DNA of 64,000 nucleotides, from positions 40,251 to 104,250 of the forward strand of contig CALVBT010000003.1 of assembly GCA_944325885.1 (NCBI GenBank). The letters run 5' to 3'. This DNA comes from Candidatus Gastranaerophilales bacterium (lineage in GTDB: Bacteria; Cyanobacteriota; Vampirovibrionia; Gastranaerophilales; Gastranaerophilaceae). This document shows positions 1-64,000 of the stretch, in pieces. Position 1 is the first letter of the stretch. Each line of letters opens with the position of its first letter. The notes beneath the pieces were generated by a model. The model saw only the letters and a program-made list of their open reading frames with translations. It was not told the origin of the DNA and ran no database searches. The position numbers and the translations under genes were made by a program.

Positions 1-994
1 TATAACTTTTTAAATCAGAAATAATTCTATCGTAAAGAAAATTTAAATCAGCATCTGAATTAGCAAATACTTCAAGTGACAAATCATTCAATTCTTGTTG
101 AATAATATTATATTGATCAACAGTTAAAATATTGGCTTTAATTAGAGTAATTACTCCATTTAAAACCGGCAGGTAACTATTTATAAGATTTTTCGCTTTT
201 GTTAGCAGTGTATTCTGAGCATCAAATCCAATTTTGGAGAAAAGAGCAGGTTCTAAAAGTATAAAACTATCTACTATTTTTAGGTTCATTGTAATTTGAT
301 GCCAATCTGCATTAGGTAGCTTAGCAATATCTAATTTCTTTAATAAAACATACAAAATATTTATTCCAAGGTTAACTTCTTGTATTTTTGTATTTTTAGT
401 CAAATATTGATCTAACTTTTTTAAGTATTCATTTATAAACAATATTAAATTATCTGTGTCAATTCTGTTAAGTAACAAATTTGTATGCCTTTCTATCGAA
501 GCAGGAAAATTTGCGACGTATAACATATTATCGGTAAGTTTAGAAATCTCCTGTTTTATATTGTTTTTTGTAAAATACAGTGTTTTTGCCAGTATTATAT
601 CTATTACATCAACAAAGGCACTATCAACATTTTCTAATTTAGGACTTGCGTTATATGGATGAGCATATATGCATCTATTTTCATAAATTTGTTTTAATTT
701 ATTTTCTTCAATTGCATCAATAAATCCATATTCTTTTGCTTTTGTTAATATGATTTTATCAGTTGCTTGTTTTCCATTAGCAGTATTAGTAATTTCATCA
801 TAAATTTTTTTTGCAGCCGGATCCGTTCGGCTTAATTGTTTAAATCTTTCAACAATAGATTCTATGCAAGCAAGCCAAATTAATATATATGCAGCTCTAT
901 ATTGTCCACAGTTAATAACTTTAACTGCATCAGTTATTAAAACTTTATCAGTGTCTTCCGGGATTTTTTTTATATATTCATTATAATCAGTCAT
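1..994 (-). CDS. Prophage accessory protein with DUF4145-like N-terminal helical domain (partial; C-terminus lies beyond window start)
   Basis: Absent from the ORF track because it is truncated. My own minus-strand translation is open from the ATG at about 992-994 down to base 1 (MTDYNEYIKKIPEDTDKVLITDAVKVINCGQYRAAYILIWLACIESIVERF...LKQIYENRCIYAHPYNASPKLENV...). The ATG overlaps the stop of the upstream 82-aa ORF (ATGACTGA). The DUF4145 resemblance is from a remembered family pattern, not a search. Confidence 0.55.
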   Translation of the reverse strand, partial: MTDYNEYIKKIPEDTDKVLITDAVKVINCGQYRAAYILIWLACIESIVERFKQLSRTDPAAKKIYDEITNTANGKQATDKIILTKAKEYGFIDAIEENKLKQIYENRCIYAHPYNASPKLENVDSAFVDVIDIILAKTLYFTKNNIKQEISKLTDNMLYVANFPASIERHTNLLLNRIDTDNLILFINEYLKKLDQYLTKNTKIQEVNLGINILYVLLKKLDIAKLPNADWHQITMNLKIVDSFILLEPALFSKIGFDAQNTLLTKAKNLINSYLPVLNGVITLIKANILTVDQYNIIQQELNDLSLEVFANSDADLNFLYDRIISDLKSY

Positions 995-1235
995 TTATTA
1001 TTGAATCCTCTAGCTCAAACTTTTTGTACAGCAGCATTCGTAGCTTTTCATAGGCTCTAAAACGTTGAATCATGTCTTCCGTAATAGTTGAATCATAATC
1101 ACAATCTGGTATTGTGTAAGCATAAGACTTATTTTTTTTCTTTATATCCTGAAACAGCCTGATATGGTCGTCATAATAACGCACATTCAAATCTGCTATT
1201 TCTATCTCCTGTTTTATCCGTTTTAAAGAGTCCAC
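987..1235 (-). CDS. Hypothetical small prophage protein (82 aa)
   Basis: ORF track. Same strand and tight spacing with the phage genes. Its stop overlaps the start of the downstream partial CDS, suggesting translational coupling. No recognisable motif. Confidence 0.5.
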   Translation of the reverse strand: MDSLKRIKQEIEIADLNVRYYDDHIRLFQDIKKKNKSYAYTIPDCDYDSTITEDMIQRFRAYEKLRMLLYKKFELEDSIIND

Positions 1236-1279
1236 ATTCTTATCCCCATTGACATCATGGTATATAAAAAAAGAAAAAG

Positions 1280-1299
1280 TTCAATATTTACATATTGAA
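1280..1299 (-). promoter_or_regulatory. Perfect dyad TTCAATAT-N4-ATATTGAA between mor and the next operon; candidate activator (Mor-type) site / middle-promoter element
   Basis: Read directly: ttcaatatttacatattgaa. On the minus strand it is followed about 20 nt later by a -10-like TATATACC and then the 82-aa ORF start at 1235. Phage Mu Mor acts at a promoter with an upstream dyad (established knowledge); the assignment here is inference. Confidence 0.3.
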
Positions 1300-1329
1300 C
1301 TGAAGAATATATGCCTATTAGGAAGAAGT

Positions 1330-1623
1330 TTAAGATGAACTTTTCTTTCTATGCTTATTTATTATGTTGTATATGTGCCGAGGGGTTAGTTCGCATTCTA
1401 TTGCCAGTTTATTTAGTGAGTACTTTGAATTTTGATAGTTTGAAATAATATATCGCTCTTTTAGTTTATTTAAGGCATTCTTTGGAATGGAAACAATCAA
1501 CCCGGGTGTGCATATTATCAATGCCAGAGCAGGTTTAATTCCTGCTGTTTCGGCTATGAATTTCAGGTCGTCATTCGGCATATCATCAGGTGTTACACCG
1601 TTTAACCACTGTTTAAATTCCAT
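1330..1623 (-). CDS. mor: Mor-family transcriptional activator (Mu middle operon regulator-like)
   Basis: 97 aa. The pattern DLKFIAETAGIKPALALI...IVSIPKNALNKLKERYIISNYQNSKYSLNKLAIECELTPRHIYNII matches the Mor layout (x-IYIPK-x-RN-x-I-x-F-x-G-x-LA-x-Y-x-LS-x-IY-x-I). GAGGA RBS upstream. Lies in a Mu-like early region. Confidence 0.75.
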   Translation of the reverse strand: MEFKQWLNGVTPDDMPNDDLKFIAETAGIKPALALIICTPGLIVSIPKNALNKLKERYIISNYQNSKYSLNKLAIECELTPRHIYNIINKHRKKSSS

Positions 1624-1663
1624 TTAATCCTCATGTCAAATCTCCGATTATGAAGTATAAGCA

Positions 1664-1685
1664 GTGCAGGGAATTTTCCCTGCAC
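1664..1685 (-). terminator. GC-rich 9-bp hairpin (GTGCAGGGA/TCCCTGCAC) between the early genes and mor; possible attenuator/terminator
   Basis: Read directly, just downstream of the 91-aa ORF stop (1691) on the minus strand. The following tract is only moderately T-rich. Confidence 0.35.
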
Positions 1686-1690
1686 TATTG

Positions 1691-1966
1691 TTATGCGTTA
1701 ATAAGCGTATCAATGGTATTGTTTTTAAAAGCTTGAGTTAAATCAGCTTCAAGCTCTTTTAAAACAAATATTTTAGATCTTAAAATTTCAAAATTTCTTG
1801 CACTATTTGCAACTTTATTTAAAGAAGCCATCACATCTTTTATGTTTTCCGGTCTTTCTTCTTGTAATAAACCTTCAGCAAAGATTTTAGAGTTTTCTGC
1901 CAACTTAGCTTCTAATGTTTTTTGCTTTTCTTTGATAATTGTTAAAACTTGCTCTTGTGTATCCAT
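1691..1966 (-). CDS. Hypothetical prophage early protein, coiled-coil (91 aa)
   Basis: ORF track. Co-directional and tightly packed with the GemA-like and Mor genes. No motif recognised. Confidence 0.5.
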   Translation of the reverse strand: MDTQEQVLTIIKEKQKTLEAKLAENSKIFAEGLLQEERPENIKDVMASLNKVANSARNFEILRSKIFVLKELEADLTQAFKNNTIDTLINA

Positions 1967-1989
1967 TGTTATTCTCCTATTTATGTGTG

Positions 1990-2448
1990 CTAAACAGATG
2001 TGGCCGCATCGTCTAAATTTTTCTTCATACGGGTAATTGCTTGGATCGCTTTTATTCCTTTTTCTTTTGTTAAAAACGCCGTATCTTCTATATTGAATTT
2101 CTTTCTTAAAAAAGTTCTTAATGATTGTTTTGCAAACTTGTCTGTATCTTCATAACTAAGCTCACGCCAAAGCCCTTCTATCATTCTTCTTTGCGCTCCA
2201 GTTGCCATATATGATGCACGTGATGAATCATCATATTTTAATGGCTGTTTTATCCATAGATTTGCTTTTATTGCATTATCTTCCAATATTTCGAGAATAA
2301 TTTTCGCTTCAGTGTATGTAAGATTTTTAGATGTGGTAACATCAAAACTACGCAGCATATTGCGGTATGTGTTATCATCAATACCAAGAAGATTTTTTAA
2401 CGTATGAATCTTTCTTATTTGAAATTTAGTGATACTGTATGCTCTCAA
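1990..2448 (-). CDS. gemA: GemA/gp16-like regulatory protein (DUF1018 family)
   Basis: 152 aa. IRKIHTLKNLLGIDDNTYRNMLRSFDVTTSKNLTYTEAKIILEIL matches the remembered DUF1018 pattern (I-x-x-IH-x-LG-x-DD-x-YR-x-L-x-S-x-x-L-x-EA). Non-ATG (TTG) start in the track. Sits downstream of the MuB-like gene, as in Mu. Confidence 0.7.
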   Translation of the reverse strand: MRAYSITKFQIRKIHTLKNLLGIDDNTYRNMLRSFDVTTSKNLTYTEAKIILEILEDNAIKANLWIKQPLKYDDSSRASYMATGAQRRMIEGLWRELSYEDTDKFAKQSLRTFLRKKFNIEDTAFLTKEKGIKAIQAITRMKKNLDDAATSV

Positions 2449-2566
2449 TACCGAGTTCCTCCAGTTGAATATGTCTGCCGTGATAAATACCTATTTGAAC
2501 TCCGATAATTAAAATTGTTAGGAGTATCAGTAATGTATAAAAAATTTTTGAAGTATTAAATTCCAT
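2426..2566 (-). CDS. Small membrane protein (46 aa), prophage early region
   Basis: Own translation: MEFNTSKIFYTLLILLTILIIGVQIGIYHGRHIQLEELGIESIQYH, one TM helix. AGGAG lies 5 nt upstream of the ATG, immediately after the MuB-like stop. Too short for the ORF track. Confidence 0.45.
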   Translation of the reverse strand: MEFNTSKIFYTLLILLTILIIGVQIGIYHGRHIQLEELGIESIQYH

Positions 2567-2574
2567 CTATTCTC

Positions 2575-3450
2575 CTACACCATAAGTAATAGCGATGATT
2601 TTTCTATTACAAGCTCATCAATTCTGTCTTTTTTGTTGATTTTGGCAATAAAAAGAGAATGCGAAATTAAATTGGAAAGCGTTCTCATATTACCATCCGA
2701 ATATTTTAAATATGTGGAAGCAAGTGAAAGGTCTATATGCATTGCTTCAAGAACTTTCATTACATCTTGTATTGATAATTTATTGAGTGATTTATAATAT
2801 TTAACTCTTGAATACAGTTGTTTATATTCAGTCATATGCAGATAAAGTTCAGAGGCACCAATGAGAAGAATACCGATTCCTGTTTTATCATGTATTCTGC
2901 GTGCCATTTCCAATGCACTGTATTTCAGTTTGTCAGCCTCATCTATGATTAAGAATCTGCCGGAATTATACAGTTTATTTAAAACTTCACATTTTAGTTT
3001 ATATGTTGTTCCTGTACCTGAGAGGTTTAATCTTTTGTGAATATCTAACAAGAGTGCTTTTGCAGAGTAACTTGAATCACTTTCTATAAGAATGCTGTCA
3101 AGATATTTGTCTGTGTATTTTTTTATTGCATAAGTTTTTCCAAGTCCCGGTTGTCCTGTGCAAACACCAATTTTTCCGCTAGTATGACAAACTCTGCTTA
3201 TTTCGTGAACATACTTTACTGTTGATGTTTCTATATATGGAATTTCTTCTTCAACAACACGTGCTTCTTCTCTATCAATAAAGTTGTTTACAACATCAAT
3301 AATACGATTGTCTTTTCCTGTATAATCGTGATTTAGCCAGCGGCTAATATCTGTTTTTGTTAATTCAGTAGCCTGAACAACATCTGCGTAAGAATAATTT
3401 TTCTTTTTTAGTAAGTTAATAAATTTTTCTTTTAAGTCCATTTTATGCAC
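2575..3450 (-). CDS. MuB-like AAA+ ATPase (DNA transposition protein B) with N-terminal HTH
   Basis: 291 aa. N-terminal HTH (DVVQATELTKTDISRWLN), Walker A GQPGLGKT, Walker B LIIDEADKL. Start overlaps the stop of the transposase gene. Confidence 0.8.
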   Translation of the reverse strand: MHKMDLKEKFINLLKKKNYSYADVVQATELTKTDISRWLNHDYTGKDNRIIDVVNNFIDREEARVVEEEIPYIETSTVKYVHEISRVCHTSGKIGVCTGQPGLGKTYAIKKYTDKYLDSILIESDSSYSAKALLLDIHKRLNLSGTGTTYKLKCEVLNKLYNSGRFLIIDEADKLKYSALEMARRIHDKTGIGILLIGASELYLHMTEYKQLYSRVKYYKSLNKLSIQDVMKVLEAMHIDLSLASTYLKYSDGNMRTLSNLISHSLFIAKINKKDRIDELVIEKSSLLLMV

Positions 3451-5401
3451 CCTTGCTTTCCTTCTCTAATACGCAATCTGTTTCAAATAAAAATAGACGT
3501 TCTTCTTGAGTTTTATTGCGTTGTTCAAATACTGAGAGGTCAAAATTATTCATCTCAGCCATTAATTTACTTTTTTGTATAGCTTTATCCATATTGGTAT
3601 TGGCTATTTTTGAAATTTTAGGATTTATTGCCGGTAAATCTTTTTGATATAAAGCTTTGTAGTTTGCACATTGTTCATTTAAGCTAATATCTTGAGTTCG
3701 TTTAATAAATTCTTTAGCTACCTTTAGATTTCTTTTTTTTGCAGACATAGCCTCTTTGAATTCCTGTTTGGAAACTATATCTGCATCCAATGCTGCAACC
3801 GCACTCATGGCAGAAACGTTACCTATAAATTCATCATTATCGGCACGGAACACCCACGCCTCTTTGTAATTTTGAATATCTCGACGAAGATAAACTTTGA
3901 GATCAGTACGGGCTGACATCCAGTCTGCCCAATATGTAATCCCAAGTTCATTGTCCCTGATACCGTTTCTGCCTATTCTAAAAATGCGGGATGTTCTCAT
4001 ACAGAATAGTTTGAGAGCATCTTTGGAAGTTATAATTTTTTCCGTGAATTCCTGATTAAACAGTTCATCTGGACAAAGACCTTTAAGGTTTTTACCTTGA
4101 GACGGTTTTTTATTTAGAATATTAATTACAAAATCGTCAAATAGTTCCTTGAATTCATTAAAAGGCATAATTTTGCCTCTTTTAATTTCTTCTTTTAGTT
4201 TTTCAGGACGTTCAAGAATATTTCCGCCTCTGTAGCCTACTGCGTGCTTTGACAAAAGTTCTTTTATCTTTAAAAAATCCCTTTCAATGGGCTTTGTCTG
4301 ACCATTGTAAGGTTGAGCAAAATGAACTTTTATATTTAATTCTGCAAGCATTGAAGTTGTTTTCACTTCGTCTGTTTCAATAGTTATTCTTTTTCGTCCT
4401 CCGGCAAAATCTCTACACCGATAATCTTTACCATTGTCAATAATTACATCACTAGGAAGTCCGAATGCTCTTGCAGCATAATAAAAGGTCTGAAAAATAT
4501 GGTCTGAATTTGGGTGTCCTGTCTGTAGCAACCAACCAAGCCATTTAGAAGATTTAAAATCTCTCCACGCTGTTACCCAAGGAAAGACTGCATCTCCTGT
4601 TTCATTAAGACAAGCTATATCTATTTGAGCGTGGTCAGAAACCCATACTTTGCCGCAGGTAATATTAGAATAATCACGTTCTATATAATTGCTATATTTA
4701 CGATTCCAAGCCGACTGACCATAACGTGCAAGATAAATCGCCTGCTTAGGAATTTCTTTTTCCAATCTTCTTCTGAAAGAATGATGGCTTGGAAACATTT
4801 TAATATCAAAATTTTCACGAAGTGCATATCCTTTAGTCTGTTCCCAACAAGAGTACAGAGATGGTGCGCCTTCTTTTAGATATAAATTTTTGAAATATTC
4901 ATATAGTTTATCGTCAACTATTGTTTCTCCTGCTCTTTTTCCATATTGAGCAAGTAATCCGTTTAACCCAAATTCTTTATATCTTTGACGCATTTTTCTG
5001 ATAGAAGAGTAAGATGTTTGAAAGCACGGATTGCAACAATTCCATTTTGCAACAAAATCAATCAATGATTTTCCCGTCAAATTTTCACACGCATTCAGAA
5101 TGTTAATATATTTATCTGCCTGAACTTTAGCCCAAACAGGTGCATCTGAATAAGAATCTTGGTTGTATCTGAAATCCTTAAATTTTTTCAGATACTCTTT
5201 TTGGATATTATCTGTTAACGATGAAACATTTATATAATACAAGTGCTTTGTGCCGGATTGTTCTATTTTAAAGCAGAATTCTCCTTTTGAACATTTCTGT
5301 CTTAATGTTTTAGGTTTAATGTTCAAGATGCAGCAGGCTTCTTCTTCGTTAAGCCATTGAGGAATATTTTCGTTTATTTCGTTAATCGGCTTCATTAACA
5401 C
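3443..5401 (-). CDS. MuA-like DDE transposase (rve core plus Mu-type N-terminal DNA-binding domain)
   Basis: 652 aa. Candidate DDE residues sit in VWVSDHAQIDI, VIIDNGKDYR and PYNGQTKPIERDF. Winged-helix-like N-terminus. Followed by the AAA+ partner gene. Confidence 0.85.
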   Translation of the reverse strand: MLMKPINEINENIPQWLNEEEACCILNIKPKTLRQKCSKGEFCFKIEQSGTKHLYYINVSSLTDNIQKEYLKKFKDFRYNQDSYSDAPVWAKVQADKYINILNACENLTGKSLIDFVAKWNCCNPCFQTSYSSIRKMRQRYKEFGLNGLLAQYGKRAGETIVDDKLYEYFKNLYLKEGAPSLYSCWEQTKGYALRENFDIKMFPSHHSFRRRLEKEIPKQAIYLARYGQSAWNRKYSNYIERDYSNITCGKVWVSDHAQIDIACLNETGDAVFPWVTAWRDFKSSKWLGWLLQTGHPNSDHIFQTFYYAARAFGLPSDVIIDNGKDYRCRDFAGGRKRITIETDEVKTTSMLAELNIKVHFAQPYNGQTKPIERDFLKIKELLSKHAVGYRGGNILERPEKLKEEIKRGKIMPFNEFKELFDDFVINILNKKPSQGKNLKGLCPDELFNQEFTEKIITSKDALKLFCMRTSRIFRIGRNGIRDNELGITYWADWMSARTDLKVYLRRDIQNYKEAWVFRADNDEFIGNVSAMSAVAALDADIVSKQEFKEAMSAKKRNLKVAKEFIKRTQDISLNEQCANYKALYQKDLPAINPKISKIANTNMDKAIQKSKLMAEMNNFDLSVFEQRNKTQEERLFLFETDCVLEKESKGA

Positions 5402-5603
5402 AATAGTCCTTGATTTTTATATCGAATACTTTTTCAATAAGATATAATTCAAGCTCAATGCTTTTTCTTTCGCCGGTTAAATACATACTGACTGTGCTAT
5501 TTGCAACGTGAATTTCTTTGGCAACCTCTGTAACCTTCAAGTCCAAAATCATAAAAATGAATTTAGCAGTCAAAATTTTAGGTATATAACTAATATTTCG
5601 CAT
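5382..5603 (-). CDS. Ner/Cro-like small HTH regulator
   Basis: The track ORF is 5382..5699. I prefer the internal ATG at 5603, which has AGAGG upstream and gives 73 aa. HTH VTEVAKEIHVANSTVSMYLTGER. It is the first gene of the early operon and overlaps the transposase start. An even shorter start at 5552 is possible. Confidence 0.55.
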   Translation of the reverse strand: MRNISYIPKILTAKFIFMILDLKVTEVAKEIHVANSTVSMYLTGERKSIELELYLIEKVFDIKIKDYCVNEAD

Positions 5604-5751
5604 AAAAAATTTGACCTCTGATATGTGTGATGCTGCCAACAAAAAAAAGGCAAAGCCCAATTGTCTATGTATTTTCCGTTTGTGGCTATTTTTTATCAAT
5701 TGTCTTTATATGAACAATTATATTTATGCGGAAATAAAAATAAATACCTGA

Positions 5752-5800
5752 AAAACAAAGCCTGTGAAGGATTTCACAGATAAAATAAGGGCTTTGTTTT
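5752..5800 (-). terminator. Long hairpin (AAAACAAAGCC ... GGCTTTGTTTT) with flanking T/A runs; bidirectional terminator-like insulator between the two transposition modules
   Basis: 11-bp complementary arms read directly. The loop contains the TGTGA-N6-TCACA palindrome. A T-run follows on the plus strand (ttttttgatttttttt) and TTTTT on the minus strand. Confidence 0.45.
5763..5778. promoter_or_regulatory. Palindromic operator-like site TGTGAAGGATTTCACA upstream of the Ner-like/early operon
   Basis: Perfect TGTGA-N6-TCACA dyad read directly, 64-160 bp upstream of the candidate early-gene starts. A related site is repeated at 5862-5875 and 9341-9360. Confidence 0.45.
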
Positions 5801-5861
5801 TTTGATTTTTTTTAGTTTTAAATAATAACTGGATTTAAAACTTTCACAAAAAATACAAAAT

Positions 5862-5875
5862 TGTGAAATATTTCA
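5862..5875. promoter_or_regulatory. Second copy of the operator-like sequence (TGTGAAATATTTCA)
   Basis: The 15-nt string ttgtgaaatatttca (5861-5875) is identical to 9342-9356. Confidence 0.4.
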
Positions 5876-5885
5876 TTACAATTTC

Positions 5886-6560
5886 TTAACAATTCATTAA
5901 ATTACAAAGCTCATTAACCAATTGTGTATAATTTTTTCCATTTCGCCATATAACTTCAGCAATATGAAAATGTGTATAATATCGCATTGTATTATGAGCT
6001 AATTTTCTTTTTATTTTTGAATATAATTTACAAAATTCTCTAGCTTCTGAAGCTGAAAACAATCTACCATCAAGAGAACAAAGCGGTCTATCAGCAATAT
6101 AGTACTTTGACTTAAAACTATAAAAATAAAAACTTTTATTAAAAAAGGTTCTTTCTCTCGGAATTTGAGAGCTTTTTGAGATTAATAACTCACACTCTTG
6201 TAATTGTTTTTGGTAGATTACTTCTCTAATACTTTTAAATATTATTGATACCCTGTTTTCACATAAATTAATTACTTTGGAAACTTTTTCAACAGGTATT
6301 TCAGCACAAAAACACCTTATTAAAAATTCGGTATTTTCGGCAGGATAATTATCTATTACATACATTAATTTATTATTTTTAATAACAGAATCCTTTTCTA
6401 TATAAATATAGTAACCATCTTTTAGAATTAAATTACCATTTTGAATTAAATCTTGTAAAATCGGCTCTAGTTCTTCTATTGAAAATTGAGAGATTAAAGC
6501 AATTCTATCCAAACTGAACATATTTAGGTGTTTGCAAAGTCGCAATATTTTTTCTTTCAT
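5886..6560 (-). CDS. IS1595/ISXO2-like transposase-derived protein lacking the DDE core; N-terminal winged-helix-like extension
   Basis: 224 aa. Two blocks resemble the HTH and C-terminal blocks of short ISXO2-like transposases as I remember them (LIELF-A-TA-AA-L-GVN-T...LR-I and IE-FW-AKR-L-KF-G...LKECE-RFN): LIRCFCAEIPVEKVSKVINLCENRVSIIFKSIREVIY and EFCKLYSKIKRKLAHNTMRYYTHFHIAEVIWRNGKN. The central DESYFGG/DDE region is absent. Overlaps the upstream AAA+ gene by 17-56 nt. Confidence 0.55.
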   Translation of the reverse strand: MKEKILRLCKHLNMFSLDRIALISQFSIEELEPILQDLIQNGNLILKDGYYIYIEKDSVIKNNKLMYVIDNYPAENTEFLIRCFCAEIPVEKVSKVINLCENRVSIIFKSIREVIYQKQLQECELLISKSSQIPRERTFFNKSFYFYSFKSKYYIADRPLCSLDGRLFSASEAREFCKLYSKIKRKLAHNTMRYYTHFHIAEVIWRNGKNYTQLVNELCNLMNC

Positions 6561-7242
6561 ATAATAAATTCCTTATAACTTCTGCATCTACGTAATCTAT
6601 AGAATTTGTTTTTGATAACTTTTCAATCTTGTCGATAATTTTGGCAATTTCTCTAAATTTATTAGTTTTATTTGCAATAAAATCTATAGCATCATCGCTA
6701 AACTCTATATCAGACAGGGATGTAACTATTTCATTAATATCCTGTTTATTAAATGCTTGAAATTTTAAAATAGAGTATAAACGCCCATAAATATGACTTA
6801 ATTTTGAAAGTTTTCTGTCACAATCTGCCATCCCGACAAGAACAATAGGAATTCCGGTTTTGTCATGAATATCTCTTAAGGTTTCTATTGATTTGTTTGC
6901 AATAAGATAATCAACCTCATCGACAATAATTATTTTGGGGTTTACTTTTAACTGTTTTTCAATAGCATTAAAGTTGTCTTCCAGTCTTCCGTAACGAGAT
7001 GTATCTAACTGTGAAAGAATATCGTGCATTAGCCATCTGCTGGTCATTTTATTGTTTGCACGAACATAGATAGCAATATCATAATTTTGCATTACCCACC
7101 ACAGAAGTGTTTCCGTCTTCCCTAGTCCTTGCTCACCATAAACAAGAGCCATTTTCGGAACATTAACAGGTAGATTTTTTAATGTATCCATTAAAGTTGT
7201 AAACATTTTGACGTTTTTGGTTTTTAAAAATGTATTTTTCAT
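6505..7242 (-). CDS. TniB/TnsC/MuB-like AAA+ ATPase (transposition helper), no N-terminal HTH
   Basis: 245 aa. Walker A GEQGLGKT, Walker B IIIVDEVDYL. The block IHDKTGIPIVLVG is paralogous to IHDKTGIGILLIG of the 291-aa MuB-like protein. Start overlaps the transposase stop. Confidence 0.8.
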   Translation of the reverse strand: MKNTFLKTKNVKMFTTLMDTLKNLPVNVPKMALVYGEQGLGKTETLLWWVMQNYDIAIYVRANNKMTSRWLMHDILSQLDTSRYGRLEDNFNAIEKQLKVNPKIIIVDEVDYLIANKSIETLRDIHDKTGIPIVLVGMADCDRKLSKLSHIYGRLYSILKFQAFNKQDINEIVTSLSDIEFSDDAIDFIANKTNKFREIAKIIDKIEKLSKTNSIDYVDAEVIRNLLYERKNIATLQTPKYVQFG

Positions 7243-9224
7243 TCATATAGCTCCTTGTACTCATCTGTCATTTTGTAATTCTGTACCCACTCCCTGTCTT
7301 CAGCAGATGTGCATCCGTTTTCTTTGAACCATTCATAGCGTTCGTAGTTTGAACTAAACAATGGTCTGTTCATCTGAGCTTCACGGAGAGTCGGCTTCTT
7401 TTCCCGTTTCGTTTTTGTTTCTTCTATAATTTCAGGAATTACATCAATAATGTCATCTTCAACCTTTTTATCAATAAGCAGTAGATCCTGATCAGGTAAA
7501 ATTTCTTTGACCTTCTTGAGAATTCTGTTTTTACGCTGCTTCTGTTTTTGGATTTTCTGTCTGAAATCTTCCATATCAGCAACATTTCCGAGATAATTTG
7601 CCATAGGGTTTGTTTTAGTTACCCTGTTGGCGGTACAAATGTATTGACCGTCTAATGAATAAACAAGTACTTTTGAAATATCAAAAAGGCTGTAGCGTAT
7701 GTAAACTCTTTCTCTGTAGCCGACAAGCATTTCATTGAAATAATGTGCATCAAGAAACGATATCCCGTTACGCTGTATTGTTCGTATTTCACTTTTCATC
7801 ATTAAATAATCAAGCGTGTGTTGATTTATATCTTCTCTTGCAACAGTATTTAAACACTGTTTAATCGTCATTTCACGTGCATTGGGACAGGGCTTTGAGT
7901 TGTGATAATTTAACCAGTAATCAATTAACTGTATTGCCTGTTGCACAGTTGGAATTTTGTTTTTTACAGATTTTTCATATAACTTCTTGTGAAACTTCTC
8001 ACCTCTGTTTAATCTCGGAGGTTTTTCACTAATAGATGTACCGATGTATGAATTCATTAACTTTTCAAACTCGGCAAATTCTTTAAAGAACCTCTCTATT
8101 ACTTTGGCTTTTGCATTATACGGTTTTGCAAATACCGGCTTTATTCCCAAGTTTTCATATACACCGTTAAACCCTTCTTCATTAAAATTACAATGCTGAA
8201 AATACTTAGCCTTAAACGCTCTGCCATTGTCTTGATAAACAATTTTAGGAATTTTTCCGAGATTTAAAATGGAGTTTCTTAATGCACTTGCAATACACTG
8301 GGTATTTTCTGTCATCATAATTTCATAACCAACAAGAGCTGTTGACTTCCAATCTAAAAAGCCAACGAGTGTTGCTCTCGTGGGCTTGCCTGTGAACGGA
8401 TTAATGACTTCAAAATTAAGAACGTGTCCGTCAGCAACTAAGACATCTCCGACTTCTATCTTTGATAAATCACGTTCAATGTATGGTTCAACTTTATCAT
8501 TCAAGGCTTTTTCGCCTTCACGCATTAATGTCCAGACATCGAATTTAGTCTCTTTGAAATGGTTTGCATATCTTCTGAAAGTTGACTCGGACGGAATATC
8601 CTCACAACCTTCGTTCTCTAAAATATATCTGGTTAAAGAAATAGCTTTGCTTATCGTAATTTTATTCGGGTGAAGCAGAAACTTCAACAGAACTTGTTTC
8701 ATATGCTCATCAAGAGAACAATCGTACTCATCATATTTTGAATATCTGTATTGAGGCATAAGAGCATCAATTCCCATCTCATCGTATGCTTTAATCCATC
8801 TGTCAATTGTTCCTCTTGAAACATTGCCGATAAATGCATAAATCTTTTTGAGGTATAAACCGCTGTTATACAATTCTAAAAAGTTTTGCATAGCTTCTTT
8901 ACGGGTTTTAAATCTTGTTCTGAAATTCTGAAACCCCTTAATTAAATCAACACGTGCTAAAGCAGTCAGCTGAGCTTTTTCTTTAACAAACGATGCCGTT
9001 TTGTTATTCAACGGAACTAAAGGATGGAATTTATCTTCATCCATTAATTTATGCTGTAATTCAGGCTCAAGAGATGTGATAAGGATTTCGTAGCTCGTTC
9101 CGCCTTTAACCTTGACCTCTCTGTAGATATACTTGCTGAGGTTATTTCTTATGGAACGTGTGCTTTTCAGCCCTTTTAGTTTCGCTATTTTCTGTATGGG
9201 TATGTATTTATCTTGCATACTCAC
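7239..9224 (-). CDS. MuA/TnsB-like DDE transposase (second copy, paralogous to 3443..5401)
   Basis: 661 aa. Candidate DDE residues sit in VLVADGHVLNF, IVYQDNGRAFKA and PYNAKAKVIERFF. N-terminal HTH-like region (IQKIAKLKGLKSTRSIRNNL). Confidence 0.85.
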   Translation of the reverse strand: MSMQDKYIPIQKIAKLKGLKSTRSIRNNLSKYIYREVKVKGGTSYEILITSLEPELQHKLMDEDKFHPLVPLNNKTASFVKEKAQLTALARVDLIKGFQNFRTRFKTRKEAMQNFLELYNSGLYLKKIYAFIGNVSRGTIDRWIKAYDEMGIDALMPQYRYSKYDEYDCSLDEHMKQVLLKFLLHPNKITISKAISLTRYILENEGCEDIPSESTFRRYANHFKETKFDVWTLMREGEKALNDKVEPYIERDLSKIEVGDVLVADGHVLNFEVINPFTGKPTRATLVGFLDWKSTALVGYEIMMTENTQCIASALRNSILNLGKIPKIVYQDNGRAFKAKYFQHCNFNEEGFNGVYENLGIKPVFAKPYNAKAKVIERFFKEFAEFEKLMNSYIGTSISEKPPRLNRGEKFHKKLYEKSVKNKIPTVQQAIQLIDYWLNYHNSKPCPNAREMTIKQCLNTVAREDINQHTLDYLMMKSEIRTIQRNGISFLDAHYFNEMLVGYRERVYIRYSLFDISKVLVYSLDGQYICTANRVTKTNPMANYLGNVADMEDFRQKIQKQKQRKNRILKKVKEILPDQDLLLIDKKVEDDIIDVIPEIIEETKTKREKKPTLREAQMNRPLFSSNYERYEWFKENGCTSAEDREWVQNYKMTDEYKELYE

Positions 9225-9235
9225 AGATTAGCTCT

Positions 9236-9534
9236 AAAGTCGGAACTTTGGAGCTTTTTTACCGACTTATGTGTCTGAAGCGAAACAATTTATTTCGCAT
9301 AAAATTAAATACCGAGTTTCTAACAAAAAAGTACCGACTTCTTGTGAAATATTTCACAAGATTTTTGTTAATTTTCAAAAGTCCAACAAAAAAATTGCAG
9401 ATACTTTGAGCAAAATCGCCACTTGTGGCTAAAAAGCAGGATATGACTTGTTTAAAGGTAAAAACTTTTGAGGACAATTGGTGTCCATTTCATGGACATT
9501 TCAGTACTTTTGCTCAAACTAAAATACCGACTAA
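9236..9534. repeat. Array of five TACCGA(C/G)T-type motifs (GTCGGTA on the gene strand); candidate transposase-binding or regulatory sites in the element end
   Basis: Read directly: 9236-9248 aaagtcggaactt (inverted), 9257-9268 ttttaccgactt, 9307-9319 aaataccgagttt, 9327-9340 aaaagtaccgactt, 9521-9534 aaaataccgactaa. Confidence 0.45.
9341..9360. promoter_or_regulatory. Perfect 20-bp palindrome CTTGTGAAATATTTCACAAG (TGTGA-N6-TCACA core) upstream of the second transposase gene
   Basis: Read directly, about 120 bp upstream of the ATG at 9224. Shares 15 nt with 5861-5875 and the dyad architecture with 5763-5778. Confidence 0.5.
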
Positions 9535-9646
9535 AATGGACAGTAAGAGTCCTAATTTTAGAGCATTTGAGGGGCTTTGCTCGAAGTATTCGCAATTTCA
9601 AAAGTACTTGAAACAATACACTTAGATACAGAAAAACGCTATATAA

Positions 9647-9679
9647 ACAAAAAAGCTTGAAACTCAATTGTTTCAAGGC
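9647..9679 (-). terminator. Rho-independent terminator of tRNA-Ala
   Basis: On the minus strand: CTTGAAAC-AATTGA-GTTTCAAG (8-bp stem) followed by CTTTTTTG, starting about 10 nt after the tRNA CCA end. Confidence 0.7.
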
Positions 9680-9687
9680 TTATATAA

Positions 9688-9763
9688 TGGTGGAGGATAG
9701 GAGATTCGAACTCCTGACCCCCTGCGTGCAAAGCAGGTGCTCTACCAGCTGAGCTAATCCCCC
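9688..9763 (-). tRNA. tRNA-Ala: tRNA-Ala (anticodon UGC), CCA encoded
   Basis: The reverse complement reads GGGGGATTAGCTCAGCTGGTAGAGCACCTGCTTTGCACGCAGGGGGTCAGGAGTTCGAATCTCCTATCCTCCACCA (76 nt). It has a 7-bp acceptor stem with G3:U70, a canonical D arm, anticodon loop TTTGCAC, T loop TTCGAAT and a 3' CCA. Confidence 0.95.
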
Positions 9764-9950
9764 ACGAGATTTTTTGCTATATTCGCACCTGCTTTCAGGT
9801 GCTTAATTTCAAAACGTAAAGCTATCACTTTACTGGGCGTGAGCTAACTACCCACGAGATTTTTGCTATATTCGCACCTGCTTTCAGGTGCTTAATTTCA
9901 AAATGTAAAGCTATCGCTTTACCGGGCTTGAGTTGAACTCCACACGAGAG
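9751..9950. repeat. Tandem duplication (2.2 copies, 90/89-bp units) of the tRNA-Ala 5' end plus leader/promoter region
   Basis: Units 9751-9840 and 9841-9929, plus a partial copy at 9930-9950. Each begins gag(c/t)t(a/g)a...cc(c)acgaga and contains the hairpin gcacctg-cttt-caggtgc. The first 13 nt of unit 1 are the real tRNA 5' end. Units 1 and 2 differ by a few substitutions and one T indel. Confidence 0.85.
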
Positions 9951-10012
9951 ATTCAGTAATTATTATAATACATGCTAATTTTTTTTTGTAAAGACATTAT
10001 TTAAAAATTTAT

Positions 10013-11047
10013 TTATTGCCATTCTTTTTCAATAGAAAGTATTCTTTTAGCGAATGGTAACTTAAATTTTAATATAGTTTCTTTTTTTATTATATGTTTT
10101 TGTTGTGTATCCAAATACTCTCTTAAAAATGGCGTTTTAACAAGATAATTAAACCATATCTCAGATTTTAGACAACCCGGACAATTCCATGGTTTTGCCA
10201 TGCCTGCATAATGCAATTGAATAGGATTGTTTAAAGCAAAATCCACTTCTTCTTTTGTATGACCTAAAGCATTATTATAATCCTCTTTTGTTTTAAACAT
10301 ATCATAGCTATATGTGCAAACAAGAGCATTTGCGGGCATAATTTTGATTTTAGGATAACAAATCAAACTAATAACATCCTGTTCGGGCTGCAATAGCCTA
10401 TATGAATTTTTATAAGCAAAATCAACACATTTTTGATAAATGTTATCTTCTCTCATTTTCTTGAGATTAAAAATATAATATCCTGCACCACAGATTAATT
10501 TACTTCTCTCTTCTTCTGTATATAAATCCAGATAATTTTGTTTCTTCTTATTTCTAATTTTTTTTAATATTTTAAAGAATAAAGAAATTTTGTTTTTAGT
10601 TTCACAAGTATTACTTTTTATTAATATAGATTTTGCAGCATAAACATAATCATCCCCATTTACATCAAAATCTTCATAAATTGGAGCTACATCATTTAAA
10701 TAAACAACATCCACATCTGCAATCATTATTTTATCTAAATCAGGAAACAGCTCAGGAACACAAAACTTATAAAACATTTCTGCAGAAAAATGACCTTTTG
10801 TCTTAAGAGAATCAAATAAATCACAAAATTTCTTTTTCATATCAATAAATTTTATTGATGCGTTAGGAAAGTTTTTAACTATTTGTTCAAGAGTTGACTG
10901 ATGATTAACAGACAAATCATTATGCAATATAAAAAAGTTATAAAAATAATCTCTACTAGAATTTTCCAATAAAGAAAGTATTGCTACCCCGCCCAGAATT
11001 GCATAATTATCGTTAAAACAATTCATTATATTTATTGTTTTATCCAT
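10013..11047 (-). CDS. Glycosyltransferase family 8 (LPS glycosyltransferase-like)
   Basis: 344 aa. N-terminal NDNYAILGGVAILSLLENS and the DxD motif in IMIADVDVVYLNDV are typical of GT8. Visibly more AT-rich than its neighbours. Confidence 0.7.
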   Translation of the reverse strand: MDKTINIMNCFNDNYAILGGVAILSLLENSSRDYFYNFFILHNDLSVNHQSTLEQIVKNFPNASIKFIDMKKKFCDLFDSLKTKGHFSAEMFYKFCVPELFPDLDKIMIADVDVVYLNDVAPIYEDFDVNGDDYVYAAKSILIKSNTCETKNKISLFFKILKKIRNKKKQNYLDLYTEEERSKLICGAGYYIFNLKKMREDNIYQKCVDFAYKNSYRLLQPEQDVISLICYPKIKIMPANALVCTYSYDMFKTKEDYNNALGHTKEEVDFALNNPIQLHYAGMAKPWNCPGCLKSEIWFNYLVKTPFLREYLDTQQKHIIKKETILKFKLPFAKRILSIEKEWQ

Positions 11048-11724
11048 TAAATTTTTCCTTGTCTGACAAGACTTTCTATCCCTACAACATCTATGCCTTG
11101 GTAGTTTGATTTTACTTTTGGTATCAGATATTCATCATTAAATTTCATCAAATAGCCCAAATATGCACCCAAAATAGCCTCTAGCTGAGAAACAGGGAGC
11201 ATGTTAGACGGCAATTCCTTAAAACCGAAGCGGAACTTTAATGCACTTTGCAAAGCCTTGCAATCAACCGGCGAGCGGTCTTTGTATATACCGGACAGAC
11301 CGAGGGAGTATTTAATTTCGTGTATATCATAACGAAAAATATCCACACCTTGATTTTTCAACTCAATAAAGAAATCACATCCACGATGGGCATATCTTTC
11401 TATCCAGTCGCTTTCTTTGTTTATCAGCCTGTTTGTTTGCACCAGCTGATATTCTCTTGCTGTTAGTTTCCATTTTGCATTGAGCATTGTAGGATTTTCA
11501 GGCAAAGCTATATTAATTATGGCGTTTTGTTTTCCCACGAGCCTTTTAAAAAAGAATCGTACATCGTCCATCGAAAAAAGCTTGTCCAGCGTAATTATAT
11601 TCAGATTGTTATCTAAAATTGCAACACCTGTTTCATTTGTCGAACATGAGCCTAAAGAAATTCCGACAAAGAAAAGTTTGTTTTCATAGTTTATATTTTT
11701 TAGTGAGCTATCCTTAATCATCAA
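11047..11724 (-). CDS. Hypothetical protein, possibly DUF429-like RNase H-fold
   Basis: 225 aa. N-terminal FFVGISLGSCSTNETGVAILD and C-terminal LEAILGAYLGY resemble the DUF429 layout (weak, from memory). Stop overlaps the GT8 start. Confidence 0.4.
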   Translation of the reverse strand: MMIKDSSLKNINYENKLFFVGISLGSCSTNETGVAILDNNLNIITLDKLFSMDDVRFFFKRLVGKQNAIINIALPENPTMLNAKWKLTAREYQLVQTNRLINKESDWIERYAHRGCDFFIELKNQGVDIFRYDIHEIKYSLGLSGIYKDRSPVDCKALQSALKFRFGFKELPSNMLPVSQLEAILGAYLGYLMKFNDEYLIPKVKSNYQGIDVVGIESLVRQGKI

Positions 11725-11741
11725 AACCTTTTTTATATCTG

Positions 11742-12314
11742 TTAATAAATCATTCTGTTAGTGCTGAATCTGCCTCTGTTTCGGCTTTCATAAAGTTTTT
11801 CAAAATTGTTTTGTACATCCTGATAATTTTTGACAGTCAATTCAATTGACTTGTTCACCACAACAAACATTATAGGCAAAGAAATCAAAACTGTCATTAT
11901 TCCTAAAAACATGTGTTTTGAAAATTTTATTAAATGTTTTTTTTGTTTTATACCCTCAATGTTCTTTTTGTAATCCGATAAGAGCTGATTAAAGAGTTTT
12001 GTTCGTTCTTCCATCGGTATTTTGTCAAAAAACTCAACGTTTTCCGAATTAACCATAACAACAAACTTTTTTGCTCTCGGCCCTGATTTTCTTACCACAG
12101 GTTTTTCTATCTCAGCATAAGGGTCAAACTCCTGATTTTCTTCAAGGAGTCCGCTGCCGAGTCCGCCCTCCATTAGAGCTTTCGGACTTTGTGACAAAAA
12201 GCCCTCGGAATCATCAGAAAAATTGCTCATGCTTCTTATTGTGGCTTGCAATTTTTCAATCTCAAGTTTTTCATCAAAATCCATGCTGTGAAAATCGTCG
12301 TCGTTATCGGGCAT
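11742..12314 (-). CDS. Hypothetical membrane-anchored protein (acidic N-terminus, one TM helix)
   Basis: 190 aa ORF. TM segment FLGIMTVLISLPIMFVVV. Co-directional with the downstream genes. Confidence 0.5.
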   Translation of the reverse strand: MPDNDDDFHSMDFDEKLEIEKLQATIRSMSNFSDDSEGFLSQSPKALMEGGLGSGLLEENQEFDPYAEIEKPVVRKSGPRAKKFVVMVNSENVEFFDKIPMEERTKLFNQLLSDYKKNIEGIKQKKHLIKFSKHMFLGIMTVLISLPIMFVVVNKSIELTVKNYQDVQNNFEKLYESRNRGRFSTNRMIY

Positions 12315-12442
12315 TTTACCTCTGCAATTGATAATATTTGTTACTTTTTGTATAGCTGTTTAATTGTATTTTCGTGCTAAACTAAATATATTATACTACA
12401 CTATTTTTAAAAATATTACCCGTACATATATGATATTAATCG

Positions 12443-13507
12443 ATGGAGAGAAAAATGTCGGAACATCAAAACTTTGATTTTAACAAAGAAAAACTTGAAG
12501 CATATATAGACAAATTGAATGAACCCAGAGTCTTGATTATAGGGGATATGGGCATTGACGAAATGATTTACGGAGATACGGAAAGAATCTCAAGAGAAGC
12601 ACCTGTTTTGATTTTAAGACATTCAAACACAAAAATCATACTGGGTCAGGCTGCCAATGCTGCTCACAACCTTGCAACAATCAACGGCGGCAAAGTTTCG
12701 GCAATAGGTTTGTACGGTGATGACTACTACGGTCCGATGCTTTTAGATGCATTTAAAAAAGCGGGTATAAATACAGAATATATGGTGCAGGACAAAGGCC
12801 GCCCGACAACCGTAAAATCAAGAATATCCGGCGCAAGTTTTCATTCCGTAACCCAGCAGATTGTCAGAATCGACAGAGTGCAAACTGCGGCACCGGATAG
12901 AGAAACCGAAGATAAAATCATTGAAAATATAGAAAAAGCTATGCCTCTGCACGATGCAGTGATTCTGTCTGACTACAACATCGGTCTTTTGACAGACAGA
13001 ATTATCTCTTCTACTGTCGAAATCGCTAAAAAGCATAACAAAATTGTTGTAGCAGATGTTCAAAAAGATATGAGCAGATACAAAGGCGTCTACGCTCTTA
13101 CACCGAACCAGCCAGACAGTGAAAAGGCTGTAGGTTATTTTATCAAAGATGAACAAACACTCAACAACGCAGGTTCTGATATATTAAAAATGACAGAAGC
13201 TCAGGTACTGCTCCTGACAAGAGGCGGTGACGGAATGGCTGTATTTGAAGCAGGAAAAAATATCCATACAGACGTTCCTGTATTTAACAAGACAAATGTT
13301 TTTGATGTTACAGGTGCTGGCGATACGGTTGTTGCTTCTTTCACACTGGCACTGGCAGCCGGCGCAGAACCCAAATATGCTGCGATTATAGGTAATATTG
13401 CTGCAAGCATTGTTATTCGTTCTTTTGGATGTGCAACTACTTCTATTGAAGAAATCAAAATGAGCCTTAACAAAATGAATATGAATAATTACACAATTAA
13501 AGTTTAA
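12443..13507 (+). CDS. hldA: D-beta-D-heptose 7-phosphate kinase-like (RfaE domain I / PfkB family)
   Basis: 354 aa. VLIIGDMGIDEMIYGDTERISREAPV and the PfkB signature DVTGAGDTVVASFTLALAAG. No adenylyltransferase domain. Confidence 0.75.
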   Translation: MERKMSEHQNFDFNKEKLEAYIDKLNEPRVLIIGDMGIDEMIYGDTERISREAPVLILRHSNTKIILGQAANAAHNLATINGGKVSAIGLYGDDYYGPMLLDAFKKAGINTEYMVQDKGRPTTVKSRISGASFHSVTQQIVRIDRVQTAAPDRETEDKIIENIEKAMPLHDAVILSDYNIGLLTDRIISSTVEIAKKHNKIVVADVQKDMSRYKGVYALTPNQPDSEKAVGYFIKDEQTLNNAGSDILKMTEAQVLLLTRGGDGMAVFEAGKNIHTDVPVFNKTNVFDVTGAGDTVVASFTLALAAGAEPKYAAIIGNIAASIVIRSFGCATTSIEEIKMSLNKMNMNNYTIKV

Positions 13508-13538
13508 ATTTTAAATCGGAAAAATTGAGGAGTTAAAG

Positions 13539-14192
13539 ATGAAAAAACTTAAACCATTTGATTACATAATAATTATTGCTGTGATAGCAGTAGTATTAAT
13601 CGGTGCGCTTGCGTATCTCGGCAAAAACAAATTTTCAAAATCACCTGTCGAAGCCACTAAAAAAATAGCTTTTCAGGTTATGATAAGGAGCGTTTCTTTA
13701 ACAGATGCAAAAAATCCTTTTAAAATAGGCGAAGAATCTTTTATTACAATAAGAAACGTACCTTATACAAAACTTCAAATCATTGATGTTGCATCTTCAC
13801 CCAAAAAGACCATTCTGCCTGTGAACAATCCACAGCAGCCGTTTATAGTAATAGACGATTATTCACAGCCTTTTCAGTTTGATTTTGTAGTTACGCTGAT
13901 AGATGATGCTAAAATCACAAAAGACGGCCCTGTTGTCGGCGGAAACAAAATCAAAATCGGCCTGCCGATTGTGCTGGAAGGTTTCAATTACCGTATAGGC
14001 GGTTCTATTTCTAATGTTCAGGTGCTGGAAGACAAAGACGTAGAAATGATTAACAAATACGTAGCAACAGCAAAAAAACAACAGCTGGTTGAAATGTTAC
14101 AAGAAAATGCTGATGCACAATCAGCCCAAACAGCAAATGAAGATAAAAAACAAAATACTAAAGAAGAAAAAACACAAAAAAGTGCTGAATAG
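13539..14192 (+). CDS. DUF4330-like membrane-anchored protein
   Basis: 217 aa. N-terminal LKPFDYIIIIAVIAVVLIG anchor. The family assignment is from memory and weak. Confidence 0.45.
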   Translation: MKKLKPFDYIIIIAVIAVVLIGALAYLGKNKFSKSPVEATKKIAFQVMIRSVSLTDAKNPFKIGEESFITIRNVPYTKLQIIDVASSPKKTILPVNNPQQPFIVIDDYSQPFQFDFVVTLIDDAKITKDGPVVGGNKIKIGLPIVLEGFNYRIGGSISNVQVLEDKDVEMINKYVATAKKQQLVEMLQENADAQSAQTANEDKKQNTKEEKTQKSAE

Positions 14193-14194
14193 TT

Positions 14195-15580
14195 ATGATA
14201 GAATCGTGTCTTATTGATTTAAAAAATAAAATTTACGGATATTTTCAAAAGAAATTTGAAAAAATATACAACAACAGTCTTATTTTGCAAAAAATAGATG
14301 ACATAATATTTCTGTTCATCGGAATCACACTCTTTGCATCAACTTTTATGCCCAGCGAAAGCATTGGTGCTTTTGCAATAGCTGTTGTTTTGCTTACTTT
14401 TGTAAAACTGTTTGTAAAACCTAACGCAAAAGTTGCAATGACATCGTGGGACGCAGCGATTGCCGTATATTTTATAATCTGTTTTATAAGCACAATAAAC
14501 TCTACGCTTGTACCTCAGAGCATACACGGCTTTTTAAAAACCGTTATTTATATATTTTATTACTTTTGTGCGGTGAATTATTTTCAAACCAATCAAAATA
14601 AAATAAAATACATCTTTCTTCTCGTCGGCAGTTTGTGCTGCGTAGAAGGAGTTATTGCAATTTATCAAAACTTTGCCGGAGTGGAACAAATCTCAACATG
14701 GCAGGACTCCAGATACGTAAACCCTGAAGACACAATTGCAAGAGCATACGGAACACTAAAACCCTATAACCCGAATCTTCTCGGCGGATACCTTGTTGCA
14801 GGGATGTCCTATGTAGCCGGAATAGTTGCAATGTTTCTTGTAAATAAAAACTGGAAACGTCTTATATTTGCCATTGCGGCACTGCTAGTATGTTCACTTG
14901 CTGTTTTTGTTACGGGTTCAAGAGGTGCATATCTCGGACTGGGGGCAATTTTTGCAGTAATGATTCTGCTTGTTACTTTTATTATTAACATTGATTTTTC
15001 ACAGGCAGAAAAATTAAAATCCATCTGGCACAAGGTAGTTGCATCAATAATCGGACTTTTTGTTCTGGTTTTGATAGCTGTACCCAAAATTACAAAAAGA
15101 ATCTTGTCCATATTCATTTTGAGAGGGGACTCTTCAACATCTTTCAGAATGAACGTATACCACTCAAGCTGGCAAATGTTCTGCGACAACTGGCTGCTCG
15201 GCATAGGTGCAGGCAATCAAACCTTCAGAGAAATTTACGGACTTTATATGCTCACGGGTTTTGATGCTTTGAGTACATATTCTGTTCCTCTGGAAATTGC
15301 AGTTGAGAGCGGGATATTCGGATTGATTGCATTTTTTGCATTTTTAGGATTGTTTCTTTTTGATTCGTACAAGTTTTTAAAATCAGTAAATAATACTAAC
15401 AGTCTAGCCGACAAGATTGTGGTTTGTTGTGCAATATTAACAATTGCGGGTGTGATGACTCACGGGCTGTTTGATACAATATATTTTAGACCGCAGGTGC
15501 AGTTCTTGTTCTGGACAATGATTGCAATGGCCTCATCTGTGTTGGTAAAAAAAGAAATTAAGGATACTTGCGAGGAATAA
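14195..15580 (+). CDS. O-antigen ligase family (Wzy_C) polytopic membrane protein
   Basis: 461 aa with many TM helices. Contains the GSRGAYLGLG motif region typical of O-antigen ligase/polymerase domains. Confidence 0.7.
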   Translation: MIESCLIDLKNKIYGYFQKKFEKIYNNSLILQKIDDIIFLFIGITLFASTFMPSESIGAFAIAVVLLTFVKLFVKPNAKVAMTSWDAAIAVYFIICFISTINSTLVPQSIHGFLKTVIYIFYYFCAVNYFQTNQNKIKYIFLLVGSLCCVEGVIAIYQNFAGVEQISTWQDSRYVNPEDTIARAYGTLKPYNPNLLGGYLVAGMSYVAGIVAMFLVNKNWKRLIFAIAALLVCSLAVFVTGSRGAYLGLGAIFAVMILLVTFIINIDFSQAEKLKSIWHKVVASIIGLFVLVLIAVPKITKRILSIFILRGDSSTSFRMNVYHSSWQMFCDNWLLGIGAGNQTFREIYGLYMLTGFDALSTYSVPLEIAVESGIFGLIAFFAFLGLFLFDSYKFLKSVNNTNSLADKIVVCCAILTIAGVMTHGLFDTIYFRPQVQFLFWTMIAMASSVLVKKEIKDTCEE

Positions 15581-15582
15581 AA

Positions 15583-16788
15583 ATGAATCTGACAAAAAGA
15601 ATAGCATTAACAATAGTTGCTTTGATTGGATTTTTAACATCGGTAAAACTTGCTTTTATATACTGGGATGCAAATTTCAACCCTTATGCATTATCCAGCT
15701 TTTGTTCCATAAACGACCTCATAGATTGTGACGGTGTTGCAAAAACAACGCATTCACAGTTTTTTGGCGTACCGCTGGCACTATGGGGATTGTTTTTGTA
15801 TTTTGTATTTTTATTTTTCACATACGTGGACAAAATCAGAGAAATTAAGATAAAAGATTTTAGAATTTTTGCTTATTTTGACGTGTTCAAACATCCGGAA
15901 GCATATATTTGCGCACTGGGTTTGATTTCGTTTTTGATTTCAATGGTTCTTGCCGGAATTTCTATCTTTGAAATCAACAAAATTTGTGTATTATGCTTTT
16001 TTACTTATATTTTGAACCTGTTAATAGCAGTGATAGCCCGTCCCGCAGGAGAAAATCCTTGGTCTGTTATTGTAATAAGCACAAAAGATTTGATTGAAGG
16101 CTTAAAAGTCAAAAAATACGCTATCGCATTTTCGTTGTGTGTTATTATTGCGGTTGCATTTTTAACATACACAACACTGTCTGATGTTATGGCTCCGCAG
16201 ATGAAAATGCATAAAGAAATGCAGCAGTATTCTTCCCCCTCAGGTGAATACAAAGTAGGCGGAAATATACTGGGCGAAGAAAATGCAAAACTCGTTGTAC
16301 ACGAATACACAGACTATCAGTGTCCGTTTTGCTTTGTGTTGAACACAATGATGCAAAGAGCGGTCAGCGAGCTTTCCGGACTAAAAGTAGTGCATCACAA
16401 TCTTCCGCTGGACATGGACTGCAATCCTATGATGGAACAACAAATGCACGCAGGCTCCTGCCTAATGGCAAAATATGCTATAGCAGCCGGTATGCAGGGC
16501 AAATACTGGGATGTAAACAATCTTCTCTTTGACAAGGAATTTCAAGGCGAAAAAGATATGCTAAACAACCTGAAAAACATAAAAGGTCTGGATATTGAAA
16601 AACTCAAAAAAGATGCGTATAGCAGGGAAGTTGCTGCTGAACTGAAAAAAGAAATCAAAGAAGCAATTGAACTTGGTATAGACGGAACACCGGCAATACG
16701 TATAAATATGGAAACAAAAGTGGGTATTATGCCTTATGAAGAATTAAAAGAAAAACTCATAAAAGCAGGTGCCGAAGAAAGAAAATAA
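15583..16788 (+). CDS. VKOR (vitamin K epoxide reductase)-DsbA/thioredoxin fusion protein
   Basis: The track ORF starts at TTG 15568. The ATG at 15583 has GAGGA 6 nt upstream. VKOR loop cysteines FCSINDLIDC and membrane CxxC (CVLC). C-terminal DsbA-like domain with YTDYQCPFC. Confidence 0.8.
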   Translation: MNLTKRIALTIVALIGFLTSVKLAFIYWDANFNPYALSSFCSINDLIDCDGVAKTTHSQFFGVPLALWGLFLYFVFLFFTYVDKIREIKIKDFRIFAYFDVFKHPEAYICALGLISFLISMVLAGISIFEINKICVLCFFTYILNLLIAVIARPAGENPWSVIVISTKDLIEGLKVKKYAIAFSLCVIIAVAFLTYTTLSDVMAPQMKMHKEMQQYSSPSGEYKVGGNILGEENAKLVVHEYTDYQCPFCFVLNTMMQRAVSELSGLKVVHHNLPLDMDCNPMMEQQMHAGSCLMAKYAIAAGMQGKYWDVNNLLFDKEFQGEKDMLNNLKNIKGLDIEKLKKDAYSREVAAELKKEIKEAIELGIDGTPAIRINMETKVGIMPYEELKEKLIKAGAEERK

Positions 16789-17330
16789 TGGAAGAGATAC
16801 TTTTACATGCCTGCTGTGCCGTGTGCATGGCATACCCGATAGAACTCTTGAAAGAAAACTACAACCCTGTAGTTTTCTTTTGCAATCCGAATATTTATCC
16901 CGAGGCAGAATACATAAGAAGACGGGACGAATTGATAAAGTATTGCGAGCAGCAGGGCTACAAATATTTTATAGACGATTATGAACCGGAAAAATGGTAC
17001 GCATATATTAAAGGGCTGGAGAAGGAGCCGGAAAAAGGCAAAAGATGCAACAAATGCTTTGAATACAGACTTTTAAAATCCGCACAGAAAGCAAAAGACC
17101 TCGGGATAAAAACTTTTACAACAACCTTGAGCGTCAGCCCTCATAAAGTTTCAAAAAACGTTTTTGAAGCGGGACAAAATGCCGCACAGCAGTATGGTTT
17201 GACATTTTTGGAGCAGGATTTTAAAAAGCAAAACGGATTTTTAAAAACAATGGAAATTGCAAAAAAGAACGACTTCTACCGCCAGCAGTACTGCGGCTGC
17301 GAGTTTAGCATAAGAAAAAATTCTTTATAA
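16788..17330 (+). CDS. queH: Epoxyqueuosine reductase QueH (DUF208)
   Basis: 180 aa. LLHACCAVC near the N-terminus and QQYCGCEFS near the C-terminus are the QueH cysteine signatures. Confidence 0.85.
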   Translation: MEEILLHACCAVCMAYPIELLKENYNPVVFFCNPNIYPEAEYIRRRDELIKYCEQQGYKYFIDDYEPEKWYAYIKGLEKEPEKGKRCNKCFEYRLLKSAQKAKDLGIKTFTTTLSVSPHKVSKNVFEAGQNAAQQYGLTFLEQDFKKQNGFLKTMEIAKKNDFYRQQYCGCEFSIRKNSL

Positions 17331-17388
17331 AATTTATTTTATAATTTATAATAATCATATTGATTATATAAATATTGGAGTTTGTTTT

Positions 17389-18618
17389 ATGAATTTTGCA
17401 AAGTTTTTTGGCCCATTATCAAATCTTCAATTTGATAAACTTTTGATTGCCGATGTATTAACAACTTTTTGTGATGTTATAATGCAGTTTTTGTTGATAG
17501 CCTGGATTCTGGACTTTGCAAAAAATCCAGCAACACCTATAGTAGGCGTTTTTATCAGTTTTGTGGCGGCATTTTTGATAGTCAGCCCGTTTTGCGGATT
17601 TTTTGCCGATAAATATCAAAAGAACAGACTCCTTAGTGCAAGTTGTTTTTACAGAACATTTCTGGCATTGATAATAGCGGGTCTTGCCTTTGCTGCAGGG
17701 CAAGAGCAGATGGACATTTATCCTTTCTATGTTCTGTCTTTTCTTGTCGGAGTAGGTTCTTCCATTTTTTATTGTACAAAAATGGCGTTTGTACCCGAGT
17801 TTGTTGAAACAAATCAACTGAAATATACAAACACAATTTTTGTGTTAACAATACCGTTTGCTATAGTATTCAGCGGATTTATTACAAATTTTTCCATAAA
17901 AAATGCCGGCCAGCCTAACAGCTTCTGGATTTTTGCAATTGTATATGCAATAGCAGGTCTTGTGGCATTTTTTGTAAAAAGCAGCGATAAAATACAAAAA
18001 GAAGCAGAAACAGACACAGCATTTCTGCCTGATGTTTGGTCTGTGTTCAAGTACTTTAACACCCACAGACACTCTCTTTATATGGTATTTTTTGCATTGA
18101 TTATATCAATATTTTCATCTGCACTTTTATATGCATTGATTTCTCTAATAATGGACTACTATTTCGTTGTAACAAACCAGTTTTCTCTCATAAGACTGTA
18201 TGTTTGCGCAGGAATATTGATAGGATGTTTGTTATTGTTCATTGCAGCAAGATTTGTAAAATCTGTATATTTCTTTATAGCAGCTGTGTGTGTAATTCTG
18301 CCTGCGTTGTTTTCGATTACGTTTTGCAACAGCTACAAGTCTTCATGGATGTGGCTTGTCCCTGCTGGGATAGCTCTTACTGTAGTCGTTGTTTATTCAA
18401 ACACATTTTTGCAAAGAGCTGTGCCAAAAGCAATCAAAGGCAAGGTATTTGCTCTTCAAAGTGCATTGTTTAGCCTAATATTTGCTGCCGATACACTGCT
18501 CCCCTTGAGCTGGGCAAGACATCTGCCTGCAATGCCGGCTGTAAAACTCATCTGTATTTTGAACTTTATAATTATGGTATTGATTACAGCAGGATACGTT
18601 ATGACAAAGGACGAATAA
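17389..18618 (+). CDS. MFS-type transporter
   Basis: 409 aa with about 12 predicted TM helices. General MFS-like topology; no specific substrate inferred. Confidence 0.6.
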   Translation: MNFAKFFGPLSNLQFDKLLIADVLTTFCDVIMQFLLIAWILDFAKNPATPIVGVFISFVAAFLIVSPFCGFFADKYQKNRLLSASCFYRTFLALIIAGLAFAAGQEQMDIYPFYVLSFLVGVGSSIFYCTKMAFVPEFVETNQLKYTNTIFVLTIPFAIVFSGFITNFSIKNAGQPNSFWIFAIVYAIAGLVAFFVKSSDKIQKEAETDTAFLPDVWSVFKYFNTHRHSLYMVFFALIISIFSSALLYALISLIMDYYFVVTNQFSLIRLYVCAGILIGCLLLFIAARFVKSVYFFIAAVCVILPALFSITFCNSYKSSWMWLVPAGIALTVVVVYSNTFLQRAVPKAIKGKVFALQSALFSLIFAADTLLPLSWARHLPAMPAVKLICILNFIIMVLITAGYVMTKDE

Positions 18619-18681
18619 TTAGACTGCATAAAGTTATGCTATAATTAAAATTAAACGATATTACGATAATTGGAGCGGTGT

Positions 18682-19680
18682 ATGCCAAATTATGCAATAG
18701 GAATAGATCTGGGCGGTACAAAAATTTTGACCGGAATAGTTAATAAAGGAAACGGCGAAGTCCTTTATTCCATAAAGCAAAAAACAGGAAAAGAAAAAGA
18801 CGCAGAAAACATTGTTGAAAAACTAAAACTTTCAATAAAAGAGCTGATAGAGACCTCTCATTTTGATATTGCACAAATTGACTCAATAGGCATAGGCGCA
18901 CCAGGACAGGTAGACAGAAACAGAGGAATACTCGTATCAGCACCGAATTTGAACTGCGAAAACCTTAACCTGAAAGCACTTCTGGAAAGAGAATTTTATA
19001 TCCCTACATTTCTGGGCAATGATGTGGAAATAGCTACTCTTGGCGAAATGAAATTTGGTGCTGGAGCAGGGTTTGACAATTTTGTATGTATATTCGTAGG
19101 CACAGGCGTAGGCTCTGGGATTGCAGAAAACGGAAAAATCCGCCACGGTGCGACAGGTACAGCCGGCGAAATAGGACATATCATTGTAGATGCAGGCGGA
19201 AGACCCTGCGGCTGCGGCGGCAACGGATGTCTTGAGGCTTATGCATCACGTACGGCAATCGAAGCGAGAATACTCGGTGCATTGAAAAAAGGCAGACAGT
19301 CTATTATAACGGACTTTATGCGTGATGACAAACCAATAAGCTCAAAAATGCTCAAAAAAGCTCTTGAACACAAAGACGAACTCGTTACACAGGTGCTTTT
19401 TGAGGCATCGGATTATTTGTCCAACGGAATTGCCACTGTTATCAATTTTTATAACCCTCAGCTCATTGTTATGGGCGGCGGCTTGATAGATGCAGTGGAT
19501 GAGTTTTATGAAAGAACTATTACAAAAGCAAAAATGAAGGCACTGCCTGTTCCTGCTGCAAAAATACAATTTAAAAAAGCAAAACTGGGCGATTTTTCCG
19601 GCGTTGTCGGGGCATGTTTTTTAGAAGAAGCTCAAAAACAAAAAGCACCTGAAAAAATTTCAGATGCTTTATACAAGTAG
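18682..19680 (+). CDS. ROK-family glucokinase
   Basis: The track start is TTG 18670. The ATG at 18682 has GGAG 6 nt upstream. IGIDLGGTKI, the ROK signature, and the zinc motif CGCGGNGCLE. Confidence 0.85.
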   Translation: MPNYAIGIDLGGTKILTGIVNKGNGEVLYSIKQKTGKEKDAENIVEKLKLSIKELIETSHFDIAQIDSIGIGAPGQVDRNRGILVSAPNLNCENLNLKALLEREFYIPTFLGNDVEIATLGEMKFGAGAGFDNFVCIFVGTGVGSGIAENGKIRHGATGTAGEIGHIIVDAGGRPCGCGGNGCLEAYASRTAIEARILGALKKGRQSIITDFMRDDKPISSKMLKKALEHKDELVTQVLFEASDYLSNGIATVINFYNPQLIVMGGGLIDAVDEFYERTITKAKMKALPVPAAKIQFKKAKLGDFSGVVGACFLEEAQKQKAPEKISDALYK

Positions 19681-19692
19681 TAAAATTTTCAA

Positions 19693-20838
19693 TTATGCTT
19701 TTAATTCTTTGTAAGCCATTGCTGCTTGTGATACAGAAGAAGCTGTGCTTTGTGCATTTTGCATAGCACCCTGAGTATCTTTCATAGCTGCTGATGCTGC
19801 AGTTTGAGTAGCTCCGCCTGCTGCGGTAGTAGCCCCGCCGACCGCTGTAACAACACTACCCGGAGCGAATGTCGGCCAGAAGGCTTGCATTGTTACACCT
19901 GTAGCTGTTGTCATACCGCCGATAGTTGATGTATACATGCCGACTTGTTGTGCGGTTTGTGCGCCTTTATGATTTTTCTGAGATGTTTGTTGAGTTTTTA
20001 CTGCCTGATTTTTTATATTATTCAACCAGTTTGTCATATTTAATGAAGTTGAACTGATAGAAGCGTTTGTGCTGGCTATAGAAGATTCTGTAGAAGCCAA
20101 ATCAGCTGATTTTGAATCGAGTTCTGTTTGAATTTCAGCCAATCTGCCCTGATTCCCCTGCGGCATTGAAGAAGCAAATGTCATCATTGAGTTGCCGCCT
20201 TGCTGCTGACCGCCGATAGCGAAGAGGTTGCCGCCCTGTTGAGCAGATGCTTGAGCCATAAACGGATTGGACATAGCCTGTTGCTGAGGAGCAGCCTGTT
20301 GGCCTGCTTGTTGTTCTGCCATCAATGTTTCTTGTTCAGCGGTAAGTTCATCAATTTCTGCTTGAGTTTGTTCTTTTTGTGACTCTAAGTTTTCAACTTC
20401 TGTCTGGTCAGCATTAATTTCTGCTTGAGTTTGTTTGTCTTTTTGCTGTACTTGTTTATTGAACTGTGTCATTTTTTTGTCAGACTGTTGAGCCTGTTTT
20501 GTATAATTTTTAGATTTTTGAGTTTCATTTTTAGCGTTGCTGCTAGCTTCTTTAGCTTCAGCTTTAGCGTTTTCGCCATCTTTCATATATTCTTCTTCTT
20601 TTTGAGCATCAGCATCTTGTGTTGTATTAGATGTTGTTCTTGTAAAACCATCATAGTTTTGGAAATTATTATCATCAACGCCCTGTGTGCTTCTTGCATA
20701 AGAATAAACATCAGTACCTTTGAGTTGTTGTTTTTCTTTAGCTTCTCTTGTTTCTTTAGTGGAAACTTGACCTGATTGCTGACTACCTTGAGTTTTGTTT
20801 AATTCTGGTAAATTAATTTTGAACGGATTGTGTCCCAT
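19693..20838 (-). CDS. Gln/Ser/Thr-rich low-complexity protein with central coiled coil and Gly/Ala/Thr-rich hydrophobic C-terminal region
   Basis: 381-aa ORF with no homology recognised. A long unopposed ORF with its own AT-rich upstream region. Confidence 0.6.
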   Translation of the reverse strand: MGHNPFKINLPELNKTQGSQQSGQVSTKETREAKEKQQLKGTDVYSYARSTQGVDDNNFQNYDGFTRTTSNTTQDADAQKEEEYMKDGENAKAEAKEASSNAKNETQKSKNYTKQAQQSDKKMTQFNKQVQQKDKQTQAEINADQTEVENLESQKEQTQAEIDELTAEQETLMAEQQAGQQAAPQQQAMSNPFMAQASAQQGGNLFAIGGQQQGGNSMMTFASSMPQGNQGRLAEIQTELDSKSADLASTESSIASTNASISSTSLNMTNWLNNIKNQAVKTQQTSQKNHKGAQTAQQVGMYTSTIGGMTTATGVTMQAFWPTFAPGSVVTAVGGATTAAGGATQTAASAAMKDTQGAMQNAQSTASSVSQAAMAYKELKA

Positions 20839-20870
20839 TTTACTACTCTCATCTTTCTTTGTTACTACTT

Positions 20871-20924
20871 GTATATATATAAAAAATTTTTATATATAAA
20901 AATTGCTATTTTTATATATAAAAG
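20871..20924. promoter_or_regulatory. AT-only palindromic repeats (ATTTTTATATATAAAA x2, 22-bp period, plus a third TATATATAAAA) upstream of the Q-rich protein gene
   Basis: Read directly: 20886-20901 and 20908-20923 are 15/16 identical and self-complementary. Located 35-85 bp upstream of the ATG at 20838. Confidence 0.35.
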
Positions 20925-21059
20925 TATATACTTAAGACCAAAAACCAATAATAATAAGAGTTTTTAACTTTACAAAACTTAACATTATGTGCAAAAATAT
21001 ATAAAATTATGTACAACAAGAAAAAATGAACAAATAAAAAAAGATTGTTTTCTTTATAT

Positions 21060-21310
21060 CTTCATTTCTTTTCTTTTGTATTGCGCAGGCAAAAGAAAAG
21101 AAACGAAGCAAAGAAAAGAAAACCGGCGCTTTATCAAAAGAAACAGTAAAGTGTTTTATCGGAGATTTTTCAGCGACAGGCTGCTGTAAAAATCTCCTCA
21201 AAACACAACTGTTTCTAACAAAATCACAACGGCAGAGCCTATAACACTTCGTGTGCAGCTTCGCTGCAAAATAATTATTTTTATACATAAAAGGCAATAT
21301 TGTATTTATT
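21060..21310. repeat. Structured intergenic repeat element, copy A (polypyrimidine/polypurine hairpin plus conserved downstream motifs)
   Basis: Arms 21065-21078 TTTCTTTTCTTTTG and 21090-21103 CAAAAGAAAAGAAA form a perfect 14-bp stem. A third purine arm lies at 21109-21122. ACAACGGCAGAGCC is at 21226-21239 and GCAATAT at about 21293. Homologous to 25700-25920. Confidence 0.6.
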
Positions 21311-21433
21311 TTTGAGTGCTTTTAAAGGATGGAGGACGGAATCAGCACGAAAAAATGAATACATTATTGTCATGACATACTTAGCTTTTGTCGGATTGTA
21401 AATCCGACCTACTAATCTAACCCCGGCTACGCA

Positions 21434-21612
21434 CTACGCAAGGGGCAAAGCCCCGTCTGATTTCGTTTCTTTAAATACGGCAGGTTCGTGAAAACTGAAC
21501 GTTTCCACTCACGACTGTGTTTCACACACTGCCGATTTCGCTGTCTTTAAATCAGACGCTCCGTCTCCCTGAACGTGAGACTACGCATGGGGCAAAGCCC
21601 CGTCTGATTTCG
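21434..21612. repeat. 32-nt direct repeat pair (CTACGCA[A/T]GGGGCAAAGCCCCGTCTGATTTCG) bracketing a hairpin-rich 115-bp segment; the second copy encodes the last 10 codons and stop of the ABC transporter
   Basis: Copies at 21434-21465 and 21581-21612 are 31/32 identical. Each contains a GGGGC-AAA-GCCCC stem-loop. Between them, ccgtctga...cggcag pairs with ctgccg...tcagacg. Confidence 0.75.
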
Positions 21613-23371
21613 CAAACTGCATTTCGTACAGGCGTTTATAAAATCCGTTTTCGTTATTCAAAAGCTCATCGTGTGTGCCGAGTTCCACAAGCTCACCCTC
21701 ATTTATTACAGCTATCTTATCAGCATTTTTGATAGTTGAGAGTCTGTGAGCTATTACAAAAACTGTCTTGTCCTGCATAAGGTTGTCCAGAGCTTTTTGC
21801 ACAATGGCTTCCGACTTGTTATCCAGTGCAGAAGTTGCCTCATCCAGTATAACTATCTGAGAGTCTTTGAGCATTGCCCTGGCTATAGCCACACGCTGTC
21901 TTTGACCGCCGGAGAGTGTTGTACCTCTTTCTCCGATTTCTGTATCCAGACCGTCGGGCATTTCTTCCAGAAATTCGTCTATATGAGCAGCTTTGACAAC
22001 TCTCTGGATATCATCTTCCGATGCGTTAAAATTCCCCATAAGAAGATTTTCCCTGATAGTACCGGTAAACAAAAAATTGTCCTGAAAAACAACAGATATA
22101 TGCTCTCTTAAGGATTTAAGCTTTATATTTCTAATGTCAACGCCGTCCACTTTGATAGAGCCTGATGTAACATCATAAAATCTCGGGATAAGGTTGGCAA
22201 TAGTAGTTTTGCCGCCGCCGGAATTTCCGACAATAGCAACAGTTTCGCCCACATGTGCGGACAGATTTATTCCCTTCAGCACAGGTGTATCTTCTACATA
22301 CTCAAACCATACATTTTCCAAAGTTACACCCTCTTTTACCGCTTGCAGCTCAACTGCATTTTCCGCATCAGTGATTTCCGGCTGGATATCAAACAGCTCA
22401 AGAGTTCTGCACAGCGAAACAAAAATAGTCTGCAGGCTGGTGAGCGTATTACCCAGAGTTTTTACGGGTTTATACAAAAGCAGAAGAGACGTAACAAAAG
22501 AAAGAAGGCTGCCGCTGGTCATTCTGCCGGACAACACGAGATATGTACCGAACGCCATAACAAAAGCTATCCCGACAGATGCTATAGTGTACATAATAGG
22601 CGACATCCAAGCTACTCTTTTTACAAGCGACATATTTACATCAAAAGAGTTTCTTATCTCTTTAGCAAACTTGCCAAACTGATAATCAGCAAGATTGTAA
22701 GCGGAAACTATCTTGTTGCCTGCTGTAGTTTCGTTAAAATCAGTCATTATGTTTCCGCCGATTTTCATATTTTTATTAGAGGCTGATTTTATTCTTTTTC
22801 TAATCAACGCTGCCGGTAAAAATGCAATACAAAGGACAATTACGCCCACAGCAGCGAGTTCCCATGAGTTGTAGAGCATTACACCGACAAGAGCAAATGC
22901 ACCAATACCGGAACTCATAAGGGCTTTCAGATTGTCTAAAATCCCTTTTGAAGCTGTTTCAGGGTCTGTAAGATATCTTGTTAAGATAATACCGGAGGAG
23001 TTTTCGTCATAAAATTTTGCATCCATTTGCACAAGTTTTTGAAAAAGCCCGAGTTTTACATCGTTTGTGACTTTTTGGCCTGTCCAGTTTGTCAGATAAT
23101 CATTCAAATATCTCAAAAGCCCCTGCAAAGCAGCAAATGCAACGATACCAAAAGGTATTATATAAGCCAGAAGCATATTCTTTTTTATCAAAACCTCGTC
23201 CATATAAGGTTTTAGGGCATAAGCTATCACACCATCAAGCGCACCAACAGGCAATGCAATAATAAAACCGAGGATAATTCTAAATAGATAAGGTTTTATA
23301 TATTTGTACATCCTCTTTGTCAAATATGCATAATCAAACGAATTCTGCGCTGATGTGTCTTTTAATTTCAT
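21581..23371 (-). CDS. ABC transporter, fused permease/ATPase (MsbA/lipid A exporter-like)
   Basis: The track ORF extends to 23437. The ATG at 23371 (MKLKDTSAQ...) has GGAG 6 nt upstream. Six-TM N-terminal domain, Walker A GNSGGGKTT, signature LSGGQRQRVAIARA, Walker B ILDEATSALD. Confidence 0.85.
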   Translation of the reverse strand: MKLKDTSAQNSFDYAYLTKRMYKYIKPYLFRIILGFIIALPVGALDGVIAYALKPYMDEVLIKKNMLLAYIIPFGIVAFAALQGLLRYLNDYLTNWTGQKVTNDVKLGLFQKLVQMDAKFYDENSSGIILTRYLTDPETASKGILDNLKALMSSGIGAFALVGVMLYNSWELAAVGVIVLCIAFLPAALIRKRIKSASNKNMKIGGNIMTDFNETTAGNKIVSAYNLADYQFGKFAKEIRNSFDVNMSLVKRVAWMSPIMYTIASVGIAFVMAFGTYLVLSGRMTSGSLLSFVTSLLLLYKPVKTLGNTLTSLQTIFVSLCRTLELFDIQPEITDAENAVELQAVKEGVTLENVWFEYVEDTPVLKGINLSAHVGETVAIVGNSGGGKTTIANLIPRFYDVTSGSIKVDGVDIRNIKLKSLREHISVVFQDNFLFTGTIRENLLMGNFNASEDDIQRVVKAAHIDEFLEEMPDGLDTEIGERGTTLSGGQRQRVAIARAMLKDSQIVILDEATSALDNKSEAIVQKALDNLMQDKTVFVIAHRLSTIKNADKIAVINEGELVELGTHDELLNNENGFYKRLYEMQFAKSDGALPHA

Positions 23372-23590
23372 TTTTTCTCCAAATAAATCCTCTATCAATA
23401 TAATTTTATAATAACCGTAAAATAATTTTGAGAACACGTAAAAAATCTTTACAAAGCCGCAAAAGCCAGTAATAGCAAATTACAATAGCCCATAACCAAA
23501 ACAAAAAACACAAATTTTATTAAAGAAACCTCTGACTCAGCCGATATCCATAACATATATTAATTTACTATTCAGGGAAAGGCACATCTT

Positions 23591-25552
23591 ATGTTCGGAA
23601 AAAAACTACAAATTGGCGAAGGCGACAAGTATGATTTTACAAAAGTTTCTACCTCAGAAGTAACCAGAGAAGAAATCGTAAAAAAGAACAACAGGCTTAT
23701 CGATATTTTTAAACATTTTGATACTGACAAAGACGGTAAGCTAAATTCCGCAGAAATGGCAAAAGCAATGGAAGCCATTGATTCTTTTGATACAAGCGGC
23801 AATGACAAACTGTCTAAAAAAGAATTGCAAAAAGCTGCCGAAGGTTTTAACGAAGCATACAATCTCACAGGTGACAATAAAGTCAAAGCAAAAGATTTTA
23901 AAGAATTTGTAAAAAATATGTTCGCCGCTACAAAAGGCGATGAAATGACAGACACACAAAAAGTTCTGGCTGAATATGAAAAGCAGCAGGCACAACTCAA
24001 AAAACAAGCATTTTGGGCCGAGCTGGACAAAGCCGCTGCGGATTGGGGATTTGAACCGACAAAAAATGAAGGCGTATACTGGAGCGAACAAGAAAAAATG
24101 TACGCAAAATACGACGCTGAAAACAAATCCTTGCGATATGCAAAATGGAACAACGAAACCCAAGAATTTGAATTTATGACAGATGAAGAAATTAATGCAG
24201 CACGTGCAGCAAATCAAAATCCTGTAGAAAAAGAAGAAGAAACTCCCGAACTGCATAAATATACGGTGCAACCGGGTGAAAGTTTTACAGCGGTAATCAA
24301 AAAATCTCTGGCAGCACAAGGGATAGAAAACCCGACCGATGAACAAATTGCACAGGCAAAAGAACAGTTTAAAAAAGACAACCCTGATGCTGTTAAAACC
24401 CTCAAAAACGGTTATGAGTTTTTAGATGTCGGCGCAGAAGTAAACCTGCAGGGTGAAGTGGAATCTCCGATGACATCAGAAGAAGCTGAGATAGCCTGGG
24501 CAAAAGCGAACCCGAACCTTGTATCAGAAGCCTGGATAAAAGACCATCCGGATGTAAAACTGGATAGGACACCCCCTGCGGGCGAAGACCCTGTAGATCC
24601 GGCAGGCGGCGACCCGAAAGCTAAAGGTACAGGCGACCCAAAAACTCCTGAACAGCGTGCGGCTGACGTAAAAGCAATGGCAGATGACATTGCACCTGAT
24701 TATACACCCAAAGAAAAACTGAATGACAGGTTACAAAATGGTGCAAAAGAAGTAGCGAATAATCAAGAAAAAGGCAAAAAGGCCAAAGAAAACATAGACA
24801 ATATTTTGGACTATGAATGGACAGGTGCTGATTCATTCCGCAGTGCAATGAACAATAAAGAATACTACAATAAATATACAATAGCATATATTGTAGATGA
24901 AAATATTGCAGAGCGTATAGATAATGTGCTGGGGCTTGATAAAAAAGATGTGTATAAATACATACTCACACCCCTAAAAGAAGCAGCAAGTGAAGTACCG
25001 GGCGTTGATAAAGATTATATTGCATCAATAAATGAAGATATGTCACTTGAAGAAATGCAAGAAGTAATAAACAACTTGTCAAAAGAAATCAAGGATGAAG
25101 ACGAGTTTGTAACAGAAGAAGCGAACAAAAACTTGGCAGCAGTTAACGATGAAGCTGCAGACCTTAAAAAACTCAAAAATAATGAAGAATTCATCAAAAA
25201 ATCGAATCTATCTCTTGCAAGAGTGGTGGATATGGTCGAAAATGAGCCGGATAATGTCACATTCACAAAAGGAGAAGATGGCCGTGAATATGCAGAACTT
25301 CCCGATGGAACAGCAATTAGGATAACTCGTGATGACGATGGAAATATTAAATATGTAGATATAATGAACCCCGGCGGTCCGGATTCAACTTTTGATATTG
25401 GATATAGACAAAGTGGCAATATGTATTTTGATCCGGACGGAAAGTCTGATGGTTCGGGCAAGTATAAAGAGTCTATCCAAGGCGGATTTGACTTTGCAAA
25501 AATCAAGGCACTGGCAGAAAGAATCTTTGGTGCAAAGCCAAAAGAAGAATAA
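23591..25552 (+). CDS. EF-hand pair and LysM-like motif protein, acidic, no obvious signal peptide
   Basis: 653 aa. Canonical EF-hand loops DTDKDGKLNSAE and DTSGNDKLSKKE. LysM-like YTVQPGESFTAVIKKSL. The rest is Lys/Glu/Asp-rich and unrecognised. Confidence 0.65.
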   Translation: MFGKKLQIGEGDKYDFTKVSTSEVTREEIVKKNNRLIDIFKHFDTDKDGKLNSAEMAKAMEAIDSFDTSGNDKLSKKELQKAAEGFNEAYNLTGDNKVKAKDFKEFVKNMFAATKGDEMTDTQKVLAEYEKQQAQLKKQAFWAELDKAAADWGFEPTKNEGVYWSEQEKMYAKYDAENKSLRYAKWNNETQEFEFMTDEEINAARAANQNPVEKEEETPELHKYTVQPGESFTAVIKKSLAAQGIENPTDEQIAQAKEQFKKDNPDAVKTLKNGYEFLDVGAEVNLQGEVESPMTSEEAEIAWAKANPNLVSEAWIKDHPDVKLDRTPPAGEDPVDPAGGDPKAKGTGDPKTPEQRAADVKAMADDIAPDYTPKEKLNDRLQNGAKEVANNQEKGKKAKENIDNILDYEWTGADSFRSAMNNKEYYNKYTIAYIVDENIAERIDNVLGLDKKDVYKYILTPLKEAASEVPGVDKDYIASINEDMSLEEMQEVINNLSKEIKDEDEFVTEEANKNLAAVNDEAADLKKLKNNEEFIKKSNLSLARVVDMVENEPDNVTFTKGEDGREYAELPDGTAIRITRDDDGNIKYVDIMNPGGPDSTFDIGYRQSGNMYFDPDGKSDGSGKYKESIQGGFDFAKIKALAERIFGAKPKEE

Positions 25553-25588
25553 TAAATTAAATACAAAAGCAAAAGCAGCTCCGGACAA

Positions 25589-25608
25589 AACAGCTCGGGG
25601 CTGTTTTT
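25589..25608 (+). terminator. Weak rho-independent terminator after the EF-hand protein gene
   Basis: AACAGC-TCGGG-GCTGTT followed by TTTAT, 37 nt after the stop. Confidence 0.35.
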
Positions 25609-25699
25609 ATATATTTTGTAGTTTTGAAGCACCCAGTTGCGGCTTTGTCCATGATTTAGCTGTGTTTGGAATCTCTTGCCGATTTTATATTTATATTTG

Positions 25700-25920
25700 T
25701 TCATTTTCTTTCTTTGTTGCGATGCAAAGAAAGAAAATGAACCAAAAGAAAGAAACTCGCATTGTTGTTACAGACACTATGTTTTTATCTGCAAAATTTT
25801 CTAACCGCTTTCGCTTAACGAAAATTTTGGGCGAAAAAACTAAGTGTCTGTAATCAAGGTTACAACGGCATAGCCGTATTTGTTTTGTATTTTGTAATGA
25901 CAAGCAATATATTTGTTACA
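25700..25920. repeat. Structured intergenic repeat element, copy B
   Basis: Arms 25704-25716 TTTTCTTTCTTTG and 25725-25737 CAAAGAAAGAAAA form a perfect 13-bp stem. A third purine arm lies at 25743-25755. ACAACGGCATAGCC is at 25862-25875 and GCAATAT at about 25903. Same order, orientation and spacing as copy A. Confidence 0.6.
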
Positions 25921-25955
25921 ATTTTTTCAAAGTTTTTACGGCTAACAAATTCGAA

Positions 25956-27038
25956 TTACAACACAGTAAGCTGCACGCTCAGGTTGTTTATTTTTGCCAG
26001 AGTGAACAAGAAATCGTCATTAGACACATCCTGCAATGACTGCGGGATATAGATTTCTTTATATTTTTGGATAGCATATCTGTCTGTCATACCGGAGATA
26101 TAATCACACACAGTTCGTTTTATTTCTTCTTCATTTTGATTGGGTAATTTTTGTTTCAAAAGTGCTTCGTAATGATTAAACAGCCCGTAGACTATGCCTT
26201 TTACTTTAGATTCTTCTTTTTTAGCCACAGAGTTTGTATAAACATTTTTGAACATCCACGTTCTCAATTTGTCTATATGATAAAACGCATCATCAGACAT
26301 ACAGATATGGTCTTTGCCCATGGAATTTTGCACGATATCCATAACCATTTTTGTTATACGCTCACTTCTGTCAACAGAAAAATACTCTATACAATCCTGA
26401 GGCAGGTCGCTTTCTTTTATGATACCGGCTCTCATTGCGTCGTCGATATCATGGTTTATGTATGCAATTTTATCGGAAATTTTCACTATTTTTCCTTCGA
26501 GAGTAAAGGCCTTGCTCTCTTTTTTCAAAGAGCCGGAGTGGTGCAAAATGCCATCCAAAGTTTCTTGAGTGAGGTTGAGGTCTTCTATAATGGTTGCAAC
26601 ACGCACGGAATGTTCTGCATGGCGAAAGCCGGAATCCATAATTTCGTTGAGGACATCCTCTCCGCTATGGCCGAACGGTGTATGCCCGAGGTCGTGGCCC
26701 AGTGCAATTGCTTCTGCAAGGTCTTCGTTCAAGTTCAACGCACGTGTGATTGTTCTTGCTATTTGCGAAACCTCTAAGGTATGTGTCATTCTGGTTCTGA
26801 AATGGTCGTTTGTCGGTGAGAAAAACACCTGAGTCTTATGTTTTAATCTTCTAAAAGCTTTAGAATGTATTATTCTATCTCTATCACGCTGAAATTCTGT
26901 TCTCAAAGGACATTTTTCTTCTTCTTTTGCTCTGCCTTTTGAGAGTGCGCTTTTTGCAGCATAGGGGCTGAGTTCTTCCAGCTCTTTTCTTTCCTGCTGT
27001 TCTCTTATGTTTAAAGTTTCGTTATTTGTGAATGGCAT
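25956..27038 (-). CDS. dGTP triphosphohydrolase-like HD-domain protein
   Basis: The track ORF runs to 27230. Homologues begin near the FQRDRDRIIHSKAFRRLKHKTQVF block, so the ATG at 27038 (MPFTNNETL..., 360 aa) is more likely. HD motif GHDLGHTPFGH. Confidence 0.8.
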   Translation of the reverse strand: MPFTNNETLNIREQQERKELEELSPYAAKSALSKGRAKEEEKCPLRTEFQRDRDRIIHSKAFRRLKHKTQVFFSPTNDHFRTRMTHTLEVSQIARTITRALNLNEDLAEAIALGHDLGHTPFGHSGEDVLNEIMDSGFRHAEHSVRVATIIEDLNLTQETLDGILHHSGSLKKESKAFTLEGKIVKISDKIAYINHDIDDAMRAGIIKESDLPQDCIEYFSVDRSERITKMVMDIVQNSMGKDHICMSDDAFYHIDKLRTWMFKNVYTNSVAKKEESKVKGIVYGLFNHYEALLKQKLPNQNEEEIKRTVCDYISGMTDRYAIQKYKEIYIPQSLQDVSNDDFLFTLAKINNLSVQLTVL

Positions 27039-27514
27039 CAGGTCTTTATCCCTTTTATATGAAGTACTTTCAGTTTTTATTTTAGCATGAATAAAGACAC
27101 TTTTTTGTTTTAATACATTTGATGGAGTTGATAAGTTTTTGATAGAACTTTTTTGCTCTTTAAGAGGCATAAGATATTTACTTCTTCGTTCCGACTTCGT
27201 CGTCCCTCCTTCGTAGTCACTCCGAAGCAAACATCTTACACCTCTTTATTGATGCAGTGGAATTTGATTTTGAAACCTTTTACGAAGCTTTGTACAACAA
27301 CTTATCAAAACATCTGCAGGGCGAGTGTGTCTGAGGGCTGGGTAATTATAACAAACACTTTTTATTTTTGTTAGAAAATCTATTTTGACAGCCCGAGTTG
27401 CGAGCCTTGAGTTTTGATTAGTTGATGTAAAAGCGTAGTATCAGGTTGAAAAATTAAATTTTGCTGCAAGAACAAAGCAGAAGGTAGACTTTTAATAATT
27501 ATCTGCATCAATTT

Positions 27515-29296
27515 TCATGTTGAAAAAAGCAAATTCCGCTCAAACTCATCCCTGTCCAAAAACGGAAACATATCTTCCAAACTCGGCGAAACCATAGTCC
27601 CGTCAGGCAGAGTTCTTGCAGACAATTTGGGCAAAAATGCATATTCCTTTTCCGTCAAGACTTCGCAGATTACAGGCTCTTTAAAACTCAACACCTGAGA
27701 TATCTGCTCTTTCATAGTTTTGGGGTCAGAAACTCTTACAGACCTGATTCCAAAACCATCTGCCAGTTTGCAAAAATCAGGGATACTAACACCGCTGTCC
27801 TCACCTGAGCCGGTCATATGTCCGTCAAAGAAATTCCGCTGAGTCTGGCGGATAGAAGAATATCCGGAATTGTTTATCACAAATATCTTTAACGGCAGTT
27901 TGTTGTAAGAAACTGTCTGCAGTTCCTGAATATTCATCATAATAGACCCGTCACCCGTAAGACAGATAACGTTACGGCCGCCCGCTTCATAACAGGCACC
28001 GAGAGCTGCAGGCAGGTCATAGCCCATAGATGCATCACCGGAATTCCAGAAAACACGCTGTTTTGGCTTTACAATTGCCGTCTGATGAGAGCAAACACAC
28101 GCAGAACCGTTGCCGGCAATCATTATATCACCCTCTTGCATACACTCAGAAAGCGTATGCACAAAATCATAAACATTGATTACATTGTCTTTTGAATGAT
28201 ACTCTTTTGTGTTTTTAAAAGAATATTTTTCAAGAAGCTTCTTACAAAAGCCGAGCCACTCTTCTACCTCGAGAGAAGGAAAAGCCTTTATCAATTCCGG
28301 CAAAAACTCGGACAAATCAGCATTTATTTTCAAATCAGGTTCTACTGTAGGTTTTTCAAGTTCTGACGGGTCAATATCAACAACTATTTTAAAAGCATTT
28401 TTTGCAAAATTCTCCCAGTTATAGCTGACCTGTCTTATATTGTTTCTTGTTCCGAGAAACAGTATCACATCAGCGTTTTGCAGAGTAAAATTTCCTGCCC
28501 TTTGTCCGACGGTACCTATTCTTCCGCAAAAATTCTTATGCGAAGATTCTACCAAATCCACTCCGTTAAACGTTGTCACAACAGGGATATTCGTCTTGTT
28601 TAAAAATTCATAAAAAATCTTTTCCACTCCGGCGAGCCTTATCCCATGGCCTGCAACAATTAACGGTCTTTTAGCAGATTTTAATTTGTTTACAACCTCT
28701 GCAATTTTCAAGTCAAAAGAAGGTTTTTCCGGTGCGGAAAAATCGACCAGTTCATCTTCATCTATCAAAGCAGACTGCACATTCATCGGAATATCCAGCC
28801 ACACAGGGCCTTTTCTGCCGGTGGTTGCCTCATAAATCGCTCTATCGATATGATATTTTATCTCGAGCGGGTTCGTCACCATTTTTGCATACTTTGTCAA
28901 AGGTTTTACAACAGAGATGATATCAACCTCCTGATCGCCCAATTGTCTTAAAGGAATTTGAGGACACGAGGCCATTGTAGTAGAGTATTTTACCTGTCCT
29001 GAAATATACAAAACAGGCACGCTGTCCGTCCACTGACCGAATACGCCGTTCAAACAATTCAATCCGCCGGGGCCAGTTGTCACATTGACCACAGCAAGAC
29101 GCTGATTGACCCTTGCATAGCCTTCCGCAGCGATTGCACAGCCCTGTTCATGATGGTTTGCCGTATATTTTAAATATCTGCCGAGGCTGTCATTAAGATG
29201 CATTGCGCCGCCGCCTGATACCATAAAAAAATGCTCGACGTTATGAACTTCCTTCAACCTTTTTGCTATATAATCAGACAATTTTATTTTAGACAT
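27515..29296 (-). CDS. Thiamine-diphosphate-dependent enzyme, acetolactate-synthase-large-subunit-like (YerE-like candidate)
   Basis: 593 aa. ThDP-binding motif GDGSIMMNIQEL...NNSGY. ALS-like N-terminus. Embedded in the deoxysugar cluster. Confidence 0.75.
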   Translation of the reverse strand: MSKIKLSDYIAKRLKEVHNVEHFFMVSGGGAMHLNDSLGRYLKYTANHHEQGCAIAAEGYARVNQRLAVVNVTTGPGGLNCLNGVFGQWTDSVPVLYISGQVKYSTTMASCPQIPLRQLGDQEVDIISVVKPLTKYAKMVTNPLEIKYHIDRAIYEATTGRKGPVWLDIPMNVQSALIDEDELVDFSAPEKPSFDLKIAEVVNKLKSAKRPLIVAGHGIRLAGVEKIFYEFLNKTNIPVVTTFNGVDLVESSHKNFCGRIGTVGQRAGNFTLQNADVILFLGTRNNIRQVSYNWENFAKNAFKIVVDIDPSELEKPTVEPDLKINADLSEFLPELIKAFPSLEVEEWLGFCKKLLEKYSFKNTKEYHSKDNVINVYDFVHTLSECMQEGDIMIAGNGSACVCSHQTAIVKPKQRVFWNSGDASMGYDLPAALGACYEAGGRNVICLTGDGSIMMNIQELQTVSYNKLPLKIFVINNSGYSSIRQTQRNFFDGHMTGSGEDSGVSIPDFCKLADGFGIRSVRVSDPKTMKEQISQVLSFKEPVICEVLTEKEYAFLPKLSARTLPDGTMVSPSLEDMFPFLDRDEFERNLLFST

Positions 29297-29299
29297 AAT

Positions 29300-29953
29300 T
29301 TATACCCTGTGAGCCAATCCTTCCAATTTATCCAATTCTTCAAGAGTAATACAAAAATCAGCATTTTGTATAAGAGGTGTCTTGTCTTCGCCATATCCCC
29401 ACAAAGCTCCTGCCGCTGTAACAGAGCAGTTCTTTGCAGCAATGACATCGCTAGGGGCATCGCCCAGCATAACTGTTTCGTTTTTATCAAGTGAATATCG
29501 AGACAAGATATCTGATATCATTTCTTCTTTTGTAATATGTTTTTCAAATTTGTCTATTGTATAAACATCATCAAACATATCCAGACCGAATTTTTTTAAT
29601 ATACGAAATGTCGGTATTTTGGGTTTGAAAGTAGCAACGAAAAGTTTTTTACCGCTGCTTTTGAGCCTCAGCAAAAGCTCGTGCATTCCTTCATACATTT
29701 CTGTAATATCATTTTCGTCATAGTCATAAAACTGTCTGAAATTGTGTATAACAGACTCGATAATTTTTTCGTCCTGCAGCTCCGGTGCAATCAGAGAAAT
29801 TATCCCCCTCAAAGGCGGGCCTATGACATTAGAGGTAAGCCTTGCTTCATCGACTTTGTAGCCTGTTTTTTCAAAGGCTTTTTTAAAACATAACAAAACC
29901 TCTTTTGAAGAATTTACAATTGTTCCGTCCAAATCAAATATATAGTTATTCAT
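29300..29953 (-). CDS. HAD-superfamily hydrolase (phosphatase)
   Basis: 217 aa. Motif I FDLDGTIVNS. C-terminal GDAPSDVIAAKN (motif IV-like). Confidence 0.75.
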   Translation of the reverse strand: MNNYIFDLDGTIVNSSKEVLLCFKKAFEKTGYKVDEARLTSNVIGPPLRGIISLIAPELQDEKIIESVIHNFRQFYDYDENDITEMYEGMHELLLRLKSSGKKLFVATFKPKIPTFRILKKFGLDMFDDVYTIDKFEKHITKEEMISDILSRYSLDKNETVMLGDAPSDVIAAKNCSVTAAGALWGYGEDKTPLIQNADFCITLEELDKLEGLAHRV

Positions 29954-30764
29954 AAGTTCCGCCGGCCTCTTCTATAAGGGTTTTGTATCTGTTTTCGAGC
30001 ATTGTCAGACGCTGGGCATCTTCTTCAAAAATCATTTTGTAAAACTCACGTTTGTTCCTGAGCCACATAAGCTCAAAACCGACTGCTTTTAAAATCCCTT
30101 TGTCAGCATTCGGGTCTTGCAAAGCTGCCTGAGCATCAAAAATAATTTTTCTTGTTTCAAAACGTGTCAGGGCATTTTTTGGCAGTCTTTTAAAAAACGG
30201 CAGAGAATGAGCGGAAACGCCGCCTCCTATAACCATTTCTTTTCCTGCAGCGTGGAGTTTTTGCGCCATTGTGTTTGCAATTTCAAAAATTTCTTCTGTA
30301 TTAATATCTTCTCTTGTCAACCCCATTGAACCTGTCATATCAACACGTCCAAGCACTGCGCCTTGAATATCTTTAAAATCTTCAGAAGCTATCATTGCAT
30401 CAAGATTTTTAAAACCTGTAATAGTTTCGATATTCACAAGAAATTTTATATCAGCTCTTTCTTCTTCCGGAAAAACAAACTTTGTTGCATGAGCAAATTT
30501 TTTCATTGCATAAGGTGTTTCTATCATCGGGGCAACAATTGTATTTACACCGATTGTTCTTGCCTCGAACATATCTTTTATTGCCTCGCAGCCGCCTATT
30601 TTGATAGTCAAATCCAGGCCCGCTTTGGTCACAACTTCTTTCAATCTCATTGCTTCTTCCAGTCTGGTGCCTTCTGCCTCAAACTCTGCTTTTACACATT
30701 TTACGTGATGATTTTCTTTTAAATCTATCAAGGTATTTACCATTTTTTTCTCAAGCTGGTTCAT
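29946..30764 (-). CDS. HpcH/HpaI aldolase / citrate-lyase-beta-like family protein
   Basis: 272 aa. TIM-barrel-like pattern with AEFEAEGTRLEE and IVAPMIETPYAMKKF. The family assignment is from memory and moderate. Confidence 0.5.
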   Translation of the reverse strand: MNQLEKKMVNTLIDLKENHHVKCVKAEFEAEGTRLEEAMRLKEVVTKAGLDLTIKIGGCEAIKDMFEARTIGVNTIVAPMIETPYAMKKFAHATKFVFPEEERADIKFLVNIETITGFKNLDAMIASEDFKDIQGAVLGRVDMTGSMGLTREDINTEEIFEIANTMAQKLHAAGKEMVIGGGVSAHSLPFFKRLPKNALTRFETRKIIFDAQAALQDPNADKGILKAVGFELMWLRNKREFYKMIFEEDAQRLTMLENRYKTLIEEAGGTYE

Positions 30765-30774
30765 ATATATTTCC

Positions 30775-31659
30775 TTACTTATCTGTTTTTAACAATTCTA
30801 TATCAATCAAATCTTTATTTTTAGAATAATAATCGTACAGTTTTTCTATGGCTGTGTTAAACGGAGTAAATGCCATAGAACAAAATTCTGCCCTCAAACG
30901 GGAATTGTCCCCTGTGTAATCAAGACCATAGCCGTCTTGTGCTACCTTTATATCGTTATCGGGATTGCAAATCTCAACCACTGTTTTTGCCAGCTGCAAA
31001 AGGTCCGCAGGCTCATTTCCCGTAACATTGTACGAGCTGTATTTTACATCGTTTTCTATAAAAAACTCCAGAACAGGAAACAAGTCCTCAACAAAAATAT
31101 AGCTAAAACGTCTGTTTTGCCTCAACGTAACAGGGAGATTGAAAATACATTTACAAACTGCATTGGAAATAAAACGTATCTCCCAGTCCTCGTATTTGCC
31201 GAATATACCAAAAATATTGAGGTCAACAAAATTTTCGAGTTTTTCTATACATTTTTGCTCACAATATTTGCAAAATCCGTGTTCATCGGCCGGCATATTT
31301 TTGCAAATATCAGCCTCTTTTGCAAGCGTGATATTTTTTGACTGGTCATAAATCGCACCGGAGCCAAAGTTTACAAACTTTCCGAACTTATCTTTGTGTC
31401 TTACCAGATTTTCAAACATTCTCATATTTGAATAGAACAGATTTGTTCTGTCTTTTGCATTTCTGTGTCCCGGTTTTGCCGCAGCATGCAAAACAACATC
31501 AAAACTTTTGTTCTTAAAATATTCATCCACGCTGTCAGTATCAGCCAGATTCAGCTCAAAGCTTCTCGGAGCCGTTATCTCATATTTTTCTGCAAGATAA
31601 CTCTCAAGAATATTTTTACCTATAAAACCGTTTCCGCCTGTTAAAAGTATTTTTTTCAT
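30775..31659 (-). CDS. NAD(P)-dependent sugar epimerase/reductase (SDR; CDP-4-keto-dideoxyhexose reductase-like)
   Basis: 294 aa. Rossmann motif LLTGGNGFIGKN. Size and position resemble RfbJ/RfbS-type reductases next to ddhC. Confidence 0.65.
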   Translation of the reverse strand: MKKILLTGGNGFIGKNILESYLAEKYEITAPRSFELNLADTDSVDEYFKNKSFDVVLHAAAKPGHRNAKDRTNLFYSNMRMFENLVRHKDKFGKFVNFGSGAIYDQSKNITLAKEADICKNMPADEHGFCKYCEQKCIEKLENFVDLNIFGIFGKYEDWEIRFISNAVCKCIFNLPVTLRQNRRFSYIFVEDLFPVLEFFIENDVKYSSYNVTGNEPADLLQLAKTVVEICNPDNDIKVAQDGYGLDYTGDNSRLRAEFCSMAFTPFNTAIEKLYDYYSKNKDLIDIELLKTDK

Positions 31660-33011
31660 TACTTCTTCTTCTCTACAAATTTATGGATAAGTGCAGAGAT
31701 TTTATCAATCTCTTTTTCGCCCAATGCAGGAAATGTCCCGACCCAGAAGGTATTATTCATAATAAAATCAGTGTTCGGCAGCATTTTGTAATGTTCTTCA
31801 TTCAAGGTTGAAGAATTTATTACACCGGAATTTGCAATGCGTATATCTATTTCATCTTCAACAAAAGCCGGCTGCCTCAAAATATTTCCGGCAAAGAGCT
31901 GCCTTGTTCCCACGCCGTTTTTTTCCAGATATTCAACAAGCTCCTGCTTTGAAAAAGGTGCATTTTCTTTTACAGAAATCAAAAAACCAAACCACGAGGG
32001 CTTTACATCGCTGTGTATCACAGGCAAAATCAAATATTCCTGCAAATCAGAGAGCTTGCCTGTGAGATATTGTGCGTTTTTTGTTCTCTGTTTTAAAAAG
32101 GACGGCAGTTTTTTCAACTGTGCCAGTGCTATTGATGCCTGCCAGTCCGTAATCTTCAGGTTATAACCGAGATGAGAATATGTATATTTGTGGTCATAGC
32201 CGAAAGGAAGATTTCCAAGCTGCATTTTAAAACGTTTTTTGCAGGTATCGTCTTTACCGGTTTTGCACCAGCAGTCACGACCCCAATCTCTGAAAGAAAG
32301 AATAATTTTGTAAAGCTCAGGGTCATTTGTCACAACAGCACCGCCCTCACCCATGGTGATATGGTGAGCGGGATAAAAGCTGTATGTACCGATATGTCCG
32401 ACTGTTCCTGCTTTTTTGCCTTTATATTCTGCACCGAGAGCATCACAGCTGTCTTCTATGAGCCACAAGTTATGACGGCTGCAGATATCAGAAATTTTGT
32501 CCAAATCATAGGTATTGCCCAGAGTATGTGCAATAAAAACAGCCTTTGTTTTATCAGTGATTGCTTCTTCTATTTTGTTCGCATCTATATTATAAGTACC
32601 GATTTCACAATCCACAAACACAGGCACAAGCCCATTTTGAATTATTGGATTCACAGTAGTAGGGAAACCGGCTGCAACAGTAATCACCTCATCGCCTTTT
32701 TTGAGTCTGCGATTCGCAAGTTTGTGCGAAGTCAAAGCTGACAACGCAAGCAAATTTGCGCTGGAGCCGGAGTTTGTAGAAATTGCATACTTTACACCAA
32801 GATATTTTGCGAACTCTTTTTCAAACTCGTCATTAAATCTGCCTGTTGTAAGCCACATATCAAGTGACGCATCTATCATATTTTCCAGCTCTTCTTTTCC
32901 GAGCAATTTGCCAGAAACAGGCACATATTTTAAATCTTTTTTCTTCCCGAAAACAACAGCATAATATAACCCTGCGGCTGTTTTTACCAGATTACGCAAA
33001 AGTTTTTCCAT
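31659..33011 (-). CDS. ddhC: CDP-6-deoxy-L-threo-D-glycero-4-hexulose-3-dehydrase (RfbH/DdhC, E1)
   Basis: 450 aa. Long near-identical blocks to Salmonella RfbH as I remember it: WLTTGRFNDEFEKEF, GDEVITVAAGFPTTVNPIIQNGLVPVFVD, FRDWGRDCWC, GYDHKYTYSHLGYNLKITD. Confidence 0.9.
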   Translation of the reverse strand: MEKLLRNLVKTAAGLYYAVVFGKKKDLKYVPVSGKLLGKEELENMIDASLDMWLTTGRFNDEFEKEFAKYLGVKYAISTNSGSSANLLALSALTSHKLANRRLKKGDEVITVAAGFPTTVNPIIQNGLVPVFVDCEIGTYNIDANKIEEAITDKTKAVFIAHTLGNTYDLDKISDICSRHNLWLIEDSCDALGAEYKGKKAGTVGHIGTYSFYPAHHITMGEGGAVVTNDPELYKIILSFRDWGRDCWCKTGKDDTCKKRFKMQLGNLPFGYDHKYTYSHLGYNLKITDWQASIALAQLKKLPSFLKQRTKNAQYLTGKLSDLQEYLILPVIHSDVKPSWFGFLISVKENAPFSKQELVEYLEKNGVGTRQLFAGNILRQPAFVEDEIDIRIANSGVINSSTLNEEHYKMLPNTDFIMNNTFWVGTFPALGEKEIDKISALIHKFVEKKK

Positions 33012-34065
33012 CTAAATTTTCCTCATACTCCCGTATCTGTTTTATCGTAAAATCATACATATTTTTATTATCATAAAAAGCCCTGTACCATTCAACTGTT
33101 TTTTGAACAGCTTTATCAGCATTATACACCGGCTTCCACCCCAAAACAGCAAATGCCTTATCTATATTAAGATTCAAAAGCCCTGCCTCATGAAGTCCGT
33201 CAGAAGCCGTAACACAATAACTTCCGCTGCCCCATTGTTCAACAAACTTTTTCACTACTTCTTCTACGGTTAAAAGGCTTGCTTCATCAGGGCCGAAATT
33301 AAATCCCTGAGCATATTCTCTGCCGTTTTGCGAGAACAATTTTTCTCCGAGCAAAAGATATCCTGACAACGGTTCCAGAACGTGCTGCCAGGGTCTGACA
33401 GAAGAAGGATTCCTCAACTCTATTTTTTGACCGGAATGCAAAGCCCTGACACAATCAGGCACCAGTCTGTCTTTTGCCCAATCACCGCCGCCTATAACAT
33501 TGCCTGCTCTGGCTGTTGCCATATTAAAAGCATCTGCACCCTGCAAAAAGCTTCTGCGATAAGAAGAAGACATAATCTCCACACAGCCTTTTGAAGAAGA
33601 ATACATATCGTATCCTCCCATAGGGTCATCTTCTTTGTAGCCCGTTTTTGTTTCTTTGTTTTCATAACACTTGTCTGTCGTTACATTAACAAAAGCCTTT
33701 ACACTCCCACAGGTTCTTGCTGCTTCAAGAACATTCAACGTACCCATTACATTAGTGCGGTAGGTAAGAACAGGTTCAAAATAAGACCTGCGCACAAGAG
33801 GCTGTGCAGCAAGATGAAATACAAAATCGGGTTTAAACTCCTGAAAAACCCCTTGCAAATGCTTTTCATCACAAATATCACCAAAAACACTTTTTATTTC
33901 AGAAGAAAGAGATATTGCTTCAAAAAGACAAGGGTCTGTTTCCGGAGCGAGTGCATATCCAAGGACCTCAGCCCCCAGAGATTTCAGCCACACGCTCAGC
34001 CATCCTCCTTTAAAGCCGGTATGACCGGTTATCAAAACTTTTTTGCCTCTATAACACTCAAACAT
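32992..34065 (-). CDS. ddhB: CDP-glucose 4,6-dehydratase (RfbG/DdhB)
   Basis: The track start is 34119. The ATG at 34065 (MFECYRGKKVLITGHTGFKGGWL) matches the homologue N-terminus and removes the overlap with ddhA. YSSSK catalytic motif. Confidence 0.88.
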   Translation of the reverse strand: MFECYRGKKVLITGHTGFKGGWLSVWLKSLGAEVLGYALAPETDPCLFEAISLSSEIKSVFGDICDEKHLQGVFQEFKPDFVFHLAAQPLVRRSYFEPVLTYRTNVMGTLNVLEAARTCGSVKAFVNVTTDKCYENKETKTGYKEDDPMGGYDMYSSSKGCVEIMSSSYRRSFLQGADAFNMATARAGNVIGGGDWAKDRLVPDCVRALHSGQKIELRNPSSVRPWQHVLEPLSGYLLLGEKLFSQNGREYAQGFNFGPDEASLLTVEEVVKKFVEQWGSGSYCVTASDGLHEAGLLNLNIDKAFAVLGWKPVYNADKAVQKTVEWYRAFYDNKNMYDFTIKQIREYEENLDGKTFA

Positions 34066-34082
34066 ATCTGCCAAATCCTGTT

Positions 34083-34880
34083 CTATTCCGGTTTTGCATA
34101 ATCCAACCAGATTGCCCACGGAGCTTTGTCTGTCTGCCAGAGGTGAGTAAGTTCATTTTTATCACGCAGTGTATCCATCGGCTGCCAGAAACCGCTGTGT
34201 TTGTATGCGTTTAATTGATGGTCTTTTGAAAGATTTTCCAGCGGGAATCTTTCAAATATAACATCATCTCCGTCAGGGATGTAATCAAAGACCGCCGGCT
34301 CACAAACGAAAAATCCGCCGTTTATCCATGATTCTTCGCCTTTTGGTTTTTCCATAAATGAGGTAATAAGGTTGTCATCTTTTATAACAAGTGCGCCAAA
34401 ACGCCCTGACAGCTGCACTGCTGTCATTGTAACAAGTTTTTTAGAGTCCTCGTGGCACTTTATAAGTTTATTTATATCCACATTAGCGACACCATCCCCG
34501 TATGTCAAAAGGAATCTTTCATTGCCGATATATTCCTTGGCACGTTTTATTCTGCCGCCGGTCTGTGTATCCTGACCCGTATAGAGCATAGTGACTTTCC
34601 ACGGTTCATTTCTGGTTTTATGCACCTCGACAGTATTGTTGGCCATATCAACGGTTATGTCAGAGTATCTGTTATAGTAATTTATAAAATACTCTTTAAT
34701 CACATGTGATTTATATCCCGTAAGGATAACAAAATCATTGAACCCGTAATAGGAATATATTTTCATAATATGCCAGAGAATAGGTTTGCCGCCTATCTCG
34801 ACCATAGGTTTTGGTTTTAATTCTGTTTCTTCACTGAGTCTTGTACCGAGTCCGCCCGCTAAAATTACTACTTTCATCAA
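34083..34880 (-). CDS. ddhA: Glucose-1-phosphate cytidylyltransferase (RfbF/DdhA)
   Basis: 265 aa. MKVVILAGGLGTRLSEETELKPKPMVEIGGKPILWHIMKIYS is the canonical RfbF N-terminus. Confidence 0.9.
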   Translation of the reverse strand: MMKVVILAGGLGTRLSEETELKPKPMVEIGGKPILWHIMKIYSYYGFNDFVILTGYKSHVIKEYFINYYNRYSDITVDMANNTVEVHKTRNEPWKVTMLYTGQDTQTGGRIKRAKEYIGNERFLLTYGDGVANVDINKLIKCHEDSKKLVTMTAVQLSGRFGALVIKDDNLITSFMEKPKGEESWINGGFFVCEPAVFDYIPDGDDVIFERFPLENLSKDHQLNAYKHSGFWQPMDTLRDKNELTHLWQTDKAPWAIWLDYAKPE

Positions 34881-34941
34881 AAATTCTCCCCGATATGTTT
34901 ATTATAAAAAAAATACGGGCAATGCACAATATTTTATATAT

Positions 34942-35925
34942 TTAAAAGCCGTCGGGATGATTTTTGTGCCAGTTCCATGCAGTAGCAATAATTTCACCGA
35001 GTTCGGCATGTTGAGGCTTCCAGCCGAGAATATTTTTTGCTTTTTCACTCGAGGCAATCAATTGTGCGGGGTCGCCAGCTCTTCTCGGAGCGACAACAGC
35101 AGGAATCGGATGACCGGTGACTTTTCTTGCGGTTTCTATAACCTCTTTTACACTAAAACCGACACCGTTGCCGAGATTGAACACGTTGCTTTCTTCACCG
35201 TTTTCAAGATATTTTACGGCAAGAATATGCGCCTGAGCCAAATCCGTAACATGGATATAATCTCTTATACAGGTTCCGTCTTTTGTATCATAATCCTCGC
35301 CAAAGATTTTTATTGATTCACGTTTGCCGTTTGGCACCTGAAGGATAAGCGGAATCAAATGAGATTCAGGGTTGTGATCTTCTCCGATTTTTCCAGAAAC
35401 ATGCGCACCGCAGGCATTGAAATATCTCAAAGACACAAATCTCAAGCCATGTGCTTTAGAAACCCACTTGAACATCTTTTCCATAGCGAGTTTTGTTTCG
35501 CCATAGGTATTTGTCGGTTCTGTTAAATCATCCTCAAAAATAGGCACACGCTCAGGCTCGCCGTAGGTGGCTGCCGTAGATGAAAAAACAATTTTGTCTA
35601 TTTTGTGTTTTACCATTGATTTTAGCAGAACCATTGTCCCGTAAAGATTGTTGTCATAATACTTTAGCGGGTCTGTCATACTTTCCGCAACAAGAGAATT
35701 TGCCGCAAAATGAATAACAGCATCAATTTTTTCTTTTTCAAAAACAGAATCCAAAAACGCTTCATCTCTGATATCACCCTGATAAAATCTTGCCATAGGG
35801 TGGAGAGCTTCTTTGTGGCCGGTTTGTAAATTGTCGACAACCACAACGTCTTCGTTTTTGTCTATAAGTTCATAAACAGTGTGAGAGCCAATATATCCGG
35901 CTCCGCCCAGAACCAGTATCGTCAT
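34942..35925 (-). CDS. galE: UDP-glucose 4-epimerase
   Basis: 327 aa. VLGGAGYIGSH, the YGETK catalytic motif, and a GalE-like C-terminus. Confidence 0.88.
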   Translation of the reverse strand: MTILVLGGAGYIGSHTVYELIDKNEDVVVVDNLQTGHKEALHPMARFYQGDIRDEAFLDSVFEKEKIDAVIHFAANSLVAESMTDPLKYYDNNLYGTMVLLKSMVKHKIDKIVFSSTAATYGEPERVPIFEDDLTEPTNTYGETKLAMEKMFKWVSKAHGLRFVSLRYFNACGAHVSGKIGEDHNPESHLIPLILQVPNGKRESIKIFGEDYDTKDGTCIRDYIHVTDLAQAHILAVKYLENGEESNVFNLGNGVGFSVKEVIETARKVTGHPIPAVVAPRRAGDPAQLIASSEKAKNILGWKPQHAELGEIIATAWNWHKNHPDGF

Positions 35926-35927
35926 AT

Positions 35928-36668
35928 TTATATTTCCATTTTTTTCAAGCTCGGGCTTACTGAAAAATCAGCAGTAACAGAAGCTTTTATATCATCAATA
36001 GAAAACATCGGATTGATTTCCGTAAGCAACAGTCCTTTTTTGGTCACCTCAAACACGCAGCGTTCCGTAATAATCATATCAACCTCTCTGTATGCTGTAA
36101 GAGGCAGTGTACATTTTTTCAGGATTTTTACAGTACCTTTTGAGGTATGTTCCATTGCGACAATAACTTTTTTAGCACCGACGACCAAATCCATAGACCC
36201 GCCCATGCCGGGAACCATCTTGCCCGGAATCATCCAGCTGGCGAGGCTGCCTTCCTCATCCACCTGCAATGCGCCGAGTACGGTTGCATCTATATGACCG
36301 CCTCGCATCATGGTAAAAGCCATCAAAGAGTCATAAAAACATGCTCCTCGTTTAGCTTCAACAAGCCCGCCTCCGGCATTTATGATTCTCGGATCCAGAT
36401 TTTCGCCCTTTTGAGATTTTCCGACACCCAAAAGCCCGTTCTCTGACTGAAAAACAATATGCATATTTTCAGGCACATAATCAGCAACAGCTGTCGGAAG
36501 ACCTATACCGAGGGTTACTACATCGCCTTCTTTAAATTCTTTTGCAGCACGTTTTGCAATTATTTCTCTGATTTTTTCTTTTGACAAACCCTTATCCTGC
36601 AAGATAGGATTTGTTACAGAAATATTTGATAAACTTTCTTTTGTTTTTTTATCTGCCAGTATTTCCAT
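35928..36668 (-). CDS. 3-oxoacid/acetate CoA-transferase subunit B
   Basis: 246 aa. SENG catalytic motif (FQSENGLLG) and GIGLPT. About 25 aa of N-terminal extension relative to typical AtoA/ScoB. Confidence 0.85.
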   Translation of the reverse strand: MEILADKKTKESLSNISVTNPILQDKGLSKEKIREIIAKRAAKEFKEGDVVTLGIGLPTAVADYVPENMHIVFQSENGLLGVGKSQKGENLDPRIINAGGGLVEAKRGACFYDSLMAFTMMRGGHIDATVLGALQVDEEGSLASWMIPGKMVPGMGGSMDLVVGAKKVIVAMEHTSKGTVKILKKCTLPLTAYREVDMIITERCVFEVTKKGLLLTEINPMFSIDDIKASVTADFSVSPSLKKMEI

Positions 36669-37327
36669 CAGTTGTCCTCTCTTACAACAATATAATCAAT
36701 AAACAATCCGGGTATAACAACATCGTCCGGATCCAGACAATCAACAAGCTCGTCCGCCTGAACTATGACTGTATCTGCAGCCGTAGCCATAACAGTATTC
36801 AGGTTTCTTGTTGTGCCGTAATATGCAACATTACCGAATTTATCGACCTTTGTACCGTATATCAGCGCAAAATCCGCACCGAGAGGTTTTTCGAATATAA
36901 ACTTTTTGCCGTCTATATCCATAGTCTTTTTGTTTTCTTCCAGAACAGTACCAACGCCGGTCGGGGTCAAAACACCGCCGAGTCCGGTGCCTTTTGCTCT
37001 AATTTTTTCGATTAGAGTACCCATTGGAACAAGTTCAACATCCAACTCGCCCGAGTTCATCTGGAGGCCTGTTTCGGGGTTTGTTCCGATATGAGATGTA
37101 ATAAGTTTTTTTATCTGTTTATTAACAATCAATTTGCCCTTGTCTGCATCGGGGTATGTCGTGTCATTGGAAATCATTGTAAGATTTTTGACATTTTGAC
37201 GCACAAGTTCGTCAATCAGTTTGTCCGGTGCGCCGCAGCTCAAAAATCCGCCGACCATTACGGAAGAACCGTCATCTATCAAATTTATTGCGTCTTGGGC
37301 TGATATTATCTTTTTCATATTCCCCAA
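36668..37327 (-). CDS. 3-oxoacid/acetate CoA-transferase subunit A
   Basis: 219 aa. Typical AtoD/ScoA layout (VMVGGF...GAP; GGVLTPTGVGT). Stop overlaps the subunit B start. Confidence 0.85.
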   Translation of the reverse strand: MGNMKKIISAQDAINLIDDGSSVMVGGFLSCGAPDKLIDELVRQNVKNLTMISNDTTYPDADKGKLIVNKQIKKLITSHIGTNPETGLQMNSGELDVELVPMGTLIEKIRAKGTGLGGVLTPTGVGTVLEENKKTMDIDGKKFIFEKPLGADFALIYGTKVDKFGNVAYYGTTRNLNTVMATAADTVIVQADELVDCLDPDDVVIPGLFIDYIVVREDN

Positions 37328-37393
37328 TGTCCTTTTACTTCATTCTATTATAAATTTCATATTTTGTAAAAATTTAAACAGAAATCGTTTACA

Positions 37394-40300
37394 TTATACA
37401 TCTTCATAAGAAATTTCAAGACTGTTAGAATTTGCTATTGCGTTTTGAAAAATCTCATTATTGTACTGCATAATTTTGTTATATTTTTCAATTATTTCCT
37501 GCTGCAGTTTGTGAGCATTTGTACCTTCTTTTGGGTTCAGTTTAACAACAAGTCTTAAAATTGTGGTGAGGTCGTTCAAATCTTCTTGAATTTTGTTAAT
37601 TTCAAGATTTGTTGTAGAAGATATTGCATCTTTGACATCGTTAAACATTTGATTGAGTATTATTGTTTCCGGCAAATCAGGATTTGCAGAAATAACAGAT
37701 TTTACCTCATCAAAAGCATTCAGAATAAAATCAACATTGTTTTGTCTTTTGAGTCCTTTTGTTTTGGCTATTATATGTTTTTTTGCATTTTCTATCAATT
37801 CTTCACAATTTGCATTTTTGTCGAGTGTTTTGTTCAGTTCATCCAACTCACATTGCAATGCTTCATTTTGAAGATTTGTTTCGTTAATAATAGCAGCGAG
37901 TTTGTCTATATCTTTCTTTGAGTCTTCAAAATTAAAAAGATCAGACTCTTTTTTCAGAAATTTTTCCATAAGTCCGAGTTTTTCCAGAAAGATTTGAGCA
38001 GTGCTGTCATCATTTTCAAGAATCAGTGCGTTTACAATATAATTTATAGCCTCATCATCAGCCATTGTTAAAGATGCGCCTGACTCATCAAAAAGAGTGG
38101 TATCGTAATTTTTGAACTTGTTTACAACAAGCCCCGGATTGCCAAGATCCTCTGCATCCATAAGAAGATATTTTATATCAACATAAGATGAAAGCACGAG
38201 AGCATTTTTGAGATATTCTTTCATCAAATCTTTTTCTCTTATCAAGTTGTGCTTTAGATTTTCATTTTTTGTTTTTGCTATCTCGCTATCTTTCGCAGAA
38301 AGTGTAAGATATCTGTCCAGTATTTCCTGAGGGAAATTCAAAATATGATATTTTTTATAACTTTCTTCAATTTTTTCATGCAAATAATCTGATTTTTCTT
38401 CGCTGTAAGGCTGTTTTTTATTTTGTTCAAAATAATCTTTTATATACCCTTTTAAATGCGCCTCTGCATTATCACGGTTTTGCGGTGATATATATGAATC
38501 AACAAATCCGTTGACCAAATTTTCAAGGTTTGTTGCATTTTTGTTTATATTTTTATTAAACTTTTCCACTGACAGATTTGTATTGTTGTAACGTACAACA
38601 AAATTCACAAGCTGTTTGAAACTTTTGCTGTTTTCAACTGTGTTTTTATCCAGTTTTTTGCAGCTGTTCAGCATAGAGAACAAATCTTCTTTTACAGCGG
38701 ATTTATCTTTATTTTTATCAAGAGAAACCATGTAATTTGAAAACTCCTCTGCAAAATTCTGAATATTATCGTTATTCAAAAGTTCATCACCCGCTGCCAG
38801 CATAGCATTCAGCACCTGTCCGTAAAGCTGCTGCTGTTTTTGGGTAACGTTTGAATAAAGATTCTTTGTATTATTAATCTGTTTTAGCAGCGAATCCAGA
38901 TTGTTGAAGAATTCAAGTTTTGTATTATTATCAGCAGACACAGCCATACGTGACAACTGTTCTTCTATCTTTCTTTTGTCAAATATTTTGTCATAATATG
39001 GCATTTTGTTTTTGATTTCTTCGTTTACCCAGTCATAGATATTTTTTGACACATCAGGCCTGTATTTTAACGGAATATCTATAGAAAGAGCCATATTAAC
39101 AGCACTTTTTAAATCATTAAGCAGGGCATCTTTTTTGTCCAGCAAAATTTCCGGCGGATTGAGATTTTTCACTGCAGCAACTTCTTTTTTCCAATCCTCA
39201 AAAGCTTTTTTGTAATCACCGGCAGTGGCTGAGGCAGGAAGCTGCAGCATCTTTTGTGCAGCAGAAAGAGATACCGCTATTGATTCATCATTATGATTTG
39301 CTGTAATAAATTCGTCGAGCATATTTTTCAATGCTTTACGCTGGCTGCTGTTCAAACTTTTGCCGTCAGGTAATGAAGAAAGGAAATTGTCGATATTTTG
39401 TGTAATTTCGTATACAAACAAACTGATTTTTATATTGCTGATTTGAATAACGGTACTAAAAACACAGTCATCAAGAAGATTAATTTTTTTATTTATTATC
39501 TCCTGATTTACGGCAGTTATTTCCGGATAAGCAGGCATTACACCGTATTTTCTGTAGTTTGCATCTTTGTAACGGTTAAAAAGTTTTTTGTAGCCCAATG
39601 ATGACAACGAAAATCTAAAAGATCTGTACAAATCATCATAAGTTCTGTCAGACTTGTAAACAGAGCCTCTGACTTTTTTCTGCAATTTTTTATATTGAAA
39701 ACGTGGTTCCGTATCAGAAAGTTCAATATCGCTGAGCAGATATTTCTGGAACACAAGATTCTGGATGCTTTCTTCGACATCGGAATTTGAAGCATTAAAC
39801 AAACGCACAACATCATAACCTGTATAATGTTTGTAGCCCAAATCTTCGTCTGTTGCATCTTTAGTAAGTTCCAAAAACTGTTCTGTTGTCATATCCTGCA
39901 GCTGTCTATAGATTTTTACAAAATCCTCGTTTGTTTCAGGATTGAATTTTTTGTCTATATATTTAACAATAGCGTTTTGCTGCGGAGTATCCTTAAGCAG
40001 GTCTTTTTCTTTAAAATACAAAACGTCCTGTACGTCTTTTGTCAGGGCTTCTTTTATTTGTGCTTTTGCTTTTTCTCTGTTTGCGGATTCCGGAACAACG
40101 TTGTCGAACTGTTTCAGGACTTTATTTACAAAAAAGTCTATTGTATTTTTCAAGCTTCCGTCAAACATTGCTTTTTCATTTTTTGAATAAACAGCAGTAT
40201 TGGCAATTATTTTTATTTTCTGTTCGTCTGTCAGGTTTATATTATTTTGTTTTAGAGCATCATTCAAAATAGGGATAATATGATTTCTCTTTTTGTTCAA

Positions 40301-43300
40301 AGCATAAGCATACAGAATCTCGGGATCTTTGGCAAAAGCATATTTGAAATTGGCAATTGCAATATCTTTTTGCTTTTGTTTAATCTTTTCCAGCTGTTGA
40401 ATATTATCGATTTTAGCCAGTTCCTTCCAGAAGGAAAGATACTCATAAGACATCTGCAACGCTGCTTTTTCAAATGTAACTTTTAAAACATCATCATCAG
40501 CCAGACTATCAAAGTCAGCTTTTGAAGTGATACCTTTATTAAAAGGAGTCGCCTGCAGTCTTTTCACAATATCGTCAAATTCTTTTTCATACAATCTTGC
40601 AGCTGTCTGGGATTGTACTTTTTTGGCTTTGATTTGGTCCACAGTCATATTTTTGGCCATTCTTGACAAATTGTCCACATACAGATAATCCGGAACAAAA
40701 ATAGCGTCTTTGAGCTGTGCCGCAATATCATCCGCCTTTTTAGAAATATCATTTATTAATATTGAAGAAATTAACGGGAACTTGTAGTGTTCCATTTCAG
40801 AAGAATTTGTCAACTTTTTGATATTTTTCAATTCTATATCAGAAGCAAAATGTTCTCCTGTTTTGTGAAGGAGATTTTCCACATAGTTGCCGTTTCTCCA
40901 TTTGTTATCGGTAATATATCCGAGTTCTCCGCCTCTTTTGTCGCTATAGTCGGTACGGGTAAGACCTTTGGAATCAATCCAGATATTTTCATGCTCGGAC
41001 GCACCCCATGTATTGTCGTGGAAGAGGATGTCTTTTCCGTCTTTTTCTTCTATTTCGGAAATATATTGAGCGTGCCAGCCCGGTTTGTCGTGGAAAACAC
41101 TCGTTGATGAAATACCCGAATGAGGCGAATTTTTAATTTTTTCAACAGCTTCAGGAACGCTGACAAAGGAATACGGCTTGTCTGTCAGGGATTGGAGTAT
41201 CTTAGCTTCCTGTCTATCAAAGAGTCCTGAGCTGCCTTCTGCAGGAACCCAGAACATGCCGGTATTCACACCGACATTTTTTGCCTGTTCTTCAAGAGGA
41301 ACTCTCAAATCTCTATATACTTTTGTGAGTTCTTTGTTTACAAACGCAGCCATTGAATTAACTGATTTGTTTATATTTTTTAATGCCAGTTTTTCCTGAT
41401 TTGAATACTTGTACAAAGATGGGTCAGAAATCTTGCCCTGTCTTGAGGAAAACTCGTCAGAGGAGCGGAGTTTGTCTATAGCATTGTATCTGTCCTGCAG
41501 TTTTTGCATATCATTTTCAGCAGCTATTTTGCCTTCGTTTTCCCAAATTTTTATGATTGCACTGCCTGGATTGGCTGTGTTAAGCAAGTTTCCGTTTTCG
41601 TCTTCAAATTCAAAGGCATTTCTAATATTAGCCAGAGAAATAGAAAAATTGTTAAACTCTTCCGACAATTCCTGAAGAGCCAGTTTGGATTCCAGAATCG
41701 GAGAATCTTCGCTCAGGCCGTTAGCAATGTTGAAATTTTTGATTATGAATTTGCTTGTTTCGTCCTCTGGTTTTTCCATTGCTTCTGCCAAAACATTAAA
41801 AGCATCCGCAAAAACTCTGAGCTGGTTTTTGTTGCCGGTTTTGTTGAAAATATCAATATATTCTTCATCCGTAATATTTTCGGACAAAGCTTTTTCAAAA
41901 TCATTATAAATATTAATTATTTTGTGTTTATCAGGTTTTATGCCGAGAGAAACAGCAGCATCCTGCAAAAGGATTTTGTCCCCGTTTTCAATTTCGGACT
42001 TCAAAACCTCGATGCTGTTTTTCATTGCGGTTTTTCGATTTTCAATGCCGAGTTTGCGGAAAAAGTCATCAAGCTCAACAGTATAGCTTTCTTTTACCGC
42101 ATCATAAAGCCCGTACAACAGTTCAAGTACAGACTCTTTGTCCGGTTCTGTCTGAAAAGCAACAGAAAAATGTTTTATATATCTTTCATCACCTGTTTTT
42201 TCAATATGATTTATGACTTTTGCTATATTTTCAACAAAAAACGTATCTGAGTCCGGCATATCGTAATAAATCATATAATCCGTTATCAAATCTTCATCGG
42301 ACAAGGATGAAATCAAAGCAGTCCTGTAGGCTGCTGCAGCATTGAAAAGTTTTCTGTCAAAGGCTATTTTGTCTTTTATATTGCTTTTTGCGTTTATTGA
42401 ATCTTTTATGCTGTTTGACATTTCAACAAGCTCTCTTATCTGTTGAAGATTTTTATCCGTTACCGCAGCATCAGCAGCTCCGTATTTTTCCATCAGATAA
42501 GCTTTTATTTTTTGTTCTTTTACAGAGGTTTCTTCATTCGGGAGAAAATGATATTTTGCAGTTCCGTCTTTTATTTTGTCTATTTGAGAAGAAACATCCG
42601 CCTGCAGTTTTTCTACATCATGAGCAATTTTTGTTCTTTGCTCGTCAGACAAAGAAGGAAACACAGCAGAAATCTTATTTTTCAGACTTCCCTGCAGCTC
42701 CTGCAGCATTTTTATATCAGAATCCAGATTATTCTGTCTTTTATTATATTTATACTGTTTTTTAAGTTTAAAAACCTTTACACTGTCCACTGTTTCCTTT
42801 GCTTTTAACAAAGACTGATAATATTTGTGTTTTGCCTTTAATTTTGAATCAGCAAGCGGCAATCTGTAATGAGAATCTTCAAACACAGAAAAATGCTGAG
42901 GGTCAAATGCTGTATAAACGCCCTGCGCAACTTTATCCGCACCGTACATATCAGCTATATTCATCCACTGTGTGGTAGATGCATCAACAATTCTATACCC
43001 CTTTGCCAGTGCAGTATCAAAATCCACATTTATCTTCGGAACCGAAATTTTTTGGCCTGAGCCGAGATTTGTGATGTCATAAATTTTTATACTATCCGTA
43101 TCATCCAGCTCTGACAACACTGTATCAACATACTTTTGTTTATATTCATAAGACATCAGCTTTCTTGCTATGGAAATAGCCGCACACATACCGTGGCTTT
43201 TTTGATTTATTGCCTTTGTGTTAGGGACTTTTGTAGCAGAATCAACAACTATATCGTTCAAAATTTCTGCCAGCACTACTGTTTTTTTGTCTGCGAGCTG

Positions 43301-50620: not shown

Positions 50621-51578
50621 TATTTTTCTCTCCGAACAGAGGATAAAAATGATAAAACTGTGTCGGATACATTGAAGAAACTTTTTGCACAAATTCAACA
50701 TATTCATTTTGCATTGCTTTTATTGTTTCTTTTTTTGTACCGGAGAACTCAAACCTGTGCATATACACATTGTAAACTCCTTTTTTCCCTTTCACTGCAG
50801 CAATAAAAAACACAGGCACTCCCATCAATTGTGCAAATCTGAAGGTGCCTGCCGGAAACTCAACCCTCTGTCCGAACAGCTCTGCGCTAAAACTCAGATG
50901 AGAAGACCCCGGAGAAAGTCTGTCACCGGCCATAAAAGCAAGCTCGCCATTATTTAAATTCTCCTGAATTTCTACAGAGGTTTCCATATCAATATTTTCA
51001 ACGGGATATGTTCTGACTGTACTTTTTACCGATATATTTTTTATAAAATTGTTAAAAATCTGACTCTGGCTTTCACTCAAAAACACATTTACAAAAATTT
51101 CCCTATCCAGATTTTCAAAACCCTTGATTGTATAAATTCGCATTACATCAATAAGACCGGTATGAGAGCAAATAAAAAACATTCCCTTTTTTTGAGCAAC
51201 ATATTTTCTCATTGCATCGGCAGCATCAGCGTTTGAAAAACACAATCTTTTAACATCAAAATCTCCGCAGAAGGTCTCCATTTTGTCCACAAGAGAAAGA
51301 GCATAGTTTAAAACTGTTTTGAACTGGTTAAAGATATCCGGTTTTGTCGTTTTAAGAGAATTTTTTTTGCAATACTCATAAATAACAGAAAGGTTAATTT
51401 TTGCATATTTTCTAACATCTTTTGACAAGACAAACGCAAAAAAAGCAACAAAGATTGTAAAAAACTGCACTATTCTCTTGCCAAAAATTCTGTATACATA
51501 CCACAAAAACATCAGGCGTTTTTCTCCTGCAGCCTGTTCTTTCATCTGGTACCATTTTTTTGTCATTTTTTTATACAC
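50610..51578 (-). CDS. LpxL/HtrB-like lipid acyltransferase (aryl-polyene-cluster type)
   Basis: 322 aa. N-terminal TM. HX4D-type motif CSHTGLID. Its position at the edge of the FAS-like cluster matches the COG4261-type acyltransferase of APE/xanthomonadin clusters. Confidence 0.6.
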   Translation of the reverse strand: MYKKMTKKWYQMKEQAAGEKRLMFLWYVYRIFGKRIVQFFTIFVAFFAFVLSKDVRKYAKINLSVIYEYCKKNSLKTTKPDIFNQFKTVLNYALSLVDKMETFCGDFDVKRLCFSNADAADAMRKYVAQKKGMFFICSHTGLIDVMRIYTIKGFENLDREIFVNVFLSESQSQIFNNFIKNISVKSTVRTYPVENIDMETSVEIQENLNNGELAFMAGDRLSPGSSHLSFSAELFGQRVEFPAGTFRFAQLMGVPVFFIAAVKGKKGVYNVYMHRFEFSGTKKETIKAMQNEYVEFVQKVSSMYPTQFYHFYPLFGEKNINI

Positions 51579-52663
51579 TCCAGAAGAGTATAATCGTATT
51601 TTCCGATTCCGTTATATTTATTCAAAAGTTTTAGCCCTGATTTTTCAACCAGCTCCAGCATATCGGCCTCGTTGTACATTCTGCTGCAGCCGTTGGCCAT
51701 ACAGGTAAAATAAAGGGATATGTGAGAAAGTGAATATCTTGCCCCGTCAAACTGCTGATTGTCTATAAAAGGCTCGAGTATATAGACCCTTGTGAATTCA
51801 TTACTTACCTCAGCGACCCTGTTCAAAATAGAGATTATCTGCTCTTCGGAAAAACAATCCAAAAACTGGCTCATAAAAACAGCTGTTTTTTGTTTTTCGT
51901 TCCCTTTCATAAGAGGCAAATTATTTTCTTTTTCCAGAATATCAAGCGAATGAAATTTTATTCTGTCCGAGTCGAAATTTTTCTTTGCAGCTTCAATATT
52001 CTCGCCCAAATCTATCATATTTACGCAGCAGTTTTGATTAAACGAAAGACACGCTCTTTCAAACTTGCCTGTGTTGCCGCCTATATCAAAAATATCAGAC
52101 GGGTTGTTTTCAAAAATTATTTTCAAAACCTCATCAAAACAATCATCAGAATAATGATGATCAAACTCATACCAGCTCTTTTTCATTTGTTCAGGCATTT
52201 GTGTGAGCATCGGATAAATTGTTTTTGAATCAAAAAAGAACTTGTGCAGCCCGACAGGCTCCTGTTTTTCAAAAGAATTTTTCAACTCGCTTGCACCGAG
52301 ATAACAGACATCTTTAACAAAATTAAAATTGACTTTTGTCATAGAATCGAACAAAAATGCATCCGAAAGCGGTGTTGTAGAAAAGACAAGCTCTTCATTC
52401 TTTTCAACCAGACCTATACACAATGCCGCCTCTAACAAAGTAGCTGCTGTGTATTTTGTGACACCGCATTTTTTTATAATCTGCTCACGGGTCATAGGCG
52501 TTTTGTTCAATTCCTGCAGAATATTAAAATCAAGCATTGCCGCTACCACCTGAAAACTAAAAGGTGCAAACGCAATCTTTTGTGCTTCTGTCAGGGCATT
52601 GACTCTCTGTGAGCCTTTGTTTTTTCTTCTTGTAAATCTTGGTTTATTTGCTTTTTCATCCAT
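51563..52663 (-). CDS. SAM-dependent O-methyltransferase (family 2-like, with N-terminal dimerisation/wHTH domain)
   Basis: 366 aa. SAM motif I IFDIGGNTGKF. N-terminal region similar to the O-MT dimerisation domain. Confidence 0.7.
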   Translation of the reverse strand: MDEKANKPRFTRRKNKGSQRVNALTEAQKIAFAPFSFQVVAAMLDFNILQELNKTPMTREQIIKKCGVTKYTAATLLEAALCIGLVEKNEELVFSTTPLSDAFLFDSMTKVNFNFVKDVCYLGASELKNSFEKQEPVGLHKFFFDSKTIYPMLTQMPEQMKKSWYEFDHHYSDDCFDEVLKIIFENNPSDIFDIGGNTGKFERACLSFNQNCCVNMIDLGENIEAAKKNFDSDRIKFHSLDILEKENNLPLMKGNEKQKTAVFMSQFLDCFSEEQIISILNRVAEVSNEFTRVYILEPFIDNQQFDGARYSLSHISLYFTCMANGCSRMYNEADMLELVEKSGLKLLNKYNGIGKYDYTLLECIKK

Positions 52664-52683
52664 AATTCTTTTAAAATTATACC

Positions 52684-53379
52684 ATGGAAATTTACTATAT
52701 TAATGCGGACAAATTTTTACCTTTTATCGACAAAAATTCGCTGAAAGAATTTTTGGAAGACAAAACCTTCGGCAGCCAAAAAAGAGAAACAGAGTTCTGT
52801 CTGGGTCGTTTTCTTGTAAAATACGTGCTAACTCACAGATACAACATAATAAATCCTCAAATCGAAATAAAAAATAAAAAACCTTGCCTCAAAAATAATA
52901 AAGAAAATATAAACTTTAGCATTTCGCATTCAAAGGGGATTGTTCTTGCTGTTTTTGACACAGAAAACACCGGTGCGGATATTGAATTTATGAAGCCGAG
53001 AAATTTTGACAAACTGTTTGATTTTTACAATCTAAAGCCGAAAAGCAAAGACAGTCAGACTTTTTATCAGATATGGACACAATACGAGGCAGAAATAAAA
53101 CTGCAGCAAAAACCGGTATCCTCTATTCAGGCAAAATTTTTAGAAAATTACATATTGTCTGTTTGTTCTTCAGCTGTTGTAGATATCAAAAGCACGCTCA
53201 GAATATACGAGCTGACCAGCCCAAAAGCAAGCACAAATCCTAATGAACTAATCAACTTAAAACTGGTCATAGAAAGCAAAAAGAACGAAAACACACTCGT
53301 TGCGCAAGAAATAAGCACTGCTGACTCCGTATTGGACAGGTGTGTATTTTTAGAGCCGTTGAATCTGAAAATAGAATAA
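52684..53379 (+). CDS. 4'-phosphopantetheinyl transferase (Sfp-type)
   Basis: 231 aa. FSISHSKGIVLAV, TGADIEF and WTQYEAEIK motifs. The last 77 codons overlap the convergent MMPL gene. Confidence 0.75.
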   Translation: MEIYYINADKFLPFIDKNSLKEFLEDKTFGSQKRETEFCLGRFLVKYVLTHRYNIINPQIEIKNKKPCLKNNKENINFSISHSKGIVLAVFDTENTGADIEFMKPRNFDKLFDFYNLKPKSKDSQTFYQIWTQYEAEIKLQQKPVSSIQAKFLENYILSVCSSAVVDIKSTLRIYELTSPKASTNPNELINLKLVIESKKNENTLVAQEISTADSVLDRCVFLEPLNLKIE

Positions 53380-55319
53380 TCCATACTAAAGCCTATAATC
53401 AAAAACATTGCCAGTATATGGAACAGATTTACACACTGATTGAACAAGCCCAGCAACGCTATAGAAAACAACCCGCCCAGAATAGAAGGCAGAGTGATTT
53501 TGAAAGCTGCCTTTGGTGAATATATAAAACACAAAATCAAATACAAAATCAAAGCCGCAGGTGCAAAAAGTTTTATACAGGTTGTTCTGAAAACAGAAAC
53601 CCTATGCGAGATATCGTTCTTCAAATCAATCGCATTTACGCCTGAAGGCAAAAATCTTTTGTCAAAATTTCCGTTTATAATTATTACCGTTGTATTTTTA
53701 TCTATAAAAAACTCCTTTAAAATAGGAAGATTAAGTTTTTCCACAGTCAAAAACTCACGCGGATATTTCATATGCAAAAGTTTGTTACGGGCAGATTCAG
53801 GCAAAAAATATGCATAAGAATTCAGTTCTTTTTTATAGAGTTCTTTTCTGAGCCACTGGTTTTCTTTTTGTCTTTTTATTGAAGGCACAAACCTGCTGAG
53901 AGAATACGCATTAAAATCTTTGCCCTTCAAGGCGTCAATAATAGTTTCTTCTTTTTCCAAAAGCTCCTGATTATTTCTTCCTTTCACAAGAATAAAAGAA
54001 TAGTTAAAATTATTGCCCTGCAAATCATTATACAATTTTTCCGCTGCAGCCAGATTTTTTGGCGGTACGTACATGTCTTTTATGTCATCGTTAAAATTCA
54101 CCCTAAAAAGGCCTGTAACAGTAGCAAAAAAGCACAGAACGATTATTGAATATCTGACCTTTGCCGACAGCACAGGATATGATATTGTTTGCAGATGTTC
54201 AAAATTAATTTTTTTACAAATCAAAGGATAAAAAAGAACAACAAACAAATACACAGTAACAAGACCGCTAATCGTAAACAGAGAAATCTGTTTCAACAAC
54301 GTAATACCGGAAGCAAACAGAACAACAAACGCACACACTGTCGTGAGCAAACTCTCCGTAAGACTTTTTATTATACTTTTCAAATCTCTGTTGTGAGCAA
54401 AATAATGCAAAGAATAATCAACACAAATCCCTATCAATGTCGTTGAAAAAACAAACGTAAGTATGTGAATTGAGTCAAAAAATACGGACGTAACAAGATA
54501 TCCGCAGCCCATACCAAGAGCCAGACTGAGAAAAATCGGCACAAGTATTTTAAAAGATTTAAAATAAAATCTGCACAAAACAATAATAAACAAAGAAGAC
54601 AAAATACAAATTATATTTATTTCGTTAATAGATTTTGAACTTGCGTAATACGTATGTACAGGTGCGCCGGACAAATAGATTTTTGTTTTTTCATTTGCAA
54701 AAGAATCCTTTAAGTCAATAAGTTTTTTCACCTCAACATTCAGCAAAGTAGGGGATAAAGCAAGGTCATCTCTGATTTTGACAGAAAATATTTCATAAAT
54801 TTTTCCGTCAAATTCTATCTGACCCGAAAAACTCTCAGAGCCTAACCCCTGCAAATAATCTATAAAAAGCAAAAACGGATCATACTCAACAGGCACGGGA
54901 TTGTAGCCGACAGGATTGTACAACCTGTCATAGCTCTGCAGTTTTACTGTGACAAAATCCTTGTCCTTTAGCAGGCGGTGCGTATGCTCTGACAAAAGAT
55001 TGTGTTCAAAAAACATATATGTATCAAGAACCTTTTTTACATCGACATTAGAAGGTCTAAAAACATTTTTGTCCAATTTGTCTTTAAAAATTCTTACGTT
55101 ATCGCCGAGTCTTTGGGCATCGTCATCTTCAAAAATTATATTAATTCTGCCAGATTGTCTGTTGCTCAGACGAATAAGATTTTCGTCATGTTGACTATTT
55201 GTCAAAATTGCCTTGAGGATATTTGTTTGAGCAGGTTTTTGATGCATAGCAACAAAAGCCGTAAGCGCAGCCATCACAACAACAAAGAGTATTCTCAATA
55301 TCCAGATTATTTTTTTCAT
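53148..55319 (-). CDS. MMPL/RND-like exporter (APE-cluster COG4258 type)
   Basis: 723 aa. Two blocks of about 6 TM helices, each preceded by a soluble loop. Typical size and position next to the LolA-like gene. Confidence 0.65.
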   Translation of the reverse strand: MKKIIWILRILFVVVMAALTAFVAMHQKPAQTNILKAILTNSQHDENLIRLSNRQSGRINIIFEDDDAQRLGDNVRIFKDKLDKNVFRPSNVDVKKVLDTYMFFEHNLLSEHTHRLLKDKDFVTVKLQSYDRLYNPVGYNPVPVEYDPFLLFIDYLQGLGSESFSGQIEFDGKIYEIFSVKIRDDLALSPTLLNVEVKKLIDLKDSFANEKTKIYLSGAPVHTYYASSKSINEINIICILSSLFIIVLCRFYFKSFKILVPIFLSLALGMGCGYLVTSVFFDSIHILTFVFSTTLIGICVDYSLHYFAHNRDLKSIIKSLTESLLTTVCAFVVLFASGITLLKQISLFTISGLVTVYLFVVLFYPLICKKINFEHLQTISYPVLSAKVRYSIIVLCFFATVTGLFRVNFNDDIKDMYVPPKNLAAAEKLYNDLQGNNFNYSFILVKGRNNQELLEKEETIIDALKGKDFNAYSLSRFVPSIKRQKENQWLRKELYKKELNSYAYFLPESARNKLLHMKYPREFLTVEKLNLPILKEFFIDKNTTVIIINGNFDKRFLPSGVNAIDLKNDISHRVSVFRTTCIKLFAPAALILYLILCFIYSPKAAFKITLPSILGGLFSIALLGLFNQCVNLFHILAMFLIIGFSMDYSIFRFNGSKNTHLSNTESAVLISCATSVFSFFLLSMTSFKLISSLGFVLAFGLVSSYILSVLLISTTAEEQTDNM

Positions 55320-55320
55320 A

Positions 55321-55908
55321 CTACTTACAACCGCTGAAATTTATAGAAGTTTTACTGTTAACTGTTTCTATCGCAAGAAAACTAATATGTTTATTACCTT
55401 TTAAATAAATCATCTTGAGATGCTGTGCTGCAGATGAGGCGGGTTTCGGCACAAGAACAAGCTCCCACTGTTCAGAAGGTTTTATATAATAAAGATCAAA
55501 GTTTTTTTCCAGAAAAGTATAATTTTTGTTTGAAATTGCATTTATTATTGAACTTACATATTTGTTTTGAGAAGAAGTGTAGGAAGAAACAGACTCAATG
55601 GGGTATTTTGTTTCGAAAATCACGCCTTTGTCTTTTATAAATTGAAAATCACCGCCGGATTTCAGAGTTACATTTGTGCTGCCTTTATTAACCAAAATTT
55701 TGGTCTGGTTGAATTTGCACGAGGTGCTGTTAAAAGCAGGCAAATATTTTGCAGCCTGCTGAGGTGTTATTTTGTGGTTAAAAATACTATCCTGCGCATT
55801 TGCAGGCAAGAAACAATAAAATGCACACAAAAATATCCAGACAAACAGATTAAATATTTTTATACTCAATTTATTTTCCATATTTTTCCAATCCCGCCAA
55901 AAATCCAT
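55321..55908 (-). CDS. LolA-like outer-membrane lipoprotein carrier protein
   Basis: 195 aa. Signal peptide ...FLPANAQ. Position between the MMPL and thioesterase genes, as in APE clusters. The real start is possibly the ATG at 55881. Confidence 0.45.
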   Translation of the reverse strand: MDFWRDWKNMENKLSIKIFNLFVWIFLCAFYCFLPANAQDSIFNHKITPQQAAKYLPAFNSTSCKFNQTKILVNKGSTNVTLKSGGDFQFIKDKGVIFETKYPIESVSSYTSSQNKYVSSIINAISNKNYTFLEKNFDLYYIKPSEQWELVLVPKPASSAAQHLKMIYLKGNKHISFLAIETVNSKTSINFSGCK

Positions 55909-56287
55909 CCGGTGCTTTATAAACTGTTTCCATTGTTTTGTAGTTCAAACAAATTTGAAGGCTCTTTGCCTCAAAAACCTTTTTGTCCGTAACGGCATCT
56001 CTTATCACATATTTTATAGACAAAGCCGGTTCTACCTCCAAGATTGTACTTGTGACAACAAGCTCCTGTGAAAAAGTACAGGGTTTTATATATTTCAATT
56101 CCATTTTTGCAACAGGATAAGCAAATCCGTCTTTTTTCATATCGTCATAGGTATAGCCGATTTTCTCCAGCATATCGCATCTTGCTGCCTCAAGATACTT
56201 CAGATAATTTCCATGCCAGACAACATTCATCGGGTCAAGGTCGTAAAATTCAACTTTCAGTTTATACTGTGTTTCTATATTTTTCAT
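55871..56287 (-). CDS. 4HBT/YbgC-type acyl-(ACP/CoA) thioesterase
   Basis: 138 aa. VEFYDLDPMNVVWHGNYLKYLE is the hotdog thioesterase catalytic region. Confidence 0.7.
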   Translation of the reverse strand: MKNIETQYKLKVEFYDLDPMNVVWHGNYLKYLEAARCDMLEKIGYTYDDMKKDGFAYPVAKMELKYIKPCTFSQELVVTSTILEVEPALSIKYVIRDAVTDKKVFEAKSLQICLNYKTMETVYKAPDGFLAGLEKYGK

Positions 56288-57891
56288 AGTTTTTCTTCCA
56301 TTATTCCGCTCGAGCAGACAGTATCTCCTTTTTTAAAGGTATAAGAAATATTTTTGCCATTTTTAGCCAAAGACAGCGTAACTCTTTCTTGAGGTTTTAT
56401 AACTTTTGAAAACTTTATTTTTTTTACGATTTCAGTATTTATTTTAATACCAAATGCCTCTTGAATAAAATAGCCCGCAAAGTTCAATTGCACAACACCG
56501 GGCAAAATCGGCAGATTGTTAAAATGTCCGTTAAAAAAGTTGCTGCTTTTTAAAAACACCATTTCAAAATCAGCTGTTTGCTCAGACAGGCGGTAATTTA
56601 ATACAACAGGGAACGAAAGATTTGTTGAAAAAATTTCCGTTATTTTATCCGCATCTGTTTTGCCGGCACAATTTTTAGGGATACAGTACAAAAATTTCCA
56701 TTTTTGAGGAACAATATCAAATTTGTCCAGAAGATAAGCCTTGAAATATTTAGAAATATTATTTTCCAAAGCAAAATCCGCACCCGATGCAGACAACACC
56801 GCTGCGCATGCGAGTTTGTCATCGAATTTAAAACAGTATGCATCCGAAATATAATCGTTTTTTAAAAGTTCCTGTTCTATTTCAGGGGCTGATATTCTTT
56901 TTTCCTGAATTTTTAAAATTCTATCATTTCTTCTGCAAGGGATAAAACAATTATTTTTATCAAACTTTACTATATCCCCCGAAACAAGCCTGTCTTCCAG
57001 AAAATAAGGCGATTCCACAACCAGACAGTTATTGCTGTCAGCACTGACACAAACACCCTTGTAACAGAAAAAGCCCTCTTCTAAAGAAGAATTTTTGTAC
57101 CCGATTGTCCCGCATTCCGTACAGCCAAAAACCTCTATGACCTGACAAAATTTTTCAAAATATTCATAGACACTTTGTTTTAATTTTGCACCTGCGCTGA
57201 ACACGCACAAAGGAGGATTTGCAGGTTTTTCGTCGTATTTTTGAAAAGTTTCCATAAAAGAAGGACTGGAAACAAAAACACAGTTATTTACATTCACCTG
57301 AGAAGGATAAACAACTGTAGAGGCATCCATTATCATTCTGTCAAAATGACACATCGGGAGCAAGAAATAATAACACAACCCGTACATGTGCTGGGCAGAA
57401 ACAGATGAAATTATACGAACCAAATCTTTTTTGACAAAATACACGGAAGAATGCGCCTCAAATACAGCGGCTGCCTCATCCAGTATAATTGAAAAAGTTT
57501 TTTTAACATGCTTTGGTTTGCCTGTTGAACCTGAGGTGAACAAATGTACAAAAACACTGTCAAAATCCGGCTGAACAAGTTCAAAATCCGAATCTTTTTC
57601 CGGCAGAACAGAGTCTGCAATCTCATAATCCAACGACAAATCACCCGATTTTTTAACATCGCTTACTAAAAAAATATCCTTGTTTGAATAAACACAGGCA
57701 AAAAACCACACTGCAAAATCAAATGCATTTTCAGATATTATTGCGATATTTTTTGTGTCCAAGTTTTTTAAATACGCACAGTGAGTTTTGACAACCGACT
57801 TAAACTCTCCGACAGAAACAACATTGTCCTCTCTGATTAAAAGAGGTGCGCTGTCATATTCATTTGTATGAAAAACAGAAAAAATATTCAT
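56284..57891 (-). CDS. Acyl/aryl-AMP ligase fused to a C-terminal hotdog dehydratase-like domain
   Basis: 535 aa. Adenylation core motif LFTSGSTGKPKHV. The C-terminal ~130 aa (LPILPGVVQLNFAGYFIQEAF...) look like FabA/FabZ-type hotdog folds. These are separate ApeH and ApeI genes in described APE clusters (from memory). Confidence 0.7.
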   Translation of the reverse strand: MNIFSVFHTNEYDSAPLLIREDNVVSVGEFKSVVKTHCAYLKNLDTKNIAIISENAFDFAVWFFACVYSNKDIFLVSDVKKSGDLSLDYEIADSVLPEKDSDFELVQPDFDSVFVHLFTSGSTGKPKHVKKTFSIILDEAAAVFEAHSSVYFVKKDLVRIISSVSAQHMYGLCYYFLLPMCHFDRMIMDASTVVYPSQVNVNNCVFVSSPSFMETFQKYDEKPANPPLCVFSAGAKLKQSVYEYFEKFCQVIEVFGCTECGTIGYKNSSLEEGFFCYKGVCVSADSNNCLVVESPYFLEDRLVSGDIVKFDKNNCFIPCRRNDRILKIQEKRISAPEIEQELLKNDYISDAYCFKFDDKLACAAVLSASGADFALENNISKYFKAYLLDKFDIVPQKWKFLYCIPKNCAGKTDADKITEIFSTNLSFPVVLNYRLSEQTADFEMVFLKSSNFFNGHFNNLPILPGVVQLNFAGYFIQEAFGIKINTEIVKKIKFSKVIKPQERVTLSLAKNGKNISYTFKKGDTVCSSGIMEEKL

Positions 57892-57893
57892 AT

Positions 57894-58319
57894 CTAAATA
57901 TTGTGTTTACGTTTAAAAAATATTCTAAAAATATATTCTACAGCAAAAAACACCCCGAGCAAAATATATGACACACAACCGTTGTATATCATCCACACTC
58001 TGTCAGGCAAAAAAATCGTCCAAACCGACAGTGCAAACTGCACAAAAAGAAAAACACACCACAAATACGTAAGATTTTTTGTATAAACTCTCACTTTGGG
58101 ATGCAATTCACCCTCTGCCATACGAGCAAACTTCTGGATAACGGTTTCGTTTGCAAACAAAGACGAAAAAAATATCATAAATATCGAAAAATTAACGACT
58201 GCAGGATACAGCTTCAACCCGCTGAGCCTTGTAAAATGGAATAATGCAATAATAAAGAAGGTAAAAAGCAGAGAAAAAACAACTGCGTATTTTTTGTATA
58301 TTGCTTTTAGTTTTTCCAT
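57894..58319 (-). CDS. Small integral membrane protein (APE-cluster COG4648-like)
   Basis: 141 aa with 4 TM helices. Conserved position between the ACP genes and the ligase. Confidence 0.5.
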   Translation of the reverse strand: MEKLKAIYKKYAVVFSLLFTFFIIALFHFTRLSGLKLYPAVVNFSIFMIFFSSLFANETVIQKFARMAEGELHPKVRVYTKNLTYLWCVFLFVQFALSVWTIFLPDRVWMIYNGCVSYILLGVFFAVEYIFRIFFKRKHNI

Positions 58320-58570
58320 TATTTCAACAATTCTTGAACCGCCTCAACAACATCATTGACTGTGCGGATTTGTTTAAAATTATCAGGAGAAATTTTTTGC
58401 TGTGTAAAATCCTGAAGTTTTACGGCAAGGTCAACAGCATCTATACTATCAAACTCCAAATCCTCAAAAAGGTTTGCATCAGGGTTAATGAGTTCTCTTT
58501 TGATTTCAAAATCATTTACAAGAATCTCTGTCAATTCATGCATTATTTGTTCTTTAGTATATTGTGCCAT
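58319..58570 (-). CDS. Acyl carrier protein
   Basis: 83 aa. Phosphopantetheine site LEFDSIDAVDL. Confidence 0.85.
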   Translation of the reverse strand: MAQYTKEQIMHELTEILVNDFEIKRELINPDANLFEDLEFDSIDAVDLAVKLQDFTQQKISPDNFKQIRTVNDVVEAVQELLK

Positions 58571-58603
58571 TATACACCCTTTACCGTTAGTTTTTTTACC
58601 ACA

Positions 58604-58876
58604 CTAAACATTTTTTTGACTTCTTATAAAGTCAGCCAGTGTTTTTACCGAATAAAAATGTTTTTTATTATCTTCTTTTTTAGAACCCATAGCAAGGCTG
58701 TATTTCTTTTTTAATGCCATACCGAGTTCCAGTGCATCGATAGAATCCAGCCCGAGGCCTTCCACAAAAAGAGGCTCCTCTTCATTTATGTCATCAGGAG
58801 TGATGTCCTCGAGTTCCAAAACGTCAATTATTAATTTTTTAAGTTCTGATTCCAGACTGTTGTTATCTTTTTCCAT
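58604..58876 (-). CDS. Acyl carrier protein (second copy)
   Basis: 90 aa. Phosphopantetheine site LGLDSIDALEL. Confidence 0.85.
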   Translation of the reverse strand: MEKDNNSLESELKKLIIDVLELEDITPDDINEEEPLFVEGLGLDSIDALELGMALKKKYSLAMGSKKEDNKKHFYSVKTLADFIRSQKNV

Positions 58877-58890
58877 ACTAAATTTATAGC

Positions 58891-59655
58891 CTAATAAGAA
58901 TTTAAAGTCAATTTTAAAATTCTCTCTTTAATTATGCTGTTTACAAGATTACGGAATTTTATGTCATCGAGGTTTTCTTTTTTATACTGAGAGGGTACTA
59001 TTTTTTCGTTTACTGTAATTGTATAATTAACGGTTTTTTCTCCGGCGTCATATATTTTTTGATTTTTGGCAAGGAATTTATAATCACAGCTAATATGCAG
59101 CGGAACAATCTCCGCATCAGAATTTATTGCAATCATTGCCGCACCTTTATGGAGCTTCATGTCTTCGCCTTCCAGAGTTCTTGTTCCGTTGGGGAAAATC
59201 ACGATATTGTACCCCTGCTTTAAGACCTCATCTGCTTCTTTTTTCAATTTTTCTTTATCCTCATCGTTTATAAGATAAAGAGAGCTGACGATATTGCTCA
59301 TAACAAGATTTTTCTTCAACTCTTTTTTTGCCATGCATAGTGTATTCGGGATAAGACCGATAATAAGCAATATATCAATATAGCTCGGATGATTGCTGAC
59401 AATAACTTTTCCTCTCAAAGAACGAAGATAAGCAAGGTCTTTTTCGGACACATTGAGTTTTATTGAACCATTTTTCTCAATGAAATTTGTAAAAAAACGC
59501 CATGTCTTGTGTACCACGTTACACAGATAATTGCGCTTTTCTTCCCCTTTCATAAACAAAGACACAACAGGAAAAAACACAAGCCCCAAAAACAATGACC
59601 CCGCTCCGAAAAACACAAATGAAAACAATACTACAAAAGAACGCCAGAGCTTCAT
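58891..59655 (-). CDS. PlsC/LPLAT-family acyltransferase
   Basis: 254 aa. N-terminal TM. HX4D motif SNHPSYIDIL. FPNGTR motif III-like. Confidence 0.75.
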   Translation of the reverse strand: MKLWRSFVVLFSFVFFGAGSLFLGLVFFPVVSLFMKGEEKRNYLCNVVHKTWRFFTNFIEKNGSIKLNVSEKDLAYLRSLRGKVIVSNHPSYIDILLIIGLIPNTLCMAKKELKKNLVMSNIVSSLYLINDEDKEKLKKEADEVLKQGYNIVIFPNGTRTLEGEDMKLHKGAAMIAINSDAEIVPLHISCDYKFLAKNQKIYDAGEKTVNYTITVNEKIVPSQYKKENLDDIKFRNLVNSIIKERILKLTLNSY

Positions 59656-60227
59656 TTTTTTACTCCGGCGGACTCTAAAAACTTAGAAAGATTATATTTT
59701 TTCATATCATCAAGCGAAATTGCAAGCGAAGAAGAAGAGGGTGAAGGTTTTTTAGAAACAATACAGGCAAAAGCCACTGTTTTATCTCTCCCTACAGGTT
59801 CAAAGCAGTCAGCATAGCAATACAAAACATCTTTATTCTGCTCGCAATCAACTGCCGCCTCTATCAAACCTGCACAAAAAGTATTGTCCCCTGCAGACAT
59901 TGCATTGTAACTGTTTTTTATCCCGTTTAACAAAGAGAATTGCCCGATTACGCTATTATGAACGGATGCACTGAAGGTTGCGGGCGATACTTCATTTTCT
60001 TCACTATACTGGGAAATTAGTTTTTTTAGTCTGTCAAATTCTCCGTATTGCGAAGCAAAAACCAGCTTTACATCACTGTTTTCATATACTTCATTCATAA
60101 CGCAAAGGGCTGCTTTGTCCACTTTGCTGAGTTTTCTTCGTGACATTGGCGGAAGAAAAGACACATCAATCTCTTCATTCTCTTTGTATGCACATTTTGA
60201 AATATAAAAAAGTTTTTCGCTGTTCAT
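59652..60227 (-). CDS. Ketosynthase-related chain-length-factor-like protein (no active-site Cys motif)
   Basis: 191 aa. KS N-terminal-like sequence without the TACxSG motif. Divergently paired with the KS at 60249, as ApeC/ApeO are in APE clusters. Confidence 0.5.
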   Translation of the reverse strand: MNSEKLFYISKCAYKENEEIDVSFLPPMSRRKLSKVDKAALCVMNEVYENSDVKLVFASQYGEFDRLKKLISQYSEENEVSPATFSASVHNSVIGQFSLLNGIKNSYNAMSAGDNTFCAGLIEAAVDCEQNKDVLYCYADCFEPVGRDKTVAFACIVSKKPSPSSSSLAISLDDMKKYNLSKFLESAGVKK

Positions 60228-60248
60228 GGTAGTATAATTATATCAGAT

Positions 60249-61400
60249 ATGACAAATATTTCTATCACATCTTACAGCGCAATATGCAATCTCGGCTCAA
60301 ACATAAATGAGATTTTAAAAAATGCCCTCGAGGGTAATTCGGGCTGTTTTACAAAAGATGATACAAAAATAAAAGGTAAAAGCTTTTTCTTTGGAGAAGT
60401 AAAAACATCCCTGCCGGAAATTTCACAAGAAGATTACAACACCAGAACAAATCGCCTTTTGCTTCACTGCTGCGAACAAATAAAACCCGAACTGCACAGG
60501 ATAATTGAAAAATACGGCAAAGACAGAATCGGTGTTGTCATAGGAACAACTGACACGGGTGTAGAAGAATTTGAAAAAAGCAAAAACATAAAACATACAG
60601 AAATTTCCAACCCCGCAGAATTTCTACACAAACATCTCGAGCTGGAATCTTACTATTGCGGAGTTTCTACTGCCTGCACCTCAGGAACAAAAGCTTTTTC
60701 TACAGCTGTAAACCTACTGCAAAACGGTGTATGTGATGCTGTTATAGCAGGTTCGACAGACGGTTTGTCAAAAACTCCGATTTTCGGATTCCATTCTCTT
60801 GAGGTACTGTCCTTTGATATAAGCAATCCTTTTTCCAAAAACAGGGACGGCATAAATATCGGTGAAGGGGCAGCGTTATTTATTTTAGAAAAAGACACAA
60901 AAAACGGTTTTAAAATCCTCGCAATAGGCGAAACCTCTGATGCATACCACAGTGCAACTCCGGCACCGGAAGGCATTGAAGCCTCACGAGCTATTGAGCA
61001 GGCTCTTGAAAAAGCGAATCTAAAACCCGAAGATATTGACTATATCAACATGCACGGCACAGGCACCGTAAGCAATGATATTATGGAAGCAAATGCAATA
61101 TACAGAATTTTTAAAGACAAAACGCCCTGCAGCACGACAAAATCACTGACAGGCCATTGTCTTGGAGCTTCTGCCGGAGTGGAAACAGCTATATGTCTGG
61201 CCGTTATGGACAAAAATTTGAATCCCGAAGGCTATTTACCCCCGCACGTTTTTGACGGACAATATGATGAACAGCTGCCTTTAATAAGGCTCGTAAAAAA
61301 ACACAGTACGGACAGAGAAACACACGGCAGCATTAAAAATGTAATGTGCAACTCTTTCGGCTTTGGCGGTTCCAATGCTGTTATTATTATCGGCAGATAA
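60249..61400 (+). CDS. Beta-ketoacyl-ACP synthase (KS)
   Basis: 383 aa. Active-site STACTSG, NMHGTGT and GHCLGASAGVE (Cys-His-His triad). Confidence 0.88.
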   Translation: MTNISITSYSAICNLGSNINEILKNALEGNSGCFTKDDTKIKGKSFFFGEVKTSLPEISQEDYNTRTNRLLLHCCEQIKPELHRIIEKYGKDRIGVVIGTTDTGVEEFEKSKNIKHTEISNPAEFLHKHLELESYYCGVSTACTSGTKAFSTAVNLLQNGVCDAVIAGSTDGLSKTPIFGFHSLEVLSFDISNPFSKNRDGINIGEGAALFILEKDTKNGFKILAIGETSDAYHSATPAPEGIEASRAIEQALEKANLKPEDIDYINMHGTGTVSNDIMEANAIYRIFKDKTPCSTTKSLTGHCLGASAGVETAICLAVMDKNLNPEGYLPPHVFDGQYDEQLPLIRLVKKHSTDRETHGSIKNVMCNSFGFGGSNAVIIIGR

Positions 61401-61412
61401 ATTAGAGAAACT

Positions 61413-61859
61413 ATGGAAACAAAATACGATTTATCAAAAATTTTACCCCACGACAAACCAATGATTCTTATAGATGAGCTGGTTGAAGTAGATACTGAAA
61501 AAAATTTTGCAAAGGCAAAAGTAAAAATTACAGAAGACAAAATATTTTATGACAGAGTGACAGAAGGGATATCACCGCTTGTCGGCATAGAATATATGGC
61601 GCAGACAATAGGATGTTATGCTTTTTATAAAAACGGAGCCTCTGAGCCGAAGATAGGTCTTTTGCTCGGTTCAAGAGCATATAAATGCAGCCTTGAAAAA
61701 TTTGAAAAAGATAAAGAATACACAATCACAGCACAGGAAATCTTCTCGGACAACGAGCTTGTTTCCTTTGAGTGTTTTATCTATAATGATGGTAAGGAAT
61801 GCGCCGCTGCTACAGTAAATGCATACCAGCCTGACAGCTTGGACACTGCTGTTTTGTAA
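61413..61859 (+). CDS. Hotdog-fold 3-hydroxyacyl-ACP dehydratase (ApeP-like)
   Basis: 148 aa. ILPHDKPMILIDELVEVD N-terminus, typical of this dehydratase family. Confidence 0.65.
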   Translation: METKYDLSKILPHDKPMILIDELVEVDTEKNFAKAKVKITEDKIFYDRVTEGISPLVGIEYMAQTIGCYAFYKNGASEPKIGLLLGSRAYKCSLEKFEKDKEYTITAQEIFSDNELVSFECFIYNDGKECAAATVNAYQPDSLDTAVL

Positions 61860-61884
61860 TAAAAAAGAGTGTGGGGTCGTTAAT

Positions 61885-62613
61885 ATGACAAAAGAAGTAT
61901 TTATAACTGGTTCCAGCAGAGGGATAGGAAAAGAAATCGCTCTATACCTTGCAAAAAGCGGGTTTGATATAGTCCTTCACTGCCGCAAAAACCTTGAACA
62001 GGCTCAGGATGTACAAAAAGAAGTTGAAAAGCTCGGTCAAAAAGCAAGAATCTTGCAGTTCGATATAACTGACAGACAGAAATGCGCCTCTGTCATCTCT
62101 AAAGATATTGAACAAAACGGAGTTTACTACGGCACTGTGCTGAATGCAGGCATTGCCAAAGATAATGTATTCCCTATTATGGAAGAAAACGAATGGGACG
62201 ATGTTATAAATACAAACCTCGGCAGTTTTTATAACATATTAAAACCAATTATTCTGCCAATGATAGAAAAAAGAATCAAAGGCAGAATCGTTACTCTTTC
62301 TTCTGTATCAGGGCTTGCCGGAAACCGTGGACAGGTAAACTACAGTGCATCAAAAGCAGGTATAATAGGAGCAACAAAAGCACTCAGTCAGGAACTTGCA
62401 AAAAGAGGAATAACGGTAAACTGTGTGGCTCCCGGTGTCATAGAAACAGATATGATAAAAGATATTCCATCTGACGAAGTAAAAAAAATAATCCCGATGA
62501 AACGTTTCGGAACACCAAAAGAAGTTGCAAGTCTTGTCAATTATCTGATGTCAGAAGACGCCTCTTACATCACAGGGCAGGTAATTTCTGTTAACGGGGG
62601 GCTTTATTCTTGA
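61885..62613 (+). CDS. fabG: 3-oxoacyl-ACP reductase
   Basis: The track ORF starts at 61819. The ATG at 61885 (MTKEVFITGSSRGIGKE) is the canonical SDR N-terminus. YSASKAG catalytic motif. Confidence 0.88.
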   Translation: MTKEVFITGSSRGIGKEIALYLAKSGFDIVLHCRKNLEQAQDVQKEVEKLGQKARILQFDITDRQKCASVISKDIEQNGVYYGTVLNAGIAKDNVFPIMEENEWDDVINTNLGSFYNILKPIILPMIEKRIKGRIVTLSSVSGLAGNRGQVNYSASKAGIIGATKALSQELAKRGITVNCVAPGVIETDMIKDIPSDEVKKIIPMKRFGTPKEVASLVNYLMSEDASYITGQVISVNGGLYS

Positions 62614-63833
62614 AAAGAGTAGTTGTGACAGGTATGGCATTGGCCAGTCCTCTCGGCTGCAGCGTTGATGAGGCTTTTTTAAGGCTGCAAAAATACGAAA
62701 ACTGTGTTGAATATGACCCCGCTCTTGAAGAATACGAAAATCTGAACTCAAAATTATGTACAAAAGTTCAAGGATTTGAAACACCCGAGCATTTTACAAG
62801 AAAAGTTTTAAGAACAATGGGCAGAGTGTCCGTCCTCAGCGTTGCCGCTGCAGAACAGGCACTGGAGCAGGCCGGACTTTTAAACGATGAAATAATCTCT
62901 AACGGCCAAACAGGTGTGAGCTACGGCTCCTCGTCGGGTTCATTGGACTCTATTATTGATTTTTATTCTATGGAAATAGAAAAAAAGCTAAGGAGCGTAA
63001 ACTCAGGTTCTTATATAAAAATGATGCCCCAAACCACAACGGTAAACATTTCTCTCTATTTTAAAACAAAAGGCAGGGTTGTGCCGACGTCAACGGCTTG
63101 TACCTCAGGTTCTATGGGCATAGGGTACGCTTATGAAGCCATAAAAAACGGATACCAGACAGTCATGATAGCCGGAGGAGCAGAAGAACTCCACCCCTCA
63201 CAGATTGCAATTTTTGACACACTATATGCAACGAGCCTGAAAAACAAGGAACCTCAAACAACACCAAGGCCCTTTGACAAAAACCGTGACGGGCTTGTTA
63301 TAGGAGAAGGGGCAGGCACATTGATTTTAGAAGAATACGAACACGCAAAAAAACGCGGCGCAAAAATCTATGCAGAGGTTATCGGTTTTGGCACAAGCAC
63401 TGACGGAAGCCATATTACAAACCCGAATTATCACACAATGGGCGCAGCCCTTGAGCTTGCGCTAAAAGATGCCAAAATTTCACCCGACGATATCGGATAC
63501 GTAAACGCACACGGAACAGCCACTCTCACCGGAGATGTGGCAGAATCCCTTGCCACACAGGAAGTTTTTTCAAGAGAAGTACCGATAAGCACTATCAAAA
63601 GTTACACCGGTCACACACTCGGAGCCTGCGGAGCAATCGAGGCAATACTTTCCATTGAAATGATGAACAACGGCTGGTTCTGTCCTAATTTGAATCTTGA
63701 AACAGTAGACGAAAAATGCGGAAAACTTGACTACATAAAAAATCAAGGCCGTGAAATCAACACAAACATTGTCATGTCAAACAACTTTGCCTTTGGCGGA
63801 ATAAATACTTCTTTGATATTTAAAAAGATTTAG
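62610..63833 (+). CDS. Beta-ketoacyl-ACP synthase II-like (FabF/FabB-like KS)
   Basis: 407 aa. TTG start overlapping the fabG stop. KRVVVTGM N-terminus. STACTSG, NAHGTAT and GHTLGACGAIE. Confidence 0.88.
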   Translation: MKRVVVTGMALASPLGCSVDEAFLRLQKYENCVEYDPALEEYENLNSKLCTKVQGFETPEHFTRKVLRTMGRVSVLSVAAAEQALEQAGLLNDEIISNGQTGVSYGSSSGSLDSIIDFYSMEIEKKLRSVNSGSYIKMMPQTTTVNISLYFKTKGRVVPTSTACTSGSMGIGYAYEAIKNGYQTVMIAGGAEELHPSQIAIFDTLYATSLKNKEPQTTPRPFDKNRDGLVIGEGAGTLILEEYEHAKKRGAKIYAEVIGFGTSTDGSHITNPNYHTMGAALELALKDAKISPDDIGYVNAHGTATLTGDVAESLATQEVFSREVPISTIKSYTGHTLGACGAIEAILSIEMMNNGWFCPNLNLETVDEKCGKLDYIKNQGREINTNIVMSNNFAFGGINTSLIFKKI

Positions 63834-64000
63834 TATTTAGCTTTCAGTGCTGTTAAAGACTGTTTATATTCTTTTTTCAGACACAATTTTTGATTCGTTA
63901 AATCTTCAATTTGTTTTTGATAATTCAAAATTTGCGTTCTGACTTTCGGGTCATTACAGTTGTCTTGAGCAGCAAGCTCCTGTATTGCCAGCATTTTGCC
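63830..64000 (-). CDS. Hypothetical coiled-coil protein, C-terminal fragment (partial; starts beyond window end)
   Basis: Own translation of the minus strand: ...GKMLAIQELAAQDNCNDPKVRTQILNYQKQIEDLTNQKLCLKKEYKQSLTALKAKY-stop. Open to the window edge. Too short to judge. Confidence 0.3.
   Translation of the reverse strand, partial: GKMLAIQELAAQDNCNDPKVRTQILNYQKQIEDLTNQKLCLKKEYKQSLTALKAKY

Follow-up and report, generated by a model that had tools for sequence, protein, structure and literature searches.

The textbook example of a transposable element in which one transposase serves both integration and replication, with a near-random target, is the Mu-like phage, and that of targeted transposition into safe sites is the Tn7-like element. 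In phage Mu and Mu-like phages (BalMu-1, the D3112/B3-like phages and the hankyphage) the early operon runs Ner-MuA-MuB ... GemA ... Mor. Tn7-like and Tn5053-family elements, in particular the tRNA-homing, TnsA-less core of type V-K CAST (TnsB-TnsC-TniQ), carry near one end a TnsB-like transposase, a short TnsC/TniB-like ATPase and a small third gene. Homing by I-D CAST elements places the insertion 30-33 nt past the tRNA (PMC10293859). In “Mu transposons”, MuA/MuB-related genes mobilise non-phage cargo, some of them with I-A or V-F CRISPR systems (PMC11656645). Positions 1-9620 of the window (the whole 64,000-nt stretch of DNA that was analysed) probably make up the left arm of one Mu-like prophage (a myovirus) in a Gastranaerophilales (Melainabacteria) host, its two transposition modules forming an ancient, fixed architecture in which a trio of genes (A2-B2-C, module 2) would serve tRNA-adjacent integration and a MuA/MuB pair (A1 and B1, module 1) lytic replication. 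The gene order is left end, A2-B2-C, terminator, Ner-A1-B1, GemA, Mor, late genes (Table 1). The early operon of Mu is thus retained, the element opens with a TG tip as in Mu-like phages, and relatives carry the Mu-type virion genes Portal_Mu, Mu_F, gp36, gp37 and tail_S with the sheath and baseplate of a myovirus tail, the window ending before these genes. Unlike Mu-like phages, the element has an extra Tn7-like three-gene module between the left end and ner, its family adjoins tRNA genes instead of inserting at random, and none of the junctions examined, including those with both sides available, showed a recognisable 5-bp duplication; compared with Mu itself, the late genes of the family are partly inverted and a divergent repressor gene is missing from the left end in the window. 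None of the records in the phage collection held two transposase matches, known phage records being matched in one place each, and a search of the full-text literature found no description of a tRNA-linked Tn7-like set joined to an orthodox MuA/MuB set in one prophage.

Table 1. Features of the prophage left arm and its insertion site, in window coordinates
Feature	Position	Strand	Basis or remark
82-aa gene (987-1235) and start of a 488-aa gene crossing the window edge	1..1235	-	
Mor-like late-transcription activator	1330..1623	-	phrog_836 5e-10; Pfam Mor 2e-4
GemA	1990..2448	-	Pfam GemA 6e-16
B1, MuB orthologue with N-terminal HTH domain, 291 aa (288-291)	2575..3450	-	PDB
A1, orthodox MuA-type transposase, 652-aa ORF (650 as called)	3443..5401	-	Pfam, PDB
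Ner-like HTH_3 regulator, 73 aa in public gene calls	5382..5603	-	Pfam; longest ORF 5699->5382
Spacer between modules, 186 bp	5700..5885	-	Hairpin, palindrome, half-site, promoter-like hexamers
C, 224-aa protein with N-terminal winged helix	5886..6560	-	Start overlaps B2 end
B2, 245-aa AAA+ ATPase, TniB/TnsC type, without N-terminal HTH	6505..7242	-	Pfam, PDB
A2, 661-aa DDE transposase, TnsB-like branch	7239..9224	-	Pfam, PDB
Left end of element	9225..9620	-	Tip, then subterminal repeats
Three AGTCGGTA repeats (9260-9267, 9332-9339, 9525-9532)	9260..9532	-	Candidate transposase-binding sites
Perfect CRP-type palindrome TGTGAAATATTTCACA	9343..9358	.	Upstream of A2
Terminator hairpin belonging to tRNA-Ala gene	9656..9677	-	
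Host tRNA-Ala(TGC)	9688..9763	-	ARAGORN; Rfam tRNA 70 bits

The original prediction had described two paralogous Mu-type modules, and their reading frames lie where it placed them (9224->5886 and 5699->2575). Pairwise alignment bore out the relationship (A1 against A2: 27% identity, 411 aa, E 1e-20; B1 against B2: 26% identity, 196 aa, E 1e-14), and the IHDKTGI motifs that it had quoted are present. Both transposases have full-length matches to phrog_310 (Mu transposase) and share the Pfam domains Mu-transpos_C, rve and HTH_Tnp_Mu_2; both ATPases carry AAA_22 and match phrog_296. The homology of the modules is real but distant, and they come from different branches, A1/B1 being nearest to MuA/MuB of phage Mu and A2/B2 siding with Tn7/Tn5053 within the superfamily, so that the label “Mu-type” fits module 2 only loosely. 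The top PDB match of A1 is the phage Mu transposase (4FCY, E 5e-9) and B1 aligns full-length with MuB (8XVB; residues 5-271 to 5-279, E 9e-19), matches that identify module 1 as orthologous to MuA/MuB. As had been predicted, B1 has an HTH that B2 lacks, and GemA and Mor follow module 1, with Pfam and PHROG matches; the Pfam Mor score (21.8 bits) is under the gathering cut-off of 24.9, and the PHROG match supports the assignment. The prophage extends left beyond the window, and the relatives L001, L003 and L004 show what follows there: convergent lysis and tail genes (DUF4268, DUF4417, Amidase_2 and others).

In module 2, PDB matches of A2 were to ShCAST TnsB only (7SVW, E 2.7e-4), and its DDE motifs are retained in relatives. 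B2 passes the Pfam TniB cut-off (33.5 bits; cut-off 22.4) and matches VchTnsC (E 1e-4) better than MuB (2e-3). No gene for the TnsA endonuclease was found among the open reading frames of the module with Pfam; to our knowledge, TnsA is likewise absent from Tn5053 and type V-K elements. C is present in all trio loci, always directly after B2 and with an overlapping start. It had been called IS1595-like, but neither DDE_Tnp_IS1595 nor Zn_Tnp_IS1595 matched any of 24 homologues at E up to 1, and the N-terminus gives instead a weak MarR/ScaR-like winged-helix signal. These matches place module 2 in the Tn7/Tn5053-like TnsB/TnsC(TniB) branch, with a third gene of its own, whose position makes C a candidate target selector. 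Insertion tens of base pairs past tRNA genes in one orientation, the defence-rich cargo of non-phage relatives, and the TGT...ACA tips of L080/L083 (with ACATTTT at nt 15-21) are further likenesses to Tn7-like and CAST elements. In contrast to those elements, C is not a TniQ/TnsD protein (none of 24 members had a Pfam TniQ match, and a PDB profile search that included TniQ chains gave neither TniQ nor TnsD at E up to 10), no CRISPR component is present here, one and the same element uses many tRNA species, and the “cargo” is a whole transposable phage with its own MuA/MuB.

The element begins outside module 2, with a TGT tip (TGTATTGTTTCAAG...; minus strand from 9620, 5'-TGTATTGTTTCAAGTACTTTTGAAATTGCG) 67 nt downstream of tRNA-Ala(TGC) and 35 nt past the terminator hairpin of that gene. 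This tRNA, the landmark adjoining the insertion, has the same orientation as the early genes of the element, and relatives repeat the order tRNA, terminator, tip. Similarity to L003 and L005 begins precisely at the tip, contig L005 itself opening there, and the left boundary is fixed to a single base from three contexts; an identical left tip adjoins other tRNAs in L340, L341, L342 and L347, and the tip consensus TGTAWTTTWAC is common to the window element and trio-only elements. The repeat AGTCGGTA has four matches in the 64-kb window, three of them at the left end (0.48 expected by chance) and the fourth, at 40948, in host DNA; it is absent from the first 18.6 kb further into the element, and trio-only left ends contain related GTCGGAA motifs. 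A search for Mu-type ends and 5-bp duplications around 9620 and 5857 had been suggested: at the first position a tip was found, duplications were not, and the spacer around the second position contains neither AGTCGGTA nor tip-like or other left-end-type motifs. What the spacer does contain is the strong hairpin that had been predicted, terminator-like on the coding strand (5780-5761, followed by a T run; RNA fold z = -3.7), and promoter-like hexamers ahead of module 1. With a terminator between them and a promoter region of its own for module 1, the modules are probably regulated separately.

A complete relative, SRR21362684_14, has the order tRNA-Arg, tip ATAGTTTAA, both modules, Mu-type structural genes and reverse-complement tip, the sole reverse-complement copy closing an element of ∼35.8 kb (complete relatives measure ∼36-38 kb). 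One pair of ends around both modules, which the original prediction had named as telling against two separate elements, is thus what this relative shows: both modules and every Mu-type structural gene lie within one pair of 9-bp inverted repeats, with no internal end, although this is one relative and a 9-bp repeat with a chance probability of ∼0.05 by our own estimate. For the window, which ends within the phage, support for a single pair of ends comes from the lack of end-type motifs in the spacer. The tandem layout was found in 38 loci, A1 and A2 being full length in all of them, with DDE motifs retained in 36 and a distance from A2 stop to A1 start of 1.63-1.93 kb in 37. Between loci, the identity of A2 tracks that of A1 (pairwise comparisons, r = 0.76; Mantel 0/2000) across divergence down to ∼55% identity. 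Phage contigs retrieved via a late gene, and therefore unbiased for the early region, were dual (L109, L119, L120, L123) or trio-only (L115), and none was A1-only. A dual phage with the same tip as the window element and 85% identity in A1 lies after tRNA-Met, a second tRNA-Met and tRNA-Val, in copies 98-99% identical over 13-16 kb, and the window’s own lineage was located after tRNA-Ala (two flanks) and tRNA-His. The A2-B2-C-Ner-A1-B1-GemA-Mor block has moved as a unit, recently, to several different tRNA loci. A same-strand tRNA was present at ≤1.1 kb upstream in 35 of 66 assessable GTDB loci and an opposite-strand one in none, chance expectation for the former being roughly 1% (our estimate, not a computed value); about half of the loci had no upstream tRNA. 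The association is present in all three architectures, and the insertions share one orientation and lie 45-170 nt beyond tRNA genes, with the trio-proximal end always towards the tRNA.

The A2-B2-C trio is also found alone, in small mobile tRNA-adjacent transposons. These elements, which have no A1, are 99-100% identical across different contexts and therefore the trio suffices for mobility; tRNA adjacency travels with it, since it was seen in the trio-only elements L010 and L013 and in the pair L080/L083. Non-phage elements of type (b) keep Ner-A1b beside the trio without B1, GemA, Mor or virion genes, and satellite-like derivatives retain the trio, Ner, A1 and a TerS homologue without structural genes, which fits a trio for integration and A1 for replication. 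Types (b) and (c) of this analysis are of the same general kind as “Mu transposons”; the window family differs in having no CRISPR guide, and neither two transposase modules nor tRNA adjacency is reported for “Mu transposons” in the text consulted (PMC11656645).

Alternatively, type (b) elements could have kept A1 because A1 and A2 act jointly. The two would then be subunits of one transpososome (for example, for one end or strand each) served mainly by B2, not independent pathways; B1, GemA and Mor are missing from those elements, constant spacing and tight co-divergence fit physical co-operation, and the left and right tips are weakly alike. We nevertheless consider this unlikely, as trio-only elements are mobile without A1, the phage A1 has a complete MuB of its own and a terminator divides the two operons. 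Less likely again is that an autonomous Mu-like phage, with an internal left end in the C-Ner spacer, is cargo of an autonomous Tn7-like transposon and merely co-travels with it. The trio family does exist as an independent, cargo-carrying transposon, one trio element (L012) is inserted within another Mu-like prophage, and sequence alone reveals Mu ends poorly, but the spacer holds no left-end-type repeats or tip-like sequence, spacing and co-divergence hold over 38 loci, A1-only phages were missing from the late-gene contigs, and replication from an internal end would lose the trio at each infection.

Module 2 is very unlikely to be a satellite or mini-element next to its helper prophage (module 1), or what is left of a second, decaying phage. 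There are small relatives that are trio-only or satellite-like with TerS, and in one close relative (L344) A2 is split into two ORFs; against this, the boundary with host DNA is outside module 2, the modules reach new tRNA sites together, and neither transposase is broken, DDE motifs persisting in 36 of 38 loci despite the divergence. Of the options in the original prediction, two nested or adjacent phages and a satellite beside its helper are thus unlikely at this locus because the boundary lies outside module 2, the block moves together, the layout is conserved and a relative has one end pair, and that of one element with two transposition machineries is favoured by the boundary at 9620, the joint movement and the layout, conserved and co-diverging across dozens of species. 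The tandem arrangement had seemed at odds with MuB immunity, a paradox that dissolves with a single element.

In the single-prophage reading, the trio would act as TnsB-TnsC plus a target selector, the winged-helix protein C replacing TniQ, and would set the incoming phage, in one orientation, at a safe site about 45-100 bp past tRNA genes; replicative transposition in lytic growth would fall to the MuA/MuB operon, which is controlled by Ner and coupled to GemA and Mor, both modules being assumed to use the same outer ends. We suggest more tentatively that a widespread lineage of transposable phages divides MuA’s two jobs, a Tn7-like TnsB-TnsC with a new winged-helix selector (generic tRNA-locus recognition) performing safe-site integration and a separate MuA/MuB replicative transposition, and that this integration module, alone or together with the MuA gene and a small-terminase homologue, also gave rise to defence-island transposons behaving as phage satellites. 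A conserved, recently mobile phage with both machineries would show how the two strategies combine and would explain how a transposable phage spares a small genome insertional damage. The trio is a compact module (a TnsB-like, a TnsC-like and a 224-aa non-TniQ protein) that apparently finds many tRNA loci without RNA guides and is therefore a candidate new target-selection mechanism. Together, the prophages, the derived defence-carrying transposons and the possible satellites give a first detailed picture of such elements in uncultured gut Melainabacteria. The palindrome upstream of A2 has a counterpart between the modules, where the spacer hairpin includes a second perfect TGTGA-N6-TCACA (5763-5778) and a half-site lies at 5862-5877.

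The gene map that the original prediction drew for the left arm of the element (window 1-9620) was borne out, every gene lying on the minus strand (see table), and Pfam and PHROGs searches upheld its family assignments, GemA and Mor included. Both transposases, A1 of module 1 and A2 of module 2, are Mu-type DDE enzymes matching phrog_310 over full length, and the ATPases B1 and B2 both matched AAA_22 and phrog_296. Pairwise alignment confirmed that the modules are homologous but distant (A1/A2: 27% identity, E 1e-20; B1/B2: 26%, E 1e-14), and the hairpin noted in the inter-module spacer proved terminator-like when read on the coding strand, where a T run accompanies it (RNA fold z = -3.7). The branch of each module was tested by sequence searches against solved structures. 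The best match of A1 was the phage Mu transposase (4FCY, 5e-9), and B1 aligned to MuB (8XVB) over its whole length (9e-19); A2 matched type V-K CAST TnsB only (7SVW, 2.7e-4), with no MuA match, and for B2 the Vibrio Tn6677 TnsC (1e-4) ranked above MuB (2e-3). The Pfam TniB gathering score was passed by B2 (33.5 vs 22.4) and not by B1. On these structure matches and the TniB score, module 1 is an orthodox Mu early operon, and module 2 resembles a TnsA-less Tn7/Tn5053-type core in its sequence affinities and layout (transposase, short ATPase and small third gene).

Coordinates of genes and related features (window positions unless a related locus is named)
Feature	Position	Strand	Length or remark
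A2	9224->7239	-	661 aa
B2	7242->6505	-	245 aa
C	6560->5886	-	224 aa; start overlaps B2
Inter-module spacer	5700-5885		186 bp
HTH ORF (Ner)	5699/5603->5382	-	
A1	5401->3443	-	650/652 aa
B1	3450->2575	-	291 aa
ORF between B1 and GemA		-	46 aa
GemA	2448->1990	-	
ORF between GemA and Mor		-	91 aa
Mor	1623->1330	-	
ORF beyond Mor		-	82 aa
Gene beyond the 82-aa ORF		-	488 aa; leaves window
Repressor slot, L003/L005	L003:1454-1837	-	127-aa gene
Repressor slot, L340/L342	L340:5614-6093		159-aa GmrSD_N-like gene
Repressor slot, L341	L341:5434-6093	+	219-aa gene
Type (b) small-terminase-like gene	L024:15820-16230		
Type (b) small-terminase-like gene	L084:15713-16144		
Type (b) small-terminase-like gene	L012:9443-9853		
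Further recombinase/switch locus	L013:14143-14430		
Further recombinase/switch locus	L263:16700-17040		

For the 224-aa protein C, the third member of the module 2 trio, the earlier IS1595-like label was tested and found unsupported. A TniQ-like identity fared no better, and a single-sequence AF2 model (mean pLDDT 36) was unusable. The sole detectable signal in the window protein and 23 homologues was a weak N-terminal winged helix; from its position, C is a candidate target selector.

The side-by-side placement of the two modules is no accident: it is conserved. An A2 alignment run against the species representatives of GTDB recovered 464 relatives, nearly all in Gastranaerophilales/Melainabacteria MAGs, and architectures were counted in 80 fetched loci: 15 share the window's order A2-B2-C-Ner-A1-B1-GemA-Mor (type a), 14 carry A2-B2-C-Ner-A1 without B1, GemA and Mor (type b), 13 hold the trio alone (type c), one is either type (a) or (b), and 37 are too short for classification. 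Across 38 dual loci A1 and A2 are both full length, with DDE motifs kept in 36 and the distance from A2 stop to A1 start falling within 1.63-1.93 kb in 37; the two transposases also diverge in step, their pairwise identities being correlated (r = 0.76, Mantel 0/2000) down to about 55%. A reading of module 2 as a decaying remnant is disfavoured; the sole module 2 lesion seen among close relatives is an A2 split into 255-aa and 376-aa ORFs in an otherwise 99% identical copy (L344:6166-8147), which could reflect decay or an assembly error. IMG/VR phage contigs fetched through the late gene DUF4417, and hence unselected for the early region, were dual (L109, L119, L120, L123) or trio-only (L115) where long enough, and never A1-only.

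Tiling of IMG/VR and Logan contigs revealed type (a) elements as complete Mu-like myoviruses: the early region is followed by a convergent lysis/fibre/baseplate/tape-measure/sheath/capsid/protease block, and then by terS, terL, Portal_Mu, methylases, Mu_F and tail_S (in the portal search, the window-lineage protein was absent among the matches listed). In one related contig with both sides present (SRR21362684_14), tRNA-Arg is followed by the tip (T)ATAGTTTAAC, A2-B2-C-Ner-A1-B1-GemA, the late genes, tail_S, DUF4357, TTAAACTAT and then host genes. The 9-mer and its reverse complement each occur once within 43 kb, which therefore delimits an element of ~35.8 kb with one inverted-repeat pair around both modules; the spacer between C and Ner holds no copy of the 9-mer. 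The window ends inside the phage, and the single end pair is thus read from this relative. Together the two modules, both of them intact and co-inherited, make up a single composite element in which module 2 lies outermost. Two other readings, one of an autonomous phage nested within the element and one of a satellite parked at a helper prophage, are disfavoured; the trio does occur as an element of its own, delimited at 5.4 kb by two contexts (L080, L083), which has TGT...ACA at its termini and, 15-21 nt in from either tip, the motif ACATTTT.

On the left, similarity upstream of A2 among the window and the public metagenome contigs L004, L003 and L005, which carry the same genes, begins to the base at 5'-TGTATTGTTTCAAGTAC (minus strand, window 9620), with a different flank in L003 and contig L005 starting at the very base of the tip. 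Host DNA on the other side holds tRNA-Ala(TGC) (9688-9763) and its terminator; L003 also lies beside tRNA-Ala, but with a spacer of 94 vs 67 nt and other flanking genes. The left-end region carries three AGTCGGTA repeats (four in the 64-kb window against 0.48 expected, the fourth being host DNA at 40948), and none occurs in the next 18.6 kb of the element, inter-module spacer included. A tip consensus, TGTAWTTTWAC, is common to types (a), (b) and (c) and lies shortly past the tRNA terminator; an exact left-tip search of IMG/VR gave no match. All relatives are metagenome assemblies, and element ends are defined by comparison. No long terminal inverted repeats were found when left-end regions were compared with the DNA downstream (blastn-short) or in fuzzy searches for reverse-complement tips, and no 5-bp target duplication was seen at any junction examined. 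Two right-end candidates were rejected: an 18-nt inverted-repeat match in L037 lies within an ORF with unmatched flanks, and a 12-nt match in contig c2227 falls inside a host-like DegT gene. In c2227 the last phage gene is followed by an invertible switch and possible cargo. Clusters of the motif AATGTAAT were observed in c0624.

The dual unit has been recently mobile and inserts next to tRNA genes, and the trio is autonomous in other elements. The dual-module phage carrying P0125, an A1 homologue (85% identical), occurs in three chromosomal contexts, its copies agreeing at 98-99% across 13-16 kb: after tRNA-Met(CAT), a second tRNA-Met and tRNA-Val(GAC). Every copy has the tip TGTATTGTTTCA(A/G)GTAC, which lies 47-55 nt beyond the tRNA. 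A further site, after tRNA-His, was found for the lineage of the window itself (A1 97% identical, tip identical). Contigs carrying the 85% lineage at its various sites are ERZ28595194 scaffold_337, ERZ916379 k127_11689, ERZ28532320 NODE_91 and ERZ27244822 k141_93907, and those of the window lineage are ERZ24773479 NODE_18 and ERZ24773253 NODE_194. A tRNA gene lies ≤1.1 kb upstream of A2 in 35 of 66 assessable GTDB loci (type a, 9/12; b, 4/11; c, 7/13), always on the same strand (opposite strand, 0), where random insertion would give ~1% by a rough, uncomputed estimate. Because trio-only elements (L010, L013, L080/L083) show the same placement, the targeting property travels with the trio.

We hypothesize a division of labour between the trio and MuA/MuB. 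The trio would perform targeted integration as a TnsB-TnsC pair plus a selector, with C the candidate for the last, and Ner-MuA-MuB, which is preceded by a terminator and promoter of its own and linked to GemA and Mor, would drive lytic replicative transposition. Both modules would presumably act on the same outer ends, the left of which holds candidate transposase-binding sites. The leading alternative has A1 and A2 working together within a single transpososome. The gene set of type (b) elements supports the division of labour between trio and A1. These keep the trio, Ner and A1; in place of B1 stands a homologue of the small-terminase-like protein that the phages encode (29-31% identity, E 1e-17 to 1e-21). 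Genes of restriction-modification, HNH, Fic and AbiEii-like type follow downstream, and virion genes are absent. They look like satellites of type (a) phages, and the set is that expected of a satellite needing integration, replication and packaging.

Mu has the same early operon and virion genes; the extra transposase module, the tRNA-adjacent insertion and the lack of a visible duplication set the element apart from it. Tn7-like elements share the core layout, tRNA homing geometry (CAST I-D homing lands 30-33 nt past the tRNA; PMC10293859) and defence cargo; in contrast, here there is no TniQ/TnsD, TnsA or CRISPR, many tRNA species are used, and the payload is a phage with its own MuA/MuB. 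No INPHARED phage record had two transposase matches, and a full-text literature search found neither a dual-module Mu-like phage nor any transposable phage of Melainabacteria described.

Several further features were observed at insertion sites. At several independent junctions, sometimes far from an annotated tRNA, the tip directly abuts T-loop-like sequence (GCGAGTTCGAA/TGTATTG, GGGAGTTCGAT/TGTATTT and GGAGTTCGAGCGG/TGTATTT; L347:2255-2275, L054 and L097 ~1680-1695, and L047), a hint that the target includes a DNA motif resembling a tRNA T-arm. Immediately upstream of tRNA-Ala, window 9771-9932 holds two tandem 89-bp direct repeats (95% identical), each beginning like the leader and 5' part of the tRNA (...ATCTCGTGGGTAGTTAGCTCA...) and holding a GCACCTG-AAAG-CAGGTGC hairpin, with no match in Rfam. 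At one tRNA-Met junction the left tip stands in three tandem, progressively longer copies (TGTATTGTTTCAGGTAC / ...TTTTGA / full end; L341:5060-5125), and L342 has shorter tip-like repeats; both may be scars from repeated end joining at one site. Second A2/B2 copies lie near the first element in L013 (21600-22160, in tandem, 12 kb downstream) and L103 (3860-6315, head-to-head), so arrays seem to form at the same loci. In L012 (1-9853), a trio element lies within another Mu-like prophage, its left tip immediately following the stop codon of a MuA-like gene there, in the order S24 repressor, Ner, A1a, then A2-B2-C-A1b-TerS-like, giving three MuA-family genes in 8 kb.

Mu's repressor slot, between left tip and A2, differs between elements (see table) and is empty in the window (9225-9620), for whose prophage no repressor was identified. 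The CRP-type palindrome TGTGA-N6-TCACA occurs twice in perfect form and once as a half-site (window 9343-9358, 5763-5778, 5862-5877), upstream of A2 and within the inter-module spacer, with 7 strand-matches against 1.8 expected when two mismatches are allowed; these sites may be common operators of both modules or sites of a host Crp-family regulator. A 180-aa tyrosine recombinase is encoded at the phages' right end; in mini-elements of the L013 type its gene comes immediately behind the trio. Next to it lies a ~170-bp segment between inverted repeats (TTACAAAATGG), which is oppositely oriented in L055 (~14230-14460) and L128 (~2100-2350) and is therefore, by sequence comparison, an apparent invertible switch preceding a LuxR-like gene.

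Follow-up and report, generated by a model that had tools for sequence, protein, structure and literature searches.

An IS1595-derived protein as a putative target selector in the tRNA-side arm of a composite prophage of the Mu type from Gastranaerophilales

We analysed a stretch of 64,000 nt (the window) from a gut Gastranaerophilales (Melainabacteria) genome, and found that positions 5886–9620 form the tRNA-side arm of a composite, transposable prophage of the Mu type that is ~37 kb long. The self-contained, conserved cassette in this arm consists of a left end with repeated putative transposase-binding motifs, a transposase (A1), an ATPase (B1) and a third protein (C1). C1 descends from an IS1595-family transposase: the HTH and the C-terminal helices of the family are still present, the catalytic DDE core is gone, and a winged helix has been added at the N-terminus. 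Its most likely role, which is inferred, is that of a new target selector of transposase origin. The explanation as a whole, a prophage arm whose IS1595-derived C1 guides insertion to tRNA flanks, is in our judgement somewhat probable. An earlier sequence-only reading had placed the module at 5858–9620 and compared its layout with that of TnsA-less Tn7-like elements; in the window it is not a 3.7-kb element of that kind but the left arm of the composite.

The outer limit of this arm is sharply defined. The host gene for tRNA-Ala(TGC) (9688–9763, minus strand; ARAGORN, and Rfam at 70 bits) points its 3′ end toward the element, from which it is separated by a 67-nt spacer (9621..9687, minus strand) containing a hairpin and T-run, the tRNA terminator. 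The left end (9225..9620, minus strand), supported by a homology break at the tip and by motif enrichment, starts with 5′-TGTATTG at 9614–9620. In five other contigs whose element is 91–100% identical to that of the window, homology begins precisely at TGTATTG and the flanks are different. This exact start was observed in L132, L133, L135, L136, and L137, as well as in L002, which adjoins a different tRNA 3′ end; in L134, beside another tRNA-Ala, the tip itself was not found. The spacer is wholly different in L136, L132, L135, and L002 despite 91–100% identity of the element. The tip at 9620, already recognised in the sequence-only reading as Mu-like and adjacent to tRNA-Ala, is a true element boundary. 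Between the tip and A1, the octamer AGTCGGTA is present in three copies of a single orientation (9260–9267, 9332–9339, and 9525–9532), with one more elsewhere in the 64 kb; chance would give ~0.5 occurrences, and four copies were reached in 0 of 100 shuffles. The left end also contains the palindrome TTGTGAAATATTTCACAA (9342–9359), a half-site of which is shared with the Ner operator region.

The three genes of the cassette were confirmed as intact minus-strand ORFs of 661, 245, and 224 aa, as had been read from the sequence. A1 (7239..9224, minus strand, 661 aa) is a DDE transposase of the MuA/TnsB clade with Pfam domains Mu-transpos_C (1e-16), rve and HTH_Tnp_Mu_2 (Mu I-gamma); PHROG 310 (transposase) matches it over its full length (1e-108), its DDE motifs can be aligned with those of the second transposase of the prophage (A2), and its best relative of solved structure by sequence is the TnsB of type V-K. 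B1 (6505..7242, minus strand, 245 aa) is an AAA+ ATPase of the MuB/TniB/TnsC kind (Pfam AAA_22 3e-20 and TniB 4e-8; PHROG 296), with weak matches to VchTnsC and MuB chains, and lacks the N-terminal HTH found in its counterpart B2.

C1 (5886..6560, minus strand, 224 aa) shares 56 nt with the 3′ end of B1 and is a real gene, with a family of 111 cluster representatives (~45 of full length) and an AlphaFold model of mean pLDDT 93. The model comprises a winged helix (residues ~1–55), an IS1595-type HTH (~74–129), a three-stranded sheet (135–156) and C-terminal helices (170–221). HMM scans with the single sequence found no Pfam or NCBIfam match and no similarity to TniQ/TnsD, and DDE_Tnp_IS1595 matched 0 of 43 family members. 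The IS1595 link came from profile–profile comparison: hhalign of C1 against a genuine IS1595 transposase alignment gave an E-value of 3e-6 with the HTH block and C-terminal helices collinear, and 4e-8 and 1.5e-4 for the blocks, against 0.09 or worse for controls. The predicted resemblance to the two ends of an IS1595/ISXO2 transposase without its DDE core was thus borne out by profiles, where the HMM search of the single sequence came back empty, and the added extension noticed earlier corresponds to the N-terminal winged helix of the model. Specifically, the HTH of the IS1595 family (ISXO2-like and short IS1016/ISAcra1-type transposases; for example IIQCFCIDIPASK...FRKAIY in an Acinetobacter copy) aligns without gaps with the C1 HTH block, and the C-terminal helices match the segment that surrounds and follows the catalytic E. 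C1 differs from these transposases in having no DDE triad, with ~60 core columns gone including the second Asp, in the added winged helix, and in being without flanking IS ends and always embedded after a MuB-like gene. It is also the fastest-evolving of the five proteins (mean identity 44% vs 68–75%), which would not be expected if it read a feature universal to tRNAs and counts against our preferred explanation.

The sequence-only reading closed the module at 5858, but no element end lies there, and the trio runs straight into Ner, A2, B2, GemA, Mor and late genes. The early control region of this second module (5604..5885, minus strand) carries an imperfect palindrome (5861–5881) and the palindrome CTGTGAAATCCTTCACAG (5762–5779). 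It is followed on the minus strand by a Ner/Cro-like HTH_3 protein (5382..5603; Pfam HTH_3; 73 aa from Met33 of a 105-aa ORF, and called as 73 aa in related contigs), A2 (3443..5401; 652 aa; Pfam; PHROG 310, 1e-83), the MuB-like B2 (2575..3450; 291 aa; Pfam AAA_22; PHROG 296, 1.5e-62) and a Mu-like middle region (1330..2448) with GemA (1990–2448; Pfam 6e-16), a 91-aa ORF (1691–1966) and Mor (1330–1623; Pfam 2e-4), continuing beyond the left edge of the window. The two pairs are divergent, with 26% identity for both A1/A2 and B1/B2. Across 19 elements, the type of palindrome changes together with the recognition helix of the Ner-like protein, and a swapped C1 allele leaves it unchanged; the predicted palindromic operators thus belong to Ner and not to C1. 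In addition, the Ner control region repeats, directly after the C1 stop, a 15-nt operator-like sequence that is found ~135 nt upstream of A1.

In over 15 species, with protein identity as low as ~55–60%, Ner-A2-B2-GemA-Mor come after the trio at an unvarying distance of 544–591 nt, and the divergence of A1 is correlated with that of A2 (Mantel r 0.67, reached in 0 of 1000 permutations). Judged from these patterns, the tandem appears to move as one ~37-kb unit. L133 is 100% identical to window positions 1–11623 and extends into lysis, tail-fibre and baseplate genes; a composite rebuilt from tRNA to host genes measured ~37.7 kb. A pair of genes of 257 and 60 aa is present in L002 and L135 and absent from the window. 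Related phages keep a 180-aa tyrosine recombinase at their far right. This small recombinase lies beside inverted repeats, and an 8-kb inversion separates two related phages, so an invertase role fits. The trio also occurs on its own, as an autonomous unit with defence-gene cargo: in L007, a tRNA-Ala is followed by the trio and ~7.5 kb of cargo, with inverted copies of GTTAGTTTGAGAATTTT at both ends. Cargo varies among elements and includes Vsr/Dcm, HamA with a helicase, type I R-M and STAND proteins. The right end of the composite, which for the element studied here lies outside the window, was not found: neither an inverted copy of the left-end motifs nor a 5-bp duplication turned up in the one composite rebuilt across both boundaries or in L007, a result that counts against our preferred explanation.

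Comparison of related elements shows that B1 and C1 are exchanged jointly as a cassette. In 67 of 68 loci the two genes overlap, and the correlation of their identities (0.73) is the highest of any pair including C1. L135 is 94% (A1), 92% (A2), and 98% (B2) identical to the window, yet only 51% in B1 and 28% in C1, and is near-identical leftwards of 5894. This mosaic breakpoint, where the B1-C1 cassette meets the early region of the phage, falls at 5894..5895 within the last C1 codons; five Logan contigs stop at 5865, which is 5894 minus 29 for k=31.

The trio was conserved in ~75 species-level genomes, nearly all of Gastranaerophilales/Melainabacteria, and repeatedly sits beside tRNA genes in fixed orientation, as the earlier reading had proposed should be checked. 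A trio with proteins 100% identical to those of the window adjoins tRNA-His in L132 and tRNA-Ala in the window, and relatives with ~94% identical A1 adjoin tRNA-Val (L135) and another tRNA-Ala (L134). In clade I, a same-strand tRNA ends within 1200 nt before A1 in 12 of the 18 loci with sufficient upstream sequence, compared with ~1.3% of random positions having such a tRNA end within 1.2 kb; L018 has a more distant tRNA, and four further contigs begin inside the 3′ part of a tRNA. In clade II, an opposite-strand tRNA lies within 6 kb after C1 in 13 of 20 loci, with a conserved TG tip 15–130 nt from the tRNA end. At least 12 kinds of tRNA are used (Ala, Arg, Asn, Asp, Gln, His, Leu, Lys, Met, Phe, Ser, and Val). 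Among ~27 more distant Mu-like phages with an A2-type pair only (A2 at most 56% identical), one has a tRNA just upstream. These comparisons show that cassette-bearing elements, whole phages and stand-alone transposons with defence-gene cargo alike, insert in fixed orientation a few tens to ~200 nt past the 3′ end of tRNA genes for many different isoacceptors, a behaviour that ordinary Mu-like phages lack. Two features count against our preferred explanation: the tRNA-proximal end of clade II is downstream of C1, a gene orientation opposite to that of clade I, and the distance from tRNA to tip is variable (~35–200 nt; for example ~34, 36, 40, 59, 68, 129, and 169), where TnsD or guide-RNA targeting keeps it fixed.

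Modelled on the logic of Tn7/Tn5053, C1 may bind something that tRNA genes or the flanks at their 3′ side have in common, and recruit or position B1, its translationally coupled and co-exchanged partner; B1 would then activate end-bound A1, leading to oriented insertion at a harmless site. A2/B2, which are surrounded by Ner, GemA and Mor as is usual for Mu early genes, would be used for replicative transposition in lytic growth, and the same Ner-type operators appear to wire both operons.

C1 could instead be an end-binding, architectural or regulatory factor that, for example, assembles the transpososome, inhibits transposition or confers immunity, or controls transcription of the A1 operon, with the tRNA flank chosen by A1/B1 or by a host feature (highly transcribed stable-RNA genes, terminator hairpins). 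End binding would be the simplest function for C1 to have retained, because the ancestral IS1595 HTH, as judged from the IS1595 alignment, binds transposon ends; the variable tRNA spacing, with the tip usually just past the terminator hairpin, the fast evolution of C1 and the lack of any TniQ/TnsD similarity found also favour such a role. However, the operators track Ner and stay the same on a C1 swap, C1 is exchanged with the ATPase and not with the transposase or the ends, and the more distant Mu-like phages, which have an A/B pair without C1, are not associated with tRNA genes, so that we regard this alternative as unlikely, albeit the most serious one. A good deal less probable is that tRNA adjacency reflects selection or hot-spot accretion, with Mu-like near-random insertions surviving only in harmless AT-rich islands downstream of tRNA genes in compact genomes. 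Tandem remnants of older ends beside the same tRNAs (L049, L071, L085, L051, and L068) and the variable spacing would agree with it, but each clade keeps a single orientation relative to the tRNA, near-identical elements were seen at tRNA flanks only, at five or more different sites, the clade I proportion far exceeds that of random positions, and phages with the A2-type pair only lack the association.

Tandem MuA/MuB pairs could also arise when one transposable phage inserts beside another, and the trio would then be an unrelated transposon or a decaying remnant next to an ordinary Mu-like prophage. The absence from the window of the gene pair of L002 and L135 may point the same way, but such a juxtaposition is very improbable given that all three ORFs are intact and that the tandem, at constant spacing and with correlated divergence in more than 15 species, recurs at different tRNAs bounded by the tip of the trio, with the 15-nt operator-like sequence common to both operons. 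The truncated Mu-like prophage remnant that the sequence-only reading had itself named as a counter-explanation is likewise contradicted by the intact ORFs and the conserved tandem. Least credible of all is that a tyrosine integrase performs tRNA-linked integration and the Mu-type genes serve replication only. The recombinase kept in related phages and an integrase fragment in a clade II locus speak for it; however, the boundary is a TG tip 15–200 nt outside the tRNA rather than within its 3′ end, identical elements use both tRNA-Ala and tRNA-His, no repeat of the tRNA 3′ segment was found at the far side of the rebuilt composite, and the small recombinase fits an invertase.

With regard to known systems, a described system of this composition was not found in the literature searched, in line with the earlier reading. 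The left end of bacteriophage Mu starts 5′-TGTATTG, as does the element end here, and Mu-like transposable phages share the MuA- and MuB-like proteins, Ner-like protein, GemA, Mor, myovirus tail and baseplate, and total size of ~37 kb. The present prophage differs from Mu in its two divergent A/B pairs, the lack of a c-type repressor at the left end, late genes in divergent blocks, and tRNA-adjacent rather than near-random insertion. The trio resembles Tn7-like and CRISPR-associated transposons in its layout, with one operon next to the end that encodes a DDE transposase of the MuA/TnsB clade, a small AAA+ ATPase and a third protein that binds DNA, and also in its repeated end motifs, defence-gene cargo, the V-K TnsB kinship of A1, and orientation-specific insertion immediately beyond a conserved host gene; V-K, I-B2 and I-D elements likewise home to tRNA genes (PMC10293859). 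In contrast, C1 has no relationship to TniQ/TnsD, a CRISPR module is absent, the elements use many kinds of tRNA gene, even when their proteins are identical, rather than a single attachment site, the distance to the tRNA varies instead of being fixed, and A1 matches the phage Mu-like PHROG 310 end to end, the window cassette lying within a phage. A precedent for recruiting a catalytically inactive recombinase derivative of another mobile element as a Tn7-type target selector is TnsF of Tn6022, which derives from a tyrosine recombinase and, jointly with TniQ, directs insertion to comM (Faure et al., 2023; PMC10293859). C1, whose selector role is a proposal, differs from TnsF in deriving from a DDE (IS1595) transposase, in having no TniQ partner and in its association with tRNA flanks.

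The three genes of the cassette lie on the minus strand and read away from the 3' end of tRNA-Ala. They encode A1, a MuA/TnsB-like DDE transposase (7239-9224, 661 aa), B1, a MuB/TniB-like AAA+ ATPase (6505-7242, 245 aa), and C1, the third protein (5886-6560, 224 aa). A1 contained Mu-transpos_C (Pfam, 1e-16), rve and Mu I-gamma domains and matched the phage transposase family PHROG 310 over its full length (1e-108), and the TnsB chains of type V-K were its only sequence matches in the PDB. B1 was identified as an ATPase by AAA_22 (3e-20) and TniB (4e-8) in Pfam; it also matched PHROG 296, a Mu B-type family, and by sequence showed weak similarity to the solved structures of VchTnsC and MuB. Only three ORFs were present between 5886 and 9620, none of them a TnsA endonuclease or a resolvase.

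The tRNA-Ala(TGC) at 9688-9763 on the minus strand was the sole tRNA detected in the window, and the Rfam scan yielded none further. The sequence 5'-TGTATTGTTTCAAG starts at 9620, leaving a 67-nt spacer to tRNA-Ala (tip at +68). The octamer AGTCGGTA is present three times between this tip and A1, always in the same orientation, with a single other copy in 64 kb; about 0.5 occurrences were expected by chance, and four were reached in 0 of 100 shuffles. In contigs from other samples whose element is 91-100% identical, homology begins precisely at TGTATTG and the outer DNA is unrelated; the tip is a true boundary, the end of a mobile unit. The sequence-only reading had proposed to locate the opposite end by an inverted copy of the tip; the window contains no such copy, nor an inverted AGTCGGTA, and the right end lies outside it. 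In addition, window 9750-9932, upstream of tRNA-Ala, carries two additional copies in tandem (period 89-90 nt, 95% identical) of the tRNA-Ala upstream region together with the first ~20 nt of the tRNA; the related locus L136 has the same flank at 99% identity without this 176-nt tandem-copy stretch. Judging from the ORFs listed as far as 16 kb and from the Rfam scan, which gave no other match there, 10013-64000 appears to be ordinary host DNA, with glycosyltransferase family 8, rfaE-like kinase, O-antigen ligase-like and VKOR/DsbA-like genes to the right of 10013. An extra stretch of ~1.15 kb between the left end and A1, coding for a 257-aa hydrophobic protein and a 60-aa protein, was found in L002 (485-1632), L001 and L135 and is absent from the window (9288-9302).

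Relatives of the trio were repeatedly found beside tRNA genes, as the sequence-only reading had anticipated, with a fixed orientation within each of two clades. In clade I, the group closest to the window (A1 ~55% identical), a same-strand tRNA ends within 1.2 kb of A1 in 12 of the 18 loci whose upstream sequence extends for at least 1.3 kb, recognisable TG tips lie ~40-200 nt beyond the tRNA, and four more contigs start within the 3' part of a tRNA. In clade II (A1 ~49% identical), 13 of 20 loci have the tRNA on the opposite strand and downstream of C1; here the tip TGGGTTTTAATGGGACATTTGAAAA is conserved and is separated from the tRNA end by 15-130 nt, at times with older tandem copies. Altogether, 12 kinds of tRNA are used by trio elements. 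Specifically, L133 and L137, which are 100% identical to window 1-11623, share its tRNA-Ala and its tip at +68, and L136 (99.3% nucleotide identity to the window) occupies the same tRNA-Ala locus with a different spacer and a tip at +34. L132 encodes A1, B1 and C1 proteins 100% identical to those of the window and adjoins tRNA-His (tip at +169), L135 adjoins tRNA-Val (tip at +36; A1 94% identical), and L134 adjoins another tRNA-Ala (A1 94.5% identical; the tip itself was not found). L002 abuts a tRNA 3' end too, again with a different spacer. Among ~27 distant Mu-like phages in IMG/VR that have only the second type of transposase pair (A2-type, described below; A2 at most 56% identical), a single one had a tRNA just upstream. 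The tRNA association therefore travels with the trio; it is oriented and is not restricted to one tRNA.

Further traces were observed near tRNA genes. Five clade II loci (L049, L051, L068, L071 and L048) contain same-orientation tip arrays by tRNA-Asn with 2-3 kb units between them, and tip remnants occur in tRNA spacers as well (the L085 spacer); these point to repeated insertion and decay at the same tRNA flank. In L128 (8414-11230), a tRNA-His is followed by an ORF joining A1-type residues 1-331 to A2-type residues 84-490, which looks like a deletion or recombination hybrid of two modules.

The trio had been regarded as a stand-alone module, and this did not hold. In the window it runs into further phage genes to the left of C1: first a Ner-like HTH gene, then A2 (652 aa), the second gene of the MuA kind, and B2 (291 aa), the second of the MuB kind, and after these GemA and Mor. 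A2 and B2 are only 26% identical to A1 and B1. The same tandem order was conserved in more than 15 species-level loci and in several IMG/VR contigs, with 544-591 nt from the C1 stop to the A2 start. Pairwise divergences of A1 and A2 were correlated (Mantel r 0.67, reached in 0 of 1000 permutations), and wherever upstream sequence was available for A2 relatives at least 57% identical, the trio was present. On these comparisons, the tandem of trio and A2/B2 is no accident of the window's genome.

Locus L133 extends into lysis, tail-fibre and baseplate genes, and a late-gene walk on the window's own prophage added 10 kb (tail module) without reaching the far end. A related contig, IMGVR_UViG_3300028571_002227, was rebuilt over 45.7 kb from three collection scans. 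It begins with the 3' part of a tRNA-Leu, the TGTATTTT tip at 111, the trio, A2, B2, GemA and Mor, and continues with late genes, a gpG-like gene, a conserved 180-aa tyrosine recombinase ending at 37637 and host polysaccharide genes from 37981, placing the right boundary between 37640 and 37980. The gene order from tRNA-Leu to the polysaccharide genes gives a Mu-sized composite of ~37.7 kb. The features of a Mu-like phage are thus present, including MuA- and MuB-like proteins, a 5'-TG end, GemA/Mor, myovirus late genes and one unit of ~37 kb.

Several side observations concern this phage region. A late-gene block of ~8 kb is inverted between 3300028571_002227 (24416-32302) and IMGVR_UViG_3300045988_179067 (20903-28974). 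The 180-aa recombinase at the far right adjoins three copies of the inverted repeat ACACATAATAAACCTTGTGTGG (L174:12138-13024), and the two may form an invertase system or a host phase-variation switch by the polysaccharide locus. Another contig, IMGVR_UViG_3300028571_002339 (57.8 kb), has a 73-nt direct repeat, 96% identical, at both ends (L089:25-96 and L104:8-80), which includes a terminator and a tRNA-like T-arm segment; its content is a trio resembling those of clade II, a TIR-like gene and, in inverted orientation, a phage that has only the A2-type pair.

The trio also occurs without any phage. In L007, the trio next to a tRNA-Ala brings with it a ~7.5-kb cargo (Vsr, cytosine methylase and others), with inverted GTTAGTTTGAGAATTTT repeats at both ends. 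The cargo of L008 includes HamA and a helicase, and that of clade II elements includes type I restriction-modification and STAND genes.

In a scan with one genome per species, C1 relatives were found at 75 loci, nearly all of them in Candidatus Gastranaerophilales/Melainabacteria assemblies. Wherever sequence was available, C1 was preceded by a MuA-like and then a MuB-like gene, so the expected conservation of the trio was borne out. In 67 of 68 loci, C1 starts before B1 ends (median overlap 41 nt). Compared with the window, L135 has A1, A2 and B2 that are 92-98% identical, a B1 that is 51% identical and a C1 that is just 28% identical, and similarity returns at 5894, within the last codons of C1. 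The swapped cassette, L135:4383-5736, corresponds to window 5895-7255, with breakpoints at the A1/B1 junction and in the last C1 codons. Hence B1 and C1 are exchanged together, as a single cassette. Such an exchange fits the gene overlap and the correlated divergence of B1 and C1 (r 0.73), and would be expected of interacting partners.

The relationship of C1 to IS1595 transposases was visible in profile-profile comparison only. Single-sequence HMM scans of C1 and 43 full-length relatives gave no significant Pfam, NCBIfam, IS1595 or TniQ match, the HMM scan of C1 against PHROGs gave no IS1595 or TniQ match, and tblastn with C1 against GenBank phages gave nothing. A word-indexed search with C1 returned identical copies only, and an exhaustive HMMER search returned 111 cluster representatives, ~45 of them full-length (~225 aa), with the consensus motifs IIKCFCA..., FR..IY..Q, R.FF...YFY.Y and AE.IWR. 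For comparison, we aligned ten plasmid genes annotated as IS1595-family transposases, retrieved with a query 92% identical to a copy from Neisseria. In hhalign, the whole C1 family matched this alignment with 88% probability (E 3e-6) over 156 collinear columns; the HTH block alone gave E 4e-8, and the C-terminal helices alone gave E 1.5e-4 against the region around the catalytic Glu helix. The winged helix alone and the sheet alone had no match to the IS1595 alignment. Among the controls, the best of 30 column-shuffled alignments reached E 0.09 and the reversed one E 0.63. The alignment jumps over the central core, DDE_Tnp_IS1595 matched none of 43 members, and the residues D66, D128 and E163, which are invariant among the aligned IS1595 transposases, lack conserved counterparts in C1.

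In the confident AlphaFold model built from the family alignment (pLDDT 93), a winged helix (1-55) is followed by a helical HTH region (74-129), a sheet of three strands (135-156) and three helices at the C-terminus. Foldseek matches in the PDB were restricted to the N-terminal winged helix and were generic winged helices; the viral models (BFVD) gave one unannotated C1-family member, A0A8S5TLG3. The sequence-only reading had described C1 as the two ends of an IS1595/ISXO2 transposase without the DDE core, extended by a winged helix. The family scans and the fold search outside the winged helix lent this no support, but the profile-profile match, the skipped core and the modelled winged helix uphold it. 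Based on the skipped core and the missing Asp/Asp/Glu counterparts, C1 is a catalytically dead IS1595-type transposase derivative with an added winged helix.

Other accounts of the siting, the boundaries and C1 have to be weighed. Integration at tRNA genes by a tyrosine integrase would also place an element beside a tRNA, and we consider it unlikely. The element is bounded by a TG tip that lies beyond the tRNA and not within its 3' end, identical elements adjoin different tRNAs (tRNA-Ala and tRNA-His), and the far side of the rebuilt composite has no tRNA-derived repeat, nor were integrase-type att repeats found. Five Logan contigs stop at window 5865, which could be taken to mean that a separate Mu-like phage has its left end there. 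This was rejected because 5865 equals 5894 minus 29, the expected stop of a trio-side unitig with k=31, and so tracks the last base common with an alternative B1-C1 allele, the same breakpoint as in L135; the stop is therefore a mosaic boundary and not a demonstrated transposon end.

A role of C1 as a repressor acting on the palindromes before A1 and Ner was likewise rejected. The palindromes lie at window 5762-5779, 5861-5881 and 9342-9359 and in the corresponding spacers of L014-L095, and include GGGGAA..TTCCCC, CTGTCC..GGACAG, GTGAAAT..TTCAC and other types, each paired with a recognition helix of the Ner-like protein (70 aa) that matches it. The sequence of those in the C1-Ner spacer covaries with this helix across 19 elements, and in L135 they are unchanged although C1 differs, so they follow Ner and C1 is not an operator-binding repressor. 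The palindrome and helix types look like a set of immunity types. Furthermore, an operator-like sequence of 14-19 nt occurs upstream of A1 and again in the C1-Ner spacer (window, L090 and L093), which suggests that both operons answer to one regulator.

Together, the comparisons describe a mobile unit that includes the trio and the phage early region, trio units that adjoin tRNAs in fixed orientation, and a C1 that is a dead IS1595 relative tied to B1. That C1 is a candidate target selector is the best-supported reading, and we lean slightly towards it. C1 would read a feature common to tRNA genes or their flanks and pass the target on, first to B1 and from there to A1, in the way that TnsD/TniQ serve TnsC and TnsB, and the replicative work would fall to A2/B2. 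The weak points of this mechanism are the fast evolution of C1, the range of the tRNA-to-tip distance (~15 to 200 nt) and the gene orientation relative to the tRNA, which is opposite in clade II compared with clade I. A further weak point is that the search for the right end did not find it and that no convincing inverted repeats or 5-bp duplication were seen at the right boundary of 3300028571_002227; the 5-bp target duplication was not clear in L007 either. In the fuller picture, a lineage of transposable phages and transposons of gut Melainabacteria has made a dead IS1595 transposase into a reader of tRNA genes irrespective of isoacceptor, which guides a Mu-type transposase and ATPase to a safe site by any tRNA, and in the phages A1/B1/C1 serve targeted lysogenic integration and A2/B2 replicative transposition; this picture is tentative and rather doubtful. 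If true, it would mean protein-guided homing to a whole gene class among phages supposed to integrate randomly, and two features not previously seen together.

The system itself is real, conserved and recently mobile, and adds a new form to Mu/Tn7-type targeted transposition. It accounts for a recurring arrangement of tRNA, trio, and defence cargo or prophage in ~75 Gastranaerophilales genomes, in which the third gene is currently unannotated. The module is compact, with three genes of ~3.4 kb, a 400-nt end and no guide RNA; it apparently recognises a feature common to many tRNA genes, is directly testable, and may be of interest as a safe-harbour insertion system. Full-text searches yielded no account of a system so composed or of Mu-like elements from Gastranaerophilales, in agreement with the earlier impression that no such system had been described.

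Mu-like phages are textbook random inserters; they insert near-randomly and have a divergent c-type repressor separating the left end from ner. In contrast, trio elements are tRNA-adjacent in fixed orientation, and the window element has no such repressor, neither in the stretch from 9620 to A1 nor in that from C1 to Ner; in L104 and L110, phages with only the A2-type pair, a divergent gene upstream of ner resembles a LexA/CI-type repressor by eye. A gain of targeted lysogeny by Mu-like phages would be shown if C1 acts as proposed. Integrase-linked islands integrate inside the tRNA 3' end and leave a far-side direct repeat; the tip of trio elements lies outside the tRNA, and the rebuilt composite has no such repeat. 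With IS1595 transposases C1 shares the HTH and C-terminal helices, without the DDE triad. In layout and behaviour, the closest systems are TnsA-less Tn7-like elements (Tn5053, type V-K CAST). Shared with Tn7-like and Tn5053-like elements are a transposase of the MuA/TnsB/TniA clade with a Mu-transpos_C barrel and an adjoining AAA+ gene of the TnsC/TniB/MuB kind. Such elements also have a 5-bp target-site duplication and paired ends with several transposase-binding repeats; of these, the window shows three AGTCGGTA copies in its left end. Tn7 proper has TnsA and Tn5053 a resolvase, whereas the window trio is without either. Tn7-like insertion is oriented and at a fixed distance; the trio has the orientation and the tRNA association, but at ~15-200 nt. 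Tn7-like elements employ a selector of the TniQ/TnsD family, to which C1 is unrelated. The nearest precedent is Tn6022, in which a dead tyrosine recombinase, TnsF, acts as the selector (PMC10293859). If C1 is a selector, it would be the third independent selector source for Mu/Tn7-type machines, after TniQ/TnsD and TnsF, and its source would be a DDE transposase from a different insertion-sequence family.
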